Shown one piece after another: positions 1 to 64,000 of a stretch of DNA of 64,000 nt. Made by a program: the position numbers and the translations under genes. Below the pieces are notes generated by a model. That model was not told the origin of the DNA and did no database searches. It saw nothing but the letters and a program-made list of their open reading frames with translations. Position 1 is the stretch's first letter. Each line of letters starts with the position of its first letter. The stretch is taken from contig NZ_CANPVT010000002.1 in the NCBI RefSeq assembly GCF_947581735.1, positions 315,511 through 379,510 of the forward strand. The letters run 5' to 3'. Origin of the DNA: Candidatus Palauibacter soopunensis (lineage in GTDB: Bacteria > Gemmatimonadota > Gemmatimonadetes > Palauibacterales > Palauibacteraceae).

Positions 1-24
1 GGAGACGACCGGCCCCCCGCGTGG

Positions 25-537
25 TCACTTCGGTTTCAGCCCGTTCAGAAGGGTGGCTTTCTTCCCGCGCTTCGTCTGGATTTCGATCACGCCGTTCTCA
101 CCGCGCGGCCCGTAGAGAATCGTCGCGGCGACCCCCTTCACGATTTCTACGTGGGCTATGTCCAGGGCCTTGACGTCGGAGATGGGGAAGTCCTCCGGTT
201 GCACGACCCCGTCGATCACGACCAGCGGCGGGATCGAGCGACACGCCGTGCTGATCGACGTCGGTTCGCGCAGCCGGATCACCTCGGCCTCCCCCGGTGA
301 ACCAGCTCCCGTCTGCACTGACGAGATCGGCTGTTCCACCGAAGTCTGTTCGGCGGGGACGGAAAGCCGAGAAGGCTCTTCGACCCCAAAGTCCGGCGCG
401 AATGGCGACTCCGCGCGGTCGCACCCGACGCTCGCCAGCACGCAGACCAGCAGCATGGCGGTGGCCGCCGGACTCCCGAACCCGAACCTGCCTGGCCGGC
501 TGAACCGCATGAACCCGCCCTTCGCGTACGTCGTCAT
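25..537 (-). CDS. Small lipoprotein; C-terminal region resembles a TonB-dependent-receptor plug / carboxypeptidase-regulatory-like motif (…VVIDGV…DIAHVEIVKG…ILYGPRGENGVIEIQTKRG). The true start is probably the internal MRFSRPGRF… at ~510.
   Basis: Lipobox-like N-terminus (LLVCVLASVGC); plug-like motif recognised by eye; runs to the window edge. Confidence 0.4.
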   Translation of the reverse strand: MTTYAKGGFMRFSRPGRFGFGSPAATAMLLVCVLASVGCDRAESPFAPDFGVEEPSRLSVPAEQTSVEQPISSVQTGAGSPGEAEVIRLREPTSISTACRSIPPLVVIDGVVQPEDFPISDVKALDIAHVEIVKGVAATILYGPRGENGVIEIQTKRGKKATLLNGLKPK

Positions 538-587
538 CCGTAATCCCGTGTGCTAAACGCCCCGTTGCCGCGTTATGCGACAGTTCG

Positions 588-2130
588 ATGGCCTCCACGG
601 ACCGCTTTTCGGCTTGCGCGCGGCCGATCCGGGGTCGAACGTGGCTGGGCGTGCTGAAGGAGGTGGGACGGATGCCCGATCGCAGGGAGTTTCTGAGTCT
701 GGCCGGCATCGGCGGCGGCGGTGCGCTGCTCGGGGCCTGTGTGGGCGGCGAAGCGGGATTCGCTTCCGCCCGTGCGGGGAGTGAAGGTCTGGACCCGACG
801 GCTCGCGCGCTCCTCGACGAACTGCGCGCGATCCCCGTCGACGACACGCACTGCCACCCGCTGACGTTCGACGACGCGCAGACGGACCCCGACCAGTTCA
901 TCGAGCGGCTGGCGCTCTCCGCCTTCCCCATGGGCCGCTACTTCCCCGACGGGGTCTACGGGCGCTGGCAGGCGGGCGATGCCTCGGAGCGCGCCACCCT
1001 CGACGCCGAGTTCGACATCGCCGCCACGCGGGCCCGTGTGCTCGAGCAGGCCGGCGACACCGTCTTCCTCCGCTACCTCGTCAAGGAACTCGCCGCCTTC
1101 CTCGACTGCGACGCGACCTTCGAAGCGGTGATCGAGGCCCGGAACGAGCGGGGCCGGGACTACGCCAGTTATCTGGGCGCCCTGTTCGCCGACGCGAACA
1201 TCGAGAACGCGATGCTCGACATGGGCTACCGCGAGGGGATGGACCAGGCGGCCGTCGACCGCTTCAAGGACGCGATCTCACCCACGAACGGACGGCACAT
1301 CCTGCGCGTGGACACGATCCTTCGCGGCCTCACGGGCGACGACCTCGACCTCGGGATCGACGAGATCGAAACCCGCATGATGGCCGAGATCGAGGCGGGA
1401 CTCGACGGCGACGGCAACCTCGGCTCCCCGTCCTACGGGATGAAGTCGTACCTGCTCCCGCGCCTGGGGCTCCTCAAGCCGCACTTCGATCGAGAGGCGG
1501 CGCGCCGCTCATGGGACGCGTTCCGGGCGCGGCGCGCGCGCGGCGAGGTCCCGGCGGCGGACGCCCGGGATCGCGACGACTACTGGCAGTTGCAGGGCGA
1601 AGCGCTGATCTACCTCCATTCGCTCGCGCTCGAGGCATGCCTGGAGCGCGACATGCCGATGCAGTTCCACGCCGGCGACGGCGAGGCCCCGCGCGGGATC
1701 ATGCGCAACCAGGATCCCTTCCTCATGGAGGAGATGGTCCGCTTCGAGCGCGGCGGCGTGATGCGCATGCCGCAGGTCATCCTCATCCACGCCGGCTATC
1801 CGCTGATCGGGCGCGCCGCGTGGCTCACGCACCTGTACGCGAACTGCCACTTCGAACTGTCGCTCGCCGCGCCCCTCATCCACCACGGCATGCTGCGCAT
1901 GTTCCTCGAGGTGATGGAGGTCGTCCCCCTCTCCAAGCATCCTGTTCGGGAGCGACGCCTATCACCTGCCCGAGTTCTACTGGCTCGCCGCCAAGTGGGG
2001 CCGGCGCTTCCTCGCGCAGGCGCTCGGGATCTACGTCGACGCCGGCATCCTGACCCGCGACGAGGCCGTGGCGGCCGCCCGCATGATCCTGCACGAAAAC
2101 AACCGCCGCCTCTACCATCTCGATGACTGA
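588..2130 (+). CDS. Amidohydrolase-2 (PF04909-like) metal-dependent hydrolase with a twin-arginine signal; apparent +1 frameshift near 1935-1948 (possible pseudogene or sequencing error).
   Basis: RREFLSLAGIGGGGALLGA TAT motif; HCHP and HAGDG metal-binding regions. The annotated frame reads on as VVPLSKHPVRERRLSPARV… to 2126, whereas the +1 frame from ~1945 gives ILFGSDAYHLPEFYWLAAKWGRRFLAQALGIYVDAGILTRDEAVAAARMILHENNRRLYHLDD* ending at 2130, which is the canonical LFGSD… C-terminus of this family. Confidence 0.6.
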
Positions 2131-2143
2131 CCCCGGAGGACCC

Positions 2144-3811
2144 ATGAAGACGACCGGCCGCGCCATTCGAAGCGCTCTGACTGCCATTTCGGCGCTGATC
2201 CTGCTGGCCACGGCGGCGGAAGCCGCGCAGCCGATGCAGATGGTCGGGGCTCCGGACCGGGGCCCGGACGAGGGCGGGGGACCGTACGACCGCCTCATCA
2301 TCCGCGGCGCCACCGTGATCGACGGCACCGGCGCGCCCCCCATCGGACCGATGGACATCGTGATCGAGGGGAACCGCATCGTCGACGTCGTCGGCGTCGG
2401 CGTCCCGCAGCGCCCCATCGACGAGTCGCGCCGCCCCGGGCTCACCGTGGACGGCAACCCCGACGCCGTCGTGCACGAGATCGACGCCACGGGCATGTAC
2501 GTCCTGCCGGGGTTCGTCGACCTCCACCTGCACACCGGCGGCGTCCCCAAGGCGCCCGAGGCGGAGTACACGTACAAGCTCTGGATGTCGCACGGGATCA
2601 CCACCGGCCGCGGCGTCGCCTTCGGTCCCCACGACTGGTCCGTCCAGGAGAAGGCGCGGAGCGCGGCGAACGAGATCGTGGCCCCCCGCATGTGGGTCTA
2701 TCCCTTCACGGGAGCGGGCGGAGAGGGATGGAGCGGCCGCCTGATCGACACCCCGGAGGACGCGCGCGACTGGGTCCGCTACGTGAAGGAGTCGGGCGGC
2801 GACGGGCTCAAGCTCAACTCGTTCCGCCCGGAGATCATGGAGGCGCTGCTCGACGAGGCGGTCCAACTCGGCCTCGGGAGCACCGCCCACCTCGGCCAGA
2901 TGGGCGTCGCGCAGATGAACGCGCTCGACGCCGCGCGCCTCGGCCTCGGCACCGTCACGCACTTCTACGGGCTGTTCGAGGCGCTGTACAAGGACACCGA
3001 CGTCCAGCCGTGGCCCCCCGAGATGAACTACAACGACGAGCAGCACCGCTTCGGGCAGGTGCCCATGCAGTGGAACCTCATCCACGAGCGCGGGAGCCCG
3101 GAGTGGAACGCCTTCCTCGAGGAGATGCTCTCGCTCGACGTCACCCTCGACCCCACGATGACCGCCTACCAGGCGAGCTGGGACGTGGACGACCAGATGT
3201 ATGCCCCGTGGCACGAGAACTACACGCTGCCGACGCTGTGGGAGTTCTACGAGGCGAACCGCGAGGACCACGGCTCGTACTACTTCGACTGGACGACGTG
3301 GGAGGAGGTCGCGTGGCGCAACTTCCTCGAGGTGTGGCACGATCTGCTCAACGACTACAAGAACATGGGCGGCCGCGTCACCGCGAGTTCGGACGCGGGC
3401 TACATCTACAACCTCATGGGGTTCTCCACGATCCAGGAGATGGAACTTCTGCAGCATGCCGGGTTCCATCCGCTGGAGGTGATCCGCGCCGCGACCATGC
3501 ACGCGGCCGAGACGCTGTTCAAGCCGACGGGCCGCCCCATCGAGTTCGGCGTCGTGCGACGCGGCCTGCTGGCGGACCTCGTGATCGTGGACGAGAACCC
3601 GATCCAGAACCTCAAGGTCCTGTACGGCACCGGGGCGCGGCGCCTGAACGACGAGACGGGAGAGGTCGAGACGGTCGGCGGCATCCTGTACACGATCAAG
3701 GACGGCATCGTCTACGACGCGAAGCGCCTCCTCGCCGACGTGGCCGAGATGGTCGAGGAGCAGAAGCGCGCCGTCACCACCGCCACCGACAACGGAGATA
3801 CGAATAGATGA
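2144..3811 (+). CDS. Secreted amidohydrolase family protein (D-aminoacylase / dihydroorotase-like metal-dependent hydrolase).
   Basis: Signal peptide MKTTGRAIRSALTAISALILLATAAEA; classic amidohydrolase N-terminus IIRGATVIDGTG…IVIEGNRIV…DATGMYVLPGFVDLHLH. Start set at the internal Met (the ORF track starts at 2123). Confidence 0.75.
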   Translation: MKTTGRAIRSALTAISALILLATAAEAAQPMQMVGAPDRGPDEGGGPYDRLIIRGATVIDGTGAPPIGPMDIVIEGNRIVDVVGVGVPQRPIDESRRPGLTVDGNPDAVVHEIDATGMYVLPGFVDLHLHTGGVPKAPEAEYTYKLWMSHGITTGRGVAFGPHDWSVQEKARSAANEIVAPRMWVYPFTGAGGEGWSGRLIDTPEDARDWVRYVKESGGDGLKLNSFRPEIMEALLDEAVQLGLGSTAHLGQMGVAQMNALDAARLGLGTVTHFYGLFEALYKDTDVQPWPPEMNYNDEQHRFGQVPMQWNLIHERGSPEWNAFLEEMLSLDVTLDPTMTAYQASWDVDDQMYAPWHENYTLPTLWEFYEANREDHGSYYFDWTTWEEVAWRNFLEVWHDLLNDYKNMGGRVTASSDAGYIYNLMGFSTIQEMELLQHAGFHPLEVIRAATMHAAETLFKPTGRPIEFGVVRRGLLADLVIVDENPIQNLKVLYGTGARRLNDETGEVETVGGILYTIKDGIVYDAKRLLADVAEMVEEQKRAVTTATDNGDTNR

Positions 3812-4362
3812 GTGAGAGAAGGGAGACGGCGACGCTGGGCGGGGGGTGCTTCTGGTGCCTCGAAGCCGTGTATCAGCTTCTGGAAGGGGTGCACGGCGTG
3901 AAGTCGGGGTACGCCGGGGGGCATGCCGAGAATCCGACCTACGAGCACGTGTGCTCGGGCCGCACCGGACACGCGGAAGTCGTGCGCGTCACGTTCGATC
4001 CGGATACGGTTTCGTTCGACGATCTGCTGGATGTCTTCTTCACCATCCACGACCCCACGACGCTGAACCGGCAGGGCGCGGATGTGGGAACGCAGTACCG
4101 CTCGGCGATCTTCCACGAGAGCGAGGCACAGAAGGAGGCGGCCGAGCGGAAGATCGCCGAGATCACGGCCGCAGGGATCTGGCAGGACCCCATCGTGACG
4201 GAGGTCACCCCGCTGGAGACGTTCTACCCGGCCGAGGCCTACCACGACGACTACCTGAATCGGAACCCGACCCAGCCGTACTGCCAGGCGGTCGTGGCGC
4301 CGAAGGTGGCGAAGTTCCGACGCCAGCACCTCCAGCGCCTGAAGCGCGGAGCGGGCGTCTGA
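3808..4362 (+). CDS. msrA: Peptide methionine sulfoxide reductase A.
   Basis: GGGCFWC active-site motif; length ~184 aa; 4-nt overlap with the upstream gene. Confidence 0.9.
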   Translation: MSERRETATLGGGCFWCLEAVYQLLEGVHGVKSGYAGGHAENPTYEHVCSGRTGHAEVVRVTFDPDTVSFDDLLDVFFTIHDPTTLNRQGADVGTQYRSAIFHESEAQKEAAERKIAEITAAGIWQDPIVTEVTPLETFYPAEAYHDDYLNRNPTQPYCQAVVAPKVAKFRRQHLQRLKRGAGV

Positions 4363-4414
4363 CGGAGGCCGCGGCGCTTTCTGCGCGGCGCCGGTCTTCG
4401 CGGCGGGTCGCCGG

Positions 4415-5050
4415 GTGACGACGCCGGCGCACGCCGCGCTCAGCCTGATCGTCCTGGGCCGGTCCGAGCGCAACGCGCTGCCGGTCGCGCTCGGGGCCGT
4501 CGCCCCGGACCTCCCGATGCTCGTCTTCTACTTCTGGGAGCGGCTCGCGCGCGGCGTGTCGGAGGGCCGGATCTGGTCGGAGCGCTACTTCGACCCCGGC
4601 TGGCAGGTCGTGTTCGACATCCCGAGTTCGATCCCTCTTCTCGCACTCGCCCTGTGCATTCTCCTGGTGCTCATCGGCCGGCGTTCGGCCGCCGGGCGCA
4701 TCCCGCCTCCCGGAGTGGTCGCCGCGCTGCGGCCGGCGAGGCTCACCGAGTGGGCCCTGTTCGTCGCGAGCATGATCATCCACGCGCTCGGCGACCTGCC
4801 GCTGCACCGGGAAGACGCGCACCGCCACTTCTTCCCGTTCAGCGACTGGCGCTTCACGAGCCCCGTGTCGTACTGGGACCCGGACCACTACGGAGGCTAC
4901 GCGGCCATCGGTGAAGTCCTCCTCGTGCTGGCGGTCTCCTTCTTCCTCTTCCGGGCCTACCGCGGCCGGGGCCGCTGGATCGTGCTCGGAGTCGCCGGCG
5001 TCTACGCGCTCTTCATCGGCTTCGCCGTACTGATGTGGTCCGGGCTGTGA
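4415..5050 (+). CDS. Polytopic membrane protein, putative membrane-bound metal-dependent hydrolase (YdjM/DUF457-like).
   Basis: Several hydrophobic segments; HALGDLPLH…HRH histidine-rich motifs. Confidence 0.45.
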   Translation: MTTPAHAALSLIVLGRSERNALPVALGAVAPDLPMLVFYFWERLARGVSEGRIWSERYFDPGWQVVFDIPSSIPLLALALCILLVLIGRRSAAGRIPPPGVVAALRPARLTEWALFVASMIIHALGDLPLHREDAHRHFFPFSDWRFTSPVSYWDPDHYGGYAAIGEVLLVLAVSFFLFRAYRGRGRWIVLGVAGVYALFIGFAVLMWSGL

Positions 5051-6267
5051 TGGCCGACCGATTTCCGCTCGGGGCACGGGTCCGGCTCGCGGATCTCGCG
5101 GTCGATCCCTACCCGATCTTCTCCGAACTGCGGGAGGCCGAGCCCGTCACCTGGGTGCCGGAGATCGAGCGCTGGTTCCTCACGCGGCGCGACGACATCC
5201 TCGCCGTGCTCCGGGACCCCGACCTCTTCACGACGGACGCGCCTTCGACGATCCGCGACATGTTCGGCGTCCACATGATGACGACGGAAGGTCCGACACA
5301 GATCCGCTACAAGCGGAAGTGTCTGTCCCCGTTCCACGCCTCCCGCCTGAAGACGGCTTCGCTGCCGCCCCTGGTGGCGGAGGTCGAGCGCCTGGTGGAA
5401 GCGATGCGGTCGACGGCGAGGCCGGCGGACGGCGGACAGGCCGGTCGATGGCAGGCCGGGGAGGTGCGGACGGGTGTGGCCCGGCCGGTCGCGCTCCATT
5501 CGGTGCTCTCCGTGCTCGGCATTCCGCTGGCCGAGACGGAGCGCGTGAACGAGTGGTACGAACACTTCGCCCGCGCGCTGGCGAATTTCGCCGGAGATCC
5601 GGAGCTGCGCGCGGCGGGCAAGGGGGCAGCCGACGCGTTCGGCCGGGCGCTCGCACCGATCCTCGAGGAACTCGAACGGGACCCGGACGGCAGCCTGCTC
5701 TCCGACCTCGCGTGCGACCACGTCGACCCGCTCACGGCGGAGGAGATCCGCTCCAACGCGCTCATCATCCTCTTCGGCGGGATCGAGACGACCGAGTCGA
5801 TGATCGCCAACGCGGTGTGGGCCCTTCTCTCGCACCCCGAACAACTGCCGGCGGTGCGTGCGAGCGAGGCCGCCCTGGAGCTGGCGATCGAGGAGACGCT
5901 GCGCTGGGAGCCGGCGGTGCAGTCGGCCGCCCGCCACGCGACCCGCGATACGGAGATCCGCGGCGTCCGCATCGCGAAGGGCGAGGTCGTGCACTGCATG
6001 CTGGGCGCGGCCAACCGCGACCCCGCGCACTTCGAGCACCCCGACCGCTTCGACGCGACCCGCCGGAACGCCGGAGACCACCTGTCGTTCGCCGTGGGCC
6101 GCCACTTCTGCCTCGGCGCCCCGCTCGCCCGCCTCGAGACGCGCGTCGTGCTGGAGACGCTGTGGGCCCGCTGCCCCGGCCTCCGCCTTGACCCGGACCG
6201 CCCCGCGACCCCCCGTGGCTACGAATTTCGGAAGCCGCCGGCCCTGTGGGTGCAGTGGAAGGTCTGA
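5050..6267 (+). CDS. Cytochrome P450.
   Basis: FGGIETT (I-helix), ETLRWEP (K-helix ExxR), FAVGRHFCLGAPLAR heme-thiolate loop; start shares 1 nt with the upstream stop. Confidence 0.9.
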   Translation: MADRFPLGARVRLADLAVDPYPIFSELREAEPVTWVPEIERWFLTRRDDILAVLRDPDLFTTDAPSTIRDMFGVHMMTTEGPTQIRYKRKCLSPFHASRLKTASLPPLVAEVERLVEAMRSTARPADGGQAGRWQAGEVRTGVARPVALHSVLSVLGIPLAETERVNEWYEHFARALANFAGDPELRAAGKGAADAFGRALAPILEELERDPDGSLLSDLACDHVDPLTAEEIRSNALIILFGGIETTESMIANAVWALLSHPEQLPAVRASEAALELAIEETLRWEPAVQSAARHATRDTEIRGVRIAKGEVVHCMLGAANRDPAHFEHPDRFDATRRNAGDHLSFAVGRHFCLGAPLARLETRVVLETLWARCPGLRLDPDRPATPRGYEFRKPPALWVQWKV

Positions 6268-6271
6268 ACCG

Positions 6272-7384
6272 TCAGCAGTCGGCGCCGCAGTGGGCCGCCA
6301 CGAGGCGGGTGAGGATGCCCATGTAGTCGCTCCAGGGCGTCTGGGCGTCCGGGACCGTCTTGTGGGCGACGACCATGCCCACCGATGGGATGACCGTGAT
6401 GAACTGGCCGTACGCCCCCCGCCCGCTGTACGCCCCCTCGAATCCCTCCGGCACCGCGGGGCCGTCCCACACCCACCACATGTACCCGTAGCCGAATTCG
6501 CCGCCGCGCAGCCCCTCGGGATTCATCTCCTCGGAGGGCGTGACAATGCTGACGATGCGTTCGGCCCACCCGTCGGGAAGGATCCGCTCGTCTTCCCACA
6601 TTCCGTCCCGCTCCATGACGTATCCGATCCGGGCCATGTCCCGCGTGGAGAGGACCATGTGGTAGGCGAGATTCCGGGAGCGCGTGTCGTCGCCCGACTT
6701 GCGGTGGATCGACCGGTCCCAGTCCTCGAACCCCAGTGGCACCGCGAGGTCGGTCTCGAGCGCGTCGTAGATGTTGCGGCCGGTGAGCTGCTCGAAGGCG
6801 GCCCCCGCCGCGTTGAAATCCCAGTTGCTGTACAGGTAGTAGGTGCCGGGCTCCTGCGAACCGCGCGGCGGCGCGTCCGCGAGGTTGTCCCCCGCGTTCG
6901 AAGCCGGGTGGTAGACCCCCGAGCGGGCCGTGACGAGGTCGAGGACCCGGGCGCGCTTCTCGACCGGAAGCAGGCCCTGAACGTCGTCCATGCCGAGGTC
7001 GTCGAGAGTGAGCTCCAGGTCGATCGTGCCATCCTCGACGTAGTTCCCGTACAGCATGGCGAGAATGCTCTTCCGCACCGAGGCGAGATAGCTCAGCGAA
7101 TCGACGGGCCCGTGCTCGAACAGCACGCGTCCCCCGACGACGGCCATGACGGCGGAGGTATTGATCCCCTCCACGTAGGGATGGATCGCGTCCAGCGCCT
7201 CGGCCGAAAATCCGGCGGAGGCCGGCTCCGAGATCCGCTCCCACGACGCGCCCGGATAGACCGTTTCGGCCGCGCGCTCCGCGACCGGCGCCGGAGCGCA
7301 AGCGAACCCCGCGACGAGCGCCAGAACCAGCGCCGCCAGCGCCACGCACCCTTTGACGCGGTTCTCGTGTCTCACGATCATCAT
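6272..7384 (-). CDS. Beta-lactamase-related serine hydrolase (class C / D-aminopeptidase-like family), lipoprotein.
   Basis: Signal/lipobox MMIVRHENRVKGCVALAALVLALVAGFACA; SVRK (SxxK) motif; overall similarity to the beta-lactamase/transpeptidase fold. Confidence 0.7.
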   Translation of the reverse strand: MMIVRHENRVKGCVALAALVLALVAGFACAPAPVAERAAETVYPGASWERISEPASAGFSAEALDAIHPYVEGINTSAVMAVVGGRVLFEHGPVDSLSYLASVRKSILAMLYGNYVEDGTIDLELTLDDLGMDDVQGLLPVEKRARVLDLVTARSGVYHPASNAGDNLADAPPRGSQEPGTYYLYSNWDFNAAGAAFEQLTGRNIYDALETDLAVPLGFEDWDRSIHRKSGDDTRSRNLAYHMVLSTRDMARIGYVMERDGMWEDERILPDGWAERIVSIVTPSEEMNPEGLRGGEFGYGYMWWVWDGPAVPEGFEGAYSGRGAYGQFITVIPSVGMVVAHKTVPDAQTPWSDYMGILTRLVAAHCGADC

Positions 7385-7505
7385 GTCCCGATTCCCGTCC
7401 TGAAGAACTGGAAAGAGACAACAGTGAAACGCGCGCAGCACCGCCGCCAGTGTAACGGCTACGAACACGGGCGATCAGGATCCGAGTGAAGCGAAGGAGT
7501 CGTCG

Positions 7506-9686
7506 ATGTCGCGAGCGAAGGCCGCATGCCATGACCGTTTCCCCCTCGTCGCGGCGCTGCTCGCCGTGAGCGTCCAGACCGCCGGCTGCACCGGGGAGGG
7601 TGCCGACCCAGCCCCCGAATCCCCGGCCGACGCCGGGATCGCGCCCCCCGTCGCGCGCGTGATCCCGGAGCAACTGGAGACGCACGGGCACACGCGGATC
7701 GACAACTACTACTGGCTGAACCAGCGCGACAATCCCGAGGTCATCGCGTACCTCGAGGCGGAGAACGGCTACACCGACGCGCTGATGGCCCACACCGAGG
7801 ATCTCCAGACCGAGCTGTTCGAGGAGATCAAGGGCCGGATCCAGCAGACCGACCTCTCCGTTCCGGTGCGGGAGGGAGACTTCTTCTACTACACGCGCAC
7901 CGAAGAGGGGCGCGATTACCCGATCTACGCCCGGAAGCGCGGCTCCCTCGACGCCGACGAGGAAGTCATCCTCGACGTCAACCCGCTCGCCGAGGGCCAC
8001 GACTTCTACGCCGCCTTCCCTGAGGTCAGCTCCGACGGCGACCTGATGGCGTGGGCCGAGGACACCCGCGGGCGCCGCATCTACACCATCCGCATCCGGA
8101 ACCTCGACACCGGAGAGGACTACCCGGAGTCGATCGAAAACGCGTCCGGCAACATGGTGTGGGCCGAGGACAACCGGACGCTCTTCTATGCGCGCCGCGA
8201 TCCCGGGACGCTGCGTTCCTATCAGGTCTACCGCCACCGGATCGGGACCGACCCCGCGGAAGACGTGCTCGTGTACCAGGAGGACGACGAGGAGTTCAGC
8301 AGCCGCATCCGCAAGACGAAGTCGAAGCAGTACCTCGTCATCTCCTCCTCCCACACCGTGATGGACGAGCACCGCTTCCTCGACGCGACGAACCCCGAGG
8401 GCGAGTTCACCCTCTTCCTTCCGCGCGAGCGCGGGCACGAGCACCGCTTCGACCACTTCGGAGACCACTTCTACATCCGGACGAACCTCGACGGGGCCGA
8501 GAACTTCAAGCTCATGCGCACCCCCGTCGACCGGACGGCGACGGACAAGTGGGAGGCGCTCGTCCCGCACCGGGACGATGTCTTCCTGCAGGGGTTCGAG
8601 CTGTTCCGGGACCACCTCGTGATCTCGGAGCGCGCCGGGGGGCTCACCCGTCTGCGCGTCCGCGCCTGGGAAGGGGACGAGCACGAGATCGCGTTCGACG
8701 AGCCGGCCTACCTGGCCTCCCTGTCGGCCAACCCCGAACTGGACACGAACATCCTTCGCTACGGGTACACGTCGCTCTCCGCGCCGCGCTCGGTCTACGA
8801 CTACGACATGTTCACCCGCGAGCGCACGCTGCTCAAGGAGGACGAAGTGCTCGGCGGCTATGACCGCGCGGACTACGTGGTGGAGCGGCTGCACGCCCCG
8901 GCCCGCGACGGCGCCGTGGAGGTCCCGGTATCCGTCGTCTACCGGCGCGGCCTCGAGAAGGATGGTGACAACCCGCTCCTCCTCTACGCCTACGGCTCCT
9001 ACGGCGCGAGCATGGAGCCCACCTTCTCCTCCACGCGCCTCAGTCTCCTCGACCGCGGCTTCGTGTACGCGATCGCCCACATCCGGGGCGGACAGGAGCT
9101 GGGCCGCGCGTGGTACGAGGACGGGAAGATGTTCAACAAGAAGAACACCTTCACCGATTACGTGGACGCGGCGGATTTCCTCGTGGCGGAAGGCTACACG
9201 AGCCCCGAGAAGCTCTTCGCCCGGGGCGGGAGCGCCGGGGGTCTGCTCATGGGGGCGGTCGTGAACATGCGGCCGGAGCTGTTCCGGGGCGTGGTCGCGC
9301 ACGTGCCGTTCGTCGACGTCGTAACGACGATGTTGGACGAGTCGATCCCGCTCACGACCTTCGAGTGGGACGAGTGGGGCGATCCCCACGAACTCGAGTC
9401 GTACCGCTACATGCTGTCCTACTCCCCCTACGACCAGGTGGAGGCGAAGGACTATCCCAACCTGCTCGTCACGACGGGGCTGCACGACTCGCAGGTCCAG
9501 TATTGGGAGCCCGCGAAGTGGGTGGCGAAGCTGCGCGCGACGAAGACGGACGAGAACCGCCTGCTCCTCAAGACGCACATGGACGCCGGCCACGGCGGCG
9601 GCTCGGGCCGCGACCGGGCGTACGAGGAACTCGCCTTCGAGTTCGCCTTCATCCTCGACCTGCTCGGAGAGACCGCCCCGCGTTAG
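7506..9686 (+). CDS. ptrB: Oligopeptidase B (protease II), S9A prolyl oligopeptidase family, lipoprotein.
   Basis: N-terminal beta-propeller region plus C-terminal GGSAGGLLMG catalytic Ser and D…H triad; lipobox AGCTG. Confidence 0.9.
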   Translation: MSRAKAACHDRFPLVAALLAVSVQTAGCTGEGADPAPESPADAGIAPPVARVIPEQLETHGHTRIDNYYWLNQRDNPEVIAYLEAENGYTDALMAHTEDLQTELFEEIKGRIQQTDLSVPVREGDFFYYTRTEEGRDYPIYARKRGSLDADEEVILDVNPLAEGHDFYAAFPEVSSDGDLMAWAEDTRGRRIYTIRIRNLDTGEDYPESIENASGNMVWAEDNRTLFYARRDPGTLRSYQVYRHRIGTDPAEDVLVYQEDDEEFSSRIRKTKSKQYLVISSSHTVMDEHRFLDATNPEGEFTLFLPRERGHEHRFDHFGDHFYIRTNLDGAENFKLMRTPVDRTATDKWEALVPHRDDVFLQGFELFRDHLVISERAGGLTRLRVRAWEGDEHEIAFDEPAYLASLSANPELDTNILRYGYTSLSAPRSVYDYDMFTRERTLLKEDEVLGGYDRADYVVERLHAPARDGAVEVPVSVVYRRGLEKDGDNPLLLYAYGSYGASMEPTFSSTRLSLLDRGFVYAIAHIRGGQELGRAWYEDGKMFNKKNTFTDYVDAADFLVAEGYTSPEKLFARGGSAGGLLMGAVVNMRPELFRGVVAHVPFVDVVTTMLDESIPLTTFEWDEWGDPHELESYRYMLSYSPYDQVEAKDYPNLLVTTGLHDSQVQYWEPAKWVAKLRATKTDENRLLLKTHMDAGHGGGSGRDRAYEELAFEFAFILDLLGETAPR

Positions 9687-9725
9687 GGCATGATGGCCGC
9701 TCGTGCCGGGGCGCGCCCGCTCGCG

Positions 9726-10715
9726 CTAGGGCATGCCCGCCTGGGCGCGGACCCACTCGACGGCTTCGCGGTGCGTGCCGAACCAGACGCCGGGCTTCGT
9801 CCGCATGTGCTCGATGAGTTCGCGCAGGATCACGATCCGTGAGCGGTGTCCGATATAGTGCGGGTGCATGGTGAGGAGGAACATCGTCCCCTCCTCGTAC
9901 GCCACGTCGAACTCGTCCTTGTACACCTCCAGCACCTCGCGCGGGTTGGAGTAGCGGTCGCCGAGCGGATTGAAGAGCGGGGCGTCGTCCAGGATCCAGT
10001 CCACGGGGAGTTCGACGAGTCCCGTGGGCTCGCCGTTCTGGTTGATCTCGTAGGGACGGTCGTCCGCCATCAGCGAGGAGTCGTACAGGAAGTCCATCTC
10101 CAGCAGCAGGTCGAGCGTCGAGTCGCTGAAGTTCCACGACGGCGCGCGGTAGCCGACCGGGCGTTCGCCCATGAGTTCCGTCAGCCGCTCCACGGCCATG
10201 CGCAGCAGACGCTCCTCCTCCTCGCGCGGGAGCGTCGCGTTGCGCTCGTGGATCCAGCCGTGGACGCCGATCTCGTGGCGGCCGGAGGCCTGGATCATGT
10301 CGATCTGGTGCGGCGCCAGGCTGAAGCTGAGGGCGGGGCCGAAGAAAGAGGCGGCGATCCCGTACTCGTCGAGCAGGTCGATGACGCGGCCGAGGGCGAC
10401 GCGCGAGCCGTATTCCCCCTGCGAGAGGCCGCCCACGTTCGTGTCGCCGTTGCGCAGCCAGACCGTCTCGTTGTCCACGTCGAAGGAAAGCAGCACGGCC
10501 ACCCGGCCGCCGTCCGGCCACGAGTCCGGGTTCAGGTCGCGCCCCGCGCGCACGCGGTTGACGGCCTCGAACACGCGCTCTTCGGACCAGCGCCACGGCG
10601 GATCGTCCGCCTCCTGCGCGGCGTGGGCCGTCCCGGGAGTCGCGGCGGCCGCCGACATGCCGCAAAGGACGACGGCGAGTCCGCGAGAGATCGAAGATCG
10701 TATCGGGCCGGTCAT
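9726..10715 (-). CDS. Polysaccharide deacetylase (NodB-homology) family protein, secreted.
   Basis: Signal peptide; NodB motifs (FDVDNE, HGWIHE, LVELPV). Confidence 0.75.
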   Translation of the reverse strand: MTGPIRSSISRGLAVVLCGMSAAAATPGTAHAAQEADDPPWRWSEERVFEAVNRVRAGRDLNPDSWPDGGRVAVLLSFDVDNETVWLRNGDTNVGGLSQGEYGSRVALGRVIDLLDEYGIAASFFGPALSFSLAPHQIDMIQASGRHEIGVHGWIHERNATLPREEEERLLRMAVERLTELMGERPVGYRAPSWNFSDSTLDLLLEMDFLYDSSLMADDRPYEINQNGEPTGLVELPVDWILDDAPLFNPLGDRYSNPREVLEVYKDEFDVAYEEGTMFLLTMHPHYIGHRSRIVILRELIEHMRTKPGVWFGTHREAVEWVRAQAGMP

Positions 10716-10884
10716 GAGGATTCCCCCGTTTCGGTAGTCATCTCAAGTCTGAAGGCTTATTTTAACAGATTGCTCGTGAATCGGACGGTCGGCGCCGATT
10801 CCGTACGGCGCTGAGATCTGTCCCCGGATTCGTGGGCTCGTCGCCGTGGTGTCGGCCCTCCCTTGATTATGGCGACGACGACAC

Positions 10885-12492
10885 ATGACGACTACAACGG
10901 CCGAAATCGGCATCATGGACCTCAGCGCGGACGGGATCACCGTCACCCGCATAAAACGTAATCCCTCCGTGGGGGACATCTACGCCGATGCGCTGAGCGG
11001 ACGCGAGCCCGGCGCGATCAAGGCGGCGAACGGAGCCCTCGTGGCGTTCTCCGGCGCCAAGACCGGCCGCTCCCCGAACGACAAGCACGTGGTGCGCGAT
11101 CCGGAGACCGAGCGGGACGTCTGGTGGGGTCCGGTCAACTTCCCCCTCGAGCGCGAGAGCTTCCTGCGGAACAGGGCTCGCGTGCGCGCTTTCCTGAACG
11201 CGCAGGACCTCCTCTACGTCATCGACGGCTTCGCGGGCTGGGACCCCGCGTACCGCCTCAACGTCCGGATCATCTGCAACCGCCCGTACCACGCCCTCTT
11301 CATGCACAACATGCTCATCCGCCCCACGCCCGCGGAGTTGGCGGAGTTCGGCGAGCCCGACTTCGTCGTCTACAACGCGGGACAGGAGGCGGCGGACCCG
11401 TCGGTGGAGGGCGTCACCTCCCCGACGAGCGTCGATCTCTCCTTCGGCGACAACGAGGCCTGCATCCTCGGGACCGAGTACGCGGGGGAGATGAAGAAGG
11501 GCGTGTTCACGATCATGAACTACCTGATGCCGAAGCGGGACGTGCTCTCGATGCACTGCTCGGCGACGACCGACCCGACGACCGGGGCGTCGTCGCTCCT
11601 CTTCGGTCTGTCGGGGACGGGGAAGACGACGCTCTCGGCCGACCCGAACCGGCGGCTCATCGGCGACGATGAGCACTGCTGGACCGACTCCGGGATCTTC
11701 AACATCGAGGGCGGCTGCTACGCGAAGACGATCGACCTCTCCGAGGAGAAGGAACCCGACATCTACCGGGCCCTCCGGTACGGCGCGGTGCTGGAGAACG
11801 TCGTGCTGCGGGACGACGGAAGCGTGGACTGGTCCGACTCGTCGATCACGCAGAACACGCGCGGCAGCTACCCCATCGAGTTCATCGACAACGCGCAGGT
11901 GCCGTGCGTGGCGGGTCACCCCACGGACGTGATCTTCCTGACGGCGGACGCGTTCGGCGTGCTGCCGCCGGTGAGCCGGTTGACGCCCGAGCAGGCCATG
12001 TACCACTTCATCAGCGGGTACACGGCGAAGGTCGCGGGCACGGAGGTCGGCGTCACGGACCCCGTGGCGACGTTCTCGCCCTGCTTCGGGGGCCCGTTCC
12101 TCGTGTGGCACCCGGCGAAGTACGCGCGCCTGCTCGCGGACCGGATGCACGAGCACGGCGTGAAGGTGTGGCTCGTGAACACGGGCTGGAGCGGCGGGCC
12201 GTTCGGCGTCGGCGCGCGGATCGACCTCCCGCACACGCGCCGGATGGTCGACGCCATCCACGCGGGCGAACTCGGCGACGCGCCGACCGAGCCGGACCCG
12301 GTGTTCGGAGTCCACGTCGTGACGGAAGTGCCCGGCGTGCCCAGCGAGATTCTGCGGCCGCGCGCGACGTGGCCGGACCCCGCGGCGTACGATGAGAAGG
12401 CCGCGCACCTGGCGCGGCTCTTCAGGGAGAACTTCAGGGAATACGAGGACGACTGTCCGCCGGAGGTGTGTGCGGCGGGCCCCGTGATCTAG
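10885..12492 (+). CDS. pckA: Phosphoenolpyruvate carboxykinase (ATP).
   Basis: GLSGTGKTTLS kinase-1a motif, GDDEHCW, NTGW; ~535 aa. Confidence 0.95.
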   Translation: MTTTTAEIGIMDLSADGITVTRIKRNPSVGDIYADALSGREPGAIKAANGALVAFSGAKTGRSPNDKHVVRDPETERDVWWGPVNFPLERESFLRNRARVRAFLNAQDLLYVIDGFAGWDPAYRLNVRIICNRPYHALFMHNMLIRPTPAELAEFGEPDFVVYNAGQEAADPSVEGVTSPTSVDLSFGDNEACILGTEYAGEMKKGVFTIMNYLMPKRDVLSMHCSATTDPTTGASSLLFGLSGTGKTTLSADPNRRLIGDDEHCWTDSGIFNIEGGCYAKTIDLSEEKEPDIYRALRYGAVLENVVLRDDGSVDWSDSSITQNTRGSYPIEFIDNAQVPCVAGHPTDVIFLTADAFGVLPPVSRLTPEQAMYHFISGYTAKVAGTEVGVTDPVATFSPCFGGPFLVWHPAKYARLLADRMHEHGVKVWLVNTGWSGGPFGVGARIDLPHTRRMVDAIHAGELGDAPTEPDPVFGVHVVTEVPGVPSEILRPRATWPDPAAYDEKAAHLARLFRENFREYEDDCPPEVCAAGPVI

Positions 12493-12504
12493 AGGAGAAG
12501 CGCG

Positions 12505-14139
12505 ATGCGGCGACGCGATCTGATGTTGGCGGTGGGTCTGGCGGCGATGGTGGCCGGGTGTACGAGCGGGCAGCGGGAGGCGCCACGGATGGCGGGCGCC
12601 TCCATGGCCGGCGCCGCGCAGGCCGGCAACGGCGACGGCAACTCGACGCCGCTCTATGGCAATCTCGGCCCGCACCATCGCCCGATCACCACGCAGTCGA
12701 ACAAGGCGCAGGCCTACTTCGACGAGGGCCTGCTCTTCATGTACGCCTTCGGCACCTCGATCGCCGAGGAGTCGTTCCGGGCCTCGCAGGCCGAGGATCC
12801 GGAGTGCGCCTCCTGCTACTGGGGCGAGGCGTGGTCGCTGGCGCCGTACCTGAACGGCGGCATGTCGCCCGGCAACGAGCGCTCGGCCCACGCCGCCATG
12901 CAGAAGGCGCAGGAGCACAAGGCGGGCGCGACCGAGGTCGAGCGGGCGCTGATCGACGCCTTCGCCGTGCGCTTCGAGGCCGACCCGGAGCGTTCGCGCC
13001 GCCGCATGCTCGACACGCTGTACGCCCGCGAGATGGACAAGGTCGCGGCGCGCTACCCGGACGACCTGGATGTGCTCACGCTGCAGGCCGAAGCCTGGAT
13101 GCTGCTGCGCCCCCGCCGCGGGGATGTGGATCTCGAGGCGGAGGACGTGAAGAAGATCCGCCCCATCCTCGAGACCGTCCTGGCGCGCGACATCCGCCAT
13201 CCCGGCGCCTGCCACCTCTACATCCACCTCGTGGAGGCGTCGCAGGACCCGGGCTTGGCCGAGGCGTGTTCGGACCACCTCGGAAGCCAGATCGCGGTGA
13301 GCCACATCCACCACATGCCGACGCACATCTACATGAACATCGGCCGCTGGGGCGATGCGGTGCGCGGCAACCAGCAGGCGTGGCACGCGGACCAGAAGGC
13401 CGCGCACGGCGGCCCCCCCGGCGTCTATCCCTCGCACAACCTGCACATGCTCCTCAACGCCGCGGTCATGGACGGGCAGAGCGCCGTCGCGATCCAGGCG
13501 GCGAAGGACCTGGCGGGGCACCGCGGGCCGTGGGCGGCGTACATCCCGCTCACCTACGCCGCGTTCGGCCGCTGGAGCGAGATCCTGGCGGGCGAGGGCC
13601 CGAAGTCCGACGAGGCGATGGAACTCGTCGCGTGGAGCTTCTCGCGCGGTCTCGCCTACCTCCGGATGGGGCACGTGGACGTCGCGCAGGATCACCTCGA
13701 GGAGATCGATGAGGTGCTCGGGGACGCCGATCCCTCCGCCACCTTCCGCTACAGCCCCCTCGCGGACGTCGTCGCGCTGCCGCGTTCGATTCTCGCGGGA
13801 GAAGTCCTCAACGCGCAGGGGAAGGCGGACGAGGCCGTCGCGGCGCTGAAGCACGGGATCGGGAAGGAGGACGGACTCATCTACTCCGAGCCGCGGGCGT
13901 GGCACATGCCGGTCCGGCATACGCTCGGCGCGATCCTGCTCGAAAACGACCGGGCCGCCGAGGGGGAGAAGGTGTACCGCGGAGCGCTCGAGGATCTGCC
14001 CAATCAAGGCTGGGCCTGGTTCGGTCTCATGCAGGCGCTCGAGGCGCAGGAGAAGACGGCGCAGGCGCAGGAAGCCCGGCGGGAGTTCGACCGTTACTGG
14101 GTCCGCGCCGACACCTGGCTGCGCAGCTCGAGGTTCTGA
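12505..14139 (+). CDS. Lipoprotein with TPR-like helical repeats (conserved hypothetical).
   Basis: Lipobox MRRRDLMLAVGLAAMVAGC; helical repeat architecture; no catalytic motif recognised. Confidence 0.45.
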   Translation: MRRRDLMLAVGLAAMVAGCTSGQREAPRMAGASMAGAAQAGNGDGNSTPLYGNLGPHHRPITTQSNKAQAYFDEGLLFMYAFGTSIAEESFRASQAEDPECASCYWGEAWSLAPYLNGGMSPGNERSAHAAMQKAQEHKAGATEVERALIDAFAVRFEADPERSRRRMLDTLYAREMDKVAARYPDDLDVLTLQAEAWMLLRPRRGDVDLEAEDVKKIRPILETVLARDIRHPGACHLYIHLVEASQDPGLAEACSDHLGSQIAVSHIHHMPTHIYMNIGRWGDAVRGNQQAWHADQKAAHGGPPGVYPSHNLHMLLNAAVMDGQSAVAIQAAKDLAGHRGPWAAYIPLTYAAFGRWSEILAGEGPKSDEAMELVAWSFSRGLAYLRMGHVDVAQDHLEEIDEVLGDADPSATFRYSPLADVVALPRSILAGEVLNAQGKADEAVAALKHGIGKEDGLIYSEPRAWHMPVRHTLGAILLENDRAAEGEKVYRGALEDLPNQGWAWFGLMQALEAQEKTAQAQEARREFDRYWVRADTWLRSSRF

Positions 14140-14164
14140 CATTCGGCGCCCCGACCCGCTGGGC

Positions 14165-15046
14165 ATGATCGACTTCTCGCCGCCCGAGAGTCCGTTCAGG
14201 ATCAGCTACGACGGCGACTTCGACATCTCCCGTGCGGTGACGGCGCCACCCCCCGAGGCGCCCTCCGAGCGTGAGATGAGAAAGGAACTGAAGCGCACGG
14301 TACGCAGGATCTCGCGGCTCCAGCGGCGTCTGCACGCGCACCGCCACTACGCGGTGCTGCTGGTCTTCCAGGCGATGGACGCGGCGGGGAAGGACTCGAC
14401 GCTGCGGGCGGTCATGACGGGCGTGAACCCGGCCGGCTTCCGGATCAACGCCTTCGAGGCGCCGTCCAACGAGGAGGCGAGGCACGACTTCCTGTGGCGC
14501 ACGACGCGCCGCCTTCCCGAGAAGGGCCGGATCGGGATCTTCAACCGCAGCTACTACGAGGAAGTCCTCATCGTGCGGGTCCACCCCGAGTACCTCGATC
14601 GGCAGAAGCTGCCCCGCCGGCTGCCGATCCTGGAGCGCTGCGAGGAACGCTACCAGTCGATTCGCGACCACGAGGCGCACCTCGCGCGGAACGGGACCGT
14701 GATCCTGAAGTTCTGGCTCAACATCTCGAAGGAAGAGCAGGCCCGCCGCTTCCTCCGCCGCATCGACCGCCCCGACAAGAACTGGAAGTTCAGCCGCGCC
14801 GATATCGAGGAACGGCAGCACTGGGACGACTACATGGCCGCGTACGAGGACGCGATCAACGCGACCGCTCGCCCGTGGGCGCCATGGTACGCGATCCCGG
14901 CCGATTCGAAGCCTTGGATGCGGCTCCTCGTCGCCCAACTCGTGCGCGACCAGCTCGCCACCCTCGACCTCACCCATCCCGAGCTACCCGAAGACGAACG
15001 CGCCGAACTCCAGGGCTACCGCCAGCACCTCACCGCCGAACTTTGA
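14165..15046 (+). CDS. ppk2: Polyphosphate kinase 2 family (polyphosphate:nucleotide phosphotransferase).
   Basis: Walker A LLVFQAMDAAGKDST; PPK2 lid region; ~290 aa. Confidence 0.85.
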   Translation: MIDFSPPESPFRISYDGDFDISRAVTAPPPEAPSEREMRKELKRTVRRISRLQRRLHAHRHYAVLLVFQAMDAAGKDSTLRAVMTGVNPAGFRINAFEAPSNEEARHDFLWRTTRRLPEKGRIGIFNRSYYEEVLIVRVHPEYLDRQKLPRRLPILERCEERYQSIRDHEAHLARNGTVILKFWLNISKEEQARRFLRRIDRPDKNWKFSRADIEERQHWDDYMAAYEDAINATARPWAPWYAIPADSKPWMRLLVAQLVRDQLATLDLTHPELPEDERAELQGYRQHLTAEL

Positions 15047-15054
15047 TCGAAACC

Positions 15055-15882
15055 ATGCCGACCCGCCATCGCGCCTTTCTCGAGCGCGCGTTGGCTGCCG
15101 TCCCGGCGATCGACGGCATCGTCGGCCTGGCGGCGGGCGGGTCGTTCATCGCGGGCGAGATCGACGAGTTCTCGGACCTCGACTTCGTACTGGCGGTGGA
15201 TCCGGAGGCGTGGCCGGAGATTCTCGAGCGGCAGCAGGCGATCGCCGCCGAACTCGATCCCTCGTTTCTGGCGGGATTCACCGGCGAGCATGTGGGAGAG
15301 CCGCGCCTGCTCGTGTGCCTCTACGGCCCTCCCCTCCTGCATGTGGATCTGAAGTTCGTGTCGCTCGACGACGCGCACGAACGGATCGAGGACCCGGTCA
15401 TCCTGTGGGAGGTCGACGGCTGCCTGAGCGCCGCGTTCGCCCGCGCCGCCCCCCGCTACCCGGCCGCGGATCCGGACTGGATCGAGGATCGCTTCTGGAT
15501 CTGGGCGCATTACGTCGCCGACAAGATCGAGCGGGGAGAGATCTTCGAGGCGCTGGATGGACTCACCTTTCTGCGAGCCGCAGTGCTGGGGCCGCTGGCG
15601 TTCCTCGGAGCCGGCGTCGAGGCCACGGGCGTGCGCCGGATCGAGGACCGCCTCCCCGCCTTCGCGACCGATCTCGAACGGACGATTGGAGGCGTCGACG
15701 CGGCGGCGTGCGTGGCCGCGCTCGAAGCCGCGATCGAACTCTACACCGAGCTTCGGGCGGCCGGCGGCGAGGGAGGCCACGGCGAAATGAGCCGCGGCGA
15801 AACGAGCGCCGTGGAGCGCGAGGTCCGTGACTATGTGGCATGGATTCGCGGCCGGCTCGGCCTCGGCGGCTCGCGCGGCTGA
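15055..15882 (+). CDS. Nucleotidyltransferase-domain protein (Pol-beta superfamily, ANT/KNTase-like).
   Basis: GLAAGGSFIAGEIDEFSDLDFVLAV (GS…DxD NTase motif). Start taken at the internal ATG at 15055; the 5' extension in the ORF track overlaps ppk2 in another frame. Confidence 0.6.
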   Translation: MPTRHRAFLERALAAVPAIDGIVGLAAGGSFIAGEIDEFSDLDFVLAVDPEAWPEILERQQAIAAELDPSFLAGFTGEHVGEPRLLVCLYGPPLLHVDLKFVSLDDAHERIEDPVILWEVDGCLSAAFARAAPRYPAADPDWIEDRFWIWAHYVADKIERGEIFEALDGLTFLRAAVLGPLAFLGAGVEATGVRRIEDRLPAFATDLERTIGGVDAAACVAALEAAIELYTELRAAGGEGGHGEMSRGETSAVEREVRDYVAWIRGRLGLGGSRG

Positions 15883-15948
15883 TCGCCCTCCGGACGCACG
15901 TCGGATCGCCCGCGGGACATCTGTTCCGGGACCGACTCCGCCGACATC

Positions 15949-17124
15949 TTGCGAGCCTTGGCTCATCGCGCGCACCGAGAGGTTCTCATGACCGGCAGAC
16001 GACATCGACCTGAGCACTTGCACGCCGAAGCGGTCCGCCGCCGGAGCGCGATTCCACCCACCCTTCTCGCGGGAATCTGGCTTTGTGTCGGTTGCGCGCC
16101 GGATAGCGGCGCAGGGGCGAGCGGTGAGGGCGGCGGAGCGGAGGAGGGCGGCGCGGCGACGACGGAAGCCGTCCACTTCGCGTTTACGGAGGTCGTGCCG
16201 GGGGTCTACCATGCGCGCGGTGCGAGCGACCTCGTCGTGGGATCGAACGCCGGCGTGGTCGTGAACGAGGCGGACGTGCTGCTCGTTGATTCCCACATTT
16301 CTCCCGCGGCGGCGAGCGCCCTCATCGAGGATCTGCGCTCGATCACCGACAACCCCGTGCGCTACGCCGCGAACACGCACTGGCACTTCGACCATGCGCA
16401 CGGCAACCAGGTGTATCCGCCCGAAGTCGAGATCATCAGCCACGAGGCGACCCGGGCGGCGATCGCCGCGGGACGCTCGAACTCGGGCCGCTCCTACGAA
16501 CTTTTCGTGGGATCGATCCCCAGGCGGATCGAGCAACTGGAAGCGAGGCTCGACACGATGACGGACGCGGCGGCGCGCGCGGAGGTGGAGGCCACGCTGG
16601 AGGCGCAGCGGACCTACTACGCGCAGTTGCAGGAGGTCGTCCCTACGGCCCCCAACACGACGCTCTCGGAGCGGCTCACGCTCTACCGCGGCGGACGCGA
16701 GATCCAGTTCCACTTCTTCGGGCGCGCCCACACGGAGGGCGACGTCATCGTCTACCTGCCGGATGACCGCGTGATCATCACCGGAGACATGCTCACGGCC
16801 GGTCTCCCCTACATGGGCGACGGGTACGTCGACGAGTGGGTCGAGACGCTCGACCGCGTGAAGGCGCTCGACTTCGACTGGATCATCCCCGGCCACGGCG
16901 AGCCGTACCGGGAGCGCGAGCGGATCGACCACCTGCAGGCCTACCTGCAGGACCTGTGGGACCAGTCCGTCGCGCTCCACAGCCAGGGGGTGAGCGCGGA
17001 GGACGCCGCGGGCCGCATCGACCTCACCGCACACGCCGACAACTTCGGCGGGATCGCCAGCCCGGGCGCGAATCCCGTTGCGGTGCTGCGGATCTTCGAA
17101 CTGCTCGACGGCACCGCGAACTAA
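15949..17124 (+). CDS. MBL-fold metallo-hydrolase, lipoprotein (the start may lie at ~15988).
   Basis: THWHFDHAHG metal-binding motif, downstream H and D ligands, lipobox LCVGCA. Confidence 0.8.
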   Translation: MRALAHRAHREVLMTGRRHRPEHLHAEAVRRRSAIPPTLLAGIWLCVGCAPDSGAGASGEGGGAEEGGAATTEAVHFAFTEVVPGVYHARGASDLVVGSNAGVVVNEADVLLVDSHISPAAASALIEDLRSITDNPVRYAANTHWHFDHAHGNQVYPPEVEIISHEATRAAIAAGRSNSGRSYELFVGSIPRRIEQLEARLDTMTDAAARAEVEATLEAQRTYYAQLQEVVPTAPNTTLSERLTLYRGGREIQFHFFGRAHTEGDVIVYLPDDRVIITGDMLTAGLPYMGDGYVDEWVETLDRVKALDFDWIIPGHGEPYRERERIDHLQAYLQDLWDQSVALHSQGVSAEDAAGRIDLTAHADNFGGIASPGANPVAVLRIFELLDGTAN

Positions 17125-17150
17125 ACACGCAATCAGACGGAGGAGTCACG

Positions 17151-18290
17151 ATGTCCACCGATTCGAACCGGCGCGATTTTCTGAAGGTCACGGCTGCGGC
17201 GGGCGCCGCCCTCGGGCTCGGCGTCCCCGTCGGGGCGTGCTCGGGCCCGGCGGCCACGCCCCAGGCCTCGGGGAGCGGCGGGCGGCTGCTCATCCTGGGC
17301 GGAACCGGGTTCATCGGTCCCTACCAGGTTCGATCGGCGCTCGCGCAGGGCTTGGAGGTGACGATCTTCAACCGCGGCAGCCGCCCCGGCATGTTCGAGG
17401 GCGTCGAGGAACTCGTCGGAGACCGGAACGGGGACTTCGAGTCGCTGCGCGGCCGGACGTGGGACGTCGTCATCGACAACTCCACGGCCCGTCCCGACTG
17501 GGTGACGAGCATCGGGGAGTTCCTGCGCGACTCGGTGGAGTACTTCTACTACGTCTCTTCGCGCTCGGCGTACGCGAGCCACTCCACCGTGCCGATGACG
17601 GCGGATGTCCCGTCGTACACGTACGAGACGGCCGGCGTGGACCGCGCGACCTCCGACATCACGGATCTGCCGTACGGCCTCGCGAAGGCGGAGTCGGAGC
17701 GCGAGGCGATGCGGATCTTCCCCGACCGCTACGGGATCTTCCGCCCGGGTCTCATCATCGGACCCGACGACCCCACGGACCGCTTCACGTACTGGCCGGT
17801 GCGGATCCACCGCGGCGGCGAGGTGCTGTCTCCCGGCGACGGGACGGACCCGGTGCAGATCATCGACGTGCGTGACCTCGGCGACTTCATGGCGCTGTCC
17901 TCGGACCGCGGGCACACGGGCATCTTCAACCTCGTGGGCCCCGCGACGCCCCGGCCGATGGCGGAACTCCTGTACGGCATCCGGGCCGTCACGACGGCCG
18001 AGACGACGTTCACGTGGGTGCCGCGCGAGTTCCTCGCCGAGCGCGGCGTGCGGCCCTACGCCGAGATGCCGGTGTGGCGCCCTCCGACTCCGGGGTCGGA
18101 AGGGTTCGCGCGCTTCGACCTCTCCAACGAAGTCGCGCACGGGATGACGTTCCGCTCGCTGGCGGATACGACGCAGGCCACGCTGGACTTCCACTTCTCC
18201 CGGACGCCCGAGCGCCAGGCGGAGATGCGGCCGGGACTCTCCGCGGAGCGGGAGGCGGAGATCCTGCAGGAGTGGCACGCGTCGCGCTGA
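17151..18290 (+). CDS. NAD(P)-dependent epimerase/dehydratase (extended SDR) carrying a twin-arginine signal.
   Basis: RBS aggag 6 nt upstream; RRDFLKVTAAAGAALGLG TAT motif; ILGGTGFIG Rossmann motif. Confidence 0.75.
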   Translation: MSTDSNRRDFLKVTAAAGAALGLGVPVGACSGPAATPQASGSGGRLLILGGTGFIGPYQVRSALAQGLEVTIFNRGSRPGMFEGVEELVGDRNGDFESLRGRTWDVVIDNSTARPDWVTSIGEFLRDSVEYFYYVSSRSAYASHSTVPMTADVPSYTYETAGVDRATSDITDLPYGLAKAESEREAMRIFPDRYGIFRPGLIIGPDDPTDRFTYWPVRIHRGGEVLSPGDGTDPVQIIDVRDLGDFMALSSDRGHTGIFNLVGPATPRPMAELLYGIRAVTTAETTFTWVPREFLAERGVRPYAEMPVWRPPTPGSEGFARFDLSNEVAHGMTFRSLADTTQATLDFHFSRTPERQAEMRPGLSAEREAEILQEWHASR

Positions 18291-18345
18291 CGGCGGCAAC
18301 TGTGGTCGGCGCACACATGTAGATGGTGCGCGGGACGGGGCGGAG

Positions 18346-19611
18346 GTGGGGCGCGAGACCGACGGAAACGGAGGCGACGTGAACGACCGAGACGAAAGCT
18401 CCGGACTCACGCGGCGAGCCCTGATCGCCGGAGCCGCGGCGGCCGCCGGGGGCGCCATCACGGCGGGCGCGACGCGCGGACTGGTCCAGGAGGCGCCGGA
18501 TCCGACGAAGGTGCCGGGCGCCCGTCCCGTCACGGTCGGGTCCCGGTCGCCGCACGAGGCCCCGGAGAAACTCCTGTCCGGTTCCATGGGCGGCTCCTCG
18601 CGGACGCCGCTCCAGGATCTGCACGGGATCATGACCCCGGCGGATCTCCACTTCGAGCGGCACCACCACGGGATCCCCTACATCGATCCCGCGACCTACC
18701 GCCTCCTCATCCACGGCATGGTCGACCGGCCCACCCTCTTCACGCTCGATGACCTGAAGCGCTTCCCGCAGGTCTCGAAGCTGCTCTTCATCGAGTGTTC
18801 GGGGAACGGCGGCGGCGCCTACGCTCCGTCGCCCAGCCCGCAGCACACGCCGCAGTCGGTGGACGGCCTGCTGAGCACGAGCGAGTGGTCCGGAGTCGCG
18901 CTCTCGACGCTGTTCGAGGAGGTCGGGGCGCATGCGGACGCGACGTGGTTCCTCGCCGAGGGATCGGACGCGGCGGTCATGGGCCGCAGCATCCCGATGG
19001 AGAAGGCGTGGGACGACGCGATGATCGCTTACGCCCAGAACGGCGAGGCGATCCGGCCCGAGCAGGGCTACCCCGCGCGGGTGTTCCTTCCCGGATGGGA
19101 GGGCAACGCGAGCGTGAAGTGGGTCCGGCGCATCGAGCTTTCCGACCGCCCCGCGATGTTCCGCGACGAGACGTCCAAGTACACGGATCCGCTGCCGGAC
19201 GGGACGGCGCGGCAGTTCTCTTTCGTGATGGATGCGAAGTCGATCATCACGTACCCCACCTATCCGCGGCGGCTGCCGGGGCCCGGCTTTATCGAGATCA
19301 CCGGCTACGCCTGGACCGGCCGGGGCCTCATCGAGCGCGTGGAAGTGAGCACGGACGGCGGCGACTCGTGGCACGACGCGGTGCTGCAGGAACCCGTGCT
19401 GCCGAAGTGCACGACGCGGTTCCGCCACGCCTGGGAGTGGGACGGCGGCCCGGCGCACCTGCTGAGCCGCGCCACCGACGAGACGGGCTACACGCAGCCG
19501 GTCCGGCAGCAGGTGCTCGACGCGCGCGGACCCGGCACCCGCTACCACTCCAACGCGATCCGGGGGTGGCGCGTGGCCGGCGACGGCTCGATCGAGTTCG
19601 CGCCGGTATGA
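18346..19611 (+). CDS. sorA: Sulfite dehydrogenase / sulfite oxidase-family molybdopterin subunit (SorA/SoxC-like), TAT-exported.
   Basis: RRALIAGAAAAAG TAT signal; Moco-binding region with conserved Cys (FIECSGNGGG); C-terminal dimerisation domain. Confidence 0.85.
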   Translation: MGRETDGNGGDVNDRDESSGLTRRALIAGAAAAAGGAITAGATRGLVQEAPDPTKVPGARPVTVGSRSPHEAPEKLLSGSMGGSSRTPLQDLHGIMTPADLHFERHHHGIPYIDPATYRLLIHGMVDRPTLFTLDDLKRFPQVSKLLFIECSGNGGGAYAPSPSPQHTPQSVDGLLSTSEWSGVALSTLFEEVGAHADATWFLAEGSDAAVMGRSIPMEKAWDDAMIAYAQNGEAIRPEQGYPARVFLPGWEGNASVKWVRRIELSDRPAMFRDETSKYTDPLPDGTARQFSFVMDAKSIITYPTYPRRLPGPGFIEITGYAWTGRGLIERVEVSTDGGDSWHDAVLQEPVLPKCTTRFRHAWEWDGGPAHLLSRATDETGYTQPVRQQVLDARGPGTRYHSNAIRGWRVAGDGSIEFAPV

Positions 19612-20282
19612 GCCGCGCCAGCGTGGTCTCGCGGAGGCTGGCGATGGCGGCCCTCGTGCCGGCGCTGGCGGCCTGCGGCGCGGGCGACTCCGAGGGCGGC
19701 GCGGAGGTCGGCAGCGCCCCACCCGGCGCGGCTGCGGTCGCGACGACCGATCCGGGCGGCGGGACGCCCGGCCGGGCGGGCGTGACCGAGCCCCTGTACG
19801 GCTTCGGGACGCCCGCGACCGCGTCCCAGATCGCGGCGTGGGACATCGACATCGGTCCCGACGGCGCGGGCCTGCCTCCGGGGCGCGGCTCCGTGGCGGA
19901 AGGGCTGGAGGTGTGGGAGCGCCACCGCTGCATTCTCTGCCACGGGCCCACGGGGCGCGAAGGGCCGAACGACCTCCTCACGGGGCGCATCCCCGGAGAC
20001 GAGTTCCCGTTCGCGAACGACCGCAGCCTGCGCTCCACCGTCGGCAACTACTGGCCCTACGCGACGACGCTGTTCGACTACACCCGCCGCGCCATGCCCT
20101 TTGACCTCCCGGGAACGATGACGGACGAAGAGGTCTACGCCGTGGTCGCGGCCATGCTCTACTTCAACGACCTCCTGCCCGCGGACGCCGTCGTCGACTC
20201 CGCGGTGGTCGTCGACACGCGCATGCCCGCCCGCGACCGCTTCGTCCCCGACAACCGAACCGGCGGCCCCACCATCCGCTGA
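19608..20282 (+). CDS. sorB: Mono-haem cytochrome c, sulfite dehydrogenase cytochrome subunit (SorB-like).
   Basis: ATGA overlap with sorA; signal peptide/lipobox; single CILCH haem-binding motif. Confidence 0.75.
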   Translation: MSRASVVSRRLAMAALVPALAACGAGDSEGGAEVGSAPPGAAAVATTDPGGGTPGRAGVTEPLYGFGTPATASQIAAWDIDIGPDGAGLPPGRGSVAEGLEVWERHRCILCHGPTGREGPNDLLTGRIPGDEFPFANDRSLRSTVGNYWPYATTLFDYTRRAMPFDLPGTMTDEEVYAVVAAMLYFNDLLPADAVVDSAVVVDTRMPARDRFVPDNRTGGPTIR

Positions 20283-20291
20283 CCAACGCGC

Positions 20292-20579
20292 CTACACGAG
20301 TTCGATTCGGAGCCGTCGCCCGAGCGCCTCGGCAGCCCCTATCAGCGTGGCGAGTTGGATCCGATCGTTGCTCGGATCCAAGACCCGATCCAACTGGCTG
20401 CGGCTCGTGTTCATCTTTTGGGCCATCTGATTCTTGCTGAGGCGTTCCGTAGCCATGGCCTCCTTCAACTGCCACGCGATGACACGCTTGACGGCCGCCG
20501 CCGTCGTCTCCTCCAGCGTCCCTTGTTCCCGGAGATAATCCTCGAACGACGAACCGACGCCTCCTCTTTCCTCAACCAT
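20292..20579 (-). CDS. XRE-family HTH transcriptional regulator (HigA-like antitoxin-type); no partner toxin found.
   Basis: FEDYLREQG…LSKNQMAQKMNTSRSQLDRVLDP HTH; ~95 aa if started at the internal MVEERGG. Confidence 0.6.
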   Translation of the reverse strand: MVEERGGVGSSFEDYLREQGTLEETTAAAVKRVIAWQLKEAMATERLSKNQMAQKMNTSRSQLDRVLDPSNDRIQLATLIGAAEALGRRLRIELV

Positions 20580-20794
20580 GAACGAACTCCCTTGCCCGCC
20601 TTCGTGCGATGTCCATCTCGGACTTCGGCACCGCTTAGGCGCTGACATGGTCCCTTGCCGGATGCGTGTACCTTATATGGTACAGGCCGTCAAGCGCGTC
20701 TCAACTAGTCCAGGGACATCGTCTTGCGCTGAGACTTAGCGGCCCGACTCTTGAAGCCAACCCTCGATCTCCAATGACCCAGGGACACCCCTCC

Positions 20795-21589
20795 ATGAAT
20801 GACACGAACCTCGTCGGACGTGCGCTCGCCTCGGCGCTCATGAGCCTGCTGGCGATCATGGCAGTGGCGGGCGTTGCGCAGGCGCAGGACGGCTCGGACG
20901 GCTCCGGTCAGGCGGAAAGCTACATCGGCGCGTTCGCGGGACTTGGCTCGCTGGACGTTCGCATGACCGACCTCAACGGCTTTACGGGGTCGAACGGCGT
21001 CCCCGGCCAGGCGTTCGAGTACGACGGCGCCGGACTCGCGGTCGGTGTCGTGGCGGGGCGGTACTTCCACCTGGGGCGCCTGCGGCTCCTGTTCGAGGCG
21101 GACGGGGCGTTCAGCGGCGTGTCGGCGACCCCCGGACAACTGGATCCGGCCGGCATGGATGAAACGGCGGCGGCGGAGCTGCGTTGGGCCGGGACGGCGC
21201 GCATCGGCCTTCGGAGGTCCCTCGGCCGCGTCGGCCTATTCGTCGCCGGCGGCGTGTCGGTGGCCGGATTCTCCAACTCGTTCACCGATCTCGACCCGGG
21301 AACGGACAGCCGCCTGCAGTTGGACCCCGACGATTCCTTCGACGAGCGGCCGACGCGGGTCGGATGGGTCGCCGGGGCCGGCATCGAAATGCCGGTGGCG
21401 GGTGCCTGGACCCTCCGACTCGAAGGCCTCTACAACGATTTCGGCGAGACCATCCACCAGGCGGAGAACCGGCGTGACGTCAACGCCGGCGTCTGCGGAC
21501 CGGCCGGGCTGCCGAGCCCCTGCCGCTACGGCTTCGACCAGCGGCTCGCGCTCCTCCGTCTCGTCCTCGTGCGCCGTCTCGGCCGCTGA
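20795..21589 (+). CDS. Outer-membrane beta-barrel protein (OmpA-like barrel / OmpW family).
   Basis: Signal peptide MNDTNLVGRALASALMSLLAIMAVAGVAQA; alternating amphipathic beta-strands; aromatic-rich C-terminus. Confidence 0.6.
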   Translation: MNDTNLVGRALASALMSLLAIMAVAGVAQAQDGSDGSGQAESYIGAFAGLGSLDVRMTDLNGFTGSNGVPGQAFEYDGAGLAVGVVAGRYFHLGRLRLLFEADGAFSGVSATPGQLDPAGMDETAAAELRWAGTARIGLRRSLGRVGLFVAGGVSVAGFSNSFTDLDPGTDSRLQLDPDDSFDERPTRVGWVAGAGIEMPVAGAWTLRLEGLYNDFGETIHQAENRRDVNAGVCGPAGLPSPCRYGFDQRLALLRLVLVRRLGR

Positions 21590-21631
21590 TCGCCGTGCGG
21601 CCCCGAGGCTCCCGCCCGACCCGCCGACGCG

Positions 21632-23353
21632 TCAGCCGCTGATCTCGTGTGCCTCGCCGGCGCCCCGCGGCAGCCGGATCCGCTCGACCAGCCGCTGCGC
21701 CTCCGGCGGGGGCGCCGGCGTGAAGCGGGACACGACGATCGCCACCGCGAAGTTCACCGCCATCCCGATGGACCCGATGCCTTCGGGTGAGATTCCGAAC
21801 CACCAGTTCTCCGCCACGTTGGCGGCCGGGTTCACGAACTTGAAGTAGACGATGTAGGCGGCGGTGAGCGTGATCCCGCACAGCATGCCCGCGATCGCCC
21901 CCTCTCGGTTGAGCCGCTTCGAGAAGATGCCGAGGATGATGACGGGGAAGAACGACGACGCCGCGAGCCCGAACGCGAACGCGACGACCTCCGCCACGAA
22001 GCCCGGCGGGTTGATGCCGAGGTATCCGGCCACGAGGACGGCGAGTCCGGCGCTCACCCGCGCCGCGATCAGTTCTCCGTGTTCGCTGATGTCCGGCCGC
22101 CAGTTGCGCTTCAGCAGATCGTGGCTGATCGCCGCCGAGAGCACGAGCAGCAGTCCGGCCGCCGTCGAGAGCGCCGCCGCCAGTCCGCCCGCCGCCACGA
22201 GCCCCACCACCCAGTTCGGCAGCCGGGCGATCTCCGGATTCGCGAGCACCATGATGTCGCGGTCGATCGTGAGCTCGTTCTGCACGGGAGCACCCGCGGC
22301 GTCCACCGCCTCCGGTCCCACGTACTGGATCAGCCCGTCCCCGTTGTGGTCCTCGTACGAGATCAATCCCGTCGCCTCCCACTTCGTGAACCACTCCGGC
22401 ATCTCCGCGTACGGCTGGTCCGTCACCGTGTTGAGCAGGTTCGTCCGCGCGAACACCGCCACCGCCGGCGCCGCCGTGTACAGCAGCGCGATGAACACGA
22501 GCGCCCAGCCCACGCTGATCCGCGCGTCCCGCACCCGTGGCACCGTATAGAAGCGGATGATTACGTGCGGCAGCCCCGCCGTCCCCACCATGAGCGCGGC
22601 CGTGATCGCCAGCACGTCGAGCGTCGACTTCGTGCCGTCCGTGTAGGCCGCGAACCCAAGCTCCTGGTGCAGGCCGTTCAGGCGGTCGAGCAGGAACGTC
22701 CCCGTCTCCTGCTCCGCCGCGCCGAGCCCGATCTGGGGAATCGGAATCCCCGTGACCAGCATCGACAGGAAGATCGCCGGCACCATGTACGCGAAGATGA
22801 GCACGCAGTACTGCGCCACCTGCGTGTAGGTGATCCCCTTCATCCCCCCGAGCACCGCGTAGAAGAAGACGATCCCCATCCCGATGACCACGCCCCAGAC
22901 GATGTCGATCTCCAGAAAGCGGCTGAACACGATCCCCACGCCGCGCATCTGGCCCGCGACGTAGGTGAAGGAGACGAAAATCGCGCAGATCACGGCCACG
23001 ACCCGCGCCGTCTGGGAGTAGTAGCGCTCGCCCACGAAGTCCGGGACGGTGAAGGCCCCGAACTTCCGCAGATACGGGGCGAGGAGCAGCGCCAGGAGCA
23101 CGTAGCCGCCCGTCCAGCCCATGAGGTAGACGGAGCCGTCGTAGCCCAGGAAGGAGATGATCCCGGCCATCGAGATGAAGGAGGCGGCCGACATCCAGTC
23201 CGCCGCCGTCGCCATCCCGTTGGCGAGGGGATGAACCCCTTTGCCCGCGACGTAGAACTCGCTCGTGGAATGGGCCCGCGACCAGATCGCGATCCCGATG
23301 TAGAGTGCGAACGAAAGCCCGACGAGCGTCGCCGTCCACTGGAGAACCGTCAT
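21632..23353 (-). CDS. actP: Cation/acetate symporter (sodium:solute symporter family).
   Basis: Strong similarity to ActP (13-14 TM, GxxxG-rich); paired with the upstream DUF485 gene. Confidence 0.9.
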   Translation of the reverse strand: MTVLQWTATLVGLSFALYIGIAIWSRAHSTSEFYVAGKGVHPLANGMATAADWMSAASFISMAGIISFLGYDGSVYLMGWTGGYVLLALLLAPYLRKFGAFTVPDFVGERYYSQTARVVAVICAIFVSFTYVAGQMRGVGIVFSRFLEIDIVWGVVIGMGIVFFYAVLGGMKGITYTQVAQYCVLIFAYMVPAIFLSMLVTGIPIPQIGLGAAEQETGTFLLDRLNGLHQELGFAAYTDGTKSTLDVLAITAALMVGTAGLPHVIIRFYTVPRVRDARISVGWALVFIALLYTAAPAVAVFARTNLLNTVTDQPYAEMPEWFTKWEATGLISYEDHNGDGLIQYVGPEAVDAAGAPVQNELTIDRDIMVLANPEIARLPNWVVGLVAAGGLAAALSTAAGLLLVLSAAISHDLLKRNWRPDISEHGELIAARVSAGLAVLVAGYLGINPPGFVAEVVAFAFGLAASSFFPVIILGIFSKRLNREGAIAGMLCGITLTAAYIVYFKFVNPAANVAENWWFGISPEGIGSIGMAVNFAVAIVVSRFTPAPPPEAQRLVERIRLPRGAGEAHEISG

Positions 23354-23643
23354 GCCGCGCCCTCCTCGTCACGCTCGTCGACGTCGAACTCCCGGTCGAG
23401 CCGGTTCATGAGGAAGACGTAGACGAAGATGAGGACGACGAAGACGTAGATCGCGCCCTGCTGCGCGAACCAGAACCCGAGCGGGAAGCCGGTCCCCGGG
23501 ATCCGGACCGCGTCGAGCGCGTCCGCGAACACGATCCCGGCGCCGTAGGACACCAGAGCCCAGATCGCGAGAAGGATCCCCACATAACGGAGATTGCGGC
23601 GCCAGTACGCCAGATGATCGCGGCCTGCTGCGGGTCGATTCAT
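23350..23643 (-). CDS. DUF485 (YjcH-like) small inner-membrane protein accompanying ActP.
   Basis: ~97 aa, two TM; ATGA overlap with actP. Confidence 0.85.
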   Translation of the reverse strand: MNRPAAGRDHLAYWRRNLRYVGILLAIWALVSYGAGIVFADALDAVRIPGTGFPLGFWFAQQGAIYVFVVLIFVYVFLMNRLDREFDVDERDEEGAA

Positions 23644-23763
23644 GGGTCTCCCAGCGTGCGGGTCCGAACTTCCACGGGCTGCCAGGACTTCACTTCAGCG
23701 ACGCCCAAGGCTGCGGCCCGGCTGGGCGGCGCGCCAGTGTAACGCCTCGCGCAGCGACGGCGG

Positions 23764-25449
23764 CTACCAGAACACGCCGAACACGAGCCAGGCCGAGATG
23801 GCGGCGAGAACTCCCGTGTAGAGCGCCGGGCTGGCCAGCAGCGGCACGCGTTCGCTGAAGGGGTGGAGGCGGATCGGACCGAGTTCGCCGGAACTCTTCG
23901 CCAGCCAGTCGTCGGCGCGCGGGGCCGACGCATCGCCGCCGCCCGCCCCGATACCGGCCGTCCCGCGCCAGCGCGGGAGCAGCGCCGCGAAGGCGCAGCC
24001 GGCGGCCGTGAAAGCCACGGCCCACACGAACGCCTCCCACTGTCCGGTCAGCCAGGAAGGCAGCCACGAGATGTCGATGACCTCGCGATCCACGAAGCCG
24101 ATGACGCCGTACAGCCCTCCGGTGGCGAGACCGGCCATCCCCACCCGCCGGTTCGAGCGCGTGACGGCGCCGACGAGGTAGACGATGAGAAGCGGCGTGA
24201 CGAAGACGGACGTGACCGAGCGGAAGGCGGCGAGCATCGTCGGCGCGCGCAGGATCAGCGGCAGGTAGGCGAACCCCAGGACCAGGATCGCGACCGTCGC
24301 GATGCGTCCCACGCGGAGGTAGTGGGCGTCGTCCCGCTCCCGCGAGATGAAGCGCGCGTAGATGTCGCGCGTGAAGACGGCCGACATCGACGAGCCCATC
24401 GAATCGAAGGTGCTCACCGCGGCGCTCACCACGCCGGCCACCACGAGTCCCTTGGCGCCGATCCCGAGATAGGTGGAGATCAGGTGCGGGTACATTTCGT
24501 CGGGCCGGGCGAAGTCCGGGAACTGCGCCCGCCCGAAGAGCCCGAGCATGTCCGTGAAGAGCAGGATGACGAGGCTCACGCCGGCTCCCAGGACGCCGGC
24601 CATCTTCATGTCCCACAGCGAGCGGGCGCCCATCATCCGCTGGGTGGACGTGTGGCTCACCGTCCACCAGCCGGAGGAGATGAGAATCCACGCGATGAAG
24701 ATGACGGCCGGCGACGTGGTCCCGTCCCGTCCCCGGAAGGCGCCCACGTGGACCAGGTCCGCGGCGGCGAGGCCCGGCGCGAGTCCCTCGGCTGTCGTCC
24801 CCAGGCCTTCCAGTTGCGCAACCATCGCGTCCCAGCCGCCCACGGCCTGCCAGACGGCGATGCACACCGCGAGACCTCCCGCCATCACGAGCACGCTCTG
24901 CAGCACGTCCGTCGCGACGACCGCCCGCAACCCGCCCACGGCGGTGTAGACGCCCGACAGGACGACGAGCGATACGATGAGCGCCCAGGACAGTTCCGGT
25001 CTCAGTCCGCCGACCCCCACCAGGGTGAGATGGACGGACCAGATCATGAGCCCCAGCACGGAGGTCCGGTACTGGATCTGGATCAGCGCGCCGAGGACGC
25101 GCGTCCCCGGACCGAAGCGGTGCTCGAGGTACTCGGAGTTGGTGTACAGTCCGGCCCGGTAGATGGCGGGGACGATCACGAACGTGGCGATCGTCACCCC
25201 GATGAGTCCGCCGAACGTGTGCGCGGAGAGGAAATGCAGGCCCTCGCTCGCGATCGTCCCCGTGGCCGACACGAACTCCGAGTTGTCCATGTTGGTCGCG
25301 AAGAGGGACAGGCCGACGGCCCACCACGGCAGCGCTCTCGAACTCAGGAACCACTCGCCGCTCGTGGAGGTGCCGCGCGCGCGGCGCAGCCCGTAGGCGA
25401 TGATCGCACCGTTCAGTCCGAGGACGATCAGCCAGTCCAGGGCGCTCAA
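23764..25449 (-). CDS. Sodium:solute symporter (SSS) family transporter.
   Basis: SSS family signature regions; ~560 aa polytopic. Confidence 0.85.
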   Translation of the reverse strand: MSALDWLIVLGLNGAIIAYGLRRARGTSTSGEWFLSSRALPWWAVGLSLFATNMDNSEFVSATGTIASEGLHFLSAHTFGGLIGVTIATFVIVPAIYRAGLYTNSEYLEHRFGPGTRVLGALIQIQYRTSVLGLMIWSVHLTLVGVGGLRPELSWALIVSLVVLSGVYTAVGGLRAVVATDVLQSVLVMAGGLAVCIAVWQAVGGWDAMVAQLEGLGTTAEGLAPGLAAADLVHVGAFRGRDGTTSPAVIFIAWILISSGWWTVSHTSTQRMMGARSLWDMKMAGVLGAGVSLVILLFTDMLGLFGRAQFPDFARPDEMYPHLISTYLGIGAKGLVVAGVVSAAVSTFDSMGSSMSAVFTRDIYARFISRERDDAHYLRVGRIATVAILVLGFAYLPLILRAPTMLAAFRSVTSVFVTPLLIVYLVGAVTRSNRRVGMAGLATGGLYGVIGFVDREVIDISWLPSWLTGQWEAFVWAVAFTAAGCAFAALLPRWRGTAGIGAGGGDASAPRADDWLAKSSGELGPIRLHPFSERVPLLASPALYTGVLAAISAWLVFGVFW

Positions 25450-25492
25450 GGGATGGAGACGCTCCTGTCGTGAGGTTGCCGCGGTCGGGCAA

Positions 25493-25655
25493 AGTGTCGT
25501 GTCCCGGAAATACCCCGGCTATTCGAGCGCCGATGCATCCGGCTCCGCGGCGTTGCTCCTCCTCGAAATGACGCTGCCATTCCTCGTCGGAGCGCCTAGC
25601 GGAATCCGGCGCCTCGGCACTCTCGGTAGCTCGTGTATTTCCGGGACACGACACT
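25493..25655. repeat. 163-bp intergenic element bounded by perfect 21-bp terminal inverted repeats (AGTGTCGTGTCCCGGAAATAC … GTATTTCCGGGACACGACACT); MITE-like or a large regulatory hairpin.
   Basis: Seen directly: 25493-25513 is the exact reverse complement of 25635-25655; the interior is also imperfectly palindromic. Confidence 0.5.
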
Positions 25656-25715
25656 GGGCGTCCGCTACCGTAGCCGGCGCCCCGCCCGACGGTCAACGGC
25701 GGCCGCTCGGGTCGG

Positions 25716-27020
25716 TCATGCGGCGGCCGGCCGGGCCGGCAATGCTGCCGCCAGCGCGCGGTCGAGATCCTCGACGATGTCGTCGATGTGCTCGATGCCG
25801 ACGGAGAGCCGGATCGTCTCCGGACGCACGCCCACGCTGAGCTGCTCTTCCTCGGTGAGCTGCCGGTGCGTCGTGGACGCCGGGTGGCACGCCAGCGACT
25901 TCGCATCCCCGATGTTCACGAGCCGCTTGAACAGCTCGAGCGCGTCGTAGAACTTCACGCCCGCCTCGAAGCCGCCCTTCACCCCGAAGGTCAGGATCCC
26001 CGAAGCCCGGCCGCCCAGGTACTTCAGGGCCAGCTCGTGGTACGGATCGCCCGGCAATCCGGCGTAGCTCACCCACTCCACGGCCGGGTGGTCCTTCAGG
26101 TGCTTCGCCACGGCCAGCGCGTTCTCGGAGTGGCGCTCGATGCGGAGGTTCAGCGTCTGGATCCCCTGGATGATCTGGAACGCGTTGAAGGGCGAAATCG
26201 CCGACCCGGTGTTCCGCAACGGCACCGTGCGCGCCCGACCGATGTACGCGGCCGGCCCCAGCGCCTCCGTGTAGACGACCCCGTGGTAGCTGGGTTCCGG
26301 CGTCGTGAACTGCGGATAACGGATCTCGTGCTCCTCCCACGGGAATTTCCCGGAATCGACGATGGCGCCGCCGAGTGAGTTGCCGTGGCCGCCGATGTAC
26401 TTCGTCAGCGAATGCACCACGATGTCGAACCCGTGTTCGATCGGCTTGAGGAGCGCGGGCGTGGCGACCGTGTTGTCCACGATGGTGGCGACTCCGTGGG
26501 CGTGCGCCACGTCGGCCACCGCCGCGAGGTCTACGATGTTGCCCGCCGGGTTCCCGATGCTCTCGACGAACACCGCCTTCGTGCGGGCATCGATCAGCTT
26601 GGCCAGATCGTCCGGGCCGTCGCCTTCGGCGAAGCGCACTTCGATCCCCAGCTGCGGCAGCATGTGGGCGAAGAGCGTGTACGTGCCGCCGTACAACTGG
26701 GGCACCGAGACGATGTTGTCCCCCGCGGCGGCGAGATTGAGGATGGAGTAGTTGACCGCTGCGCTGCCGGAGGAGAGCGCCAGCGACGCCAGCCCGCGCT
26801 CGAGCTGGGCAATCCGCTCCTCCAGCACGGCCTGCGTGGGGTTCATGATGCGGGAGTAGATGTTTCCCTCGACCTCGAGGTTGAAGAGGTCCGCGCCGTG
26901 CTGCGCGTCGTCGAACTCGTACGCCACGGTCTGGTACAGCGGCACCGCGACGGCGTGCGTGGTGGGCTCGGACTCGTATCCGAGGTGAATCGCTACTGTT
27001 TCGTCTCTCATTGGTCTCAA
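25716..27020 (-). CDS. metY: O-acetylhomoserine aminocarboxypropyltransferase (O-acetylhomoserine sulfhydrylase), PLP-dependent.
   Basis: Cys/Met-metabolism PLP family; HSLTKYIGGHG PLP-lysine region; ~434 aa. Confidence 0.9.
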   Translation of the reverse strand: MRPMRDETVAIHLGYESEPTTHAVAVPLYQTVAYEFDDAQHGADLFNLEVEGNIYSRIMNPTQAVLEERIAQLERGLASLALSSGSAAVNYSILNLAAAGDNIVSVPQLYGGTYTLFAHMLPQLGIEVRFAEGDGPDDLAKLIDARTKAVFVESIGNPAGNIVDLAAVADVAHAHGVATIVDNTVATPALLKPIEHGFDIVVHSLTKYIGGHGNSLGGAIVDSGKFPWEEHEIRYPQFTTPEPSYHGVVYTEALGPAAYIGRARTVPLRNTGSAISPFNAFQIIQGIQTLNLRIERHSENALAVAKHLKDHPAVEWVSYAGLPGDPYHELALKYLGGRASGILTFGVKGGFEAGVKFYDALELFKRLVNIGDAKSLACHPASTTHRQLTEEEQLSVGVRPETIRLSVGIEHIDDIVEDLDRALAAALPARPAAA

Positions 27021-27095
27021 CCCTTTCGTGAGATCGATTGCGACTGGATCAGGCCCGAACGCCGGGCCGTGAACTTCCGTGTACCTGGCCGATGC

Positions 27096-28169
27096 TCATC
27101 GGTGCGGAACCCGGATCGGGGTGCCTCGCGCGTCAGCGGACTCTCGCGCGAGACACAACTCGGCATTGAGCAAACAGGCGCCGGCGGCGCCCCGGATGCC
27201 GTTGTGCGAGACCACGGTCATCGCGAGGTCGTGTGGCGGCGCGGCACGAATCCTTCCGACGCTCGCCGCCATCCCTCCGGCCGCGCCGATGTCCAGGCGC
27301 GGCTGTGGACGGTCGGGCTCCGACCGCACGATGAGCGGTCGCTCGGGAAGCGAAGGCAGACCCGGCAGGGATGGCGGGCCTCTGAACTCGGCGAGCGCCC
27401 GCGCGGCGTCCCCGGGACTCGCGGGCGATGCGAGCTTCAGAAAGACGTTCGCGGTGTGGCCGTCGAGCACCGGTACGCGGTTGACGCTCGCCGCCACGGG
27501 AATATCGGTCCCCAGGATCTTGTTGAGTTCGGGACCGATCTTCTCCTCTTCGCCCGGGATCCAGGGAATGGCGTTCCCTCCGATCTGAACGGAGCCGATC
27601 CCGTGGAGCCCGGCGCCGGTGACGGCCTGCAGCGTGACGATCGTGGCCGACTCGATGCCGAAAGTCTCCTGGATGGGAGCCAGCGCCAACGCCAGCCCCG
27701 CGACCACGCAGTTCGGGTTGGCGACGAGGCGGCCCCCCCGCTCCGACCACGGCTGGGTCGCCGTGAGAGTCAGGGCCTGCGGGTTCACCTCCGGCACCAA
27801 CAGCGGCACGTCCGCTCGCAGCCGGTGCGCCGAGGCGTTGGTGCATACGGTGTGCCCCGCTTCGGCGAGCGACGGTTCGAGCCGGTGCGCCACGCGCGAA
27901 GGGAGCGCGGAGAGCACGAGCCGGCAGGGCGGCCGCTCGACCGCCATGCGCAGGGGCAGCGGAACAGCCTCCGCGGGAGGATCTCCTCCGAGACTCCACC
28001 GGACCACGTCGCCGTACCTCTCGCCCGCATGCGTCTCGGACGCGGCGACCGCCGCAAGCCGGAGCGTCGGGTGGCCGTCCAGCATCCGAACGAGCCGCTG
28101 CCCGACGATCCCGGTCGCGCCCAGGACGGCCACGGGCACGCGTTCATTCGACGGATGGGTCAGGCGCAT
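27096..28169 (-). CDS. asd: Aspartate-semialdehyde dehydrogenase.
   Basis: VAVLGATGIVGQ NAD(P)-binding N-terminus; active-site Cys region ANPNCVV. Start set at the internal ATG (RBS ggagaggag upstream); the 5' extension in the track overlaps the lysC-like gene. Confidence 0.85.
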   Translation of the reverse strand: MRLTHPSNERVPVAVLGATGIVGQRLVRMLDGHPTLRLAAVAASETHAGERYGDVVRWSLGGDPPAEAVPLPLRMAVERPPCRLVLSALPSRVAHRLEPSLAEAGHTVCTNASAHRLRADVPLLVPEVNPQALTLTATQPWSERGGRLVANPNCVVAGLALALAPIQETFGIESATIVTLQAVTGAGLHGIGSVQIGGNAIPWIPGEEEKIGPELNKILGTDIPVAASVNRVPVLDGHTANVFLKLASPASPGDAARALAEFRGPPSLPGLPSLPERPLIVRSEPDRPQPRLDIGAAGGMAASVGRIRAAPPHDLAMTVVSHNGIRGAAGACLLNAELCLARESADARGTPIRVPHR

Positions 28170-28939
28170 CGGGCACGCTCCTCTCCGCCATGGCCGGTGT
28201 CGGGCGGCGGGTCGTTTCTGCCGACCCAGGTGCCCGTGCCGCCTGGAGCCGCCACCCTGAAGGCGACCCGGTGCCGCTCGGCGAAGCTCAGCGCCCGGTC
28301 CTGAACGACTCCGGCGCCCGTTCGCCGGGCCTCGCTCCACGATGTCCGGCGGATCGGCTTGACGTGCGGGAACCGTTTCGGGTCGGCCGGGAAGATCCCA
28401 TCCACATCCTTCACGAGACGGACTTCCGCCGCGCCGAGCGCGTGTGCGAGGAAAAGCGCCGTAAGGTCCGAGCCTCCCCGCCCGAGCAGCGACGTGATGC
28501 CCGTGGCGTCGACGCCCACGAATCCGGGAAGGACGATCACGTCGTGCGTGGCCAGGGCCGTCTCGATCGCCCGAGCGTCCACGTCCACCGGCTCGGCGGC
28601 CCCGAGCGGCCCCCGGGTGCGGATCGGCAGGCGCGAGAACGACATGCCCACCGCACGCACGCGCCCCGTCACCAGGGCGAGGTGCAGCAGGGCGACGGAC
28701 GCTTCCTCCCCGGGCGCGAGGAGAGATCCGATGAGGTCGTCCGGGAGCGAGGGCGCAACTTCGCGCGCCGCGGAAAGAAGATCGTCGGTGGTGTCCCCCA
28801 TGGCCGACACGACGGCAACGACCTTCGCGCCGGCGGCGACTTCAGCCCGGATCTCCTCGACCGCCAGCCGGTATGCGGCCGGATGCGCCAGCACGGATGA
28901 ACCGAATTTGAGTACGTGAACGCGGCGAACTTCGCGCAA
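28160..28939 (-). CDS. lysC: Aspartokinase-like amino-acid kinase, catalytic domain only (no ACT regulatory domains); probable TTG start.
   Basis: VLKFGSSV N-terminus, VVVSAMGDTTDDLL, LLAPGEEASVALL, SLLGRGGSDLTA, VKDVDGIFPADP. The track's 5' extension (to 29050) reads through the SAM riboswitch and is rejected. Confidence 0.65.
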   Translation of the reverse strand: MREVRRVHVLKFGSSVLAHPAAYRLAVEEIRAEVAAGAKVVAVVSAMGDTTDDLLSAAREVAPSLPDDLIGSLLAPGEEASVALLHLALVTGRVRAVGMSFSRLPIRTRGPLGAAEPVDVDARAIETALATHDVIVLPGFVGVDATGITSLLGRGGSDLTALFLAHALGAAEVRLVKDVDGIFPADPKRFPHVKPIRRTSWSEARRTGAGVVQDRALSFAERHRVAFRVAAPGGTGTWVGRNDPPPDTGHGGEERARCA

Positions 28940-29037
28940 TGAAACGCCTCCCCCCGAGTCTCGATTCACGCTCAGCGGACTCCGGAGAAGCGACGCCCTG
29001 GGAACTGCAGCTGCCGTGCAATGAAGCGCGGCGGGCG

Positions 29038-29153
29038 ACTCATCTACCAACGGATTACATCCGTCGCAGGAGTTGGCACATCAGTGGAAGAGCCACCTTC
29101 CACAGGTTGCCCCGGTGTCTTCGGGCCTGTCCCTCGACCGGTCTCGATGAGCG
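29038..29153 (-). promoter_or_regulatory. SAM-I (S-box) riboswitch in the leader of the lysC-like/asd/metY operon.
   Basis: Minus-strand RNA: GCUCAUCGAGACCGGUCGAGGGACAGGCCCGAAGACACCGGGGCAACC…UGUGCCAACUCCUGCGACGGAUGUAAUCCGUUGGUAGAUGAG. P1 CUCAUC/GAUGAG, GAGGGA, GGCCC, GGCAACC, GUGCCAA-UCCUGC all present. Confidence 0.85.
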
Positions 29154-29273
29154 TTGTGGGCGCGGAGGCTACAGGGTCGTGGGCGGCGCGTCAAGTTTTG
29201 GCGGGCGAAGCCGGGCGAGAGGCGCCGCGCGTGTTTCTTGACCGCCGTTGCCGGACCCATTAGGGTCGGCCGC

Positions 29274-29385
29274 TACTCATCGAGACCGGCTGAGGGACGG
29301 GCCCTTTGAAGCCGGGGCAACCGGGGCGCAACGCCCAGCGGTGCCAACTCCTGCGGACCCCGAACACGGGTCCGAGAGATGAGCG
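29274..29385 (+). promoter_or_regulatory. SAM-I (S-box) riboswitch in the leader of metX.
   Basis: ACUCAUCGAGACCGGCUGAGGGACGGGCCCUUUGAAGCCGGGGCAACCGGGGCGCAACGCCCAGCGGUGCCAACUCCUGCGGACCCCGAACACGGGUCCGAGAGAUGAG matches the P1-P4 consensus almost residue for residue. Confidence 0.9.
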
Positions 29386-29504
29386 TCGGACCCGCACGGT
29401 CGGTCGGCTGCTCCGGAGTTGGCGTCGCGAACCACAGACGCGAGCCGAAACGGAGACACAGCTTGAACGCCGTACTGCCGGAGGGTCGGAGGGGCGCCGT
29501 CGCG

Positions 29505-30479
29505 ATGCCGGCGGCGTGGAGACCGGAACTGGAGGCCGGGATCGACGCCTGCTTCCGGGTGCGCTACGAACTCGCCGGACCCGAGGGCGCCCCGCTGCTC
29601 GTCGCGATGGGGGGGATCTCCGCCGACCGCCACGTCTGCGCCAACGCCCTGGACCCCGCGCCCGGCTGGTGGAGGAAGCTGGCGGGCCCGGGTCTGGCCA
29701 TCGACACGAACCGCTGGCGGCTGCTCGCGATCGACTTCCTCGGATCTCCCGGGACGTTCGAGTCGCCGGATCGGATCCATCTCACGCCCGGAGACCAGGC
29801 GGACGCCGTCGCGGTCGCGCTGCGCCACCTCGGTGTCGAACGGGCCCACCGCATGCTGGGCGCCTCCTACGGCGGCATGGTCGCGCTGGCGATGGGGATC
29901 CGCCATCCCGCCCGCCTCGACGGCGTCGTGCTGATCGGCGCGGCGCACCGCGGCCATCCCCAGGCCATCGGAATCCACGCGGTGCAGCGCTGGATCGTCG
30001 AGTTCGCGCTCCGGCACGGCCGGGGGAGCGAAGGCGTGGCGCTCGCCAGGGCGCTGGCGTTCACGACCTACAAGTCCGCGGAAGGGCTCGACGCCCGCTT
30101 CCCGCACGACTGGGAGTGGGAGGATGGCGCCCCGGTCTACGCCGTCGGCCGCTACCTGGAGAAACAGGGACGGGAGTTCGCGGAACGGTTCGAGGCGGAG
30201 ACCTATCTGACGCTGTCGGCTTCGGTCGACCTGTGCGACCTGCGTCCGGACGAACTCGGCGTCCCCGCCTGGCTCATCGGGTGGGAGGAGGACACGCTGG
30301 TCCCGCCCTGGCTGCTCCTGGAGACCGCAGGCCGGATCGGCGCGCCTTCTCGCCTGCGGATTCTGAACTCCGACGCGGGCCACGACGCCTTCCTGCTCCA
30401 CGCGCCCGACTACGAGGAAGCCCTGAGGGAGAGTCTCTTCGCGACGGAACCGCAGGCCCTCGCGGGCTCAGCCGGATGA
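29505..30479 (+). CDS. metX: Homoserine O-acetyltransferase (alpha/beta hydrolase).
   Basis: GASYGGMVA nucleophile elbow; MetX family. Start set at the ATG at 29505, downstream of the riboswitch; the track's 29379 start lies inside the aptamer. Confidence 0.85.
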   Translation: MPAAWRPELEAGIDACFRVRYELAGPEGAPLLVAMGGISADRHVCANALDPAPGWWRKLAGPGLAIDTNRWRLLAIDFLGSPGTFESPDRIHLTPGDQADAVAVALRHLGVERAHRMLGASYGGMVALAMGIRHPARLDGVVLIGAAHRGHPQAIGIHAVQRWIVEFALRHGRGSEGVALARALAFTTYKSAEGLDARFPHDWEWEDGAPVYAVGRYLEKQGREFAERFEAETYLTLSASVDLCDLRPDELGVPAWLIGWEEDTLVPPWLLLETAGRIGAPSRLRILNSDAGHDAFLLHAPDYEEALRESLFATEPQALAGSAG

Positions 30480-30488
30480 CTCGCGGGT

Positions 30489-32210
30489 TCAGCCGGGCGC
30501 CGCCGCCGCGACGGGAAGCCGCACGCACGAAGGATATGCGGCGGTGTGCAGGACCGTGTTCCGCGCCGTCCGCATGCGCGTGCCCGTCCCCACGTCCTCC
30601 CCCGTGTTGAGGTTGCGGCTGAAGCGGGGGAAGCAACTGCTCGTGATCTGAAGCCTGATCCGGTGGCCGGCCCGGAACACGTGGCTCATCGGATAGAGCC
30701 GGATCCGGAACTCGGTGGCTTCGTTCGGCTCCAGAAGCTCCGTCCGGTCCAACCCCCCTCGATATCGCGCGCGCAGGATCCCCTCTGTGAATACGAATGA
30801 TCCTCCCGCCGGATCGACGTCCGTCACCCGCGCCACGAAGTCCGTGTCGCGCGCCGAAGATTCAGCGTAGAGCACGACCTCGACCGGCCCCGTGACCTCG
30901 AGATCGTCCTCCAGAACCCGCGAGGTGTAGACGAGCACGTCGGGCCGCCGCTCGAGCGGCGCCTGCTCGACGGGGCCGCCCCGCATCGGCGTCTCGGCGT
31001 GGGTCGTGATCAGCCGGGAAGAGAGATTGCCCCCGAGTGAGGGCGCCGGATCGCGCGGATCGTACTCGAAGCGGTCCGGCGGCTCGTCCCCGGGAGGCTC
31101 CGGATCGAGCCGGGCGTCGTCGCCCCGGTTCGCGCGCCCGCGGCTGTGCAGATACCAGGGCACTTCCTCCGTCCCCGGCGGCGGCCACTCCGCGCCCTCC
31201 CGCCACCGGTTGGCGCCCGTCGTGAACCAGCGCAGCGGCGGGTCTTCGCCGATCCCGTCGTCCACGCCGCGAAGCTGCCAGTCGAACCAGCGCCGCTCCT
31301 CCTCCCGCACATCCACCCAGGCGTCCGGGCCGAAGTCGAGGTCCCCGACCGTCCTCGTCTCCGGGACCTCGTGCGACCAGGGCCCGAGCAGGCTCCGGCT
31401 CTGCGTGCGGGCGCGCGGGGTCGCCGCCCCCGACATCCCCTCGTGGATGCGAAGCAGGGACCCCGGATACGCGTCGTACCACCCGCCCTGCTGAAACACC
31501 GGCGCCGTGACGCGGTCGTATTGGTCCGTGACCCTGAGGCGCCGCCAGTACTCGTCCCGCGTCGGGTGTTCCAGCCACTCCCGCCAGTAGGGGATCTTCC
31601 GTCCGATCGCGCGCTCGTCCATCTCGATGAGCGGCAGATGGGCCCAGAACTTCGGGTTCTGAAACAGGCGCGCGGCCTGCGGGCCGGTCACGATGGCGAG
31701 GTTCGTCTCCCAGATCACGGCCGCTGCGAGCGAGAGGAGCAACTGGAAAGCCCCGCCCAGGTAGTGACAGTCGCCGAAGTGGTCGTCGCAGATCACGTGC
31801 GACGCCATGCAGGTGAGGTGCGGGCTGCCGAGCGGCGCGCTGAGCCACTGCGTGAGCCCGCCGTAGCTGCGCCCCCACATCCCGATCTTCCCGTCGCACC
31901 ACGCCTGCCCCGCCACCCACTCCAGCGTGTCGTGCCCGTCCTCGATCTCGGGGAGATACGCGTGGAACACGCCCTCGGACTGGAACCGGCCGCGACAGTC
32001 CTGGACCACGAACGCGTACCCGCGCTCGGCCCACCAGACGCCGTTGTCGATGAACACGTCCCGGCCGCTTTCGTACGGCGTCCGGGTCAGGATGGTGGGG
32101 AAGGGACCTCCGGAAGCGGGCAGATAGACATCCGCCGAAAGCCGCACCCCGTCCCGCATCCGCCCCCGCACCCCATGCAGCAGCCGCACCTCCCGCGGGG
32201 ATTCGGGCAC
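30489..32210 (-). CDS. CocE/NonD family hydrolase (S15 X-Pro dipeptidyl-peptidase-like).
   Basis: GRSYGG nucleophile elbow; CocE/NonD C-terminal beta-sandwich domain; GTG start. Confidence 0.8.
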   Translation of the reverse strand: MPESPREVRLLHGVRGRMRDGVRLSADVYLPASGGPFPTILTRTPYESGRDVFIDNGVWWAERGYAFVVQDCRGRFQSEGVFHAYLPEIEDGHDTLEWVAGQAWCDGKIGMWGRSYGGLTQWLSAPLGSPHLTCMASHVICDDHFGDCHYLGGAFQLLLSLAAAVIWETNLAIVTGPQAARLFQNPKFWAHLPLIEMDERAIGRKIPYWREWLEHPTRDEYWRRLRVTDQYDRVTAPVFQQGGWYDAYPGSLLRIHEGMSGAATPRARTQSRSLLGPWSHEVPETRTVGDLDFGPDAWVDVREEERRWFDWQLRGVDDGIGEDPPLRWFTTGANRWREGAEWPPPGTEEVPWYLHSRGRANRGDDARLDPEPPGDEPPDRFEYDPRDPAPSLGGNLSSRLITTHAETPMRGGPVEQAPLERRPDVLVYTSRVLEDDLEVTGPVEVVLYAESSARDTDFVARVTDVDPAGGSFVFTEGILRARYRGGLDRTELLEPNEATEFRIRLYPMSHVFRAGHRIRLQITSSCFPRFSRNLNTGEDVGTGTRMRTARNTVLHTAAYPSCVRLPVAAAAPG

Positions 32211-32211
32211 G

Positions 32212-32781
32212 CTAGGTCGGGATGGCGGCGAGGACCTCGGACGGTTCGGCGCGCGCCGTGTAGTCGGGGTCGGCGGAGGCGTAGACGATGGTTCCGTCGC
32301 GGTCGATGACGAAGGTGGACGTGAGCGGGAGTTCCCAGGACTCGTCGCCGTTGAAGCGGGCGAGGTCGATGCCGAGCCCGTCGCGGTACAGGGTGCGCAG
32401 CTCTCCGTCGACGGTGAACGTCAGGCCGTAGTCGCGCGCCACGCCGAGCCCGAAGTCGAGGAGGACGTCGAACTCGATGCCGTCTTCCTCGATCCAGCCG
32501 CGGGCGAACTCCGGGAGCTGCGGGGAGAGCGTGACGAGACGGCCCCCCTTCGCCCTGATCTCTGGGAGAACCGATTGAAGAGCAGCCTGCTCCTCGCGGC
32601 AGTACGGTCACCAGCGGCCCCGGAAGAAGCTGAGCACCACGGGCCCCCGCTTGAGGAGCGTCGCGAGCCGGACCGTGGGGCCGGCCACGCTCGGGCGGGC
32701 GAAGAGCGGCGCCCGGTCGCCCACGCCCGGGACTCGGTCGAGGATGCCGGAACTCCGCAGCGCCTCCGTGCCCGCGGCCAT
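32212..32781 (-). CDS. Peroxiredoxin-like (AhpC/TSA / redoxin, thioredoxin fold) putative selenoprotein: in-frame TGA (32608-32610) at the catalytic Cys position, giving W-U-P-Y-C.
   Basis: Single reading frame: …GPVVLSFFRGRW-TGA-PYCREEQAALQSVLPEIRAKGGRLVTLSPQLPEFARGWIEEDGIEFDVLLDFGLGVARDYGLTFTVDGELRTLY…TSTFVIDRDGTIVYASADPDY. The track's two fragments (32608..33237 and 32212..32442) share a frame; the only interruption is the TGA. Confidence 0.6.
32577..32607 (-). promoter_or_regulatory. Candidate bacterial SECIS-like hairpin starting 12 nt downstream of the in-frame UGA.
   Basis: mRNA: UGA CCGUACUGCCGC GAGGAGCA-GGC-UGCUCUUC. An 8-bp stem (one G·U) with a GG-containing apical loop; the loop G sits ~21 nt from the UGA. 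Confidence 0.4.
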
Positions 32782-32902
32782 GACCTCCGTCGCGGCGGCG
32801 GGACGCGCGGCCTCCTTCTCTGCGCGGATCCCGGCGAGTCGCCGGTTGAGCGGCCCGCTCACCGCGGTGCTCCCCTGAGTCCTCCCGTGGCTCGCCGACG
32901 CA

Positions 32903-34501
32903 TCACGGCGTGCCGGCGCGCAGGCGCCGCTCCCAGAAGTCGAGTTGGGCCGTGCGGAGTTCGCTTCCCGCCTCGACCGTCGGCCCCAGCACGAGATGGG
33001 CCTCGGAGTCGCGCGTGTAGGCCGGCCACGGCGGCAGCCCGGGACCGTTCGGATCGCCGTTCGCGGCGAAGTTGACCCAGTAGGAGGACATCGTCTCCGC
33101 CAACCGGCGGTCCACCGCTTCCCGTTCGCCTGGACCGACGTTGCCGAAGGCGTACACGATCTCGGCCGCGTGGTACGACTTGAGATAGTCCTTCGCGGGC
33201 CCCGGCGGCTCGTGCGTGAAGTAGTAGAGCCACGCATCCGCGCCGGCGGCTTCCGACGCCCGCGCCCACGTCCGCATCTGGATGCCGAACAGGGCGTCGC
33301 CCCGGCTTCGCATGAAGGCGTCGAAGATCTCGCCCTCCTCCTTCACGGGGTAGGCGGCGTCGAAGCTCTCCGCATCGTCGCCGACACGGCCCGCGACCCA
33401 CTCGCGCCACGCGTCGAGCGTCTCCGGCACGGATCTCGGGGACGAGAGGGAGGTCATCTCATCGGCGTTGAACCCGACGAGCACCGGGACGTTGTTGTGT
33501 GCGCCCCCGGCGAACGCCGTCGTCACGTCCGTCGGCAGCACCCAGCCGTCCACGTTCTCCGCCGTCCTGAAGCCGCGCCCGGCCGGCGTCTCGAGCCCCG
33601 CCATCACGCTCGCGGCGGAGAGCCGCCGCATGTCCTCCAGCGTCTCCGCCCCGAGCGCCCCGAAGAACGCCGCGCCGATCTCCTCCGCGGAGCGTCCGCC
33701 CTCCGGCGCCTCCGAAAGGCGCATCATGGGCCCGAACCGCCCCCCGCTCTGCCCGATGGCGCGGTGGAAGAGTCCCGCCGCCAGCGGCGTCGCCATCAGC
33801 GTGTTCACGCTCCACGAGCCGGCCGACTCGCCGAAAATCGTCACGCGGTCCGGGTCGCCGCCGAAGCTCGCGATGTTGTCGCGCACCCACTCGAGCGCGG
33901 CGACCTGGTCGAGGACCCCGTAGTTGCCGGACGATCTGTGTTCGGATTCGGCCGTGAGGAGCGGGTGCGAGAGGTAGCCGAACGGTCCGAGCCGGTAGTT
34001 GATCGTGACCACGACCGCGCCCTTCTCCGCCAGTGCCGTCCCGTCGTAGATGCCGGTGGAGCCGGACCCCCGCGTGAGCGCGCCCCCGTGGATCCAGACC
34101 ATGACCGGCCGCCGCTCCGAGGCGTCGGCGGCTCCGGTCCAGACGTTCAAGTACAGGCAATCCTCCGCCGTCGGGGCGGGGGGACCTCCGAAGAACGAGC
34201 CCGCGCCGTAGGGGGTCTGCATGCACTCCGGCCCGAAGCTCTGCGCGCGCAGCGTCCGCCGCCCCCACGCTTCGACCGGCTGGGGCGGCTTCCAGCGCCG
34301 GTCCCCCACGGGCGGCGCCGCGAAGGGAATCCCCTTGTAGGAGCGAATCCCGTCGACGAGGAGGCCGTCGACGTTCCCGCTGGCGGTCTCGACGCGGGTC
34401 TGCTGCGCGAGCAGCGGCGCCCTGAAGCCACCGACGGCCAGGGCGACGAGCAGGACGCGGGCCAAAGTGCGAACCGGATGAGCGCGAGAGTCACGACGCA
34501 T
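32903..34501 (-). CDS. Carboxylesterase type B (para-nitrobenzyl esterase-like), secreted.
   Basis: GESAGS active-site Ser; cholinesterase-family N-terminal Cys region. Start set at the internal ATG at 34501; the track's 872-aa ORF extends spuriously upstream. Confidence 0.85.
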   Translation of the reverse strand: MRRDSRAHPVRTLARVLLVALAVGGFRAPLLAQQTRVETASGNVDGLLVDGIRSYKGIPFAAPPVGDRRWKPPQPVEAWGRRTLRAQSFGPECMQTPYGAGSFFGGPPAPTAEDCLYLNVWTGAADASERRPVMVWIHGGALTRGSGSTGIYDGTALAEKGAVVVTINYRLGPFGYLSHPLLTAESEHRSSGNYGVLDQVAALEWVRDNIASFGGDPDRVTIFGESAGSWSVNTLMATPLAAGLFHRAIGQSGGRFGPMMRLSEAPEGGRSAEEIGAAFFGALGAETLEDMRRLSAASVMAGLETPAGRGFRTAENVDGWVLPTDVTTAFAGGAHNNVPVLVGFNADEMTSLSSPRSVPETLDAWREWVAGRVGDDAESFDAAYPVKEEGEIFDAFMRSRGDALFGIQMRTWARASEAAGADAWLYYFTHEPPGPAKDYLKSYHAAEIVYAFGNVGPGEREAVDRRLAETMSSYWVNFAANGDPNGPGLPPWPAYTRDSEAHLVLGPTVEAGSELRTAQLDFWERRLRAGTP

Positions 34502-34515
34502 GCGAGGCTCCGGAA

Positions 34516-34857
34516 TCAGGAGGGAGGCGAGGGGCTGGCCGGGGGCGGCATCTCCCCGTTCCAGCGGAAACGCTTGAGCGAGATGCGTCCCCACTTGTCG
34601 AATTCCACCCCTTCGTTGGCCAGCAACTGGTACTGGATCATCTCGGAGTACGAGTCGCCGCGGGGGCTGATCTCGCCGCGCGCGTTGATCACCCGGTGCC
34701 AGGGCAGCGGCCGGTCGGAGGCATAGAGCGCGTAACCCACGAGACGGGCCTGTCCGCCGAGTCCGGCGAGCTGCGCGACCTGCCCGTAGGTGGCGACGCG
34801 ACCGGCGGGAATCCGGGCGACGACGTTGCAGATGCGCTCGTGGAGGTCCGAAGCCAT
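34516..34857 (-). CDS. Alkyltransferase-like (ATL) protein: MGMT-family DNA-binding domain with Trp replacing the acceptor Cys.
   Basis: PWHRVIN in place of PCHRV; ~113 aa. Confidence 0.75.
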   Translation of the reverse strand: MASDLHERICNVVARIPAGRVATYGQVAQLAGLGGQARLVGYALYASDRPLPWHRVINARGEISPRGDSYSEMIQYQLLANEGVEFDKWGRISLKRFRWNGEMPPPASPSPPS

Positions 34858-34942
34858 GGTGGTCGTCACTCGCTACGTGGCCGGGGGTCGTGTCATCTTC
34901 GAGAACAGTTTCGAACGCGTGAATCTTGGGGAGTGGGAACCG

Positions 34943-36862
34943 ATGGACAATTCTCGGCCGGGCCGCGTCTTCGCATTGGCCGTAGCGCTCGCCGCCTGTT
35001 CCGGAGGCGGAGACGCGCCCGCGACGCGGGTCGCCGACGGCGGAAGCATGCCGGAAGGATCCGCCGCCCTCGACCGCTTCGCGCAGGACCCGGACGATCC
35101 CTCCGCGGCCCCCGAACCGACGTTCGAGGTGCGGGTCGAGACGGACCTCATGGTCCCGATGCGGGATGGGGTTCGCCTCGCGACGGACCTCTATCTGCCG
35201 GTCGAGTCCGCCGACCGCGGCGACCGCCTGCCCGTCGTCATGATCCGGCTGCCGTACGACAAGGCGTCCTATCGGGCCGGCGCGATCTCTCCGGCGCGGT
35301 TCTTCGCGGGACACGGATACGCCGTCGTCGTCCAGGACGTGCGCGGCAAGTACGCGTCGGAAGGGGACTATCTCCTGTCCGCGGCGGACCGCGAGGACGG
35401 TTACGACGCCGTCGAGTGGGCCTCGACCCAGCCCTGGTCGAACGGGAAGGTCGGAACCTTCGGCTGCTCCTACCTCGGGGAGAACCAGACGCAACTCATG
35501 GCGCAGCGCCACCCGGCGCACGCCGCCGCCATCCCGCTCGCGGCCGGCGGGGCGGTCGGCTCGGCCGGCGGACGGTACGGCTACTTCGGCATCTTCGAGG
35601 GAGGCGCCTTCGGGCTCTCCGCGAGCTTCGGCTGGTTCCGCGGCAACGGCCGGAAGCGGCCGGGGGGCGAGCCGCCGCCGCAGGTCGAGATGTTCGCCGC
35701 GCTCCGCGAGCTACCCACCGTCGACCTCATGCGGAAGTACGGCCCGCCCGACCGGGACACGGACTGGGAAGAGGTCATGAGCACGCCGCTCGCCGACGAA
35801 TGGTGGGACGGACTCGGATACCTGAGCGACGCCGACCGGTTCGACACGCCGGCGCTCCACGTGAACTCGTGGTACGACCTCGGCGCCAACGAGACGCTCC
35901 AGCAGTGGCGGATGATGCAGGACAACGCGGTGAGCGACCGCGGCGGCGCGCACCAGTACGCCATCCTCTCTCCCACCAGCCACTGCATGTCCGAGCGCGC
36001 CACGGAAAACACCGTGGTCGGGGACGTCGACTTCGGCGACGCCCGCCTGCCGTACCGTTCCCTCTATCTCGCCTGGTTCGACCACTGGCTGAAGGGCGTG
36101 GACAACGGGGTCACCGACATCCCCCGGGTCCACTACTACGTGATGGGCCGGAACGAATGGGCGTCCGCCGACACCTGGCCGCCCCCCGGGGCCGAGATGA
36201 CCCGCCTCTATCTCCGCAGCGAGGGCAACGCGAACACGCGGCTCGGCGACGGCGTCCTGTCCACGGAGGCCCCCGGCGAGGAACCCGCGGACCGGTTCGT
36301 CTACGACCCCGCGGACCCCGTCCCCTCCCGCGGCGGATCCGTCTGCTGCACCGGGAACCCGGATGACCAGCCCGGCGCGTTCGACCAGTCGGACATCGAG
36401 GAACGCGAGGACGTCCTCGTGTACACCGGCGATCCGGTCGGCGACGGCGGCCTCGAGATCGCGGGCCCGCTCGAGGCGCGGCTCTACGTGAGTTCGAGCG
36501 CCCCGGACACCGACTTCACCGTGAAGCTCCTCGACGTGCATCCCGACGGACGGGCCATCAACATCGTCGAGGGCATCATGCGGGCGCGCTACCGGGACGG
36601 ATACGAGGAACCCGCGATGATGGAGGAGGGACAGGTCTATCCCGTCCGGGTGGACCTCCATTCCGTGGCGCACCGGTTCGCGCCCGGCCACCGCGTGCGG
36701 ATCGAGGTCTCGAGTTCCAACTTCCCCCGCTTCGACCGCAACCTGAACACGGGCGGCAACAACTATGACGAGACGGAATGGGAGGTCGCGGAAAACGTGA
36801 TCCACCACGCCGGAGACCGGGCATCGCACATCGTCCTGCCCGTCATGGAGAGGGACGGATGA
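34943..36862 (+). CDS. CocE/NonD family hydrolase (S15 peptidase-like), lipoprotein; paralog of 30489..32210.
   Basis: Lipobox ALAVALAACSGG; GCSYLG nucleophile elbow. Start set at the ATG at 34943. Confidence 0.8.
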   Translation: MDNSRPGRVFALAVALAACSGGGDAPATRVADGGSMPEGSAALDRFAQDPDDPSAAPEPTFEVRVETDLMVPMRDGVRLATDLYLPVESADRGDRLPVVMIRLPYDKASYRAGAISPARFFAGHGYAVVVQDVRGKYASEGDYLLSAADREDGYDAVEWASTQPWSNGKVGTFGCSYLGENQTQLMAQRHPAHAAAIPLAAGGAVGSAGGRYGYFGIFEGGAFGLSASFGWFRGNGRKRPGGEPPPQVEMFAALRELPTVDLMRKYGPPDRDTDWEEVMSTPLADEWWDGLGYLSDADRFDTPALHVNSWYDLGANETLQQWRMMQDNAVSDRGGAHQYAILSPTSHCMSERATENTVVGDVDFGDARLPYRSLYLAWFDHWLKGVDNGVTDIPRVHYYVMGRNEWASADTWPPPGAEMTRLYLRSEGNANTRLGDGVLSTEAPGEEPADRFVYDPADPVPSRGGSVCCTGNPDDQPGAFDQSDIEEREDVLVYTGDPVGDGGLEIAGPLEARLYVSSSAPDTDFTVKLLDVHPDGRAINIVEGIMRARYRDGYEEPAMMEEGQVYPVRVDLHSVAHRFAPGHRVRIEVSSSNFPRFDRNLNTGGNNYDETEWEVAENVIHHAGDRASHIVLPVMERDG

Positions 36863-37323
36863 CCGACTCCGGATCGCCCCCGGGCTACCGTCCCAACCTC
36901 GACGAGGCGGTCGAGACGTGGTCGAGCATGAACGACGCCTCGATCCTGCGCAGCGTCGCCGCCGTCATCCTGGGGTTCGTGGTGCTGACGCTGGGCTCGG
37001 TGCTCGCCGGCCGGCTGATGCTGTCGCTGTTCGGCGTCGAACCGGAGATGGCTCCGGGCGCCGCGTTCATCTTCACGAGCCTGGGCGTGCGCCTCGCGGT
37101 CACCGTTCTGGCGGGCTTCCTCGCGGCCCTCGCCGCCCCGCGCGCGCCGCGGCTCCATGCGGTTGTCCTGGCGGCGATTCTCGTCTTCTTCAGCCTCGCC
37201 TCGCTCGCCGGCCTCTCGGCGTCCGGCGACCCGTACGGGCCCGCATGGTACCCCATCGTGATGCTCGTCATCGGCCCCGTCGGCGTCCTCATCGGCGGTG
37301 CCCTCCGAGCCGGACGACGCTGA
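36859..37323 (+). CDS. Small hydrophobic membrane protein (hypothetical).
   Basis: ATGA overlap with the upstream gene; 3-4 TM segments. Confidence 0.4.
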   Translation: MTDSGSPPGYRPNLDEAVETWSSMNDASILRSVAAVILGFVVLTLGSVLAGRLMLSLFGVEPEMAPGAAFIFTSLGVRLAVTVLAGFLAALAAPRAPRLHAVVLAAILVFFSLASLAGLSASGDPYGPAWYPIVMLVIGPVGVLIGGALRAGRR

Positions 37324-37348
37324 TCCGGTGCCCCCGGAAAGGTCGGAA

Positions 37349-38476
37349 ATGCGAATCGAAACGCTGGCGGTGAAGACGGGCATGGACCCGGACGCGACGA
37401 GTCGGGCGATCGCGCCCCCGATCACGCTCTCGACCACCTTCGAGCGCGGGGAGGACGGGTCGTACCCCGGCGGGTTCGACTACTCCCGCAGCGGGAATCC
37501 GAACCGGGCCTTGCTGGAGGCGGCGCTCGCCGCGCTGGAGGGCGGGCCGGAAGCCGTCGCGTTCCCCTCGGGGATGGCGGCGACGTTCGCCGTCATCTTC
37601 TCGCTCGCGCCGGGGGATCACGTCGTCGCCGCGGACGACGCGTACTACGGGACCGGCGTTCTCCTGCGGGACTCGTTCGCCGAGCGCGGCATCGAGGCGA
37701 GCTTCGTCGACATGACCGACCTCGACGCCGTCCGCGCCGCCATGCGGCCGAACACCCGCCTCGTGTGGATGGAGACGCCGTCGAACCCGCTCATCCGCAT
37801 CTCCGACATCGAGGCGCTCGCCGGCATCGCCCGGGAGGGCGGGGCGATCTCGTGCTGCGACAACACGTGGGCGACGCCGCTCCTGCAGCGGCCGCTGGAT
37901 TTCGGCGTGGATCTCGTCATGCACTCCACGACCAAGTACTTCGGCGGCCACAGCGACGTGACCGGCGGCGCGGTCATCGTGCGCGAGCCGGGCGGGACGC
38001 TCGATGCACTGCGGAAGATCCAGAAGGACGGCGGCCTCGTGCCGTCGCCCTTCGACGCCTGGCTCACGAGGCGCGGCCTGGAGTCGCTCGCCGCGCGCAT
38101 GGCCCTGCACTGCGCCAACGCCATGGAGCTTGCCCGCTTCCTCGACGCCCACCCGCGCGTCGAGCGGGTCCACTATCCGGGCCTGGAGAACGATGCCGGG
38201 CACGCCCTCGCCGCGCGTCAGATGTCCGGCTTCGGCGGCATGCTGTCCTTCGACGTCGCGGGCGGCCAGGAAGAGGCGTTCGCGGTCGCGGCCCACGTGA
38301 AGGTCATCGCCCGCGCCACGAGTCTCGGGGGGACCCACTCCCTCATCGAGCACCGGGCGTCCGTCGAAGGTCCGACGACCCGAGCTCCGGAGAACCTGCT
38401 CCGCATGTCCGTCGGCCTCGAACACATCGACGATCTGAAGGAGGATCTGGACCGGGCCCTCTCCGCCGCCTCCTGA
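37349..38476 (+). CDS. metB: Cystathionine gamma-synthase / gamma-lyase family PLP enzyme (trans-sulfuration).
   Basis: Cys/Met-metabolism PLP family; HSTTKYFGGHSD PLP-lysine motif. Confidence 0.8.
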   Translation: MRIETLAVKTGMDPDATSRAIAPPITLSTTFERGEDGSYPGGFDYSRSGNPNRALLEAALAALEGGPEAVAFPSGMAATFAVIFSLAPGDHVVAADDAYYGTGVLLRDSFAERGIEASFVDMTDLDAVRAAMRPNTRLVWMETPSNPLIRISDIEALAGIAREGGAISCCDNTWATPLLQRPLDFGVDLVMHSTTKYFGGHSDVTGGAVIVREPGGTLDALRKIQKDGGLVPSPFDAWLTRRGLESLAARMALHCANAMELARFLDAHPRVERVHYPGLENDAGHALAARQMSGFGGMLSFDVAGGQEEAFAVAAHVKVIARATSLGGTHSLIEHRASVEGPTTRAPENLLRMSVGLEHIDDLKEDLDRALSAAS

Positions 38477-38542
38477 GCTCCTCGCCCAACGGGCTCGGCG
38501 GCCGTGCCCCGCAGCCGCCCGAAGCGTTCCCGCGGGAACGTT

Positions 38543-41500
38543 TCAGCTTTCCAGCGCGTGAATCCAGTCGGTGAACACCCGCTCGCCGGCTGGGCGCAGC
38601 CCGGCGTGGCGACCCGATTCGAGGAGCGCTTCGACGAAGGCCTGTGCGTACCCGCGGCTGAAGGCGATCAGGACGGCGTCGTCCCGCCAGGTGACGACTT
38701 GGCAGGGGACATGGAGGACGGGCCCCTGGGTCAGGAATGGGCGCGCGCGCACCGGGTTGAGGAGGTCGAGATCGGTGACGCTCTCCAGTACCTCCTGAAC
38801 GGAGTCTCCGAGCAGCGCGAGCCAGCAGTGCGAGTCGGTCGTGTCCGTGTAATGCGGACTGTCCGGCATGGCCGGGGGTGCGCCCGGTCCGACGTGCCAG
38901 ATCGAGGCTTGGGTCCCGTTCATGCGGTTGATCATCAGCCCGTCGCGGACCTGGACGTCTCCCGGCGTGCGCGGCACGTCGAGGCCGAATGGCTGCACGG
39001 CCCGGATGTTGCGGTGCTGGGCGTCCCAGCGTGTGCGGTGGCTGAGGTCGATGAGGCAGGCCTGGCGCAGGGCGTCGGTGGAGGCGCGGTCGGTTTCGTA
39101 GTCGAGCACCACGTTCCAGCCGGCCCGGCGCTCGGTGCGGGCGGGCGCGGCGTCGAAGCGGACCGGAGACCGGCGATGGGCCGCGGGCGCCGGCTGCGAT
39201 GACGCCTCGCCGGACCGGCGCGGGCGCCCTTCGGGGGCGATCCGCAGGCGCTGCCCCTTCGGATCGTAGAAGTGGGGAGGCACCACGGTGGCGGTCGAAC
39301 GCACGGTCCGCCGGCCCGGCGACTCGTACAGGTCGAGCGAACGGCCCCGCTCCGCCAACCGGTCCTCGACGAGCGCGAGTCCGTACTGCCAGCCCAGCGT
39401 CGCGCTGTGCCGCGTCGTGCAGACGAAGCCGGCGATCCGCTCCCCGTCCACGACGAGCGCCCCGTCCTCGGGCCGGTGGGCGATGTCGCCGTCGTCGATC
39501 CGGAGTCCGACGAGCTTCAGCCGCCCGGCCTGTTCCTCGCAGTGGCGCAGCGCCGCGGCGCCCACCTTGCCGGAGGCCAGGTCTTCGCGGTCCCAGAGCC
39601 AGCCCATGCCGATGTCGAGGAGCGTGACGCGCTGCTCGGACTCCGTCCCGATGATCACGTGTCCCTTCTCGGCCCGCAGGCAGTTCTGCGCTTCCAGCCC
39701 GAACGGCCGGATGCCGTACTCCGCCCCGGCCTCCCACAACAGATCCCACACGTACCGGGCACAGCTCGCGCGCACGTGCAGTTCATAGGACAACTCGCCG
39801 ACGAACCCGAGGCGCAGGCACCGCGCCGCCACGCCGTCTCCCACCTCGATCTCGCGGCAGCCGAGGTACGGGAACGCCTCGTCCGAGAGGTCCGCGCCCG
39901 TGATCTTCTCCAGCACCCGCCGCGCGTTCGGCCCGGCCACGTTGATGGAGGCGAGGGCGTCGGTGAGGTTCACGAGGTTGTAGTCCCACCCGTCGTACCG
40001 CGTGTGGAAACGGAGCCACTCGACCGTGGTCCCCGCCCGGTTCGAACTCGTCGTGAAGTAGAACTCGTCCTCGCCCGTCCGCACGACGACGCCGTCGTCG
40101 ATGATGTTGCCCGTGTCGTTGCACATCGCCGAGTACGCGCAGCGGCCGGGCCGGGCCCGCGTCATGTCGGAGACGTAGGCGCGTTGGAGGGCGCGCAGGG
40201 CGTCGGGTCCCCAGATCCGGAACTTTCCCAGCGGCGAGCTGTCGAGGAGGCCGACGTTCTCGCGCACGTTGCGGATCTCTTCCAGGCACTCCCGATCCTC
40301 GCTGAAGTAGCGCGCCCGCTGCCACGGCCCCGCCCGTCGGAACACGGCGCCCCGCGACGCCTGGTCGTCGTGGAGCGGGGTCCGCTTGTGGATGTCGTGG
40401 TTCGGGCCGGCGAGCGTCGCGAGGGAGGGGGGGATGACCGGCGGGCGCACCGTGGTGGCGGCGAAGCTGCCCACCGGCCGCCCCGCGATCTCGGCCATCG
40501 CCATGGCGAGGTTCTGGCCCGGCACACGGTACTGCCCGGGGCCGAGTCCGAAGTTCCCGAAGCGCTTCGCGAGTTCGGGCACGTCGAAGGCGTAGGCGGC
40601 GCACTGGGCCGCGTTCTTCCACGTGCCGTCCTCGTCGAAATCGAGGAACGCCTTGCGGCCGGGGGCGAGACGCCGTCCGGCGGCGGGTCCGCGGACGATC
40701 GAGGAGCCCCGGGCGGGCCCCGGCAGGTCGGCCAGGCGCGCGCGCTCCCGGGTCAGCGCCCCCGCGACGTCGGTGCCACACGCCGCGGCGGCCTCGAGCC
40801 CGGCGATCCGTCCGGAACCGGTGAGCGCCTCGAGATCGGTGAGCCGAAGAACACCGCCCGCGGCGAACACGTCGGGCGGGAGGCGCTCGAGCTCGAAGGT
40901 CCGGGTGCGTTCGCCGTGGCGGAACCGCGCGCCGGCGCATGAGAGGACCCCGATGTCCGGTTGCCGCCCCGCGCTCGCCACCAGCAGGTCGCACGCCACG
41001 CGCAGCGCGTCGCCCGCCCCGCCACCCCCGGCGCCGCTCCCCGCCCGCGCCGCCACCTCTACGCCCCGCACCCGGCCTCGCCCACGCACCCGGGTCGCGG
41101 CCCATCCCGGCCGGAAGTCGATCCCCGCGGCCGAGAGGGCGTCTACCAGCTCCGGGTCGTGCCCTTCGCGCCGGGCGTCGGCGACGACGCGGATGTCCAC
41201 ACCCAAGGCCGCCAGATCCGCGGCCGCCTCGAGCCCGAGGTCGTCGCCCACGCTGAAGGCGGCGGCCGCGCCCGGCCGGACGCCATAGGTCCGCGCGAGC
41301 CGAATCGCCGTATCGACCTGCATCACGCCCGGACGGTCGTTGTGCTCGAACACGAGCGGCCGCTCGATCGATCCCGTCGCGACCACGATCGTCCGCGCGC
41401 GACACTCCCAATGCACTTCCCGTGGTCCCCGGTCGAACGGCATCGTCGCGGAGCCGCCCGCGGTGGCGCCGCCGGCCGCGCGCTCCGCCCCGCCGTGCTG

Positions 41501-42259
41501 AAAGCCCGTGAGCAGGTTCTCGCCCCAGATCCCTGTGACCGGCGCGTGCCGGACCACGCGGATCGAGTCCGTCCCTTCGACCTGCGTGACGAGTGCCGAT
41601 ACGTCATCGGCCAGCGGGCGACCGTCCCGCACGCGCCAGTCGAGGTGCCCACCGAGCCACGGCCGCCGCTCGAACAGGCACACCCGCAGGCCGCGCCGTC
41701 CGGCCTCGAGCGCCGCCGACAGCCCCGCCGGGCCGCCGCCGACCACCGCCACGTCCGCGTGCAGATAGCGCTCCGCCCGCTCCCCCGCGTCCGCCCGCTC
41801 CGCCGCGTCCAGCCTCAACACGCCCAGGCCGGCCAGCGCCCGCATCCGCTCCTGGAAGAACCGGGCGGCCCACGCGGGCCGGTGGAAGAGCCGGTAGTAG
41901 AAACCCGCCGGCATGAACCGGTCGAGCCGGTCCAGGAAACCGAACGCGTCGAACCGCGGGTCGCCGCGCACGTTCTGCGCTCCGACCTCCATCCCCTCGC
42001 GCAGCGGCGCCGTCCCCGCCGACTGGTTCGGCACGCCGTCGATCGAGACGAGCTGGCTCGACCCTTCCCCCTCCAGGTCGTACAGGCCCCGTGGCCGGTG
42101 ATACTCGAAGCTCCGGCCGAAGGTGCGGATCCCCGCCCCCCAGAGGGCCGAGGCGACCGTGTCTCCCTCGAACCCCTCCAGCGCGCGCCCGCACCAGCGG
42201 AAATCGAGCGGGCGCGAACGGTCGAGGCGCTCCGTCGAAGAGGGCGGCAGCCGGCTCAC
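38543..42259 (-). CDS. soxA: Heterotetrameric sarcosine oxidase alpha subunit (SoxA), continuing in-frame into a ~210-aa gamma-subunit (SoxG)-like region with no intervening stop.
   Basis: N-terminal [2Fe-2S]-like region, VAVVGGGPAGLSAALEA NAD/FAD fold, GcvT-like folate domain, SoxA-like …VVPPHFYDPKG C-terminus, then RRSPV… SoxG-like sequence; 1238 aa in total (typical SoxA ~1000 plus SoxG ~200). Confidence 0.75.
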   Translation of the reverse strand: MSRLPPSSTERLDRSRPLDFRWCGRALEGFEGDTVASALWGAGIRTFGRSFEYHRPRGLYDLEGEGSSQLVSIDGVPNQSAGTAPLREGMEVGAQNVRGDPRFDAFGFLDRLDRFMPAGFYYRLFHRPAWAARFFQERMRALAGLGVLRLDAAERADAGERAERYLHADVAVVGGGPAGLSAALEAGRRGLRVCLFERRPWLGGHLDWRVRDGRPLADDVSALVTQVEGTDSIRVVRHAPVTGIWGENLLTGFQHGGAERAAGGATAGGSATMPFDRGPREVHWECRARTIVVATGSIERPLVFEHNDRPGVMQVDTAIRLARTYGVRPGAAAAFSVGDDLGLEAAADLAALGVDIRVVADARREGHDPELVDALSAAGIDFRPGWAATRVRGRGRVRGVEVAARAGSGAGGGGAGDALRVACDLLVASAGRQPDIGVLSCAGARFRHGERTRTFELERLPPDVFAAGGVLRLTDLEALTGSGRIAGLEAAAACGTDVAGALTRERARLADLPGPARGSSIVRGPAAGRRLAPGRKAFLDFDEDGTWKNAAQCAAYAFDVPELAKRFGNFGLGPGQYRVPGQNLAMAMAEIAGRPVGSFAATTVRPPVIPPSLATLAGPNHDIHKRTPLHDDQASRGAVFRRAGPWQRARYFSEDRECLEEIRNVRENVGLLDSSPLGKFRIWGPDALRALQRAYVSDMTRARPGRCAYSAMCNDTGNIIDDGVVVRTGEDEFYFTTSSNRAGTTVEWLRFHTRYDGWDYNLVNLTDALASINVAGPNARRVLEKITGADLSDEAFPYLGCREIEVGDGVAARCLRLGFVGELSYELHVRASCARYVWDLLWEAGAEYGIRPFGLEAQNCLRAEKGHVIIGTESEQRVTLLDIGMGWLWDREDLASGKVGAAALRHCEEQAGRLKLVGLRIDDGDIAHRPEDGALVVDGERIAGFVCTTRHSATLGWQYGLALVEDRLAERGRSLDLYESPGRRTVRSTATVVPPHFYDPKGQRLRIAPEGRPRRSGEASSQPAPAAHRRSPVRFDAAPARTERRAGWNVVLDYETDRASTDALRQACLIDLSHRTRWDAQHRNIRAVQPFGLDVPRTPGDVQVRDGLMINRMNGTQASIWHVGPGAPPAMPDSPHYTDTTDSHCWLALLGDSVQEVLESVTDLDLLNPVRARPFLTQGPVLHVPCQVVTWRDDAVLIAFSRGYAQAFVEALLESGRHAGLRPAGERVFTDWIHALES

Positions 42260-42591
42260 GACGGATCTCCCCCGCTCGCCTCATTCTCGCCCGCGTCGCC
42301 GCCGCCGGGCCGCGTCTCCCGGTTCGTGGCCGGGTCGCGCCAGGTCGAAAACCAGACGCCGCAGCCGGCCCCGTGGTGCCACCACTCCTCGTGCGGCTCC
42401 AGGCGGTTCATGCGGAACTGCGCCCACCGGAAGTGCGCCTCGGCGGCGGCCCCGGGATCCGATCCGGCCGCCGGATCCGGGTCGGCCGCGGGCTCCGCCT
42501 CCGCCGGCCTCGGCCCCCGCTCCGGTCCCCCGTACGTGAACTCGTACACGTCGCGCTTCCCGCACACCGGGCACGTCAACCGGAACGTCAC
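42256..42591 (-). CDS. soxD: Sarcosine oxidase delta subunit.
   Basis: LTCPVCGKRD zinc-finger-like N-terminus; ~110 aa; ATGA overlaps on both sides. Confidence 0.8.
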   Translation of the reverse strand: MTFRLTCPVCGKRDVYEFTYGGPERGPRPAEAEPAADPDPAAGSDPGAAAEAHFRWAQFRMNRLEPHEEWWHHGAGCGVWFSTWRDPATNRETRPGGGDAGENEASGGDPS

Positions 42592-43900
42592 GGCACCGTC
42601 AGTCCCACTGCCCGTACTTCATGGTCGTGGCCGTCTCCCCCATGTACCGGTTCTCGAGGAAGCGGCGCAGGGCGAACGGGCGCAGGATGTCCGGCGCCTC
42701 CTCGCGCGCCATGAATTCGGCCATGTACCTGCCCGCCACGGGCCCGGACTTGAAGCCGAAGTATCCCCAGCCCACGTCCAGGTAGAGCCCCTCGTGGGCG
42801 AAGTTGCCGTCGAGGATGGGCGCCATGTCCGGCGTCATGTCCGCGAGCCCCGCCCACACGCGCAGAAACCGCACGCCCTTCAGGCACGGCATGAAATCCG
42901 TCAGCGACTCCGCCTGATGCTTGAAGTAGCCCGCCGTGACATCCGTCGTGTAGTTCACCTGCGGGTCCATGTGCGCGCCGGTCGCGATCTCCCCCTTCAG
43001 CGTCTGGTTCGCGTAGACGTGGTACGCCCCGGAACTCACGACGTGGTGCAGGAACGGCTTCAGCGGCTGCGTGACCATCGCCTGGATCGTGAGCGGGTTC
43101 ACGGGCAGTTCGATGTCGAGCATCGCCGCGACCGCCGGCCCGTAGCCGCCCGCCATGATCCCGAGCTTCCGGCACCCGATCGGCCCCGCGCTCGTCCGCA
43201 CGCCCGTCACGCGCCCGCCCTCGGTGTCGATCCCCCGGACCTCGACGCCCTGGTGGATGGCGGCCCCGTGCTGGCTGGCGCCCCGGGCCAGTCCCCACAC
43301 CACCGCGTCGTGCCGCACGACGCCCCCGGGCGGGTGGTACATGCCGGCCTGGATCGGGTGCGCGGGCCGGTCCGACACGTCGAGCGCCGGGACCAGTTCC
43401 TTGCACTGCTGCGGATCCAACAGTTCCGAGCGCACCCCGCAGAAGTTCGCCGTGTTGATGGAGAGCCGGAACGCGGCTACTGCCGCCTCGCTGTGCGCGA
43501 GGTTGACGTTGCCGCAGTTGTGGAACATGAGGTTGAAGTCGAGTTCGTCCGTGAGGATGGGCCACAGCTTCAGGCCCTCGTCATAGAGGGGGACGTTCTC
43601 CTGCGTGCGCTGGTTCGCCCGCACGATCGCGGTGTTTCGCCCGGATCCCCCGAACCCGATGTACTCGCTCTCGAGCACGGCGATGTCCCGGACGCCGTGG
43701 TCTTTCGCGAGATAGTAGGCCGTGGCGAGCCCGTGGATGCCGCCCCCGATGATCACGACGTCGTAGTGGCGGCGTAGCGGCCGCTCCTCCCACAGGCGCC
43801 CGGACCGGAAGACGCCCGCCCCGAGTGCGGATTTCAGTCGCCCCGGCGGGCTGGCAGCCCGAGGGACACGCTCCGCTGCCTTCGAGCGGCGCTGCATCAC
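42588..43900 (-). CDS. soxB: Sarcosine oxidase beta subunit (FAD-dependent); the real start may be internal.
   Basis: YDVVIIGGGIHGLATAYYLAK dinucleotide-binding motif; DAO family. Confidence 0.85.
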
Positions 43901-43909
43901 GCCTGAAGG

Positions 43910-45229
43910 TCAGCCGATGACCGAGTAGGACGAATCCGGGTTCATCGTCCGGAGTCGACTGAAGAATCCGAGATCACAGTCCCGCCTCGTATACTTCATA
44001 TGGAACTGTACCGGATCGACGTCGTGGTCGCGCCCGTCCTCGACCGCCTCTATCAGCTCCGCCATGAGCTGGCCCGCGACCGGCGCGTTCTTGAACTGGT
44101 TCCCGGACGTCCCCACCGCCATATAGAAGCCGGGCAGGTCCGACTTGTCATAGATGGGGATCCAGTCGTCCGACACATCGTAGAGGTCGACGAGTCCCTG
44201 CCGCGCCTCCGGGACCGGGAGTCCCTTCACGCGCTGCGCCTCGCGCAGGACCTGCGTCCTCCACTGATAACTGAACGTATTGTCATAGTCGTCCGGGTCC
44301 TCCACCCACTCCAGATCGTCGCACGGCGGATCCTCGGAACCGATCAGAATGTGATTGCCGACTTCCGGCCGCGAATAACACCCGATGTCGCTGTCCGAAA
44401 TCAGCATCCCCACGACGTTATAGTCGACGCCCTCCGGCGCGGGCACGTGGCACACCTCCTGCTTCAGGGCGCGCGTCTTGATGTTCATCCCCTCCTCAAC
44501 CCCCGCCATGCGGTTGATGACGAAGGAATGGGGACCGCCGACGTTCACGACGACAGGCGCCCGGACTTCGGACCCGTCCTTCAGTCGAACCCCGGCCGCC
44601 CTCCCGTTCTCCCGCAGGATCTCCGTCACCTCCGTGTTGAAGCGGAACTCGCCCCCGTGCGCCTCGCACCCGAGTTGGACGTTGTGGCAGCACAGTTGCG
44701 GGTCGTTGATGTAGCCGGATTCCGGGATATAGAGGGCCCCCGCCACGTTGCCGCCCGAGGGCCGGCCGAACCCCGGATCCTCCTCCGTCACCGGAGGCCC
44801 GAACTGCCGCGTGTCGAGGACGGAGAGCTTCTCCCTCATCCCCTCCGCGTCCAGGTCCTCGTACGCGACGTGGAGTTCGTCGAGACTCTCCTTCACCCGC
44901 TGCAGGTGGTGGTTCTTCTCCGTCTTCGTGACGAGGCAGCCGGTGTTGACGTAGCGCGCGAGCCCGGAGGGATCCGGCACGCCGACGTACTTCCCCCAGT
45001 CGAGCCAGTAGAAGTAGGACTCGCGCGCCATGGCGACGCCGTCCGGGGTCGAATAGTGGAGGCGGATGATGGCGCAGGTGTTCGAGGTCGAGCCGTACCC
45101 GGCGGCGGGGAGCTTGTCGACGTTGAGCGTCCGGAACCCGCGCTTGGCCAGTTCGAATCCGGTGCAGACGCCGATGACGCCGGCTCCGATGATGATCGCG
45201 TCGTAGTCCCTGGCCATCGCCTCGCTCAC
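43910..45229 (-). CDS. FAD-dependent oxidoreductase (DAO family; glycine/D-amino-acid or N-methyl-amino-acid oxidase-like).
   Basis: YDAIIIGAGVIGVCTGFELAKRG Rossmann motif. Confidence 0.75.
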   Translation of the reverse strand: MSEAMARDYDAIIIGAGVIGVCTGFELAKRGFRTLNVDKLPAAGYGSTSNTCAIIRLHYSTPDGVAMARESYFYWLDWGKYVGVPDPSGLARYVNTGCLVTKTEKNHHLQRVKESLDELHVAYEDLDAEGMREKLSVLDTRQFGPPVTEEDPGFGRPSGGNVAGALYIPESGYINDPQLCCHNVQLGCEAHGGEFRFNTEVTEILRENGRAAGVRLKDGSEVRAPVVVNVGGPHSFVINRMAGVEEGMNIKTRALKQEVCHVPAPEGVDYNVVGMLISDSDIGCYSRPEVGNHILIGSEDPPCDDLEWVEDPDDYDNTFSYQWRTQVLREAQRVKGLPVPEARQGLVDLYDVSDDWIPIYDKSDLPGFYMAVGTSGNQFKNAPVAGQLMAELIEAVEDGRDHDVDPVQFHMKYTRRDCDLGFFSRLRTMNPDSSYSVIG

Positions 45230-45233
45230 CGCC

Positions 45234-46682
45234 TCACCCGCCGATGCGTTCGTACACCGCGTGCGATACGCGCTCGTTCCCGTCCGCGTCCGTGCTCCGG
45301 TATTCGTTGTCGATCCGGTTTCCGTCCTCGGACAGGACGTTGATGATGACCTGCGTGACGCGGCCGTCCCGCCGGCTCGTGATCCGGTTCGTATAGCGGT
45401 CCACGACCTCCACCGCCGTCTCGACCCCGTCCCGCCCGGTCACGGGCCGGAATTCGCCGTCGAACATCGTGTCGTAGCTCCACTTCGCCTCGCCGCCGCG
45501 GGTGTTGGTGGACTCGACAGTGATCTTCATCCCGCCGTCCCCCCAGGGTTCATAGGTCATCACGTTGAGAGCCGGGGGCGGCGCGTCGGAGCGCAGCTTC
45601 CACACGCCGTAGCGGGGGTTGGCGCGGTCCGCGGCCGGATCCCCCGGGCTCCCGGGGTTGAACAGGAAGTAGTCGTAGATCGCGCGGGAGATCTGGGCGA
45701 TCGTCGCCTCGCGCGCCGGGACCGGCCGCTCGGAGTCCTTCACGAACACGACCGTGATCACGTGCCCGGCCCCGTCGGGAAGGTAGATGTACCCGACGTC
45801 GTTGGTGGTCCCGCCGATCGTCCCCGTCTTGTGGCCGACCGGGGTGCCGGGCGGCAGCACGCCCTTGATGCGGCCGGTGCCCGTCTGCACTCGCAGCATG
45901 ACGTCCTTGAAGACCTCCGTGTTCTTCGAGCCCAGCGCCTCGCCCGCCCAGGTCATGGCGAGCAGGTGCGCCATCGCGCGGGGCGTCGACGTGTCGCGCG
46001 CATCGGTCGAGAAGGCCTCCCGTGCCGCCCCGCGCTCGTCCGCCGTCACCTCCGCGGCCCGTTCCCGGAACTCCGCCATCGAGATGCGCCCGTCCGCGGG
46101 GGTCTCGACGCCGGAATAATCGCCGATCAGCGACGAGGTCGGACGGTCCACGCTCAGTCCGTCGACGCGCAGTTCCGCCATGCGCGCGTTCACGGCGTCG
46201 GGGCCGCCGGCCGCGGTGAGGGTGAGGTCCGTCGCGCTGTTGTCGGAGATGAGGAGCATCAGTTCGAGCAGGTTCCGGAGGGAGAGCGCCACCCCGGGGT
46301 CGTCGAACAGGTTCGAGATCGTCCCGCTGCCGGGATGGATGTCGGAGGGTTCGAGTTCGACCATGTCCGCCAGCGAGATCTCGCCGCGGTCGACCCGGGA
46401 CAGGAGCTGCACCGCGATCGGAACCTTGTAGGTCGAGGCCATGGGGAAGCGCTCGTCCTCGTTGAACCACACCGCGCGGCCCGTCTCGATGTGGACGGCG
46501 CCGACGCCCACCGTGCCCCCGCTGCCGGGCGCCAGGCGCTCGATCTCCGCCAGAAGACGGCCGAGACCCGGGTCCCCCGCGGGCGTGACGGACTGCGCCG
46601 CGACCGGGACGGCGGCCAGCATCCCGATGGCCAGCGTCGCCGCGGCCAGTCTCGTGAACGAATGTCGTGTCCGGACGCGCAT
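45234..46682 (-). CDS. Class A beta-lactamase homolog with a ~170-aa C-terminal extension, secreted.
   Basis: Signal peptide; STYK (SxxK), SDN, HKTGT (KTG) motifs in class-A order and spacing; an extra domain follows the lactamase fold. Confidence 0.8.
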   Translation of the reverse strand: MRVRTRHSFTRLAAATLAIGMLAAVPVAAQSVTPAGDPGLGRLLAEIERLAPGSGGTVGVGAVHIETGRAVWFNEDERFPMASTYKVPIAVQLLSRVDRGEISLADMVELEPSDIHPGSGTISNLFDDPGVALSLRNLLELMLLISDNSATDLTLTAAGGPDAVNARMAELRVDGLSVDRPTSSLIGDYSGVETPADGRISMAEFRERAAEVTADERGAAREAFSTDARDTSTPRAMAHLLAMTWAGEALGSKNTEVFKDVMLRVQTGTGRIKGVLPPGTPVGHKTGTIGGTTNDVGYIYLPDGAGHVITVVFVKDSERPVPAREATIAQISRAIYDYFLFNPGSPGDPAADRANPRYGVWKLRSDAPPPALNVMTYEPWGDGGMKITVESTNTRGGEAKWSYDTMFDGEFRPVTGRDGVETAVEVVDRYTNRITSRRDGRVTQVIINVLSEDGNRIDNEYRSTDADGNERVSHAVYERIGG

Positions 46683-46833
46683 CGATCATACTCCGTGGTT
46701 CGTTTGAGCCGGGTCCTGCTTCCGCCGGTACGGTAGCCGTTGCGCAACGCGCGGACGAGACCACCGGTGCCGGGTCGCCCCGGCGGCCCCGCCGGTGGCA
46801 TACTCCGCGATCCACGCAGGCAAGAGGGAGACG

Positions 46834-48111
46834 ATGCCGGACGACAATCGCGCGCTGACCCCTGAGGAACGCCGCGCCGTTGAGGCGGTGGACGCGGACC
46901 GGCTCTTCGCGCTTCTGGCCGACTTGATCGCGATCGAGAGCGTCGCGAACCGCGAGACGCCGGCCCAGGAGCGGGTGGCCGAGGAGATGCGGGCCATCGG
47001 CCTCGAGACGGACGTGTGGCAGATCGACTTCGAGCGGCTGCGCCGACACTCCGCCTACACCGCCGACGTGGAGCGTCACGAAGGTCTCGGAGTCGTCGGC
47101 AGCATGGGACGCGGCGAAGGCCGCACGCTGATCCTGAACGGGCACGTCGATGTCGTCCCCGCGGGCGAGGTCGAGCGCTGGACGCACCCGCCGTTCGAAC
47201 TCACGCGTCGCGCCGGTCGCCTGTTCGGGCGCGGGGTCGTGGACATGAAGGGGCAGGTGTGCGGCGCGCTGGCGGCGGCGTGGGCGCTGCGCGACGCGGG
47301 GATCGAACTGGACGGCGCGCTCCAGATACAGAGCGTGATCGGCGAGGAGGACGGCGGGGCTGGGACGCTGGCGACGATCGAGCGCGGGCACACGGGGGAC
47401 GGGGCGATCGTCGTCGAGCCGACGGAGTTCGTCATCGCGCCCGCGCAGGCCGGCGCGCTCAGCTTCCGGCTCACGGTCCCCGGCCTCGCCGCGCACGGGG
47501 CGATGCGGGAAGAGGGCGTGGACCCGGTAGAGAAGTTCATTCCCATCTTCCGGCGACTCCGGGCCCTCGAGGCGGTCCGGAACCGCGACGTGGCCGACCC
47601 GCTGTTCCGCGGGGAAGCGCTGCCGTACGCCCTGACCATGGGACGGCTCCGGGCGGGGATCTGGCCCTCGACCGTGGCCGAGAGCCTCATCGTGGAGGGC
47701 CGCTACGGCGTCGCGCCCGGAGAAGACCTCGCCGGGGCGCAACGCGCGCTGGAGGATGCCGTGACCGAGGCCGCGTCCGGTGACGCCTGGTTGCGCGACC
47801 ACCCGCCCACGGTCGAGTGGATCGGGGCACAGTTCGCCCCCGCCCGCACGGACGCGCGCGACCCTGTGGTCGGCACCCTGGCCGGCGCCGTGCGGTCACT
47901 CGGCGGCACGGAACCCCGCGTCGGGGGCGTGCGCTACGGCGCGGACATGCGGCTCCTCGTCAACCACGGCCACGTGCCCACCGTGCTCTTCGGCCCCGGC
48001 GACGTCCGCGAGGCCCACCGCCCCGACGAGAGCATCCGGGCCGCCGACCTGGTCGAACTGGCCCGCATCCTCGCCGTCACCGCCATCCGCTTCTGCGGCA
48101 TCCGGGGCTGA
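46834..48111 (+). CDS. M20 family metallopeptidase (ArgE/DapE/succinyl-diaminopimelate desuccinylase-like).
   Basis: RBS agggag; HVDVVP, GRGVVDMKG, EEDGG metal-binding motifs. Confidence 0.8.
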   Translation: MPDDNRALTPEERRAVEAVDADRLFALLADLIAIESVANRETPAQERVAEEMRAIGLETDVWQIDFERLRRHSAYTADVERHEGLGVVGSMGRGEGRTLILNGHVDVVPAGEVERWTHPPFELTRRAGRLFGRGVVDMKGQVCGALAAAWALRDAGIELDGALQIQSVIGEEDGGAGTLATIERGHTGDGAIVVEPTEFVIAPAQAGALSFRLTVPGLAAHGAMREEGVDPVEKFIPIFRRLRALEAVRNRDVADPLFRGEALPYALTMGRLRAGIWPSTVAESLIVEGRYGVAPGEDLAGAQRALEDAVTEAASGDAWLRDHPPTVEWIGAQFAPARTDARDPVVGTLAGAVRSLGGTEPRVGGVRYGADMRLLVNHGHVPTVLFGPGDVREAHRPDESIRAADLVELARILAVTAIRFCGIRG

Positions 48112-48259
48112 ACCCGAGTCCATGGCGTTGCCGACCGTGTCTCGGGGGCGTGGGCCATCCGCTCATGCCTTGCGCTCAAACCCTCGCAATTAAAGGTTGG
48201 GGCATGTTTTTTTATTAGCGGCGCACGCTATTCAAATCACTTAACCAGGCGCTGTCCCC

Positions 48260-49417
48260 ATGATCCGCGGTGCGACCGGTCGCTACGAGACAAGCGCGGC
48301 AGGCGGCGAGACGGTCCGGGCGTTCGTCCCCGCGCCCCTTCCGCCGCAGCCGGACCTGGACCTGAAGACCCTGCTGGACCCGCTGGAGAAGGCGTCGCTG
48401 GCCCTCGGCAGTTTGGACAGCTTCGCCTCCCTCCTTTCCGATCCCCACATTTTCCTGTTCAGCTACGTCCGCAAGGAAGCGGTCCTCTCTTCCCAGATCG
48501 AGGGCACCCAGTCCTCGCTCTCGGATCTGTTTCTCTTCGAACTCGAACCGAAAACAGGTGCTCCGTTCGACGAGATCACAGAGGTGTCCAACTATGTGGC
48601 CGCCCTGGAACACGGGCTGCGGCGGATGCGGGAGGGGTTCCCGTTCTCCAACCGTCTCATTCGCGAAATTCACGCCACTCTGCTCCGTAGCGGAAGAGGC
48701 AACAAACAGGCTCCGGGCGAGTTCAGGCGCTCCCAGAACTGGATCGGCGGCACCCGGCCCGGAAACGCGAGTTTCGTCCCGCCCCCCGCGCATGCGGTCG
48801 AAGAATGCATGTCGCGGCTGGAACGTTTCCTGCACTTTCCCGCTGCGGGCCTGTCCCCGATCCTCAGGTCCGGTCTGGCCCACGTTCAGTTCGAGACGAT
48901 TCATCCCTTCCTCGATGGGAACGGGCGCGTGGGCCGACTGCTGATCACCCTCCTGCTCTGCCACGATGGCGTACTGCGAGAGCCGCTGCTGTACCCGAGC
49001 CTCTATCTGAAGCAACATCGCGATACGTACTACGCCCTCCTCGATGAGGTCCGGCGGACCGGCGATTGGGAGCGGTGGCTCACGTTCTTCCTCGACGGTG
49101 TGGCGGAGACCGCGACCGACGCCGTCGCCAAGGCGCAGCGCATGCAGGAGCGGTTCGAGGAAGACCGCGCGCGGGTCGAGCGTTCCGGGCGGGCGGCGGG
49201 TTCGAGATTGCGTATTCACCAGGCGTTCCGGGACCGTCCGGTCCGAGACCTCCCCGGCCTCGTCCGGCAAACCGAGTTGTCCTTCCCGACCGTGTCATCC
49301 GCGGTGAAGGCACTGGAGCGGTTCGGGGTCGTCCGGGAGATTACGGGCAAGGCACGCGACCGTGTCTTCGCCTACGAGCCGTATCTGGCCATTCTCAACG
49401 AGGGGACGGAACCATGA
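48260..49417 (+). CDS. fic: Fic family protein (class II, with an intramolecular SxxxEG inhibitory helix).
   Basis: HPFLDGNGRVGRLL FIC motif; upstream SSQIEGT inhibitory motif; preceded by an AT-rich leader. Confidence 0.9.
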   Translation: MIRGATGRYETSAAGGETVRAFVPAPLPPQPDLDLKTLLDPLEKASLALGSLDSFASLLSDPHIFLFSYVRKEAVLSSQIEGTQSSLSDLFLFELEPKTGAPFDEITEVSNYVAALEHGLRRMREGFPFSNRLIREIHATLLRSGRGNKQAPGEFRRSQNWIGGTRPGNASFVPPPAHAVEECMSRLERFLHFPAAGLSPILRSGLAHVQFETIHPFLDGNGRVGRLLITLLLCHDGVLREPLLYPSLYLKQHRDTYYALLDEVRRTGDWERWLTFFLDGVAETATDAVAKAQRMQERFEEDRARVERSGRAAGSRLRIHQAFRDRPVRDLPGLVRQTELSFPTVSSAVKALERFGVVREITGKARDRVFAYEPYLAILNEGTEP

Positions 49418-51018
49418 AGACACGTGCAAAAGTGAGCCTGCGCGATTTCTTCGACGGCTCGGCGTTGCCGTCGCTCATCCTGATCATCGCGCTCGTCGCG
49501 GGCGGAGTCCCGCTCGCGGCGCAGTCATTCGCGGTCGAGGAGACGACGGTCGCGGAAGTCCACGCGGCTTTCCGGGCGGGCGACCTCACGTGCGAGGGTC
49601 TGGTCGGGGCCTACCTGGCGCGCATCGACGCGTACGACAAGCAGGGGCCGCTTCTCAACTCGATCGCCGTCGTCAACCCGCGCGCCCTCGAGGAGGCCCG
49701 GGCCCTTGACGCCGCCTTCGCGTCCGGCGGCCCCACCGGGCCGCTGCACTGCGTCCCCGTCCTCCTCAAGGACCAGGTGGAGACGAGCGACATGCCTACG
49801 ACCTACGGGTCGGCGCTCTTCGCGGGCTACATGTCGGAGCGGGACGGGACCATCGTGACGCGGATGAAGGAGGCGGGCGCCCTCATCATCGCAAAGACGA
49901 ACATGGGCGAGTTCGCCTCGCGCTACGTGGGGTCCGGGTTCGGGATCATCCGCAACGCGTACGACACGGGGCGGAACCCGAGCGGCTCCTCCGGCGGCAC
50001 GGGAGCCGGCGTGGCGGCGAATCTCGGCCTCATCGGCATCGGCGAGGACACGGGCGGCTCCATCCGGGGCCCGGCGGCGGTGGCCTCGCTCGTCGGCCTC
50101 CGTCCCACGCTTCCCCTCGTGAGCCGGTTCGGGATGATGCCCGCCAACCCCACCACCGACACGATGGGTCCGATGACCCGCACCGTGATGGACGCGGCCA
50201 TCCTCCTCGACGTCATCGCCGGCTACGACCCCAACGACCCCGTGACGGCGTATTCCGTGGGCCAGGTTCCCGACTCCTACGCGGCCGGACTCGACGCGGG
50301 GGCGCTGACCGGCGCCCGGATCGGCGTGATCCGCGAGCCGATGGACCGCTCCGTGGACACATCATCGGACGGGTTCCAGCAGGTGCGCGCCCGCATGGAG
50401 GCGGCGATCGGCACTCTCCGCGACCTGGGGGCCGAGGTATTCGACGTCGCAATCCCCGGAATCGAGCAGGTGAGCACCGTCTTCGGCGCCAACTCCTACG
50501 AGACCGAGGAGGTGACGGATGCCTACCTCGCCGAACTCCGCGACCCGCCGTACCGCACGCTCGCATCCATTCTGCTGAGCGGCCGCGTCAACCCGTGGCG
50601 GGCCGCCGGCATGGCCGATCTCCTGGGGAAGACGACCCGTGATCCCGGCTACCTGGAATACCTCCTGGCGCGCGACCGGGTGAGAGAGGACGTCATGGCG
50701 ACGATGGCCGAGCACGACCTCGACGCCTTCGTCTACGCCACCTTCGACCACCCGCCGGACCTGATCGCCGAGGATGTGGAGACGAACCCCGCCCCGGCCG
50801 ACCGCTACGCCCTCGGCGACAACCGCTCGCTGAGTCCGCTGACGGCGCTCCCGGCGCTCACGGTGCCCGCGGGATTCACGGACGACGGCCTTCCGGTGGG
50901 CCTCGAGTTCCTGGGCCGTCCGTTCACGGAGGCGATGCTCCTCGGCTTCGGCTACGCCTACGAGCAGGCGACAAATCACCGCCGCCCACCCCCCACCGCC
51001 CCACCCCTCGGACGTTGA
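49414..51018 (+). CDS. Amidase-signature family amidase with a signal peptide.
   Basis: ATGA overlap with fic; GGSSGGTGAGVAA and GGSIRGPAA signature; Ser-cisSer-Lys triad region. Confidence 0.85.
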   Translation: MKTRAKVSLRDFFDGSALPSLILIIALVAGGVPLAAQSFAVEETTVAEVHAAFRAGDLTCEGLVGAYLARIDAYDKQGPLLNSIAVVNPRALEEARALDAAFASGGPTGPLHCVPVLLKDQVETSDMPTTYGSALFAGYMSERDGTIVTRMKEAGALIIAKTNMGEFASRYVGSGFGIIRNAYDTGRNPSGSSGGTGAGVAANLGLIGIGEDTGGSIRGPAAVASLVGLRPTLPLVSRFGMMPANPTTDTMGPMTRTVMDAAILLDVIAGYDPNDPVTAYSVGQVPDSYAAGLDAGALTGARIGVIREPMDRSVDTSSDGFQQVRARMEAAIGTLRDLGAEVFDVAIPGIEQVSTVFGANSYETEEVTDAYLAELRDPPYRTLASILLSGRVNPWRAAGMADLLGKTTRDPGYLEYLLARDRVREDVMATMAEHDLDAFVYATFDHPPDLIAEDVETNPAPADRYALGDNRSLSPLTALPALTVPAGFTDDGLPVGLEFLGRPFTEAMLLGFGYAYEQATNHRRPPPTAPPLGR

Positions 51019-51081
51019 CTCGACCGACATGCACCATCATATTGTGCATGTGTCACAGTCATGCACACCCAAGAGAGGTCA

Positions 51082-51408
51082 ATGTCGAGGATTCACTTCG
51101 TCGTCAAGAAAAGCGCCAGGCTCCGCTACCAGGCCCAGGCCGACCGCGAGGGGAAATCGCTCGCGCAGTGGCTGCGTGAAGCGGCCGACGAGAAACTGGA
51201 GGCCGCGCGTCCACGCCTGTTCACCGTAGAGGAACTCAAGGCGTTCGCCGCCAAGTGCGACGCGATGCATCCCCCCGGCGCCAGGGAGCCGAGCTGGGGA
51301 GGAAACCAAGCGGATGCTCGTCGAGACTCGGTTCCCGGATCCCGGCGTATGATCTTCGTCGACGCCAACGTTTTAATCTACTTGTCTGAAATCCGACAAT
51401 CGGCGTGA
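51082..51408 (+). CDS. Degenerate vapBC copy: RHH-type antitoxin paralog fused in-frame to a truncated PIN N-terminal remnant (…RRMIFVDANVLIYLSEIRQSA*).
   Basis: ~75% nucleotide identity between 51082-51270 and the downstream vapB (51430-51620); a PIN-start motif MIFVDxNV occurs in both copies. Confidence 0.55.
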   Translation: MSRIHFVVKKSARLRYQAQADREGKSLAQWLREAADEKLEAARPRLFTVEELKAFAAKCDAMHPPGAREPSWGGNQADARRDSVPGSRRMIFVDANVLIYLSEIRQSA

Positions 51409-51429
51409 GGCCGGGGGAAGAAAACGATC

Positions 51430-51699
51430 GTGTCCCGCATTCACTTCGTCGTCAAAGAGGCGGAAAAGGTCCGCTACCAGGCGCAGGCCAGTCGAGAGGG
51501 GAAGTCTCTCGGGCAGTGGTTGCGCGAAGCCGCTGACGAGAGGCTGGCCGCGGCCCGTCCGCGCAAGTTCACTCTGGAGGAACTTCGCGAGTTCAACGCC
51601 GCGTGCGATGCGCGGCGGTCCGACGCTCCTGAACCCGACTGGCCCGAAGTGAAGCGAGTGATCTCGGAGTCCAGACTGTCCGGGATCGAGACCACGTGA
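51430..51699 (+). CDS. vapB: Type II antitoxin VapB (ribbon-helix-helix / CopG-like), GTG start.
   Basis: RIHFVVKEAEKVRYQAQASREGKSLGQWLREAADERL; 4-nt overlap with vapC. Confidence 0.75.
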   Translation: MSRIHFVVKEAEKVRYQAQASREGKSLGQWLREAADERLAAARPRKFTLEELREFNAACDARRSDAPEPDWPEVKRVISESRLSGIETT

Positions 51700-52097
51700 T
51701 CTTCGTCGACACGAACGTCTTCATATACCACGTCGGCCGTCAGCACCCGCTGCGTCGGGAGGCGCGCGAGTTCATCGCTAGATCATTGGCACGCGATGAC
51801 CATCTCGTCACATCCGCGGAAGTGCTCCAGGAACTGCTCAACTTCTACTTGAAGGGCCACCGACTGTCCGCCCTCGACGACGCTTTCACGCTCGCGGAAG
51901 CCTGCATTGACGAAGTGTGGGCCGTGGAAGAGGCGGACGTCCTGACCGCTCGGAATCTCGCGAACAACCATCCCGGGCTGGAGGCGCGAGACCTCGTTCA
52001 TCTTGCCTCCTGCATCCGGCGGGAGCCCGACGACCTCATGACGTTCGACCGGGCGCTGGCCGCGGCTTGGCGGTCGCGGTCGCCCGGAAGGAACTGA
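51696..52097 (+). CDS. vapC: PIN-domain toxin VapC.
   Basis: MIFVDTNVFIY, acidic catalytic residues; ~133 aa. Confidence 0.85.
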   Translation: MIFVDTNVFIYHVGRQHPLRREAREFIARSLARDDHLVTSAEVLQELLNFYLKGHRLSALDDAFTLAEACIDEVWAVEEADVLTARNLANNHPGLEARDLVHLASCIRREPDDLMTFDRALAAAWRSRSPGRN

Positions 52098-52279
52098 CGC
52101 GATCTCGCGGCGGGGCGCCTCCGCGTCGCCCTCCCCCTCATTCCGCAGCGTCCGCCGTGTCCGTTCGTCGCTCGCCGTGCCCTGTCTGCCCCGTGTCTAC
52201 CGAGATAGCGTATCCGGCGGAATCTTCGCAGAAACCCCGGCACGGGCTGCCTGCCCGTGGCAAGAAGGAGAGCAGCGAG

Positions 52280-55200
52280 ATGACGGATTCGTCGAGACGG
52301 CGTGCGTCGCGCGCGCGGCTGGTGGTCGGTTTGGGCGTCCTGATGGGGCTTCCCGGAGCCTCACCCGCCTGGGCGCCGGAGGTTCGGGCCCAGGAGGTCG
52401 ATCAGTCGCTCGTGGCGGAGGTCGTGGCCGGCCTGCCCCTGCGCGAGATCGGCCCCGCGCTCATGGGCGGCAGGATCGCGGACATCGCCGTGCACCCGCA
52501 CCGGAGCAGCACGTGGTACATCGCGGTCGGCTCCGGCGGCGTGTGGAAGACGACGAACGCGGGCGTGACGTGGGACGCGATCTTCGAGGACGAGTCCGTG
52601 TACTCGATCGGCGATGTCGCGATCGATCCCGACAACCCGGACGTAATCTGGGTGGGGACGGGGGAGAACGTGAGCGGGCGCCACGTCGGCTGGGGGGACG
52701 GCGTCTACCGCAGCCGCAACGGCGGGGAGACGTGGGAGAACGTCGGCCTCGGGGATTCGGAGCACATCGGCAAGATCCTCATCGACCCGCGCGACAGCGA
52801 TGTGATCCTGGTGGCGGCCGAGGGGTCGCTCTGGGCACCGGGCGGCGACCGGGGCGTGTACAAGTCCACCGACGGCGGCGACTCGTGGCGGCTCGTGCTG
52901 GAGATCGACGAGAACACCGGCGTCACCGACATCGAGTTCGCCCCCGGCAACCCGGACATGGTCTACGCGGCGGCGTACGAACGGCGGCGCAAGATCTGGG
53001 GACACCTCGCCGGCGGACCCAACTCGGGCATCTACAAGTCGACCGACGGCGGCGAGAACTGGCGCCGGATCACGGCCGGACTCCCGAGCGGCGATGTCGG
53101 AAAGATCGGACTCGCCGTCACGCCCGCGAACCCCGAGGTCGTGTACGCGACCATGGAGGCGAACGACGAGGAGCGCGGCTTCTACCGGTCCCTCGACAAG
53201 GGGGAGAGCTGGGAGCGGCGGAACTCCTACATCTCCGGCGGCACCGGGCCCCACTACTACCAGGAGATCGAGGCCTCGCCGCACGACGCGGACGTCGTGT
53301 ACCAGATGGACGTGTTCATCCAGGTCACGCGGGACGGGGGCGCGACCTTCGGCAACCTCGAGACGGGGCGGGAGAAGCACAGCGACAACCACGCGCTGTG
53401 GATCGACCCGGAGGACGGGCAGCACCTGATCGTCGGCACGGACGCCGGGCTGTACGAGAGCTTCGACGACGGGCGCACGTTCCGGCACTTCCCGAACATG
53501 CCCATCTCGCAGTTCTACAAGCTGACGCTCGACAACGCGGAACCGTTCTACAACGTGCTCGGCGGCGCGCAGGACCTCGGCACCCTGTGGGGTCCCGCCC
53601 GCACCACGAACATCGAGGGCGTGCGGAACCGGGACTGGTACGTGCCCATGGGGGCCGACGGGTACGCGGTCCAGATCGACCCGAGGGATCCGGACATCCT
53701 CTACCTGCAGACGCAGCAGGGGAACCTCTACCGCTACGACCGGGGCAGCGAGGAGGCGCTCGACATCCAGGCGCAGCCCGCGCCCGGCGACCCGCCCGAA
53801 CGCTGGAACTGGGACGCGCCGGTCCTCATCAGCCCGCATGACCCCGACCGGATCTACCACGGCTCGCAGCGCGTCTGGGCGAGCGACGACCGGGGCAACT
53901 CCTGGACGGCGATCAGCGGCGATCTGACGACGGACGTAAACCGCTACGAACTGGAATTCATGGGCCGCGTATGGAGCGTGGACGACCTCATCGACAACGG
54001 CGCCATGTCCAAGTACGCGACCCTCACCGGGATCTCCGAGTCGCCGGTGACGGCGGGCGTGATCTACACGGGGAGCGACGACGGACTCATCCACGCGACG
54101 GAGGACGGCGGCGCGAACTGGCGGCTCGCGGGCGCCCTCCCCGGCGTGCCCGAGCGGGCGTTCATCAATGACGTGGAGGCGTCGCAGTTCGACGCGGCGA
54201 CGGTCTTCGCCGTGGCGGACAACCACAAGGAGGGCGACTTCCGGCCGCTCGTGTTCGAGAGCAACGACGGGGGCCGCACGTGGCGCTCGATTTCCGGCGA
54301 TCTGCCGAACGGGACGATCCTGTGGGCGATCGAACAGGACCACCTGAACCCGAACCTCCTCTTCCTCGGGGCGGAGTTCGGGATGTACGCGAGCGTGAAC
54401 GGGGGCGAGAACTGGCACATGCTCCCCGGGCCGACGATCCCGCACCGCGATCTGGAGGTCCAGCGGCGCGACAACGACGTGGTCGGGTCGACGTTCGGCC
54501 GCGGCTTCTACGTGCTGGACGACTATACGCCGCTGCGCGAGCTGGCCGGCGGGGAGAACACCGCGATGGCCGCTGCGGACGGCGGAGCGCTGTTCCCGGT
54601 TCGCGACGCCTGGTGGTACGTCCCCTCGGTCCCCATGCAGGCGCGCGGCAAGCCGACGCTGGGGTCGGACGACTACACGGCTCCGAACCCGGACTTCGGC
54701 GCCGTGATCTCCTACTACTTGCCGGAGACACCGACGACGATGGCGGAGGCGCGCCGCGCGGCCGAAGCGGAAGTGCGAGCGGCCGGGGGAGACGTGACGT
54801 TCCCCGGCTACGACGCGCTGAACGAGGAGACGACCGAGAGCGGCCCGCGGGCGCTGGTTGCGATCGCCGACGCGGACGGCCGGACCGTGCGCTGGGTCGC
54901 CGGCCCCGCGAGCAAGGGACTCCACCGCGTGAGCTGGGATCTGCGGGCCCCGGCGCCCGATCCGATCGACCTCACGGTCCCCGGCTTCACGCCGCCGTGG
55001 GCGGGACCGCCCCAGGGGCCCCTCGTCGCCCCGGGCGAATACTCCGCGCAACTCGTCGTCGTCACGGCCGAAGGCGCGCGGGAGGTCGGCCAGGCGCAGA
55101 CTTTCGGAGTGAAGGCGGTGCCCACGGCCGATCCGGGCACGGACTTCGGGGCCGTCGTCGCCTTCCAGAACGAAGCGTCGGAGCTGAGGCGCCGCATCGC

Positions 55201-55612
55201 ATCGGCGGGCGAGGAAGTCGGCCGCGCCCGCGACCGGCTGCGTCACATGCGGGCCGCCCTCCTCGAGGCGCCGGACGCCCCGCTGGACCTGTTCGGGGAC
55301 CTCGATGCGCTAGGCGCCCGCCTTCAGGAGTTCTCGATCCGTCTCTTCGGCGACCCGGCCCGGCAGCGCCTCAACGAGCCCACCGTACCCTCGATCTCGA
55401 ACCGCGTGGGACGCGTAATCGGCGGCCACTGGGACACGCGCCAGACGCCGACGGCCACCCACCGCCGCAACCTGGAGATCGCCGAGACGGACTTCGGCGC
55501 GTGGCTGTCGGATTTCCGGAACTTCATGGACGGTGCCTTCGCCAACGCCGAAAGCGCCCTGGAAGCGGCCGGAGCCCCCTGGACCCCCGGCCGCCGCCTC
55601 CCCGGCAGCTAG
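52280..55612 (+). CDS. Large secreted BNR/Asp-box repeat protein (sortilin/VPS10-like beta-propeller).
   Basis: RBS aaggagag; signal peptide; many S-x-D-x-G-x-T-W Asp-box repeats (STDGGDSW, STDGGENW, SNDGGRTW, TEDGGANW…). Confidence 0.8.
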   Translation: MTDSSRRRASRARLVVGLGVLMGLPGASPAWAPEVRAQEVDQSLVAEVVAGLPLREIGPALMGGRIADIAVHPHRSSTWYIAVGSGGVWKTTNAGVTWDAIFEDESVYSIGDVAIDPDNPDVIWVGTGENVSGRHVGWGDGVYRSRNGGETWENVGLGDSEHIGKILIDPRDSDVILVAAEGSLWAPGGDRGVYKSTDGGDSWRLVLEIDENTGVTDIEFAPGNPDMVYAAAYERRRKIWGHLAGGPNSGIYKSTDGGENWRRITAGLPSGDVGKIGLAVTPANPEVVYATMEANDEERGFYRSLDKGESWERRNSYISGGTGPHYYQEIEASPHDADVVYQMDVFIQVTRDGGATFGNLETGREKHSDNHALWIDPEDGQHLIVGTDAGLYESFDDGRTFRHFPNMPISQFYKLTLDNAEPFYNVLGGAQDLGTLWGPARTTNIEGVRNRDWYVPMGADGYAVQIDPRDPDILYLQTQQGNLYRYDRGSEEALDIQAQPAPGDPPERWNWDAPVLISPHDPDRIYHGSQRVWASDDRGNSWTAISGDLTTDVNRYELEFMGRVWSVDDLIDNGAMSKYATLTGISESPVTAGVIYTGSDDGLIHATEDGGANWRLAGALPGVPERAFINDVEASQFDAATVFAVADNHKEGDFRPLVFESNDGGRTWRSISGDLPNGTILWAIEQDHLNPNLLFLGAEFGMYASVNGGENWHMLPGPTIPHRDLEVQRRDNDVVGSTFGRGFYVLDDYTPLRELAGGENTAMAAADGGALFPVRDAWWYVPSVPMQARGKPTLGSDDYTAPNPDFGAVISYYLPETPTTMAEARRAAEAEVRAAGGDVTFPGYDALNEETTESGPRALVAIADADGRTVRWVAGPASKGLHRVSWDLRAPAPDPIDLTVPGFTPPWAGPPQGPLVAPGEYSAQLVVVTAEGAREVGQAQTFGVKAVPTADPGTDFGAVVAFQNEASELRRRIASAGEEVGRARDRLRHMRAALLEAPDAPLDLFGDLDALGARLQEFSIRLFGDPARQRLNEPTVPSISNRVGRVIGGHWDTRQTPTATHRRNLEIAETDFGAWLSDFRNFMDGAFANAESALEAAGAPWTPGRRLPGS

Positions 55613-55643
55613 CCCAACGTCGCCGGGGCCTCGCCGTCGGCCG

Positions 55644-57356
55644 TCAGTGGCCGATGGCGAGGCCGTCCTTGCGGGGGTCCGACGCGCCGGCCCAGCCGCG
55701 GTCCAGCTTCATGACGAGCTGACCGCCGCCGAACGAGGCGCTCTCCCAGTCCACGAGCTCGTGGCCGAACGCGCTCATGCCGGCTTCGAGTCCGTCCGTC
55801 AGCCGCTCGACCGCGACCCGGAGCCCGCCCATGTGGCGGAAGCGGGCCGCGTCGATCGCCTGCTGCGGGTCCATCCCGAACTCGATCATGTTGAGGACGA
55901 CCTGGGTGTGCCCTTGCGGCTGCATCGACCCGCCCATGACGCCGAACGCCATCAGCGGCTCTCCGTCCCGCGTCACGAACCCGGGGATGAGCGTGTGGAA
56001 GGGCCGCTTGCCCGGTGCGACCTGGTTCGGGTGCCCGTCCTCGAGCGTGAAGCCGGCGCCCCGGTTCTGCAGCACGAAGCCCGTCCCCGGGACCACGACG
56101 CCCGAGCCGAACGAGCCGTAGATGGAGTGGATGAAGGAGACCATGTTCCCGTACCGGTCGGCGACCGACAGGTAGATCGTCTCCGTGGCGGTCGCGAACT
56201 CGCCGGGCTCGACCCGCTCGGCGGCCACCGCCGGGTTGATGAGCGCCCGCCGCGACGCGAGGTAGTCGGGGTCGAGGAGTTGCTTCGGGTCGATCTCCAT
56301 GTGGTCGGCGTCGCCGACGTGCCGGGCCAGGTCCGCGAACGCCACCTTCTTGGCCTCGATCAGGTGATGGAGGTACTCCGGCGAGTTATGCCCCATCCCC
56401 GCCAGGTCGAACGGCTCGAGCATCCCCAGCATCTGCAGGGCGGCAACGCCCTGGCCCGCGGGCGGCAACTCCCAGATCGTCCACCCCTTGTAGTCCATGG
56501 ACAGCGGCTCGACCCAGCGCACCTCCATCGCCGCCATGTCCTCCGGCGTGAGGTAGCCACCGAGTTCCGCGAGTCCCTCCGCCACCCGCGTGCCCAGCTC
56601 GCCTCCGTACATGGCGGAAGGGCCTTCCGCCGCGATCGTGCGCAGGGTGCGAGCGAAGTCCGGGTTCCGGAACCACTCGCCCGCTTCCGGCGCCCGCTCG
56701 CCGTCGATGAGGTAGGTTGCCGCGGCCCCGGGGTCCGCCTGCAGCTTCCGCAACTGCCCCTGCCACTGACCCGCGATGATCGGCGTGACGGGAAAGCCCT
56801 CCTCGGCCAGCGCGATGGCCGGCGCCACGAGTTCGGCGATCGGCCGGCTCCCGTACTTCTCGTTCAGTGCGCCCCAGCCCGCGATCGCCCCGGGCACGGT
56901 CACCGCCCCCGGCCCCGAGCCCGGCACGCGGTCGTAGCCGTCCGCCCGGATCCGTTCCGGCGTCATGTGGGTCCCGGCGCGGCCGGTCGCGTCCAGGCCG
57001 ACGAGACGACCCTCCTCCGCGGACCAGAAGAGCGCGAACAGATCGCCGCCCAGCCCCGTCATGTGCGGTTCGACGAGCGAGAGTACGGACGAGGCCGCGA
57101 TCGCCGCGTCGAAGGCGTTGCCGCCGTCGCGCAGCACACCGAGCGCGACGCTCGACGCCATGGGCTGGCTCGTCGCGACCATCCCGTTCGGAGCGTAGAC
57201 GGTGGATCGCCCCGCCATGGAACCCGGAGCATTCATCGCGGCCTCCTGACTTGACGAGTTCCTGAGACTCTCCGCGTCCGCGGTGCCGCAGGCGGCGGCG
57301 GTCACGGGGAGAACGGCGAGGACGAGAGTCGTGGCAACGTCGCGCATGCACATCAT
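55644..57356 (-). CDS. ggt: Gamma-glutamyltransferase, lipoprotein.
   Basis: TETIYLSVADRYGN catalytic-Thr region; GGxxQ; ~570 aa. Confidence 0.9.
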   Translation of the reverse strand: MMCMRDVATTLVLAVLPVTAAACGTADAESLRNSSSQEAAMNAPGSMAGRSTVYAPNGMVATSQPMASSVALGVLRDGGNAFDAAIAASSVLSLVEPHMTGLGGDLFALFWSAEEGRLVGLDATGRAGTHMTPERIRADGYDRVPGSGPGAVTVPGAIAGWGALNEKYGSRPIAELVAPAIALAEEGFPVTPIIAGQWQGQLRKLQADPGAAATYLIDGERAPEAGEWFRNPDFARTLRTIAAEGPSAMYGGELGTRVAEGLAELGGYLTPEDMAAMEVRWVEPLSMDYKGWTIWELPPAGQGVAALQMLGMLEPFDLAGMGHNSPEYLHHLIEAKKVAFADLARHVGDADHMEIDPKQLLDPDYLASRRALINPAVAAERVEPGEFATATETIYLSVADRYGNMVSFIHSIYGSFGSGVVVPGTGFVLQNRGAGFTLEDGHPNQVAPGKRPFHTLIPGFVTRDGEPLMAFGVMGGSMQPQGHTQVVLNMIEFGMDPQQAIDAARFRHMGGLRVAVERLTDGLEAGMSAFGHELVDWESASFGGGQLVMKLDRGWAGASDPRKDGLAIGH

Positions 57357-57424
57357 TCGGCTGATCCCCCTGACTGATCCCTCTGAGGGTTAGCGGTGGG
57401 CCCGAACCGGGCGCCGCACGCACA

Positions 57425-58321
57425 CTACGGCCTCCATGCGGCCATGGCATCCCAGCGCGGGTGGCGCGTGATGTTCACCGGCTCCGATCCGTCCGCGCCC
57501 ATCGCGTAAATCTCGGAGTTCCCGTCCCGCTTGGTCGAGAACAGCACGTACGCGCCGTCCGGCGACCAGCGCGGCAGTTCGTCCACTCCGGCGCGTCCCG
57601 AGAGGTTGGTCTGGCCGCTGCCATCCGCCCGCATCACGTAGATCTCCGCGTCCCCGATATCGCGGTAGGACGTGAAGACGATCCGCGATCCATCCGGCGA
57701 CCAGGACGGGGAACGCGCGCCGCCCTCGGCGGGGAGCCGCGCGAGCCCCGTCCCATCGGCCCGCATCGTCCACAGCGAGAACCGCCGGCCCCCGTCGCGG
57801 TCCGAGGCAAAGACGATCCGCGCGCCATCGGGCGACCAGTCCGGGTCCACGTCGAAGGACGACGGGCTCCGCGTGAGGTTGACCGGATTCGATCCGTCCA
57901 CGTCGATCACCCAGATGTCCGGATCCCCCGTGCGCTCGGAGACGAAGACCACGCGCGTCCCATCCGGGGACAGGCGCCCGGAACGGTCGTTCGCCGAGTC
58001 CCGCGTCACCGGCCTCGCATTCGAGCCGTCCGCGTCCATGAGGAAGATGTCGGGGTTCCCGTCGCGCCAGCTCGTGAACACGATCCGCGACCCGTCCGGC
58101 GTCCAGCTGGGCTCGAGGCTCGTTTCCCCCTCCTCCGTCAGCGGCCGCTGTCCCGTCCCATCCGCGTTCGCCACCCAGACGCGCATGAACCTCTCGCGGA
58201 TCGCGGTGAAGACGATCTCGCCCGCCGCGGGCGGCTCGGGACCCGTGGCGTCCCCGCACCCGAGCGCCGCCAGCGCTGCCAGCGTCATGCAAAGGAGTCG
58301 GGGCGCCTTCCAGGCGTACAT
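57425..58321 (-). CDS. TolB-like PD40 (WD40-like) beta-propeller repeat lipoprotein.
   Basis: Repeated P-x-W-SPDG-x-x-IVF-x-S PD40 motifs (6-7 copies); lipobox LGCG. Confidence 0.85.
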   Translation of the reverse strand: MYAWKAPRLLCMTLAALAALGCGDATGPEPPAAGEIVFTAIRERFMRVWVANADGTGQRPLTEEGETSLEPSWTPDGSRIVFTSWRDGNPDIFLMDADGSNARPVTRDSANDRSGRLSPDGTRVVFVSERTGDPDIWVIDVDGSNPVNLTRSPSSFDVDPDWSPDGARIVFASDRDGGRRFSLWTMRADGTGLARLPAEGGARSPSWSPDGSRIVFTSYRDIGDAEIYVMRADGSGQTNLSGRAGVDELPRWSPDGAYVLFSTKRDGNSEIYAMGADGSEPVNITRHPRWDAMAAWRP

Positions 58322-58439
58322 GACGTTCGTCCGTCCTCCAGGGCTCGCGAGTTTCGGTGCGGCCCGATCCTCGTTGCATCCCGCCGGGGCGCGGACGAGC
58401 TTGCGCCACAGCGTTTCGGACCGACCCGGGAGTCAAAAG

Positions 58440-59744
58440 ATGAGACAAATCGTACGCTCGCACCAAGCCCTCCTTCCCGTCCTGTCCCTTTTCCTCGCCC
58501 CGTTTCTCGCTTTCGGTTGCGGAGAACCGGCAGACGACCCGGGAACCGCGGCCGGTGAGGAGGCTTCCATGGACGAGGCCGAACTCGAACGGCGTGCCCG
58601 CGAGATCCACGAGAGCGTGCTCACGATCGACACGCACGACGACATCCCCTACAACTTCGCCACCCCGGAGGTGGATCCGCTCAACGCGGACCGCCAGGTA
58701 AATCTCGAGAAGATGCGGGCGGGCGGGCTCGACGTCGGTTTCTTCATCGTCTACGTGGGACAGACCGAGCGCACGCCGGAGAACTACGAGGCGGCGAAGC
58801 AGGGCGCGATCACGAAGTTCGAGGCGATCCACCGCATGGCCAACGAGATGTACCCGGAGCAGATCGGGCTCGCCCACACCGCCGACGACGCGGAGCGGAT
58901 CCACGCCGAGGGCCGGCTCGTCGCCGCGATCGGGATCGAGAACGGGTACGTGATCGGGACGGATCTCTCCCTCCTCGAACGATACCACGAACTCGGCGCC
59001 CGCTACATCACCCTGGCGCACAACGGCAACAACGACATCGCCGACTCGGCGCAACCCAACTTCGCGTTCGGCGACACCCCGGAGGAAAACGGGGGCATCA
59101 GCGCCTTCGGCGAGGAGGTGATCGCCGAGATGAACCGGCTCGGAATCATGGTCGACGTTTCCCACATTTCGAAGGCGGCCAGCCTCGAGGCGATGGAGCT
59201 CTCCGAGGCTCCGGTCATCGCGTCGCACTCCGGCGCCCACGCGGTGAACGCCCATCCCCGCAACATGGACGACGAGCAGTTGTATGCCCTGCGCGAGAAC
59301 GGCGGTGTGATCCAGGCCGTCGCCCTCGGGGCCTTCGTGAAATCGCCTCCGGAGGAGCAGCAGGCGGAGGTCACCGCGCTCCGGGAGTCGATCGGCTTCA
59401 CGAGCTTCTCCCAGATGACGGACGAACAGCGCGTCGCCTTCCGCGAAGGGATGGCCGAGATCCGTTCGCGGTATCCGGCCGTGGACGTGGCGGACTTCGT
59501 CGACCACATCGACCACGCGGTCAACCTGATCGGCATCGATTACGTCGGGATCAGTTCGGACTTCGACGGCGGCGGCGGGATCGAGGGGTGGAGCGATGCC
59601 TCGGAGACGCTCAACGTCACGATCGAACTCGTGCGCCGAGGCTATTCCGAGGACGAGATCCGGCAGCTCTGGGGCGGGAACACGCTGCGCATCTGGCGCG
59701 CCGCCGAGGAAGTCGCCGCGGATCTGCAGCAGAGCGGGGGCTGA
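58440..59744 (+). CDS. Membrane dipeptidase (M19, renal dipeptidase family), lipoprotein.
   Basis: IDTHDD…, HNGNND, VDVSH, SHSG, GSDFDG zinc-ligand motifs; lipobox AFGCG. Confidence 0.85.
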   Translation: MRQIVRSHQALLPVLSLFLAPFLAFGCGEPADDPGTAAGEEASMDEAELERRAREIHESVLTIDTHDDIPYNFATPEVDPLNADRQVNLEKMRAGGLDVGFFIVYVGQTERTPENYEAAKQGAITKFEAIHRMANEMYPEQIGLAHTADDAERIHAEGRLVAAIGIENGYVIGTDLSLLERYHELGARYITLAHNGNNDIADSAQPNFAFGDTPEENGGISAFGEEVIAEMNRLGIMVDVSHISKAASLEAMELSEAPVIASHSGAHAVNAHPRNMDDEQLYALRENGGVIQAVALGAFVKSPPEEQQAEVTALRESIGFTSFSQMTDEQRVAFREGMAEIRSRYPAVDVADFVDHIDHAVNLIGIDYVGISSDFDGGGGIEGWSDASETLNVTIELVRRGYSEDEIRQLWGGNTLRIWRAAEEVAADLQQSGG

Positions 59745-61462
59745 TGCGCGTCAGGACGCTCACCGCGGTCGTCCCGCTGGCGCTGGCGGCGGCCGCGTGC
59801 GGCGAATCGCCGCGGGAGCCGGCCGACGCCGACGGGCCCTTCCGGGTCGGCGCGACGATCGATGTGGGAGCGGCTCCGCACGGCATCCGGTTCAGCCCGG
59901 ACGGCGACACTGCCTGGGTGGCCCTGAGCGGCGAAGGCCGCATCGCGGTCGTGGACCTCTCGGAGTCCGCAGTTGTGGCGCGCTGGGAGGCCGGGGACGC
60001 GCCGCTCGACCTCGTCCGCGTCGACGGCGGCTGGCTGGTGAGCCAGTTCCGGGATTCGACGCTCATCCGGCTCGACGACGAGGGCCGGATCGTCCCCGGC
60101 GCCGTGTGGGACGTCGGGGCGGGTCCGTCGCTGTTCACGCCCGGGACCGTGCGCGGCGAGACCTGGATCACGACCGAGTTCTCCGACCGGTTGTGGACGG
60201 TGGACACCCGCGAGGGCACGCCGCGGGGGTTCCACGCCACCGGCGATCGCCCCTATCCGGCGGACGTGATGTGGGACGGCTCCTACGCCTTCGTCCCCAA
60301 CCTGGATGCGGGGTCGGTCTCCGTCATCGACCTCCTGAACGGTGAACCGGACGCCACGGTCGAAGCGTGTCCCGGCCCGCCGGGGGGCGCGCTCACGCCC
60401 GACCAGGTCACATACGTCGTCGCCTGCGGCGGGTCCGACGAGGTGGCCTTCATCAACACCGCGTCCTTTGCGATCACGGGCCGCGTCTCGGAGGGCATCG
60501 GCCCCCGGCCGTTCTCGGTCGTCGTGTCTGGAGATGGTCGCCACGCGCTGGTCAACAACGCGGGCGGGACCACGGTCTCCGTCGTCGACCTCGAATCCCG
60601 CGCGGGCGTGCAGCGGTTGGAGGTCGGCGAACAACCCATCGTCCTCCGCGCGCACCCGGACGGCGAACGCGTGTTCGTGGCGAACGAGATCTCGGGCACG
60701 CTCGTCGAACTGGCGCCGGCCGTGGCGGAATCGTCCGCTCCCTCCGACGGGGAGGCGACGCTGAACGAGGTCGTCGTGCTCGGGATGATCCACTCGGGCC
60801 ACGAGACCAGCGAGATGTTCAGTCTGGAGATCGTGAGAGACCTGGTGCGGGAGATCGATCCGGACTACTGGCTGACGGAGATCCCGCCCAACCGCTGGGA
60901 CCGGGCATGGGCCGAGTTCGAAGCCACCGGGACGGTCGAAGAGCCCCGGGTCCTCCGCTTCCCCGAGTACATGGAGGGGCTCTTCCCCCTCTCCCGCGAG
61001 CTGGACTTCGAGGTCATTCCCACGGCGGGGTGGACGGAGCCGATGTCGGACTTCCGGGCCGCGTATCTCGACGCCTATTCGCGGGATCCGGACCGGGCCG
61101 AGGGCTGGGCGGAGTACCGGGCGGCAGCGGAGGCTTCAGCCGAGGCGCTCGCCGCGGGCGCGGGGGACGACCCGCGCTGGATCCACACCGATGCCTACGA
61201 CGAGGCCTACGACATCCGCATGCGGACGTACGCCCGCCTGTTCGACGCGGATCTGGGCCCCGGAGGGTGGGACGCGATCAACGCCTCGCACTGGGCGTAC
61301 ATCGAGGATGGGCTGGACCGGCATCGAGGCGAGGGCGTCCGGTTCCTCCTCACCTACGGAGCGGGACACAAGGGGCCGTTCCTGCGCGAACTCCGGAAGC
61401 GCGACGACATCGTGCTCCTGGACGTGGGGCCGTTCCTCGACCGGGTGGCTGCGGCCCGCTAG
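59744..61462 (+). CDS. Lipoprotein with an N-terminal YVTN-type beta-propeller and a C-terminal TraB/GumN (Tiki)-like domain.
   Basis: Lipobox AAAACG; repeated …VVDL/VIDL… propeller blades; C-terminal VVVLGMIHSGHETSE … LLTYGAGHKGPFL resembles the GxxH…GxxH pair of the TraB/Tiki superfamily (weaker call). Confidence 0.5.
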   Translation: MRVRTLTAVVPLALAAAACGESPREPADADGPFRVGATIDVGAAPHGIRFSPDGDTAWVALSGEGRIAVVDLSESAVVARWEAGDAPLDLVRVDGGWLVSQFRDSTLIRLDDEGRIVPGAVWDVGAGPSLFTPGTVRGETWITTEFSDRLWTVDTREGTPRGFHATGDRPYPADVMWDGSYAFVPNLDAGSVSVIDLLNGEPDATVEACPGPPGGALTPDQVTYVVACGGSDEVAFINTASFAITGRVSEGIGPRPFSVVVSGDGRHALVNNAGGTTVSVVDLESRAGVQRLEVGEQPIVLRAHPDGERVFVANEISGTLVELAPAVAESSAPSDGEATLNEVVVLGMIHSGHETSEMFSLEIVRDLVREIDPDYWLTEIPPNRWDRAWAEFEATGTVEEPRVLRFPEYMEGLFPLSRELDFEVIPTAGWTEPMSDFRAAYLDAYSRDPDRAEGWAEYRAAAEASAEALAAGAGDDPRWIHTDAYDEAYDIRMRTYARLFDADLGPGGWDAINASHWAYIEDGLDRHRGEGVRFLLTYGAGHKGPFLRELRKRDDIVLLDVGPFLDRVAAAR

Positions 61463-63258
61463 TCGCCGAGCAGATCCAGGATCGCGGACTTCGAGATCAG
61501 CTCGGAGAAGACGTGCGGCTGCCCACCCGGCCGATAGAGCACATAGAAGGGGATGCCGTAGCGGCCGAAGTCGGCCAGGTAGCGGCCGATCGACTCGTCG
61601 CGCCGCGTCCAGTCCGCCCGCATGGCGATGACGCCGTACCGCTCGAACGCGCCGGCCACCTCCTCGGTCTCCAGGAAGAGCGTCTCGTTGACCTTACAGG
61701 TGAAGCACCAGTCGGCCGTCACGTCGACGAACACGTAGGTGCCCTCCGCCGCGAGTTCCTCGGCCCGCTCGCGGTCGAAGGGTTGCCACGCGATGAGGCG
61801 ATCCTCCGGCGCGACGCCGATCCTGGAGGGCCCCGCTTCGGACCGCCCCGCGGCCACCGTGGAGACGGCCATGACCGTCAGCGCCGCCGCGGCGACCCCG
61901 GCAAGCCGGCGCCCGGGCCGACCGCGCTGCGACCGGCTGGCGAGCCAGATCGCGAGGGCCACGGCCAGCAGCCCGATCTCGAAGAAGGCGACGCGCGGCG
62001 CCGACACCAGCCCCGACATGACGAAGAGAAGCCACACGAGTGTCGCCGCGAGCAGGAACCCCATCACCACGCGGAAGGTCGCCATCCACGGCCCCGGCCG
62101 CGGCAGCACGCGCCCCGCCGCCGGGAACGCCGCGAGGAGCAGGTACGGAGAGGCCATCCCGGTGCCGATCGCGCCGAACATCGCCGCCGTCGTGATCGAA
62201 TCCTGCGTGAGCGCGAAGCCGAGCGCGGTCCCCAGGAAGGGGGCGGAGCAGGGCGTCGCCATCAGCGTGGCGAAGAAACCGGTCACCAGGTGCCCCGCGA
62301 GCCCTTCGGACGGACCCGACGAGCCCACCTTCGCCAGCGTCCCCGGGAGGTGGATCTCGAACAGGCCCCACATGTTGAGCGTGAAGAGCAGGATCACGAC
62401 CGCGAGCGCGCCGACGAACAGCGGTTCCTGGAACTGGATGCCCCAGCCCACCGCGACGCCGGCCGCGCGCGCCCCGATCGCCGCCCCCGCCAGCAGCAGG
62501 AAGGAGAGGACGATCCCGGCCGCCGTGGCGAGGCTCCCGGTCGTGAGCGCGCGCCGGCCCCCCTCCGCGCTCTTCATCAGCCCGAACACCTTCAGCGAGA
62601 GCACGGGAAGGACGCACGGCATGGCGTTGAGAATCAATCCACCAAGGAAACCCAGGAGCACGAACCAGAGGAAGCCGCGCCCCGCGCCGCCGATCTGCGC
62701 GCCGCCGCCCGTCCCGGCGCCGGCATCAGCCGCAAAAAACTCCGGACTGGCAGCCTCGCCGCCCGTCCCGACGGTGAGTCCCACGGTCGCCGGCGTGGTG
62801 ACCTGCGGGAGGCACATTTTGTCATCGCACGCCTGGTACGTGACGTTTGCCCGGATGGGGTACGTGCCCGCAGCCGCGGCGGCTGGCGTTGCCAGGGAAC
62901 CCCGGACGAACACCTCGCCCTCGTACACCGATATCGCAGTGGGTGCGAAGCTGAACGTCTTCATCTCCCCGGGCGGATACCGGAGCGCCGCCTCCGGCCA
63001 GTCCGGTGGCAACTCGAGATCGACACTGGTCGGGATCAAGTAGTCGTACGTCGGCTGGTTGCTGTTGGCGTGCCAGCCGTCCTCGATGGTGAGGCGCACC
63101 GCGAGTTCTGCGGGCTCGCCGGCGAGGTAGGCGGTGCGGTCGAGGGCGACCTCGACATCTCCCTTCTCGAGGTCCAGCGCCGCCTGTTGAGGAAGCTGTG
63201 CCGCGCCCGGGCCCGGGAGGACGGATCCCGCGACCGCGGCCCACACGACCGCGAGCAT
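61459..63258 (-). CDS. dsbD: Thiol:disulfide interchange protein DsbD (cytochrome c biogenesis); the alternative upstream start at 63324 is less likely.
   Basis: N-terminal periplasmic domain with Cys pair, central NAMPCVLPV…TPCSAPF membrane domain, C-terminal thioredoxin-like TADWCFTCK. Confidence 0.85.
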   Translation of the reverse strand: MLAVVWAAVAGSVLPGPGAAQLPQQAALDLEKGDVEVALDRTAYLAGEPAELAVRLTIEDGWHANSNQPTYDYLIPTSVDLELPPDWPEAALRYPPGEMKTFSFAPTAISVYEGEVFVRGSLATPAAAAAGTYPIRANVTYQACDDKMCLPQVTTPATVGLTVGTGGEAASPEFFAADAGAGTGGGAQIGGAGRGFLWFVLLGFLGGLILNAMPCVLPVLSLKVFGLMKSAEGGRRALTTGSLATAAGIVLSFLLLAGAAIGARAAGVAVGWGIQFQEPLFVGALAVVILLFTLNMWGLFEIHLPGTLAKVGSSGPSEGLAGHLVTGFFATLMATPCSAPFLGTALGFALTQDSITTAAMFGAIGTGMASPYLLLAAFPAAGRVLPRPGPWMATFRVVMGFLLAATLVWLLFVMSGLVSAPRVAFFEIGLLAVALAIWLASRSQRGRPGRRLAGVAAAALTVMAVSTVAAGRSEAGPSRIGVAPEDRLIAWQPFDRERAEELAAEGTYVFVDVTADWCFTCKVNETLFLETEEVAGAFERYGVIAMRADWTRRDESIGRYLADFGRYGIPFYVLYRPGGQPHVFSELISKSAILDLLGD

Positions 63259-63414
63259 CGGCCAGGCGCGCCGAGCTTCGCCGCGTTCCGCGCCTGCTGT
63301 CCTGCCTCTCGAACCGACCGCCATTCGTCCCGATCCCTTGAACGAGCTTCCGACAACCCGGCGGGAAAATTAGCCGCCCGGCCTCTGCGTCAAAACACCC
63401 GTCCCCCCCGGCGC

Positions 63415-63450
63415 GATGGACGCCTGTGATGGACGCCCGCGATTGACGCC
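63415..63450 (+). promoter_or_regulatory. Three direct repeats GAT(G/T)GACGCC with a 13-bp period, upstream of doxX; candidate operator.
   Basis: gatggacgcc (63415-24), gatggacgcc (63428-37), gattgacgcc (63441-50). Confidence 0.3.
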
Positions 63451-63515
63451 CCCATTTGCGGCGGACCACTCTTGAAGGAAGGAGGAACGTCCCGCACACC
63501 GGAACGGAGGCCGAC

Positions 63516-63923
63516 ATGAAACGCTGGGGTCTGCTGCTGCTGAGAGTGAGCACGGGGTGGCTGCTGGTGATGTGGGGGCTCGACAAGTTCGTGAACGTGG
63601 AGCACGGCCAGCGCGTGGCCGAGAGCTTCTATCTCGGGATCGGGTCGCAGGCGGTCGTCCAGAACGTGTTCGGCGGTCTGGAGATCCTCCTCGGCCTTTT
63701 CGTGGTGCTGGGCCTGTGGAGGAAGCGGGCGTACCCGGTGGCGTTCGTCGTGCTCCTCATCACGGCGCTCGCGGTGTGGAAGTCGATCCTCGATCCGTGG
63801 GGCTGGGTCCTCGACGGATCGCAGGTCCTCTTCTATCCCTCGATCATCGTTCTCGCCGGCGCCATGGTCCTGTGGGGCACGATGGACCAGGACGAGTTGA
63901 CGCTCGACGCCCGCATGGGCTGA
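63516..63923 (+). CDS. DoxX family membrane protein.
   Basis: RBS ggaacggagg; 4 TM; DoxX-like LLRVSTGWLLVMWGLDKF. Confidence 0.75.
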   Translation: MKRWGLLLLRVSTGWLLVMWGLDKFVNVEHGQRVAESFYLGIGSQAVVQNVFGGLEILLGLFVVLGLWRKRAYPVAFVVLLITALAVWKSILDPWGWVLDGSQVLFYPSIIVLAGAMVLWGTMDQDELTLDARMG

Positions 63924-64000
63924 CCGACCTCCGACCCGTTCCGGCGCGCCCGGGGTGACGCGCCGGAACGGGTCAGGGGATCAGCCGTGCTCCGGCTCGG

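Follow-up and report, generated by a model that had tools for sequence, protein, structure and literature searches.

In the stretch of DNA analyzed here (64,000 nucleotides with a G+C content of 69.6%; hereafter, the window), the genes for MetY and for an SSS transporter lie on the minus strand with a short element between them, which is the gene context described in the original prediction. The two co-directional genes are separated by a 266-bp spacer; the element resides within it, 61 nt past the metY stop codon and 44 nt ahead of the transporter TTG start. The transporter protein is 85-93% identical to symporters of Candidatus Palauibacter and other Gemmatimonadota. The features of the region are as follows (loci from other genomes carry L numbers).

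23764-25449, minus strand: sodium:solute symporter (SSF/SSS) gene, downstream of the insertion (TIGR00813, 177 bits; PF00474 on homologs)
25447-25466, minus strand: Shine-Dalgarno sequence AGGAG (25466-25462) and TTG start codon (25449-25447) of the SSS gene; TTG is also called in the ortholog L052, and the block is conserved
25492-25493, no strand: left target-site-duplication position, AA, one base off the canonical TA
25494-25654, no strand: 161-bp core of the element, in all likelihood a non-autonomous IS630-family MITE; 97.5% (157/161) identical to the family consensus and absent from the orthologous site of L052 and L056
25494-25513, plus strand: left terminal inverted repeat GTGTCGTGTCCCGGAAATAC, 20 bp, the same as the terminus of the full-length L022 and L034 elements and of about 30 short elements
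25635-25654, minus strand: right terminal inverted repeat, a perfect inverted copy of the left repeat
25655-25656, no strand: right target-site-duplication position, TG, one base off the canonical TA
25667-25696, minus strand: inferred promoter-like sequence, TTGACC (25696-25691), 18-nt spacer and TACGGT (25672-25667), conserved in L052 and L056
25716-27020, minus strand: MetY-type O-acetylhomoserine sulfhydrylase gene, upstream of the insertion (TIGR01326, 631 bits, cut-off 495)

The element begins 11 nt downstream of the promoter-like TTGACC-18-TACGGT and ends 26-27 nt upstream of the transporter Shine-Dalgarno sequence. Both hexamers and their spacing are kept in two relatives with the orthologous region, L052 (2920-2949) and L056 (109-138), the spacer sequence itself being different in L056; a stricter sigma-70 consensus scan of 25300-25900 called no promoter, this one included. 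The sequence suggests that the SSS transporter might have its own promoter, with TTGACC-18-TACGGT as the candidate. The transporter Shine-Dalgarno sequence is enclosed by a palindrome, GGAGCGTCTCC (25455-25465), which is conserved in L052 and L056 and could form a hairpin that occludes the ribosome-binding site independently of the element. Directly downstream of the transporter (21632-23933, minus strand), there are genes for a 97-aa DUF4212-type protein and a second symporter, which belongs to the VC_2705 family (TIGR03648, 870 bits); the order of the three genes, for the SSS transporter, the DUF4212-type protein and the VC_2705 symporter, is kept in all relatives compared.

The perfect 21-bp inverted repeat that first drew attention to this spacer is present as described: positions 25635-25655 are perfectly reverse-complementary to AGTGTCGTGTCCCGGAAATAC at 25493-25513. 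Even a search that tolerated 3 mismatches found no third occurrence in the 64-kb window; no matches were found in dinucleotide-preserving shuffles (n = 100), and the chance expectation is 0. The inverted repeat extends imperfectly to 29 nt, with 90% complementarity, and the interior, which had been recognized as self-complementary, pairs in its entirety, yielding a single long hairpin. The predicted folding energy of the 163-bp hairpin is -119.6 kcal/mol (z = -10.9) for the minus strand and -104.9 kcal/mol (z = -6.9) for the plus strand; the 161-bp core alone, on the would-be mRNA strand, gives a self-contained hairpin of about -108 kcal/mol. When the window is set beside about 30 other copies, the transposon proper is seen to be the 161-bp core at 25494-25654, bounded by the 20-bp inverted repeats GTGTCGTGTCCCGGAAATAC; the flanking A 25493 and T 25655 belong to the two TA target-site copies, as the inner base of each. 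An assembly artefact is unlikely because a Logan assembly (L060, run SRR10996926) is 100% identical to the window across 3136 bp, element included; the assembly and the window possibly share their sample of origin.

The view that the element has no credible coding capacity holds as well: the sole overlapping ORF (44 aa) results from reading through the inverted repeat, and its Arg/Ser-rich product is not protein-like. This ORF (25446-25580, minus strand) has its start within the element and crosses the inverted repeat in the frame used by the transposase (…ISGTRH, see below), running on because the usual TAG is missing and the flank is TT, and its TGA stop codon overlaps the transporter TTG start (TTGA). 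The arrangement is probably a coincidence, with the ORF start located within a stable stem.

To explore the distribution of the repeat, we searched for the exact 21-mer in 185,579 species-representative genomes in one scan. The search retrieved 54 ends at 51 loci from five phyla, namely, Acidobacteriota, Gemmatimonadota (Palauibacter and Longimicrobiales), Thermodesulfobacteriota, Gammaproteobacteria and Eisenbacteria MAGs; no match was found in the viral contigs scanned with the 21-mer, that is, there is no sign of phage carriage. The base preceding the 21-mer is T at 48 of the 54 ends, and the preceding dinucleotide is CT at 45 of these 54. The second end of complete elements, which is often slightly mismatched, was located for 29 elements, and in 24 of these, the flanks have the form cTA[GTGTCG…CGACAC]TAg, which indicates that the transposon begins at GTGTCG and that TA is duplicated within CTAG. 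Such duplication of TA inside CTAG is a hallmark of IS630. Among the remaining copies, one flank is mutated in five, and both are mutated in one (L026 5021-5230, CA/TG). The original prediction proposed to recognize a transposon by further copies and target-site duplications: further copies exist in related genomes, and TA/TA in CTAG flanks 24/29 complete elements from the scan; the flanks of the window copy itself are AA and TG.

Next to the 21-mer, at least 8 unrelated groups of sequences can be distinguished over the phyla. Specifically, at least 8 unrelated short elements, 124-232 bp long, with an identical 20-nt terminus and CTAG/TA flanks are found among loci L001-L051 in Acidobacteriota, Gemmatimonadota, Thermodesulfobacteriota, Proteobacteria and Eisenbacteria, which implies that the terminus has been reused repeatedly. 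Several other ends, L017 7264-7284, L018 7412-7432 and those in L015, L025 and L032, have the same flank in different species and lose the MITE resemblance after 18-30 nt; this pattern suggests old ends, either truncated or solo, that have persisted through speciation. We also considered L010, L017, L018 and L021 as candidate ends of a longer parent element in Gemmatimonadota, and rejected this assignment as the sequences start MITE-like and then diverge. The interiors of L010, L021 and the L017/L018 pair are mutually unrelated, with only L017 and L018 matching each other, as would be consistent with one locus in two species, and none of the four loci contains a transposase; these are probably truncated copies.

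The same ends enclose a single 362-aa ORF in two full-length elements, L022 3945-5087 (1143 bp) and L034 1808-2953 (1146 bp), with the window repeat identical to one end of each in 20/20 positions. The ORF product matches the NCBIfam model NF033545, ‘IS630 family transposase’ (263 bits, cut-off 100), and combines N-terminal Pfam HTH_23/28/29/32 domains with DDE_3 (75-78 bits). Homologs of this transposase number at least 8000 proteins with E below 1e-30; the top matches all come from soil Acidobacteriota (Terriglobales, Sulfotelmatobacter) and are named IS630 family transposase by NCBI, and no Gemmatimonadota partner transposase is found among them. A PGAP-annotated IS630-family element on a Methylibium plasmid shows 67% identity, the same layout and 16/20 identity in the inverted repeat. 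IS630-family elements target TA and move by cut-and-paste, with a helix-turn-helix that binds the inverted repeats and a DDE transposase (PMC2170065); a CTAG preference in members of the family was described by Tenzen and Ohtsubo 1991, as cited in PMC2170065.

The right repeat of the full-length IS encodes the C-terminus of the transposase, ISGTRH: the ORFs of L022, L034 and the Methylibium element all have the ending …ISGT(R/G)H followed by TAG, and this terminating TAG consists of the duplicated TA and the G of the CTAG target. The transposase ORF has no stop codon of its own and reads through the right repeat in L022 3942-5087, L034 1808-2956 and L061 229-1392. For IS870, the supply of the stop codon by the CTAG target is attributed to Fournier 1993, as cited in PMC13630536. 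The 20-nt terminus may be constrained twice, as the transposase binding site and as the sequence coding for the C-terminus, which would explain its identity across phyla.

The closest relatives of the window copy are nine 161-bp sequences (L005, L006, L011, L029, L030, L045, L046, L049 and L050), and more divergent variants of 160, 161 and 229 bp are found in L014, L007, L004, L028 and L037. The flanks differ among all family copies, which occupy unrelated loci in MAGs of Palauibacter and other Gemmatimonadota, and copies with perfect ends number 1-4 per MAG: L011, L030 and L046 come from one MAG, L005 and L045 from another, and L029 and L049 both reside on one complete chromosome. Any two of the ten close copies are 88-98% identical, and the window copy matches their consensus in 157/161 positions (97.5%); within the 64-kb window, no further copy was detected with up to 6 mismatches. 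A 24-nt stretch, GTGTCGTGTCCCGGAAATACGCGA, is common to the family consensus and the transposase-3' end of the full-length IS; it includes the 4 nt inward of the right repeat (GCGA in the consensus, ACGA in the window), and the window copy is identical in 23/24 of its positions. Past this segment, the MITE interior is unrelated to the full-length IS.

Searches for IS630 transposases with tblastn (E up to 10) yielded only noise in the window, with two transposases as queries, and no transposase in 17 loci from Gemmatimonadota, each covering 8 kb. Every exact 21-mer site on the two complete Gemmatimonadota chromosomes of the collection is a MITE end. Two further candidates for transposase or IS remnants were discarded on inspection: a weak tblastn match at 33101-33205 of the window is not an IS end, and in no reading frame do the 68 bp by which the 229-bp variant (L004, L028, L037) is longer resemble the transposase C-terminus, except for the repeat-encoded ISGTRH. 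Eight of the 15 family copies (L004, L006, L007, L011, L014, L045, L046 and L049) directly abut the stop codon of a gene, and at these copies, the TAG stop is rebuilt from the duplicated TA and the first G of the element. The window contains 9 CTAG sites in a genome of about 70% G+C, where most of the targets on offer seem to be TAG stop codons. A Palauibacterales genome paper does not mention transposons or mobile elements.

Two relatives provide a view of the site that lacks the element: in both L052 and L056, the metY-SSS junction is found without exactly the element segment. The DNA that flanks the element on the transporter side is 94-95% identical between each of these loci and the window, and on the metY side, L052 is about 91% identical, with L056 stopping short of this side. 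The transporters are identical to that of the window at 93% of the positions in L052 and at 98% in L056, the latter over the 78% of the query that is covered by the homolog P0011. The asd-metY-SSS gene order is kept in L052, and L056 starts in the spacer just downstream of metY. The empty site in both reads …GCTACGGTGGCG..CG.CC, then about 10 nt, then CGGCAACCTCAC…, from which it follows that the element is an insertion in the window lineage and that its boundaries coincide with the repeat ends to within a few bases. Neither TA nor CTAG is present at the corresponding position of the L052 and L056 empty sites; given the AA and TG flanks in the window and the absence of TA in the relatives, the junction is not reconstructible exactly. 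By comparison with other copies, it is plausible that AA and TG are TA copies with one post-insertion substitution each, although two changes in 4 flank bases is a high count for a copy that is 2.5% diverged from the consensus. In L057 (2976-3038) and L058 (1238-1300), the leader and the 5' portion of the SSS gene have been lost to a deletion, so that the remaining gene call encodes 402 aa, and a GC-rich hairpin, CCGGCCCTCCGCGG…CCGCGGCGGGCCGG, fills the deletion; this hairpin is also present upstream in L056 and is absent from the window.

Two alternative explanations compete with a MITE. The inverted repeats could belong to a long, non-mobile hairpin that evolved in place, acting as an intrinsic terminator downstream of metY or as a site of RNA processing; this was the alternative put forward in the original prediction, and it would fit a very stable fold between co-directional genes. 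Such a hairpin, however, would be expected neither to recur as the same 161-bp sequence at about 10 unrelated loci of other genomes, with TA duplications, nor to be missing from the orthologous site in relatives, nor to have the ends of a transposase-bearing IS. The scan of 25300-25900 revealed no terminator pattern, the stem of about 63 pairs being followed by UUU only (UUUG), and a permissive scan of Rfam 15 gave only chance-level matches (12-17 bits at best, E-values of 2.8-6.7), far under the gathering scores of 41-65. We consider this explanation very improbable, and it is not needed to account for the sequence. It is harder still to credit that the two 21-mers are an operator pair, 142 bp apart, through which a transporter or methionine regulator would act by DNA looping. 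There are indeed two identical 21-bp sites in a promoter-proximal region, but the identical 21-mer is found in five phyla, both beside unrelated genes and at the ends of IS elements; in the full-length IS, it doubles as coding sequence for the C-terminus of the transposase. The sites are, moreover, absent from close relatives with the same operon.

By contrast, these observations fit an element with termini common to transposase-bearing IS630-family elements, copies at unrelated sites and empty orthologous sites, and the MITE reading that was initially offered as one of the options is upheld. We are thus highly confident that the element is a MITE, a 161-bp non-autonomous derivative of an IS630-family IS from the IS870-like, CTAG-targeting clade. 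As selfish DNA, the element is of an ordinary kind and belongs to a class that is already known.

A distinct question is whether the MITE has acquired a function, and exaptation is compatible with the MITE origin of the element. If TTGACC-18-TACGGT is the transporter promoter, transcription starts a few bases before the element, placing the whole hairpin at the 5' end of the leader; the element would then be transcribed within the transporter 5' leader and form a long hairpin, with a possible secondary effect on the transporter mRNA. That the MITE has been exapted in this manner, as the first part of the leader, with the hairpin controlling the fate of the mRNA, appears unlikely to us, and the same holds for the modes that can be envisaged, namely, RNase III cleavage, as in the Correia/NEMIS elements of Neisseria, 5'-end stabilization, or attenuation of metY read-through. 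The case for it consists of the position of the element between the conserved TTGACC-18-TACGGT (11 nt away) and the Shine-Dalgarno sequence (26 nt away), the self-contained hairpin of about -108 kcal/mol, the precedent of the Correia elements (PMC2229807), and the conservation of the fold: 94% of cells pair across 12 copies, and compensatory changes are detected in 10 of the 63 pairs, compared to 3.8 +/- 1.5 in column shuffles (0/500 reach 10) and 3-8 in slid controls. The would-be mRNA strand also folds 6-21 kcal/mol better than the complement in 14 of the 15 copies, the sole exception being the 229-bp variant L004, where this difference is absent. Close relatives, however, live without the element, the hairpin leaves the Shine-Dalgarno sequence and the start codon unsequestered, and compensatory changes could also come from DNA-level constraints or subfamily descent in a palindromic transposon. 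The better-folding strand is a family property, and the orientation of the 15 copies relative to the neighboring genes is mixed; with 14 of the 15 copies behaving alike, we rejected the folding asymmetry as a sign of RNA selection at this locus. We attribute the fold conservation to the transposon family, or to its descent; it does not speak for a function in the metY-SSS spacer.

Near the apex of the hairpin, a purine-rich 16-nt sequence, GAGGAGGAGCAACGCC (minus strand, 25548-25563; alignment columns 94-110), is almost invariant in 12/12 aligned copies. It is far more conserved than the remaining interior and is kept even in the divergent copies L007 (62% identity overall) and L014. Together with the compensatory changes in 10/63 pairs and the G·U pairs, which are consistently on one strand, this invariant segment underlies a more far-reaching scenario, in which the fold-back of the MITE family would itself be under selection and would have been co-opted here to give the SSS transporter a structured leader, acting as a switch based on RNase III or on stability. 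We deem this combination quite doubtful.

Among the described elements, the closest analogue is RUP of Streptococcus pneumoniae, a 107-bp MITE present in about 108 copies, with repeats that match IS630-Spn1, its proposed partner, and insertion at TA (PMC2229807). The two elements have in common their short length, lack of coding capacity, IS630-family repeats, mostly intergenic location, presumed mobilization in trans and, for the family of the window element, insertion at TA. They differ in length (107 vs 161 bp) and host (Firmicutes vs Gemmatimonadota), and their sequences are unrelated; unlike RUP, the window element has a repeat that matches an IS terminus in 20/20 positions, and its family has a longer target, CTAG, and an apparently low copy number, with 1-4 perfect-ended copies per MAG. 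The full-length relatives resemble IS870/IS630 in their size of about 1.15 kb, the single HTH+DDE transposase and the TA target within CTAG, and resemble IS870, so far as its published description goes, in the stop codon derived from the target TAG. Compared to these relatives, the window element lacks the transposase gene and has only about 24 nt in common at each end. The Correia/NEMIS elements of Neisseria (about 107 or 155 bp), which are often co-transcribed with neighboring genes, are the best-studied case of hairpins that affect neighboring transcripts via RNase III (PMC2229807). These are similar to the window element in size, inverted repeats of about 20-26 bp and the potential to form a long hairpin if transcribed, and to its family in TA duplication; their sequence is unrelated, however, and the scan of the window element detected neither an IHF site nor an outward promoter. 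PMC2229807 names no cognate transposase for Correia, whereas for window-type termini, one is evident (L022, L034).

By the mechanism established for IS630-family elements, the element is, or formerly was, probably mobilized in trans. A transposase supplied in trans, with an N-terminal region that binds DNA by a helix-turn-helix and with catalysis by a DDE domain, would bind both 20-bp terminal inverted repeats and cut the element out by double-strand breaks; the excised element would be pasted into TA, preferably within CTAG, with duplication of the TA. The window copy most likely entered the leader region of the SSS transporter in the Palauibacter-like lineage of the window, after the split from the relatives that are about 5% divergent in the flanking DNA.

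With respect to annotation, the appropriate label for this sequence is an IS630-family MITE insertion rather than a regulatory RNA or a terminator, and it is a repeat able to break short-read assemblies. The insertion represents a recent polymorphism among close sponge- and marine-associated Palauibacter lineages. On a broader scale, one widespread IS630 clade has given rise to many independent MITE families. Should the fold-selection and co-option scenario prove true, the element would be a Gemmatimonadota counterpart of Correia-element regulation; the insertion between a promoter-like site and a ribosome-binding site is a natural experiment on the effect of a 161-nt leader hairpin on expression.

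What the first reader, a model, noticed from the sequence alone, without database searches (positions are those of the whole stretch)
28160..28939. Aspartokinase reduced to its catalytic domain and placed under a SAM riboswitch
The first gene of the riboswitch-controlled operon encodes ~260 aa with the aspartokinase signature regions (KFGSSV, VVVSAMGDTTD, LLGRGGSDLTA, VKDVDGIF). It ends right after the kinase domain, overlapping asd. The tandem ACT domains that mediate Lys/Thr feedback are absent. The inference is a methionine-dedicated aspartokinase whose allosteric control has been replaced by RNA-level SAM sensing. It probably starts on TTG. This arrangement deserves documentation.
Basis: partly seen in the sequence, partly recalled or inferred. 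Interest (0 to 1): 0.55.

Follow-up and report, generated by a model that had tools for sequence, protein, structure and literature searches.

The report
Aspartokinase without regulatory domains, SAM-riboswitch controlled
A sponge-associated bacterium makes the first enzyme of the aspartate amino-acid pathway without its usual feedback-sensing domains and puts it behind an RNA switch that senses S-adenosylmethionine; the same design recurs in hundreds of genomes and goes unrecognised by standard annotation.

Summary
Window 28939..28160 (-) encodes a 259-aa protein that starts on TTG. It has one AA_kinase domain and no ACT domain, and it resembles aspartokinases far more than any other amino-acid kinase. 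The four residues needed for catalysis and aspartate binding are invariant. Its stop overlaps the asd start by 10 nt, and a SAM-I aptamer lies 97 nt upstream.

It is not a one-off truncation. Relatives were confirmed in 392 matched stretches of the species-representative genome collection, mostly Gemmatimonadota and some Acidobacteriota. Of the 80 loci fetched, 77 carry a SAM riboswitch upstream of the operon (71 SAM-I, 6 SAM-I/IV), always with metX or metY/metB genes. The nearest outside relatives also lack ACT domains. Many are about 580-aa aspartokinase-homoserine dehydrogenase fusions, and the three examined lie among methionine genes, one behind a SAM-I riboswitch.

Published annotation tables for 48 Palauibacterales genomes list no canonical aspartokinase, a single asd, and no spare AA_kinase protein. 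This gene is therefore probably the only aspartokinase in this genus.

I rate it a new variant of a known kind. E. coli MetL under MetJ-SAM control is the closest functional analogue. Enzyme activity and riboswitch mechanism are untested.

The parts
29037..29153 (-). SAM-I riboswitch aptamer in the leader of the aspartokinase operon
   Evidence: Rfam RF00162, 74.0 bits (gathering score 44.4), full-length model match. Also 125 bits with the local model R1.
28945..28992 (-). Predicted hairpin in which CGCUUCUCC (28992-28984) pairs with the Shine-Dalgarno GGGGGGAGGCG (28955-28945). Probable translational expression platform.
   Evidence: Present in the MFE fold and in the consensus fold of 11 Palauibacter leaders. 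All paired columns are invariant, so there is no covariation either way. No terminator-like site lies in 25400-30700. The function is inferred.
28160..28939 (-). ACT-less aspartokinase, 259 aa, TTG start
   Evidence: The C-terminal tail (residues 244-259) is unconserved and low-confidence (pLDDT <50).
27096..28169 (-). asd, aspartate-semialdehyde dehydrogenase (archaeal/eukaryotic-type family). Its ATG overlaps the aspartokinase stop by 10 nt.
   Evidence: TIGR00978 353 bits (cutoff 301), NF006416 357 bits; Pfam Semialdhyde_dh plus Semialdhyde_dhC.
25716..27020 (-). metY, O-acetylhomoserine sulfhydrylase, third gene of the operon
   Evidence: TIGR01326 631 bits (cutoff 495); Pfam Cys_Met_Meta_PP 5.6e-131. 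The start may be the ATG three codons in.
29274..29385 (+). Second SAM-I aptamer, divergent, in the leader of metX
   Evidence: Rfam RF00162, 88.4 bits.
29505..30479 (+). metX, homoserine O-acyltransferase. The probable start is ATG 29505, behind GGAGGGG.
   Evidence: NF006449 273 bits (cutoff 296, just below); Abhydrolase_1. Start inferred from the sequence. The ATG at 29379 lies inside the aptamer P1 stem.

Best explanation
The gene encodes a working aspartokinase that consists of the catalytic amino-acid-kinase domain alone. It phosphorylates aspartate, and the translationally coupled Asd reduces the product to aspartate semialdehyde. MetY, together with the divergent MetX, completes a methionine module.

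Because the protein has no ACT domains, it cannot be feedback-inhibited by Lys or Thr in the classical way. Control is exerted on expression instead. A SAM-I aptamer in the leader binds S-adenosylmethionine, and the leader most likely then hides the ribosome-binding site. This is a conserved design of a whole protein family, not a local truncation. In the genus of this window (Ca. Palauibacter) it is probably the only aspartokinase and the only asd.

Shown: domain content, subfamily affinity, conserved catalytic residues, fold, gene order, and riboswitch presence across lineages. Inferred: enzyme activity, insensitivity to amino acids, translational mode of the switch, and sole-aspartokinase status.
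For: (1) Domain and subfamily. AA_kinase is the only Pfam family found. The best NCBIfam matches are 23 aspartate kinase models covering their catalytic half. PDB sequence hits are aspartokinases at about 1e-28 over chain residues 5-240.

(2) Fold. The AF2 model has pLDDT 86. The Foldseek top 35 PDB hits are all aspartokinases, the best being 5yei with TMq 0.85 and rmsd 2.2 A.

(3) Residues. EcAKIII K8, E119, R198 and D202 (catalysis; alpha-amino and alpha-carboxylate binding of Asp; PMC4142519) align to K11, E78, R154 and D158. All four are invariant in 28 family members at 57-80% identity.

(4) Spread. More than 120 homologues of 232-349 aa have AA_kinase only. The genome-collection scan confirmed 392 matched stretches as relatives.

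(5) Context. All 80 genome loci place the gene in or next to metX, metY/metB-like or asd genes. In 77 of 80 a SAM riboswitch lies upstream on the same strand: 71 SAM-I and 6 SAM-I/IV in Acidobacteriota. Two of the remaining three are contigs cut upstream.

(6) More distant ACT-less relatives show the same logic. L083 is SAM-I, metX, Cys/Met-PLP, AK-HSD fusion. L087 is SAM-I, metX, PLP, AK249. L089 is SAM-I/IV, PLP, AK255, PLP.

(7) Fusion to homoserine dehydrogenase in the closest outside relatives is Rosetta-stone support for a role in the aspartate-to-homoserine pathway.

(8) Pathway-hole argument. Palauibacterales genomes have asd, metX and metY but no K00928. Their AA_kinase proteins are otherwise accounted for.

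(9) Class II and III aspartokinases, the closest structural relatives, oligomerise through the catalytic domain (PMC4142519). Loss of ACT therefore need not abolish assembly.
Against: No enzyme assay exists for any member. The protein fails every NCBIfam aspartate kinase cutoff (158 bits against 376), although this is expected for half a protein.

The conserved residues bind the alpha-amino and alpha-carboxylate groups, so they would not by themselves exclude homoserine as substrate.

The sole-aspartokinase claim rests on threshold-based annotation of MAGs in one paper, not on a direct scan of a closed genome. Three of the six sponge MAGs in the last six table columns have a PF00696 count of 3, so the short gene itself was not counted there.

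If it really is the only aspartokinase, SAM repression should also starve the DAP, Lys and Thr branches (dapB, dapF, lysA, thrC and murE are present). That is unexplained.

The SD-sequestering hairpin has no covariation support.
Confidence: 0.72

Rival explanations
1. This is a methionine-dedicated extra isozyme, and a normal ACT-bearing lysC or thrA elsewhere in the genome supplies the Lys, DAP and Thr branches.
For: It makes regulatory sense. E. coli (MetL/ThrA/LysC) and B. subtilis use branch-specific isozymes (own knowledge). Gemmatimonadales genomes do carry K00928 lysC (PMC11596202 Table S2). In about 30 of the 80 loci asd is not in the operon, so in those genomes part of the pathway is encoded elsewhere.
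Against: There is no K00928 row in the KO table of 48 Palauibacterales genomes. K12524 occurs in 2 of 48 and asd is single-copy. PF00696 counts are exhausted by pyrH, proB, lysZ and this gene. No second aspartokinase-like sequence occurs in the 64-kb window or in about 1 Mb of fetched loci, which is weak evidence.
Confidence: 0.15
2. The protein is only the catalytic subunit. A separately encoded ACT-domain protein, analogous to the beta subunit of class II aspartokinases, binds it and restores amino-acid feedback.
For: Class II aspartokinases are alpha2beta2 with an ACT-only beta subunit (PMC4142519). The closest PDB relatives are class II and III enzymes.
Against: No ACT-domain gene was seen next to the aspartokinase in the loci inspected or anywhere in the window ORFs scanned with Pfam.
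Confidence: 0.06
3. It is an amino-acid kinase with a different substrate, for example a homoserine kinase filling the missing thrB, or a kinase for another methionine-pathway intermediate.
For: thrB (K00872) is absent from the sponge Palauibacter genomes while thrC is present. The conserved E78 and R154 contacts would also fit homoserine. Fusion to homoserine dehydrogenase would also suit a homoserine kinase.
Against: All sequence, profile and fold comparisons rank aspartokinases first by a wide margin. The gene is translationally coupled to asd, the consumer of aspartyl phosphate, and asd has no other supplier in these genomes. The operon carries metX, so homoserine is activated by acylation, not phosphorylation. 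Known AK-HSD fusions (ThrA, MetL) are aspartokinases.
Confidence: 0.06
4. It is a truncated pseudogene or an assembly or frameshift artefact of a normal lysC.
For: None beyond the short length.
Against: The same 232-349-aa architecture occurs in more than 120 homologue clusters and in 392 confirmed genome matches, with 60-odd invariant positions. asd starts inside the last codons, leaving no room for ACT-coding sequence. tblastn with a full-length aspartokinase never extends past residue 269 in any locus.
Confidence: 0.01

Closest known systems
E. coli MetL (aspartokinase II-homoserine dehydrogenase II) under MetJ/SAM repression
   Same: It is an aspartokinase of the methionine regulon whose output is set by SAM-dependent control of expression, not by end-product allostery. 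MetL is a core MetJ regulon member (PMC4239095). Its lack of feedback inhibition is from my own knowledge. Relatives of the window protein are fused to homoserine dehydrogenase as MetL is.
   Different: SAM is sensed by a protein repressor in E. coli and by an RNA aptamer here. MetL is about 810 aa and keeps the central regulatory-domain region. The window protein is monofunctional, 259 aa, and has no such region. E. coli has two further aspartokinases, whereas Palauibacter apparently has none.
Class II/III monofunctional aspartokinases (C. glutamicum LysC 3aaw, P. aeruginosa 5yei, Synechocystis 3l76)
   Same: They are the best sequence and fold matches (30-36% identity, TMq 0.75-0.85). They share the compact catalytic domain of about 245 residues and the same catalytic and Asp-binding residues. 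In these classes the catalytic domains contact one another.
   Different: They carry two or four ACT domains, plus a beta subunit in class II, which bind Lys and Thr. The window protein ends at the catalytic domain.
B. subtilis lysC under the lysine (L-box) riboswitch
   Same: It is an aspartokinase gene controlled by a riboswitch that senses a pathway end product (own knowledge).
   Different: The ligand is different (lysine against SAM). B. subtilis LysC keeps its ACT domains and its lysine feedback inhibition.
Short archaeal aspartokinase models (TIGR02078 AspKin_pair, 327 positions; NF006234 PRK08373, 338 positions)
   Same: They are precedents for aspartokinase-like proteins much shorter than the canonical 400-450 aa (one search lists both).
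   Different: The window protein scores far below their cutoffs (58 against 242 bits; 70 against 237 bits). It is about 70 aa shorter and is bacterial. No riboswitch link is known to me for the archaeal forms.
ACT-less AK-HSD fusions of about 580 aa (Planctomycetota, Acidobacteriota), named only 'homoserine dehydrogenase' by NCBI and JGI
   Same: They have the closest aspartokinase domains outside the family (42-51% identity) and also lack ACT. The three examined lie among methionine genes, one behind a SAM-I riboswitch.
   Different: They are fused to homoserine dehydrogenase. The window protein is free-standing and coupled to asd instead. I found no paper that describes them.

Membership tests
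Aspartate kinase (EC 2.7.2.4), amino-acid kinase superfamily | Amino-acid kinase fold (PF00696) | tested here: met
   Pfam 1e-33, 117 bits against a cutoff of 24.9. The AF2 model has pLDDT 86 and the AAK fold.
Aspartate kinase (EC 2.7.2.4), amino-acid kinase superfamily | Closer to aspartokinases than to UMP, glutamate-5, acetylglutamate, carbamate or isopentenyl phosphate kinases | tested here: met
   NCBIfam aspartate kinase models reach 1e-46 to 1e-14, against 1e-3 for IPK and UMPK. All PDB sequence hits are aspartokinases. The Foldseek top 35 are all aspartokinases.
Aspartate kinase (EC 2.7.2.4), amino-acid kinase superfamily | Catalytic Lys and Asp, and aspartate-binding Glu and Arg (EcAKIII K8, D202, E119, R198) | tested here: met
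   K11, D158, E78 and R154 align to them and are invariant in alignment A1. Residue roles are from PMC4142519.
Aspartate kinase (EC 2.7.2.4), amino-acid kinase superfamily | C-terminal tandem ACT regulatory domains | tested here: not met
   No ACT family at E<=0.1. Profile matches stop at about position 240 of 407. asd begins before the stop codon.
Aspartate kinase (EC 2.7.2.4), amino-acid kinase superfamily | Passes a curated aspartate kinase model cutoff (NCBIfam; KEGG K00928) | tested here: not met
   The best score is 158 bits against a cutoff of 376; TIGR00657 gives 156 against 209. NCBI names homologues 'hypothetical protein'. There is no K00928 call in 48 Palauibacterales genomes.
Aspartate kinase (EC 2.7.2.4), amino-acid kinase superfamily | ATP-dependent phosphorylation of L-aspartate | not testable with these tools
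   This needs an enzyme assay or genetic complementation.
SAM-I (S-box) riboswitch regulon | RF00162 aptamer in the 5' leader on the same strand | tested here: met
   74 bits against a gathering score of 44.4, 97 nt upstream of the start. The link is conserved in 71 loci, and in 6 further loci with SAM-I/IV.
SAM-I (S-box) riboswitch regulon | Expression platform (terminator, or SD sequestration) that responds to aptamer state | tested here: inconclusive
   No terminator-like site. An SD-sequestering hairpin is predicted and its sequence is invariant in 11 leaders, but there is no covariation and no explicit anti-sequestor.
MetL-type methionine-regulon aspartokinase | Fusion to homoserine dehydrogenase | tested here: not met
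   The window protein is monofunctional. No Homoserine_dh or NAD_binding_3 gene was found among the 44 window ORFs scanned with Pfam. Relatives are fused.
MetL-type methionine-regulon aspartokinase | No inhibition by Lys, Thr or Met; control by SAM-dependent expression only | not testable with these tools
   The absence of ACT makes it plausible. Kinetics are needed.
Archaeal short aspartokinases (TIGR02078 / PRK08373) | Score above the family cutoff | tested here: not met
   57.9 against 242.4 bits, and 70.1 against 237 bits.

The most novel reading that the evidence does not exclude
In sponge-associated Palauibacter the SAM riboswitch is the single valve on the whole aspartate pathway. The only aspartokinase (without any allosteric domain) and the only asd sit behind it. 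Either DAP, Lys and Thr supply is subordinated to SAM level through a deliberately leaky translational switch, or the aspartate pathway has become essentially methionine-only in these symbionts, or ACT-less aspartokinases have an undiscovered ACT-independent feedback mechanism. More broadly, a large unannotated clade of ACT-less aspartokinases (free or fused to homoserine dehydrogenase) would mean that many 'missing lysC' auxotrophy calls in MAG studies are artefacts.
Probability: 0.35. Interest if true: 0.65.

Novelty: new variant of a known kind. Interest (0 to 1): 0.5.

Why it matters
Aspartokinase is the textbook case of branch-point allostery, and its ACT domains gave the domain part of its name. 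A natural, widespread clade that drops them and relies on a SAM riboswitch shows a different solution to controlling the aspartate family.

There are practical consequences. The genes fail NCBIfam cutoffs, and no K00928 call appears in the published Palauibacterales table. They are labelled 'hypothetical protein', or 'homoserine dehydrogenase' for the fusions. Metabolic reconstructions of Gemmatimonadota, Acidobacteriota and Planctomycetota MAGs may therefore score the aspartate pathway as broken and may over-call auxotrophies.

A naturally feedback-free 26-kDa aspartokinase would also interest amino-acid production strain engineering.

Tried and rejected
1. I looked for a canonical aspartokinase by tblastn, using full-length C. 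glutamicum LysC written from memory. Its catalytic part agrees with the 3aaw alignment. The search covered the window and about 1 Mb of fetched loci. Only the short genes matched, and no alignment passed residue 269. This cannot speak for whole genomes.

2. I found no tool route to scan a closed Palauibacter chromosome. I used published KO and Pfam tables instead.

3. Seven literature searches found no paper on ACT-less aspartokinases or on SAM-riboswitch control of an aspartokinase. The library does not hold most subscription journals, so this is absence in that library only.

4. The terminator and promoter scan of 25400-30700 found nothing.

5. The covariation test of the SD-sequestering hairpin was uninformative because every paired column is invariant. 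The whole-leader fold is no more stable than shuffles (z = 0.13).

6. A crude NJ tree of 153 aspartokinase domains (p-distance, no support values) intersperses short and fused forms. It is too weak to count fusion or fission events, and some 'short' representatives may be gene fragments.

7. The listing of cluster members on ten relatives gave almost no names or taxa.

8. I rejected pseudogene, UMP/G5K/NAGK membership, and a hidden ACT in another frame.
Full report
**What is at the coordinates.** On the minus strand an ORF runs from 29050 to 28160. A SAM-I aptamer occupies 29153..29037 (RF00162, 74 bits against a gathering score of 44.4). The only start codon between the aptamer and the KFGSS motif is TTG at 28939, preceded by GGGGGGAGG 7 nt upstream. 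The valine the ORF list might suggest as a start is GTT. The product is 259 aa.

The stop TGA at 28162-28160 lies inside the asd gene, whose ATG is at 28169, giving a 10-nt overlap. asd passes its equivalog cutoff (TIGR00978, 353 against 301 bits). metY follows it (TIGR01326, 631 against 495 bits). A second, divergent SAM-I aptamer (29274..29385, 88 bits) precedes metX.

**Is it an aspartokinase, and are the ACT domains really missing?**
- Pfam finds AA_kinase only (1e-33) and no ACT family even at E<=0.1.
- NCBIfam lists 23 aspartate kinase models (5e-46 to 5.5e-14). All are aligned over their first 230-290 positions, out of 327-861. Isopentenyl phosphate kinase and UMP kinase reach only about 1e-3.
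- All significant PDB sequence matches are aspartokinases, matched over chain residues 5-240.
- An AF2 model built on 28 family members has pLDDT 86. Only the last 16 residues are disordered.
- The top 35 Foldseek PDB hits are aspartokinases. The best is P. aeruginosa 5yei, with TMq 0.85 and rmsd 2.2 A.
- Mutagenesis and crystallography of E. coli AKIII assign catalysis to K8 and D202, and binding of the aspartate alpha-amino and alpha-carboxylate groups to E119 and R198 (PMC4142519). These align to K11, D158, E78 and R154. All four are invariant in the family alignment.

There is no room for a hidden ACT, because asd begins before the stop codon. A full-length aspartokinase query never aligns past residue 269 in any locus.

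**It is a family, not an accident.** The protein search returned more than 120 clusters of 232-349 aa with AA_kinase as the only domain, at 57-96% identity. Where a source names them, they are called 'hypothetical protein' from Gemmatimonadota. A scan of one genome per species confirmed 392 matched stretches as relatives. The window is closest (98%) to Ca. Palauibacter irciniicola, a sponge-associated Gemmatimonadota MAG.

Gene order in the 80 fetched loci falls into a few patterns:
- In Palauibacter: metX (divergent), two riboswitches, then AK-asd-metY.
- In most Longimicrobiales: riboswitch, metX, metB/Z-like, AK, with asd following in about half.
- In Acidobacteriota/Vicinamibacteria MAGs: AK-asd-metY.

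A covariance model built from four local SAM-I aptamers finds an aptamer on the operon strand in 71 loci. The six Acidobacteriota-type loci that it misses carry a SAM-I/IV aptamer instead (RF01725, 44-61 bits). Of the three loci with neither, two are contigs cut off upstream and one is unresolved. The link between the ACT-less kinase and SAM sensing therefore holds in 77 of 80 loci. It holds across two aptamer classes, two phyla and several gene orders. No ACT-domain or homoserine dehydrogenase gene was seen beside the kinase in the loci inspected.

**The wider clade.** An exhaustive HMMER search of 1.8 billion cluster representatives gave 357 clusters at E<=1e-30. Among the best 150, 49 are under 330 aa, 93 are over 500 aa and 8 are intermediate. 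None has the 400-450-aa length of a canonical ACT-bearing monofunctional aspartokinase.

Four of the five long proteins scanned with Pfam are AA_kinase + NAD_binding_3 + Homoserine_dh with no ACT. These are compact aspartokinase-homoserine dehydrogenase fusions. The fifth is fused to a DapE/ArgE-like M20 peptidase. The fusion family is large. It occurs in Planctomycetota and Acidobacteriota and is named only 'homoserine dehydrogenase' by NCBI and JGI.

Contexts repeat the theme:
- L083/L084: metX, Cys/Met-PLP enzyme, AK-HSD. A SAM-I aptamer was found upstream in L083 (L084 was not scanned).
- L085: PLP, AK-HSD, PLP. No riboswitch was detected.
- L087: SAM-I, metX, PLP, AK (249 aa).
- L089: SAM-I/IV, PLP, AK (255 aa), PLP.
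- L088: a lone 268-aa gene with no riboswitch detected.

ACT loss is thus old and clade-wide. A crude NJ tree intersperses free and fused forms but is too weak to interpret.

**Is there a second, normal aspartokinase?** I could not scan a whole genome, but published tables bear on the question. The paper that named the Palauibacterales annotated its MAGs with KofamKOALA. Its KO table for 48 genomes runs K00927, K00929, K00930, so there is no K00928 (aspartate kinase) row. K12524 (thrA) appears in 2 of 48.

asd (K00133) is present once in the Palauibacter columns. One of these is RHO1_bin_50, the genome of locus L006, where that single asd is the one in the riboswitch operon. asd shares its phyletic pattern with metX, dapB, metH and proB.

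The Pfam sheet gives 3-4 AA_kinase proteins in the six sponge MAGs (IRC and RHO bins) that fill the last six table columns. pyrH, proB and lysZ account for three of them, which leaves at most one: this gene. By contrast, Gemmatimonadales such as G. aurantiaca do carry K00928 (PMC11596202 Table S2).

In this genus, therefore, the ACT-less enzyme is probably the only aspartokinase. Three caveats apply. The annotations are threshold-based, the genomes are MAGs, and three of the six sponge MAGs show only three PF00696 proteins.

**What remains unexplained.** The same genomes have dapB, dapF, lysA, thrC and the DAP-adding MurE, but no recognised hom, thrB or dapA. If aspartokinase and asd are single and SAM-repressed, then DAP and Thr supply would fall when SAM is high. 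Possible answers are a leaky, graded translational switch; further unrecognised enzymes; or lysine supply through the LysW system (K05826-K05828 are present). None of these was tested.

**How the switch probably acts.** No terminator-like element lies between 25400 and 30700. In the MFE fold, and in the consensus fold of 11 Palauibacter leaders, CGCUUCUCC (28992-28984) pairs with the Shine-Dalgarno GGGGGGAGGCG (28955-28945). This stretch is invariant while the sequence just upstream varies. The metX leader has a similar CUCCGGAG element upstream of its GGAGGGG. This fits translational control, as described for riboswitches in general (PMC4239095). There is no covariation, however, and I could not define the anti-sequestor, so this step is an inference.

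**Comparison with what is known.** The logic is that of E. coli MetL: an aspartokinase of the methionine regulon governed by SAM-dependent repression of expression and not by allostery. The MetJ regulon membership is; MetL's insensitivity to feedback is from my own knowledge. B. subtilis lysC under the lysine riboswitch is a precedent for riboswitch control of an aspartokinase (own knowledge).

Structurally the protein is the catalytic domain of class II/III aspartokinases, in which the catalytic domains themselves make oligomer contacts. It does not meet the ACT criterion or any curated aspartokinase cutoff. I therefore file it as 'works like an aspartokinase, atypical architecture'. Short archaeal aspartokinase models exist (TIGR02078, PRK08373), but it is not a member of either. 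Seven literature searches found no description of ACT-less aspartokinases or of SAM-riboswitch-controlled aspartokinases.

**Verdict.** This is a real and conserved feature. It is partly wrong, in that the gene is probably not an accessory isozyme. I rate it a new variant of a known kind, with interest 0.5. Its value lies in the breadth of the unannotated clade, the textbook status of aspartokinase allostery, and the puzzle of a single SAM-gated entry to the aspartate pathway.

Noticed in passing
window 29037-29385: Two SAM-I aptamers lie back to back on opposite strands, 120 nt apart (29153 to 29274). Each heads one arm of a divergent methionine regulon (AK-asd-metY and metX). The arrangement is kept in the Palauibacter loci L004-L011 and L013-L015.
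   Followed up: partly
L083 5959-7722; L085 6001-7776; proteins P0128, P0136, P0137: Aspartokinase-homoserine dehydrogenase fusions of about 580 aa with no ACT domain, common in Planctomycetota and Acidobacteriota. NCBI and JGI name them only 'homoserine dehydrogenase'. They sit in methionine operons, and L083 has a SAM-I riboswitch.
   Followed up: partly
protein P0142 (617 aa, NCBI contig of 5.2 kb): An ACT-less aspartokinase domain fused to an M20 peptidase that resembles DapE/ArgE. This would link aspartokinase to the lysine/DAP branch instead of the methionine branch.
   Followed up: no
L032 5411-5513, L040 5491-5592, L051, L054, L055, L043, L089 3588-3709: In Acidobacteriota-type loci the same aspartokinase operon is preceded by a SAM-I/IV aptamer, not SAM-I. 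In L032 the aptamer lies about 0.45 kb upstream of the aspartokinase, an unusually long spacer whose content is unclear.
   Followed up: partly
Published KO table for Palauibacterales (PMC10469786, supplementary file 10): Sponge Palauibacter genomes show no recognised hom, thrB or dapA although metX, metY, thrC, dapB, dapF and lysA are present. They also carry LysW/LysX/LysZ. Several aspartate-family steps may be catalysed by unrecognised enzymes, and the paper's lysine auxotrophy call may be affected.
   Followed up: partly
L075 5630-5749 and 7990-8108; L018 and L045 (same MAG, CAUVXA02): One genome carries two SAM-I riboswitches in tandem, one before AK-asd and one before metX-metB. Another MAG carries two separate copies of the metX-metB-AK operon.
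   Followed up: no
L088 5001-5807: A 268-aa ACT-less aspartokinase relative stands alone, with no methionine genes nearby and no Rfam riboswitch. It has a 630-nt upstream gap, so it could have a different or unknown leader.
   Followed up: no
window 37298-38476 (+): A second Cys/Met-metabolism PLP enzyme (Pfam 2e-121) lies 8 kb from the operon and has no riboswitch. Its role (cystathionine lyase or synthase) was not examined.
   Followed up: no
window 38543-45229 (-): A 1238-aa protein combines 2Fe-2S, FAD/NAD-binding, sarcosine-oxidase A3 and GCV_T domains. Two DAO-family oxidoreductase genes flank it on the high-coordinate side (42599-45229). This looks like a sarcosine or dimethylglycine oxidase-like cluster.
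   Followed up: no
window 21632-25449 (-): Two sodium:solute symporter genes lie directly downstream of metY on the same strand. I did not test whether they belong to the riboswitch-controlled transcript.
   Followed up: no

Follow-up and report, generated by a model that had tools for sequence, protein, structure and literature searches.

Two divergent SAM-I riboswitches in a Palauibacter intergenic region, with different predicted Shine-Dalgarno-masking platforms, lead metX and an ACT-less aspartate kinase unit

How might one short intergenic region place two divergent sets of methionine-biosynthesis genes under the control of S-adenosylmethionine (SAM)? This question is raised by a 64-kb stretch of the Candidatus Palauibacter soopunensis genome (hereafter the window), in which metX on the plus strand diverges from a minus-strand unit comprising a short aspartate kinase gene (AKs), asd and metY. 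The original prediction for the locus held that two full S-box aptamers lie between these genes, one per strand and about 120 bp apart. At issue are the identity of both elements, the genes that they precede and the manner in which each would act.

Comparison of all 4227 Rfam families with the whole window (cmscan) returned exactly two matches above the gathering score, both to the SAM-I family (RF00162; gathering score 44.4 bits). The two aptamers are full length, occupy opposite strands and agree to within 1 nt with the span first proposed, 29038-29385:

29274-29385, plus strand: SAM-I (S-box) aptamer in the metX leader (RF00162, 88.4 bits, E=1.1e-19, model positions 1-108, not truncated).
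29037-29153, minus strand: SAM-I (S-box) aptamer in the AKs-asd-metY leader (RF00162, 74.0 bits, E=1.8e-15, model positions 1-108, not truncated).

The aptamer motifs quoted in the original prediction are all visible on both strands in the cmscan alignments; these are CUCAUC...GAUGAG, which forms P1, GAGGGA/GGCCC, GCAACC and GUGCCAACUCCUGC. Moreover, the conserved SAM-I core nucleotides GAGGGA, GGCCC, GCAACC, GGUGCCAAnUCCUGC and AGAUGAG are present on both strands and invariant across relatives. P1-P4 are paired in the same alignments, with three non-canonical pair marks on the plus strand and six on the minus strand. An alignment of 20 aptamers from the window and related loci recovered P1-P3 with eight compensatory pairs; P4, which MAFFT left unaligned in this set, is paired in the alignment of AKs leaders (columns 95-115, two compensatory pairs). 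The metX aptamer is conserved in three related loci (L001, L161 and L163), and the AKs aptamer is nearly identical in these and in L165 and conserved in L164, L167, L168 and L005. Each aptamer is sense-oriented in the 5' leader of a methionine-biosynthesis unit, metX on the plus strand and AKs-asd-metY on the minus strand. By score, helices, core and leader position, both elements are genuine SAM-I riboswitches, predicted from these features to bind SAM. We also considered whether the platforms contain another RNA family, such as a T-box or SAM-IV; a permissive Rfam search of 28880-29540 yielded only a chance-level match to COG3860 (14.6 bits).

The flanking genes are those named in the original prediction, apart from details concerning the metX start, the domain content of the kinase and the acyl donor used by MetX:

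29463-30479, plus strand: metX, homoserine O-acyltransferase (NCBIfam PRK08775, 272.8 bits, MetX models; Pfam Abhydrolase_1), with the most likely start revised to TTG 29463.
28160-28939, minus strand: AKs, a 259-aa aspartate-kinase catalytic domain without ACT domains (Pfam AA_kinase only), start TTG 28939.
27096-28169, minus strand: asd, aspartate-semialdehyde dehydrogenase of the archaeal/eukaryotic type (TIGR00978 asd_EA, 353.9 bits, cutoff 301.2).
25716-27011, minus strand: metY, O-acetylhomoserine sulfhydrylase (TIGR01326, 630.7 bits, cutoff 495.1), probable start ATG 27011.

The start of metX had been placed at ATG 29505, and here the comparative evidence favors a different codon. At the position of TTG 29463 the relatives L001, L161 and L163 carry GTG or TTG, a Shine-Dalgarno (SD) sequence, GGAGA, is found 6 nt upstream, and the L161 gene call begins at the equivalent codon. 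In L001, the stretch 29463-29505 differs by two synonymous third-position changes, which would also destroy any SD serving ATG 29505. TTG 29463 is therefore the most likely start, and with it the plus-strand expression platform becomes 29386-29462. Two further starts had been dismissed as artefacts, and in both cases this judgement holds. The open reading frame start at ATG 29379 falls on the AUG contained in AGAUGAG, the P1 3' strand; the 5' extension of the kinase gene to TTG 29050 enters the minus-strand aptamer, and AKs homologues start with MREVRR..., placing the AKs start at TTG 28939, behind the SD GGGGGGAGG.

Downstream on the minus strand, asd begins (ATG 28169) before AKs has ended, giving a 10-nt overlap at the AKs stop codon that is also found in L161 and suggests that translation of the two genes is coupled. 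The metY start at ATG 27011 is supported by a 431-aa homologue in L161, and a scan of 23300-27200 found no terminator in the 85-nt gap after asd. AKs, asd and metY probably form one operon. As for metX, the best NCBIfam match of its product is 'homoserine O-succinyltransferase MetX' (PRK08775); because its score of 272.8 bits falls just below the cutoff of 296, the acyl donor implied by that name is only a candidate. The claim that the whole route from homoserine to homocysteine is under SAM control fits MetX and MetY, which span these two metabolites, but misplaces the kinase and Asd, which act before homoserine in converting aspartate to aspartate semialdehyde. Neither a homoserine dehydrogenase homologue nor a second aspartate kinase was found by tblastn in the 64-kb window; given the former, the path from aspartate to homocysteine is not wholly under these two switches.

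The kinase, described initially as 'lysC-like', has the catalytic domain and motifs of an aspartate kinase but no ACT regulatory domains. Its sole Pfam domain is PF00696 (AA_kinase, 118 bits), and its strong NCBIfam matches are all aspartate-kinase models, which it matches over model positions ~3-240 of ~407 only (up to 158.5 bits against a cutoff of 376). All eight of its PDB matches are aspartokinases, the best being 5yei_C, aligned over residues 5-240 of 412. The aspartokinase motifs KFG.S, GEE.S, GRGGSD and DVDG...DP are invariant in 20 AKs homologues. The protein thus ends at the equivalent of residue ~240 in aspartate kinases of 407-421 aa, with the C-terminal ACT domains absent and the equivalog cutoffs missed, and its family measures about 250-290 aa throughout. 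From its domain and motif content, we assign AKs as functionally an aspartate kinase catalytic domain and not a canonical LysC. The four NCBI-named matches of this family are all called 'hypothetical protein', and related ACT-less fusions of aspartate kinase with homoserine dehydrogenase occur within met clusters of Brevundimonas and Acidobacteriota.

The aptamers are separated by a spacer of 120 bp (29154-29273), which contains two promoter-like sites read from the sequence:

29238-29266, plus strand: promoter-like site for metX (-35 TTGACC 29238-29243, 17-nt spacer, -10 TAGGGT 29261-29266).
29166-29194, minus strand: promoter-like site for AKs-asd-metY (-35 TTGACG 29194 to 29189, 17-nt spacer, -10 TAGCCT 29171 to 29166).

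In the metX site, L001, L161 and L163 share an invariant TTTCTTGAC and retain A2 and T6 of the -10 hexamer; the AKs site is conserved in the same three loci. Among relatives, the two -35 boxes are anywhere between about 20 and about 100 bp apart. A sigma-70 consensus scan of 28700-29800 gave nothing over threshold, both promoter-like hexamer sets falling below it. The conservation of the sites fits two independent back-to-back promoters, each with its own putative transcription start site, near 29272 for metX and near 29159 for AKs.

The divergent arrangement itself is conserved. The closest public locus, OZ220691.1 (L001), encodes an AKs that is 95% identical, and the two-riboswitch arrangement is kept there and in L161/L162 and L163; relatives that retain both aptamers and their platforms extend down to about 80% identity in the AKs protein. 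These close relatives were obtained by exact-protein look-ups; among the matches listed, a metagenome scan for closer relatives gave mostly distant aspartokinases. In other Gemmatimonadota and some Acidobacteriota, a single SAM-I element is located upstream of a metX-metZ-like-AKs(-asd) operon, and in further loci SAM-I directly precedes AKs(-asd) or AKs alone. Because the leader of the metX-metZ-AKs operons in other Gemmatimonadota is homologous to the AKs leader of the window, platform included, the minus-strand switch seems to represent the ancestral leader of the operon, and the metX unit, whose platform is different, seems to have been rearranged or acquired later.

By what means would SAM binding influence expression of the two units? 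A scan of 28700-29800 detected no intrinsic terminator-like hairpin with a U-run, and we rejected transcription attenuation by a classical terminator on this ground. Folding of the platforms, which had been proposed as a search for terminators or SD-sequestering helices, revealed the latter in both leaders. Minimum-free-energy folds of whole leaders depend on the boundaries chosen and, for the AKs leader, are no better than those of shuffled sequences (z-scores of -2.2 and +0.4 for the two leaders), and comparative structure was used instead; the structures described below are predictions for a GC-rich RNA, in which random sequences, too, fold strongly.

For metX, the relevant features are:

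29386-29462, plus strand: metX expression platform, with the anti-SD GGCUGCUCC at 29406-29414, an inner hairpin at 29422-29447 and the SD GGAGA at 29452-29456.
29415-29428, plus strand: segment GGAGUUGGCGUCGC of this platform, complementary to the aptamer core GCGGUGCCAACUCC at 29338-29351.

When the metX platform is folded alone, the SD is caught in a CUCC:GGAG helix in each of the four relatives as well as in a locus from Acidobacteriota (L006). In this structure GCUG-CUCCG pairs with CGGAG-ACA-CAGC, which comprises the SD and the nucleotides leading up to the start codon, and the helix encloses the inner hairpin; sequestration is retained in L161 despite a 14-nt deletion. Immediately 3' of the anti-SD, GGAGUUGGCGUCGC complements GCGGUGCCAACUCC over 14 bp, perfectly and with two G-U pairs. 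A run as long arose in 4 of 2000 shuffles, and the complementarity is found again in L001, L161 and L163 and has independent counterparts in the Acidobacteriota loci L006 (14 bp) and L029 (11 bp). RNAalifold selects this core:platform helix and, with it, a pairing between the P1 3' strand and the anti-SD. Segment 29415-29428 could thus provide a coherent anti-sequestor for metX; for the construct tested, however, prediction favors the OFF fold over the candidate ON fold by 12 kcal/mol.

The AKs platform is built differently:

28940-29036, minus strand: AKs expression platform, with hairpin CGCCC...GGGCG from 29037 to 28994 (RNAalifold).
28992 to 28984, minus strand: anti-SD CGCUUCUCC, followed by GGAGUC (28983 to 28978).
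28976 to 28968, minus strand: box GCUGAGCGU, within the sequestor.
28960 to 28956, minus strand: GACUC, followed by the SD GGGGGGAGG (28955 to 28947).

From 7 and from 11 homologous leaders alike, the latter set representing divergent lineages, RNAalifold recovers two hairpins in the same arrangement and a paired SD. In the second hairpin, the SD, within GACUC-GG-GGGGAGGCG, pairs with the anti-SD (CGCUUCUCC-G-GAGUC). In this structure 95.2% of cells are paired, compared with 37-53% when the partners are slid; it has seven compensatory pairs, and none of 500 shuffles reached the observed covariation score. A GGAGUCC-GAUGAG box in the sequestor loop is conserved in 9 of the 11 leaders. L005 does not retain the GAUGAG-like box, which in the clade of the window has changed to GCUGAGCGU while still forming 7 bp with ACGCUCA.

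How the AKs leader would open is less easily modeled. Its unconstrained minimum-energy fold is a long interrupted duplex between the 5' half of the aptamer and the anti-SD region, including the GAUGAG-like box, a mimic of the P1 3' strand. This ON-like fold (-97.1 kcal/mol) and the OFF fold (-94.1 kcal/mol) are only 3 kcal/mol apart, as expected for a switch. The duplex is, however, only about 1.5 standard deviations better than those of shuffled sequences, and we retain the corresponding 5'-invasion model with low confidence. The longest complementary run between aptamer and platform is 7 nt, under the shuffle mean, and no clear anti-sequestor emerged from this comparison. The SD hairpin forms in both constrained states.

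Since terminators are absent and conserved CUCC-containing anti-SD hairpins pair with the SD, translational repression is favored, and sequestration of the SD in the SAM-bound state is the best-supported output modeled for both switches. We consider it probable that the region comprises two independent SAM-I switches, with different platforms, that mediate SAM-dependent translational repression of both units. Outward transcription from back-to-back promoters in the ~120-bp spacer would produce two separate RNAs: a plus-strand leader of ~190 nt ahead of metX, and a minus-strand leader of ~220 nt ahead of AKs, asd (coupled through its overlap) and then metY. With SAM abundant, the ligand would bind each aptamer and lock P1-P4; the platform would then fold, and its CUCC-containing anti-SD would pair with the SD, blocking translation initiation. 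Loss of the mRNA through Rho or decay may follow. With SAM scarce, segment 29415-29428 and the anti-SD of metX would pair, respectively, with the aptamer core at 29338-29351 and the P1 3' strand, leaving the SD free. In the candidate ON state of the AKs leader, the anti-SD region and GAUGAG-like box would invade the 5' strands of P1 and P2. The net effect would be SAM feedback on the supply of methionine-dedicated aspartate semialdehyde (AKs and Asd) and on homoserine activation and sulfhydrylation (MetX and MetY).

Comparison with known systems helps to place this mechanism. S-box leaders of Firmicutes (e.g., B. subtilis yitJ, metI and ykrTS/ykrWXYZ) share with the window the RF00162 aptamer, its four-helix core and conserved nucleotides, and the logic of a SAM OFF switch on methionine or sulfur genes. 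They differ in employing an intrinsic terminator and antiterminator; in this high G+C member of the Gemmatimonadota there is none, and the platform pairs with the SD. Both ykrT and ykrW are listed as S-box units (PMC2743287). These two B. subtilis leaders may also be divergent neighbors, although we do not take them as a precedent. Closer in mechanism is the SAM-I riboswitch of Xanthomonas campestris (Xcc), which leads a metA(X)-metB-hom operon, is without a terminator and acts mainly on translation; that 2020 study called all earlier functionally characterized SAM-I elements transcriptional switches (PMC7270179). In Xcc, removal of SAM reportedly does not free the SD, and the anti-SD is bound by uncharged tRNAfMet in a manner that does not need the anticodon (PMC7270179). 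The Xcc element and the window have in common the lack of a terminator, a predicted anti-SD:SD pairing and a met operon with a MetX-type acyltransferase. The Xcc operon has a single promoter, however, whereas the window has two switches on opposite strands, and an ACT-less kinase and asd in place of hom. Two same-class aptamers within a few hundred bases are also a feature of tandem riboswitches. The pair described here is not a tandem riboswitch: tandem elements share one leader, whereas these lie on opposite strands with separate transcripts, promoters and platforms, and no cooperative or logic-gate behavior is implied.

Other readings of the locus deserve consideration. The switches might be mainly transcriptional, operating through Rho-dependent termination or a non-canonical terminator without a U-tract, with the SD hairpins secondary. 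A translation-repressed leader commonly turns into a Rho target, and each leader offers a long stretch (about 190-220 nt) of untranslated, C-rich RNA, which suits Rho loading; Rho was likewise not excluded in the Xcc study (PMC7270179). Against this, the element conserved through covariation is specifically the helix that pairs with the SD, and no terminator hairpin with a U-run is found across 28700-29800. We judge mainly transcriptional control to be unlikely. Even less probable, and to our minds barely credible, is that only one aptamer works and the other is a decaying duplicate left by inversion or duplication. In its favor, the two are nearly identical in P1-P2, and comparison with the metX-metZ-AKs(-asd) operons found in other Gemmatimonadota shows that the locus has clearly undergone rearrangement. 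Yet both aptamers score 30-44 bits over the gathering score with intact cores, relatives with only about 80% identity in AKs retain both along with their platforms, and the two platforms differ while each is internally consistent.

A further reading concerns the AKs-type platform, which might sense a second signal, as Xcc does with uncharged initiator tRNA, such that SAM depletion alone would be insufficient to relieve repression. This would account for an SD hairpin that is present in both constrained states and a platform in which a convincing anti-sequestor was not found, and it has a precedent in Xcc, where the SD is sequestered without SAM and tRNAfMet acts on the anti-SD (PMC7270179). 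The GGAGUCC-GAUGAG box in the sequestor loop of 9 of 11 leaders can be read the same way. The evidence, however, is negative or by analogy, Xcc being likened to the window by its published description. Furthermore, Xcc needs no anticodon, which leaves the AUG in the box unsupported as a specifier, and the box is more simply explained as a competitor for the P1 5' strand. A second signal at AKs is therefore quite improbable in our estimation. An extension of the analogy would have the two switches integrate different signals, with metX responding to SAM alone and AKs, which its lack of ACT domains would leave free of allosteric control, responding to SAM and a read-out of translation status (e.g., uncharged initiator tRNA); we see only a slim chance of this. 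The 64-kb window contains no tRNA genes, and the tRNAs beside the met loci L041 and L013 are those for Asp and Val, irrelevant to the initiator-tRNA idea. SAM-dependent masking of both SDs by two independent switches is the reading that we prefer.

The divergent pair is, in sum, two ordinary units that share one intergenic region, and the SAM-I class is already known. The literature searched contained no description of a divergent same-class riboswitch pair or of an ACT-less aspartokinase under SAM control. With this analysis, two gene starts that ran into structured RNA are corrected, a mode of regulation is assigned to four methionine-pathway genes from a phylum that has received little study, and further examples are added of SAM-I elements that seemingly work by SD masking. 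With two platform designs on one aptamer class in one intergenic region, the locus would also serve well as a natural pair in which to compare how switching is achieved.

Among the side results, the ACT-less aspartate kinase itself is of most interest: of the 21 loci examined, 20 have a SAM-I riboswitch upstream of its gene or operon. In E. coli, metL encodes a methionine-dedicated aspartokinase II-homoserine dehydrogenase II that is free of allosteric inhibition and controlled by MetJ and SAM at the level of expression only. The logic of SAM feedback in the window parallels that of metL, which relies on a protein repressor and a fusion protein; here it is implemented with RNA, through a riboswitch and a stand-alone 259-aa kinase encoded beside asd. 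The absence of ACT domains, together with the recurrence of SAM-I upstream of this family, suggests that RNA-level SAM feedback replaces allosteric feedback in a methionine-dedicated branch of the aspartate pathway.

The short aspartate kinase encoded at 28160-28939 on the minus strand of the window (AKs) is one of a family of aspartate kinases, 250-290 aa in length, that lack ACT domains. All four family matches that carry an NCBI name are designated "hypothetical protein". Among the 21 loci examined for a preceding SAM-I riboswitch, 20 have one upstream of the short-kinase gene or its operon (the loci named are the window and L001-L006, L161-L169, L081, L082, L029 and L041), and a single compared locus, L027, is the sole exception. 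The association extends to L167, in which the short-kinase gene stands alone and is still preceded by SAM-I.

Outside Gemmatimonadota, the nearest relatives of the short kinase are fusions of approximately 570-580 aa, in which an ACT-less aspartate kinase is joined to a homoserine dehydrogenase domain (AK-HSDH). These fusions are located in metX/metZ clusters of Brevundimonas, Acidobacteriota, Planctomycetota and Gammaproteobacteria; the loci carrying them further include L008-L011, L013 and L015-L025, among others. Brevundimonas displays a divergent layout similar to that of the window, its two sides being metX-metZ and the fusion gene. In Brevundimonas, SAM-I is confined to the metX side; the approximately 430 nt upstream of the Brevundimonas fusion gene gave no match to Rfam. 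Representative features are as follows.

L012, 5932-7668: AK-HSDH fusion
L007, 6001-7710: AK-HSDH fusion
L011, 5375-5490, minus strand: SAM-I, metX side, Brevundimonas
L012, 5384-5501, minus strand: SAM-I, metX side, Brevundimonas

Across close relatives, the gene content of the operon headed by AKs is fluid. It comprises AKs-metY in L163, where asd is absent, and AKs-asd in L165 and L166, where metY and a divergent metX are both missing. The metY gene call of L164 is split into two pieces of 87 and 143 aa, so that either a pseudogene or an assembly error could be present.

Downstream of metY (stop at 25716), the window contains the following features.

21632-25449, minus strand: 561-aa sodium:solute symporter (SSS; start at 25449), 97-aa ORF and second 573-aa ORF
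25491-25655: insertion of approximately 165 bp between the metY stop and the symporter start

Relatives show a matching gene order, in which an SSF-family symporter is followed by a DUF4212 protein (97 aa) and then by a second SSF symporter (573 aa). The window's SSS symporter probably lies outside the SAM-controlled operon, since a conserved promoter-like site of its own, TTGAC(C/G)-N18-TACGGT, precedes it. The insertion falls within the symporter leader, just 3' of this site. Perfect inverted repeats of 21 bp, GTATTTCCGGGACACGACACT, bound it at 25493-25513 and 25635-25655; none of 100 shuffles yielded two matches. The equivalent site in the closest public locus (L001) and in a relative sharing the two-riboswitch layout (L161) is without the insertion. 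It looks like a MITE or long-hairpin insertion.

In one Gemmatimonadetes MAG (L010), the place of SAM-I is taken by SAM-II (RF00521, 42.6 bits) at 3573-3648, approximately 2.4 kb upstream of the AK-like gene. A second SAM riboswitch class therefore serves a comparable context within the phylum.

Follow-up and report, generated by a model that had tools for sequence, protein, structure and literature searches.

How is the UGA codon that interrupts a redoxin gene of Candidatus Palauibacter soopunensis decoded? The gene lies on the minus strand of the window (the whole 64,000-nt stretch of DNA analysed here), and its frame is interrupted by a single TGA, in the context ...VVLSFFRGRW-TGA-PYCREEQAALQ..., with 131 codons downstream. 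Frame translation bears out what a first-pass annotation, made from the DNA letters, had said of this codon, namely its position, its FFRGRW-[TGA]-PYC context and the length of the frame that follows. We consider it highly likely that the gene encodes a true selenoprotein and carries a SECIS within its open reading frame, and we predict that selenium is incorporated at the UGA. Direct support comes from the conservation of the UGA, the homology between forms with Cys and forms with selenocysteine (Sec), selection on both halves of the gene, constraint on a hairpin at the RNA level, and the normal use of UGA as a stop codon in neighbouring genes.

Extent of the gene and conservation of its UGA codon

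The first-pass annotation had placed the gene at 32212-32781. The stop end of that span stands, and the start moves 81 nt further upstream, to a GTG at 32862. The N-terminal extension upstream of 32781 (VSGPLNRRLAGIRAEKEAARPAAATEV) is conserved in all relatives, whose corresponding first codon is ATG or GTG; it is shared by Cys-containing homologues, and it forms two confident helices in an AF2 model of a Cys homologue. Because the extension is conserved, GTG 32862 is most likely the start of the gene, and 32781 an internal conserved Met. The predicted product, from the GTG start to the TAG stop, is 216 aa plus the stop, with Sec as residue 85 (Table 1). The redoxin gene ends in TAG and its neighbours in TGA; among relatives, the choice of stop codon follows no consistent pattern.

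Table 1. Features of the redoxin locus, in window coordinates.
Feature	Position	Strand	Remarks
Predicted Prx-like selenoprotein CDS	32212..32862	(-)	Frame translation; Pfam match; conserved N-terminus; dN/dS <1 on both sides of the UGA
Shine-Dalgarno-like AGGGGAG (tentative)	32870..32876	(-)	7 nt upstream of the GTG; suggested by sequence inspection
Probable start codon GTG	32860..32862	(-)	Orthologues carry ATG or GTG there, e.g. MTGPLCRRLAEIRAEKEAARP
In-frame UGA, predicted Sec85 codon	32608..32610	(-)	TGA in 41/42 genomic relatives
Redox motif U-P-Y-C (Sec85 to Cys88)	32599..32610	(-)	P, Y and C invariant in 38 aligned Sec-type sequences
Candidate bacterial SECIS-type hairpin GAGGAGCA-GGC-UGCUCUUC	32577..32595	(-)	Starts 12 nt after the UGA
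Four codons GAG CAG GCT GCT	32581..32592	(-)	Essentially without synonymous variation
Terminator TAG	32212..32214	(-)	Frame translation
Carboxylesterase gene	32903-34510		Upstream of the redoxin gene
MGMT DNA-binding-domain gene	34516-34869		Upstream of the redoxin gene
Peptidase_S15 gene			Downstream; begins 1 nt past the redoxin stop

A scan of species-representative genomes yielded 43 related loci, 42 of which include the UGA region. Gemmatimonadota MAGs, many of them Candidatus Palauibacter, account for most of the 43, and Rhodopila or Rhodospirillales for six. The window shares ~94% DNA identity over 16-20 kb with contigs of Candidatus Palauibacter irciniicola and a related closed MAG. 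At this codon, 41 of the 42 loci (47-97% amino acid identity) have TGA, the other one (L036) has TGT, and none has TAA or TAG. The first-pass annotation had named TGC in close relatives, with no hairpin, as a finding that would speak against a selenoprotein; relatives instead carry the TGA, and the hairpin core is conserved. Among 80 family loci from a metagenome scan, this codon specifies Cys (TGC/TGT) in 73, is TGA in six and specifies Gly in one. We also found a seventh metagenome TGA form, for which the JGI source record had translated the UGA as Trp. In alignments with the Cys homologues, the UGA falls on the CxxC cysteine of WCPYC, where the first-pass annotation had expected it.

Gene callers mishandle this gene, as had also been anticipated. 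The closest proteins in public records (66-88% identity) are just 106-134 residues long, cover the C-terminal 60% of the query and bear the name “redoxin domain-containing protein”. Full-length homologues from the protein search are ~50% identical and carry WCPYC. Close relatives that appear only as C-terminal fragments, alongside full-length Cys homologues, are what one expects when gene calls have been cut short at a stop codon that is conserved.

Amino acid conservation runs across the UGA, and the P-Y-C-R right behind it is invariant. Among Palauibacter species, dN/dS relative to the window gene is ~0.05-0.25 on both sides of the UGA, which indicates that the protein is under purifying selection upstream and downstream of this codon. 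In a neighbour-joining tree of 125 family members, built without bootstrap support, the TGA forms are scattered and make up at least seven Sec clades. This scatter fits the conversion of Cys to Sec that has been described as a general trend in thiol redox families (PMC1794560).

Fold and active site of the predicted protein

With U changed to C, the protein matches Pfam AhpC-TSA with an E-value of 2.8e-24 (85.8 bits, cut-off 26) and Redoxin with 5.8e-17, in agreement with its first-pass description as an AhpC/TSA-type redoxin. Matches to PDB sequences are weak overall, the best being to ResA (4nmu, 6.9e-09). Each residue of the U-P-Y-C motif has its counterpart in the ResA CxxC, Sec85 being aligned with the first Cys. 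In an alignment with BCP (2cx3), Cys88 corresponds to the peroxidatic Cys, and Sec85 to the Ser of the PxxxS/TxxC motif. Taken together, the ResA and BCP alignments place Sec at the first position of a thioredoxin-type UxxC, where it is neither peroxidatic nor resolving. Hence, the first-pass annotation was right to put the UGA at the CxxC cysteine, but its description of this residue as a resolving cysteine, or as the catalytic Cys of a peroxiredoxin, has to be replaced by the first Cys of a thioredoxin-type CxxC. Within a Prx-like scaffold, the predicted Sec85 is the nucleophile that opens a thioredoxin-type UxxC motif, at an exposed site.

A structure model was made for a Cys homologue (P0009) that is 49% identical to the window protein; its pLDDT is 97. 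The model has a thioredoxin/peroxiredoxin fold after a two-helix N-terminal hairpin, with the CxxC capping the N-terminal end of a long helix (85-103). The closest solved folds found with Foldseek are BCP/PrxQ and AhpE peroxiredoxins (3hjp, 5epf, 2cx3, 4x1u), with E-values of ~1e-13 to 1e-11, TM-scores of ~0.8-0.9 relative to the target and 20-26% identity. The modelled homologue resembles BCP/PrxQ and AhpE in fold, but identity is low, and the window protein has a thioredoxin-type CxxC rather than a Prx active site.

Several other assignments were considered and rejected. A typical Prx selenoprotein (TxxU), in which Sec is the peroxidatic Cys, is ruled out, since it is Cys88 that aligns with the peroxidatic Cys of BCP. 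Membership in the SelL-related, ResA or DsbE families is ruled out by NCBIfam scores far below the cut-offs: 34.3 bits against 120 for the SelL-related family (NF040769), 33.3 bits against 170 for ResA, and 25.2 against 359 and 24.7 against 123 for DsbE. The alignment at the CxxC is shared with ResA, CcmG/DsbE and TlpA-type proteins; these proteins are membrane-anchored or periplasmic, unlike the window protein, for which inspection of the sequence revealed no hydrophobic N-terminus.

The product would be a cytoplasmic, 216-residue peroxiredoxin-like thiol:disulfide oxidoreductase with an AhpC/TSA fold and the active site U85-P-Y-C88. In the reaction that we infer, a selenolate at the N-terminal end of the active-site helix would attack an oxidised substrate, which would be a disulfide or possibly a peroxide. 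A selenenylsulfide would then form with Cys88, and a cellular thiol reductant would recycle the protein.

A hairpin in the mRNA downstream of the UGA

Does the mRNA contain a SECIS? The first-pass annotation had proposed a short stem shortly after the UGA, with GG in the apical loop, at a distance used by bacterial SECIS elements, and this description holds. The apical loop, GGC, lies at 32585-32587, 20 nt from the UGA; the stem comprises 8 bp, one of them G-U, and the folding energy is -9.2 kcal/mol. Published constraints for bacterial SECIS elements are a loop of 3-9 nt that has G in its first two positions, an upper stem of 4 bp or more, a spacing of 16-37 nt between UGA and loop, and a minimum free energy of -7.5 kcal/mol or lower (PMC13188914). 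The window hairpin passes a filter that is our own simple coding of these constraints (not bSECISearch), as do 11% of the 1,182 TGA trinucleotides in the window. The folding energy of the 63-nt hairpin region is no better than that of dinucleotide shuffles (z = 0.26). The GC content of the window is 69.6%, and at 70% GC folding energy is uninformative for such a hairpin. A permissive Rfam scan of 32480-32680 returned no SECIS family and chance-level matches only; we do not count the missing match against a SECIS, since Rfam covers few bacterial SECIS types. On its own, the hairpin is not more than chance.

The comparison between species gives a different kind of evidence. We aligned 40 distinct Sec-type sequences, ungapped over 57 nt from the UGA. 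Variation is essentially absent from columns 19-22 (GAGC), 28-30 and 32 (GCU, U). Every sequence has G in column 24, and at least 90% have it in column 25. The core GAGC-N5-GCUC is invariant across the 40 sequences. Furthermore, the codons that overlap this core show almost no synonymous variation. For codons +6 to +9 (GAG CAG GyT GCT), the third-position entropy in 38 sequences is 0, 0, 0.18 and 0 bits, whereas other codons with synonymous alternatives mostly have ~0.4-1.9 bits. The Ala codon in the hairpin is GCT in 38/38 sequences, although T is rare at third positions in the redoxin gene. That synonymous third positions are frozen within the hairpin means that it is the RNA, rather than the protein, that is constrained. 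Taken together, the conserved TGA, the invariant core and the frozen third positions are far beyond chance.

Outside the core the stem is more variable. Base pair 17-33 occurs as A-U, C-G, U-A and U-G, and is the only pair with compensatory changes. In roughly one third of the orthologues the three outer pairs of the stem do not form, and covariation over the whole hairpin is statistically weak; RNAalifold keeps just the invariant 4-bp core, with no covariation term. The Rhodopila orthologues have a related core, GAGC-UGGAU-GCUU, with a bulged U and a 7-bp lower stem. One TGA form from a JGI metagenome (L126) has GCAGAGC-UGGAG-GCUCUGC. Most of the remaining metagenome TGA forms have, at this site, a hairpin with a different stem whose loop has its G at the corresponding position; examples are GAGCUGCAG-GUU-CUGCAGCUU and GAGCUGCA-GUCGU-UGCAGCUC.

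The strict hairpin filter is passed by 26 of 42 genomic and 3 of 6 metagenomic TGA-type loci, as against 4 of 75 Cys-type genes (the 73 metagenomic ones and two Cys-type control loci, L044 and L045). In one of these controls, from Rubrivirga (L045), a comparable hairpin occupies the corresponding site. Remnant SECIS-like hairpins beside Cys codons have been described previously (PMC1794560).

How does the window hairpin compare with a well-characterised bacterial SECIS? The SECIS of E. coli fdhF is a hairpin that starts ~11-12 nt after the UGA, within the open reading frame; it has an essential G in the apical loop, and it constrains the codons it overlaps. The window hairpin resembles it in the spacing from the UGA, the position inside the open reading frame, the loop G and the constraint on the overlapped codons. 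In contrast, its sequence is different and its stem is shorter (8 bp, with an invariant core of just 4-5 bp). The loop also differs from that of fdhF, being GGC/GGU or A-GGY-U in the window type, with a bulged U in the Rhodopila version only.

Decoding of the UGA and relation to known selenoproteins

We propose that the UGA would be recoded during translation and not read as a stop. The hairpin 12 nt past it, with its conserved G-G apical loop, would act as a bacterial SECIS. We infer that SelB, bringing a Sec-tRNA(Sec) charged by way of SelA and SelD, is recruited to it and that Sec is inserted as a result. Are the components of this pathway present in the lineage? The window and the 43 loci contain no tRNA-Sec detectable with ARAGORN, and the window and the fetched loci contain no selA, selB or selD. 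A 91-nt “tRNA-Glu” predicted in one locus (L017) is spurious and lies inside a peptidase gene. Nonetheless, KEGG annotation of 48 Palauibacterales MAGs, which are relatives of the source genome of the window, records at the annotation level selD (K01008) in 43/48, selA (K01042) in 41/48 and selB (K03833) in 38/48 (PMC10469786 Table S3). All three genes are recorded for P. irciniicola GCA_009836005.1, from the named species nearest to the window, which is 95.6% complete and has a GC content of 69.4%. Where a gene is missing, the MAG is in many cases 50-85% complete; this holds for every absence among the Palauibacter sponge MAGs (PMC10469786 Table S3).

The alternative that survives best, although we consider it improbable, is that the UGA is read through, or decoded as Trp, Cys or Arg, or that the genetic code is reassigned, and that the hairpin merely stimulates read-through. 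The public source that translated a homologous TGA as Trp could be taken to agree with this explanation. However, TGA terminates each of the eight Pfam-validated neighbouring genes and interrupts none of them; since TGA is the ordinary stop of these genes, the genetic code is not reassigned. A GC3-based scan of the 64 kb found no other credible in-frame TGA; its only other candidate proved to be an antisense frame of the peptidase gene and was discarded. Moreover, the codon falls exactly on the redox-active Cys of the homologues, the hairpin has the G-G loop and the distance typical of a SECIS, and dedicated Sec genes are recorded across the order (PMC10469786 Table S3). The redox motif is strongly selected, and Trp or Arg in place of the first cysteine of the CxxC would abolish it.

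We give even less credence to the possibility that the UGA is a true stop codon, which would yield an 84-residue N-terminal peptide and a downstream part made from a separate internal start. Some relatives do have a GTG or TTG 10-15 codons past the UGA that gene callers use as a start. In the window, however, translation could restart no earlier than 32442, which leaves just 76 aa; since there is no start codon between the UGA and this position, the downstream part of the window gene is not expressible alone. Furthermore, the invariant PYC and the next helix precede any such start, and a split at the CxxC would halve a single thioredoxin-fold domain. Finally, the C-terminal fragments kept by public gene callers could suggest a pseudogene or a sequencing or assembly error, with the TGA as a recent nonsense mutation or a miscalled TGC, but the chance of this is negligible given that the same TGA recurs in 41 assemblies that are independent and come from different studies, as well as in several further metagenome contigs, that dN/dS is ~0.1-0.2 on either side of it, and that the synonymous sites of the hairpin are frozen.

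A selenoprotein of this kind has precedents. The “Prx-like thiol:disulfide oxidoreductase” (PF00578, UxxC) has been catalogued as a family of selenoproteins, with a high-confidence prediction (PMC13188914). In the Global Ocean Sampling data, “Prx-like 1” (pfam00578, UxxC) comprised 225 Sec sequences and 2,740 Cys homologues, and Prx-like UxxC proteins were among the most abundant known marine selenoprotein classes (PMC2398784). Prx-like selenoproteins are frequent in marine bacteria, and the reference member is WP_010940744.1 (PMC13188914, PMC2398784, PMC1794560). The first-pass annotation had pointed to this class, and the window gene has both of its features; it is by the PF00578 domain and the UxxC motif, rather than by comparison with WP_010940744.1, that we place the gene in the family, to which it would belong. 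The resemblance to the Prx-like 1 class known from Global Ocean Sampling and the Sargasso Sea extends to Sec as the first residue of the motif, to a SECIS hairpin immediately downstream within the coding sequence, and to the many Cys homologues (PMC13188914, PMC2398784, PMC1794560). In contrast to that class, the window clade is from Gemmatimonadota (Palauibacterales and relatives), and is of the ~215-residue “peroxiredoxin-like family protein” type, with an extra N-terminal two-helix hairpin.

These observations can be combined in a tentative reading, which we hold to be possible but would not favour. The Sec forms of the ~215-residue “peroxiredoxin-like family protein” in Gemmatimonadota and Rhodopila might be a distinct clade that shares one minimal, phylum-wide SECIS core (GAGC-N5-GCUC, with a G-G loop), while Cys and Sec forms would have switched at least five to seven times in the wider family. 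Such switches may be eased by codon usage: the helix after the CxxC (L-E-x-x-A-L-Q) has self-complementary codons (CUG/CAG, GAG/CUC), which in some Cys forms would already form a SECIS-like hairpin. If this is true, the family offers a concrete case of pre-adaptation for Cys-to-Sec conversion.

What does the gene add to what is known of selenoproteins? A literature search on Gemmatimonadota and selenocysteine returned incidental mentions only, and no paper discussing the selenoproteins of the phylum. The window gene is very probably an added member of a well-known selenoprotein class, in a lineage for which the literature searched holds no such documentation. General knowledge of selenoproteins is unchanged. 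The result corrects the annotation of a conserved gene that is truncated in public records for Palauibacter and other Gemmatimonadota, and it documents predicted use of selenocysteine in a sponge-associated lineage. Moreover, 40 aligned natural variants of one putative bacterial SECIS will be useful for defining how SelB of this lineage recognises its RNA.

The flanking genes give no functional clue to the redoxin. An operon link with the adjoining Peptidase_S15 gene was considered and dropped, because only two relatives share this placement of the peptidase with the window. In several Gemmatimonadota other than Palauibacter, a gene with an MGMT domain directly precedes the redoxin gene. A scan of the whole window with Rfam at the gathering threshold identified two SAM riboswitches only.

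Sec forms in metagenomes

At position 507–509 of L126, a metagenome locus (JGI 3300086350) encoding protein P0034, the DNA reads TGA but the public collection gives "WWPYC"; hence, UGA was rendered as Trp by the source. A 7 bp hairpin, GCAGAGC-UGGAG-GCUCUGC, lies 12 nt 3ʹ of the TGA. L126 is an additional Sec form, unrecognised so far. Six more family members, all on metagenome contigs (L061, L071, L099, L101, L110 and L120), have TGA at the first position of CxxC. In a neighbour-joining tree of 125 family members, which carries no bootstrap support, these six are interspersed with Cys forms, and there are at least seven Sec clades altogether. The dispersal of TGA forms among Cys forms in this tree suggests that switches between Cys and Sec occurred repeatedly in the family.

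Homologues without Sec

Among 42 close genomic relatives, the sole Cys form (TGT) is that of a Pseudomonadota MAG (L036, 9361–9918), which adjoins the Rhodopila and Gemmatimonadota Sec clades in the same unbootstrapped tree. The hairpin is absent from L036, which may represent a Sec-to-Cys reversion. The Cys-type gene of Rubrivirga sp. (L045, 3001–3657; protein P0020) has CUGGAGC-UGAAGGC-GCUCCAG at the position of the SECIS in Sec forms. The sequence could be the vestige of a SECIS; alternatively, it could have arisen incidentally from the self-complementary codons that encode the L-E...A-L-Q helix. In the family member on metagenome contig Ga0210385_10015195 (L108), the Sec/Cys codon is GGC (Gly), giving WGPYC; the redox motif would have one Cys alone.

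Genes and riboswitches near the selenoprotein gene

The Peptidase_S15/PepX_C gene adjoins the selenoprotein gene only in the window and in relatives L008 and L012. The absence of the gene from this position in most Palauibacter relatives suggests that it arrived here recently, by insertion or rearrangement, and is no operon partner of the selenoprotein gene. A 91-nt "tRNA-Glu(ctc)" called by ARAGORN in L017 (6907–6997) lies within the coding region of a Peptidase_S15 gene and is almost certainly a false positive.

In five non-Palauibacter Gemmatimonadota loci (L025, L026, L028, L029 and L032), an MGMT DNA_binding_1 gene is immediately 5ʹ of the selenoprotein gene; in Palauibacter, a carboxylesterase gene separates the two. 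We know of no functional link between them.

Features of the window around the selenoprotein gene
Feature	Position	Strand	Context
SAM riboswitch (Rfam RF00162)	29037–29153	-	5ʹ of amino-acid-kinase-family ORF 28160–29050 (-)
SAM riboswitch (Rfam RF00162)	29274–29385	+	5ʹ of MetX-like alpha/beta-hydrolase ORF 29379–30479 (+)
Peptidase_S15/PepX_C gene	30489–32210	-	start 1 nt past selenoprotein stop
MGMT DNA_binding_1 (alkyltransferase-like) gene	34516–34869	-	

The two SAM riboswitches, which score 74 and 88 bits in Rfam, are divergently oriented.
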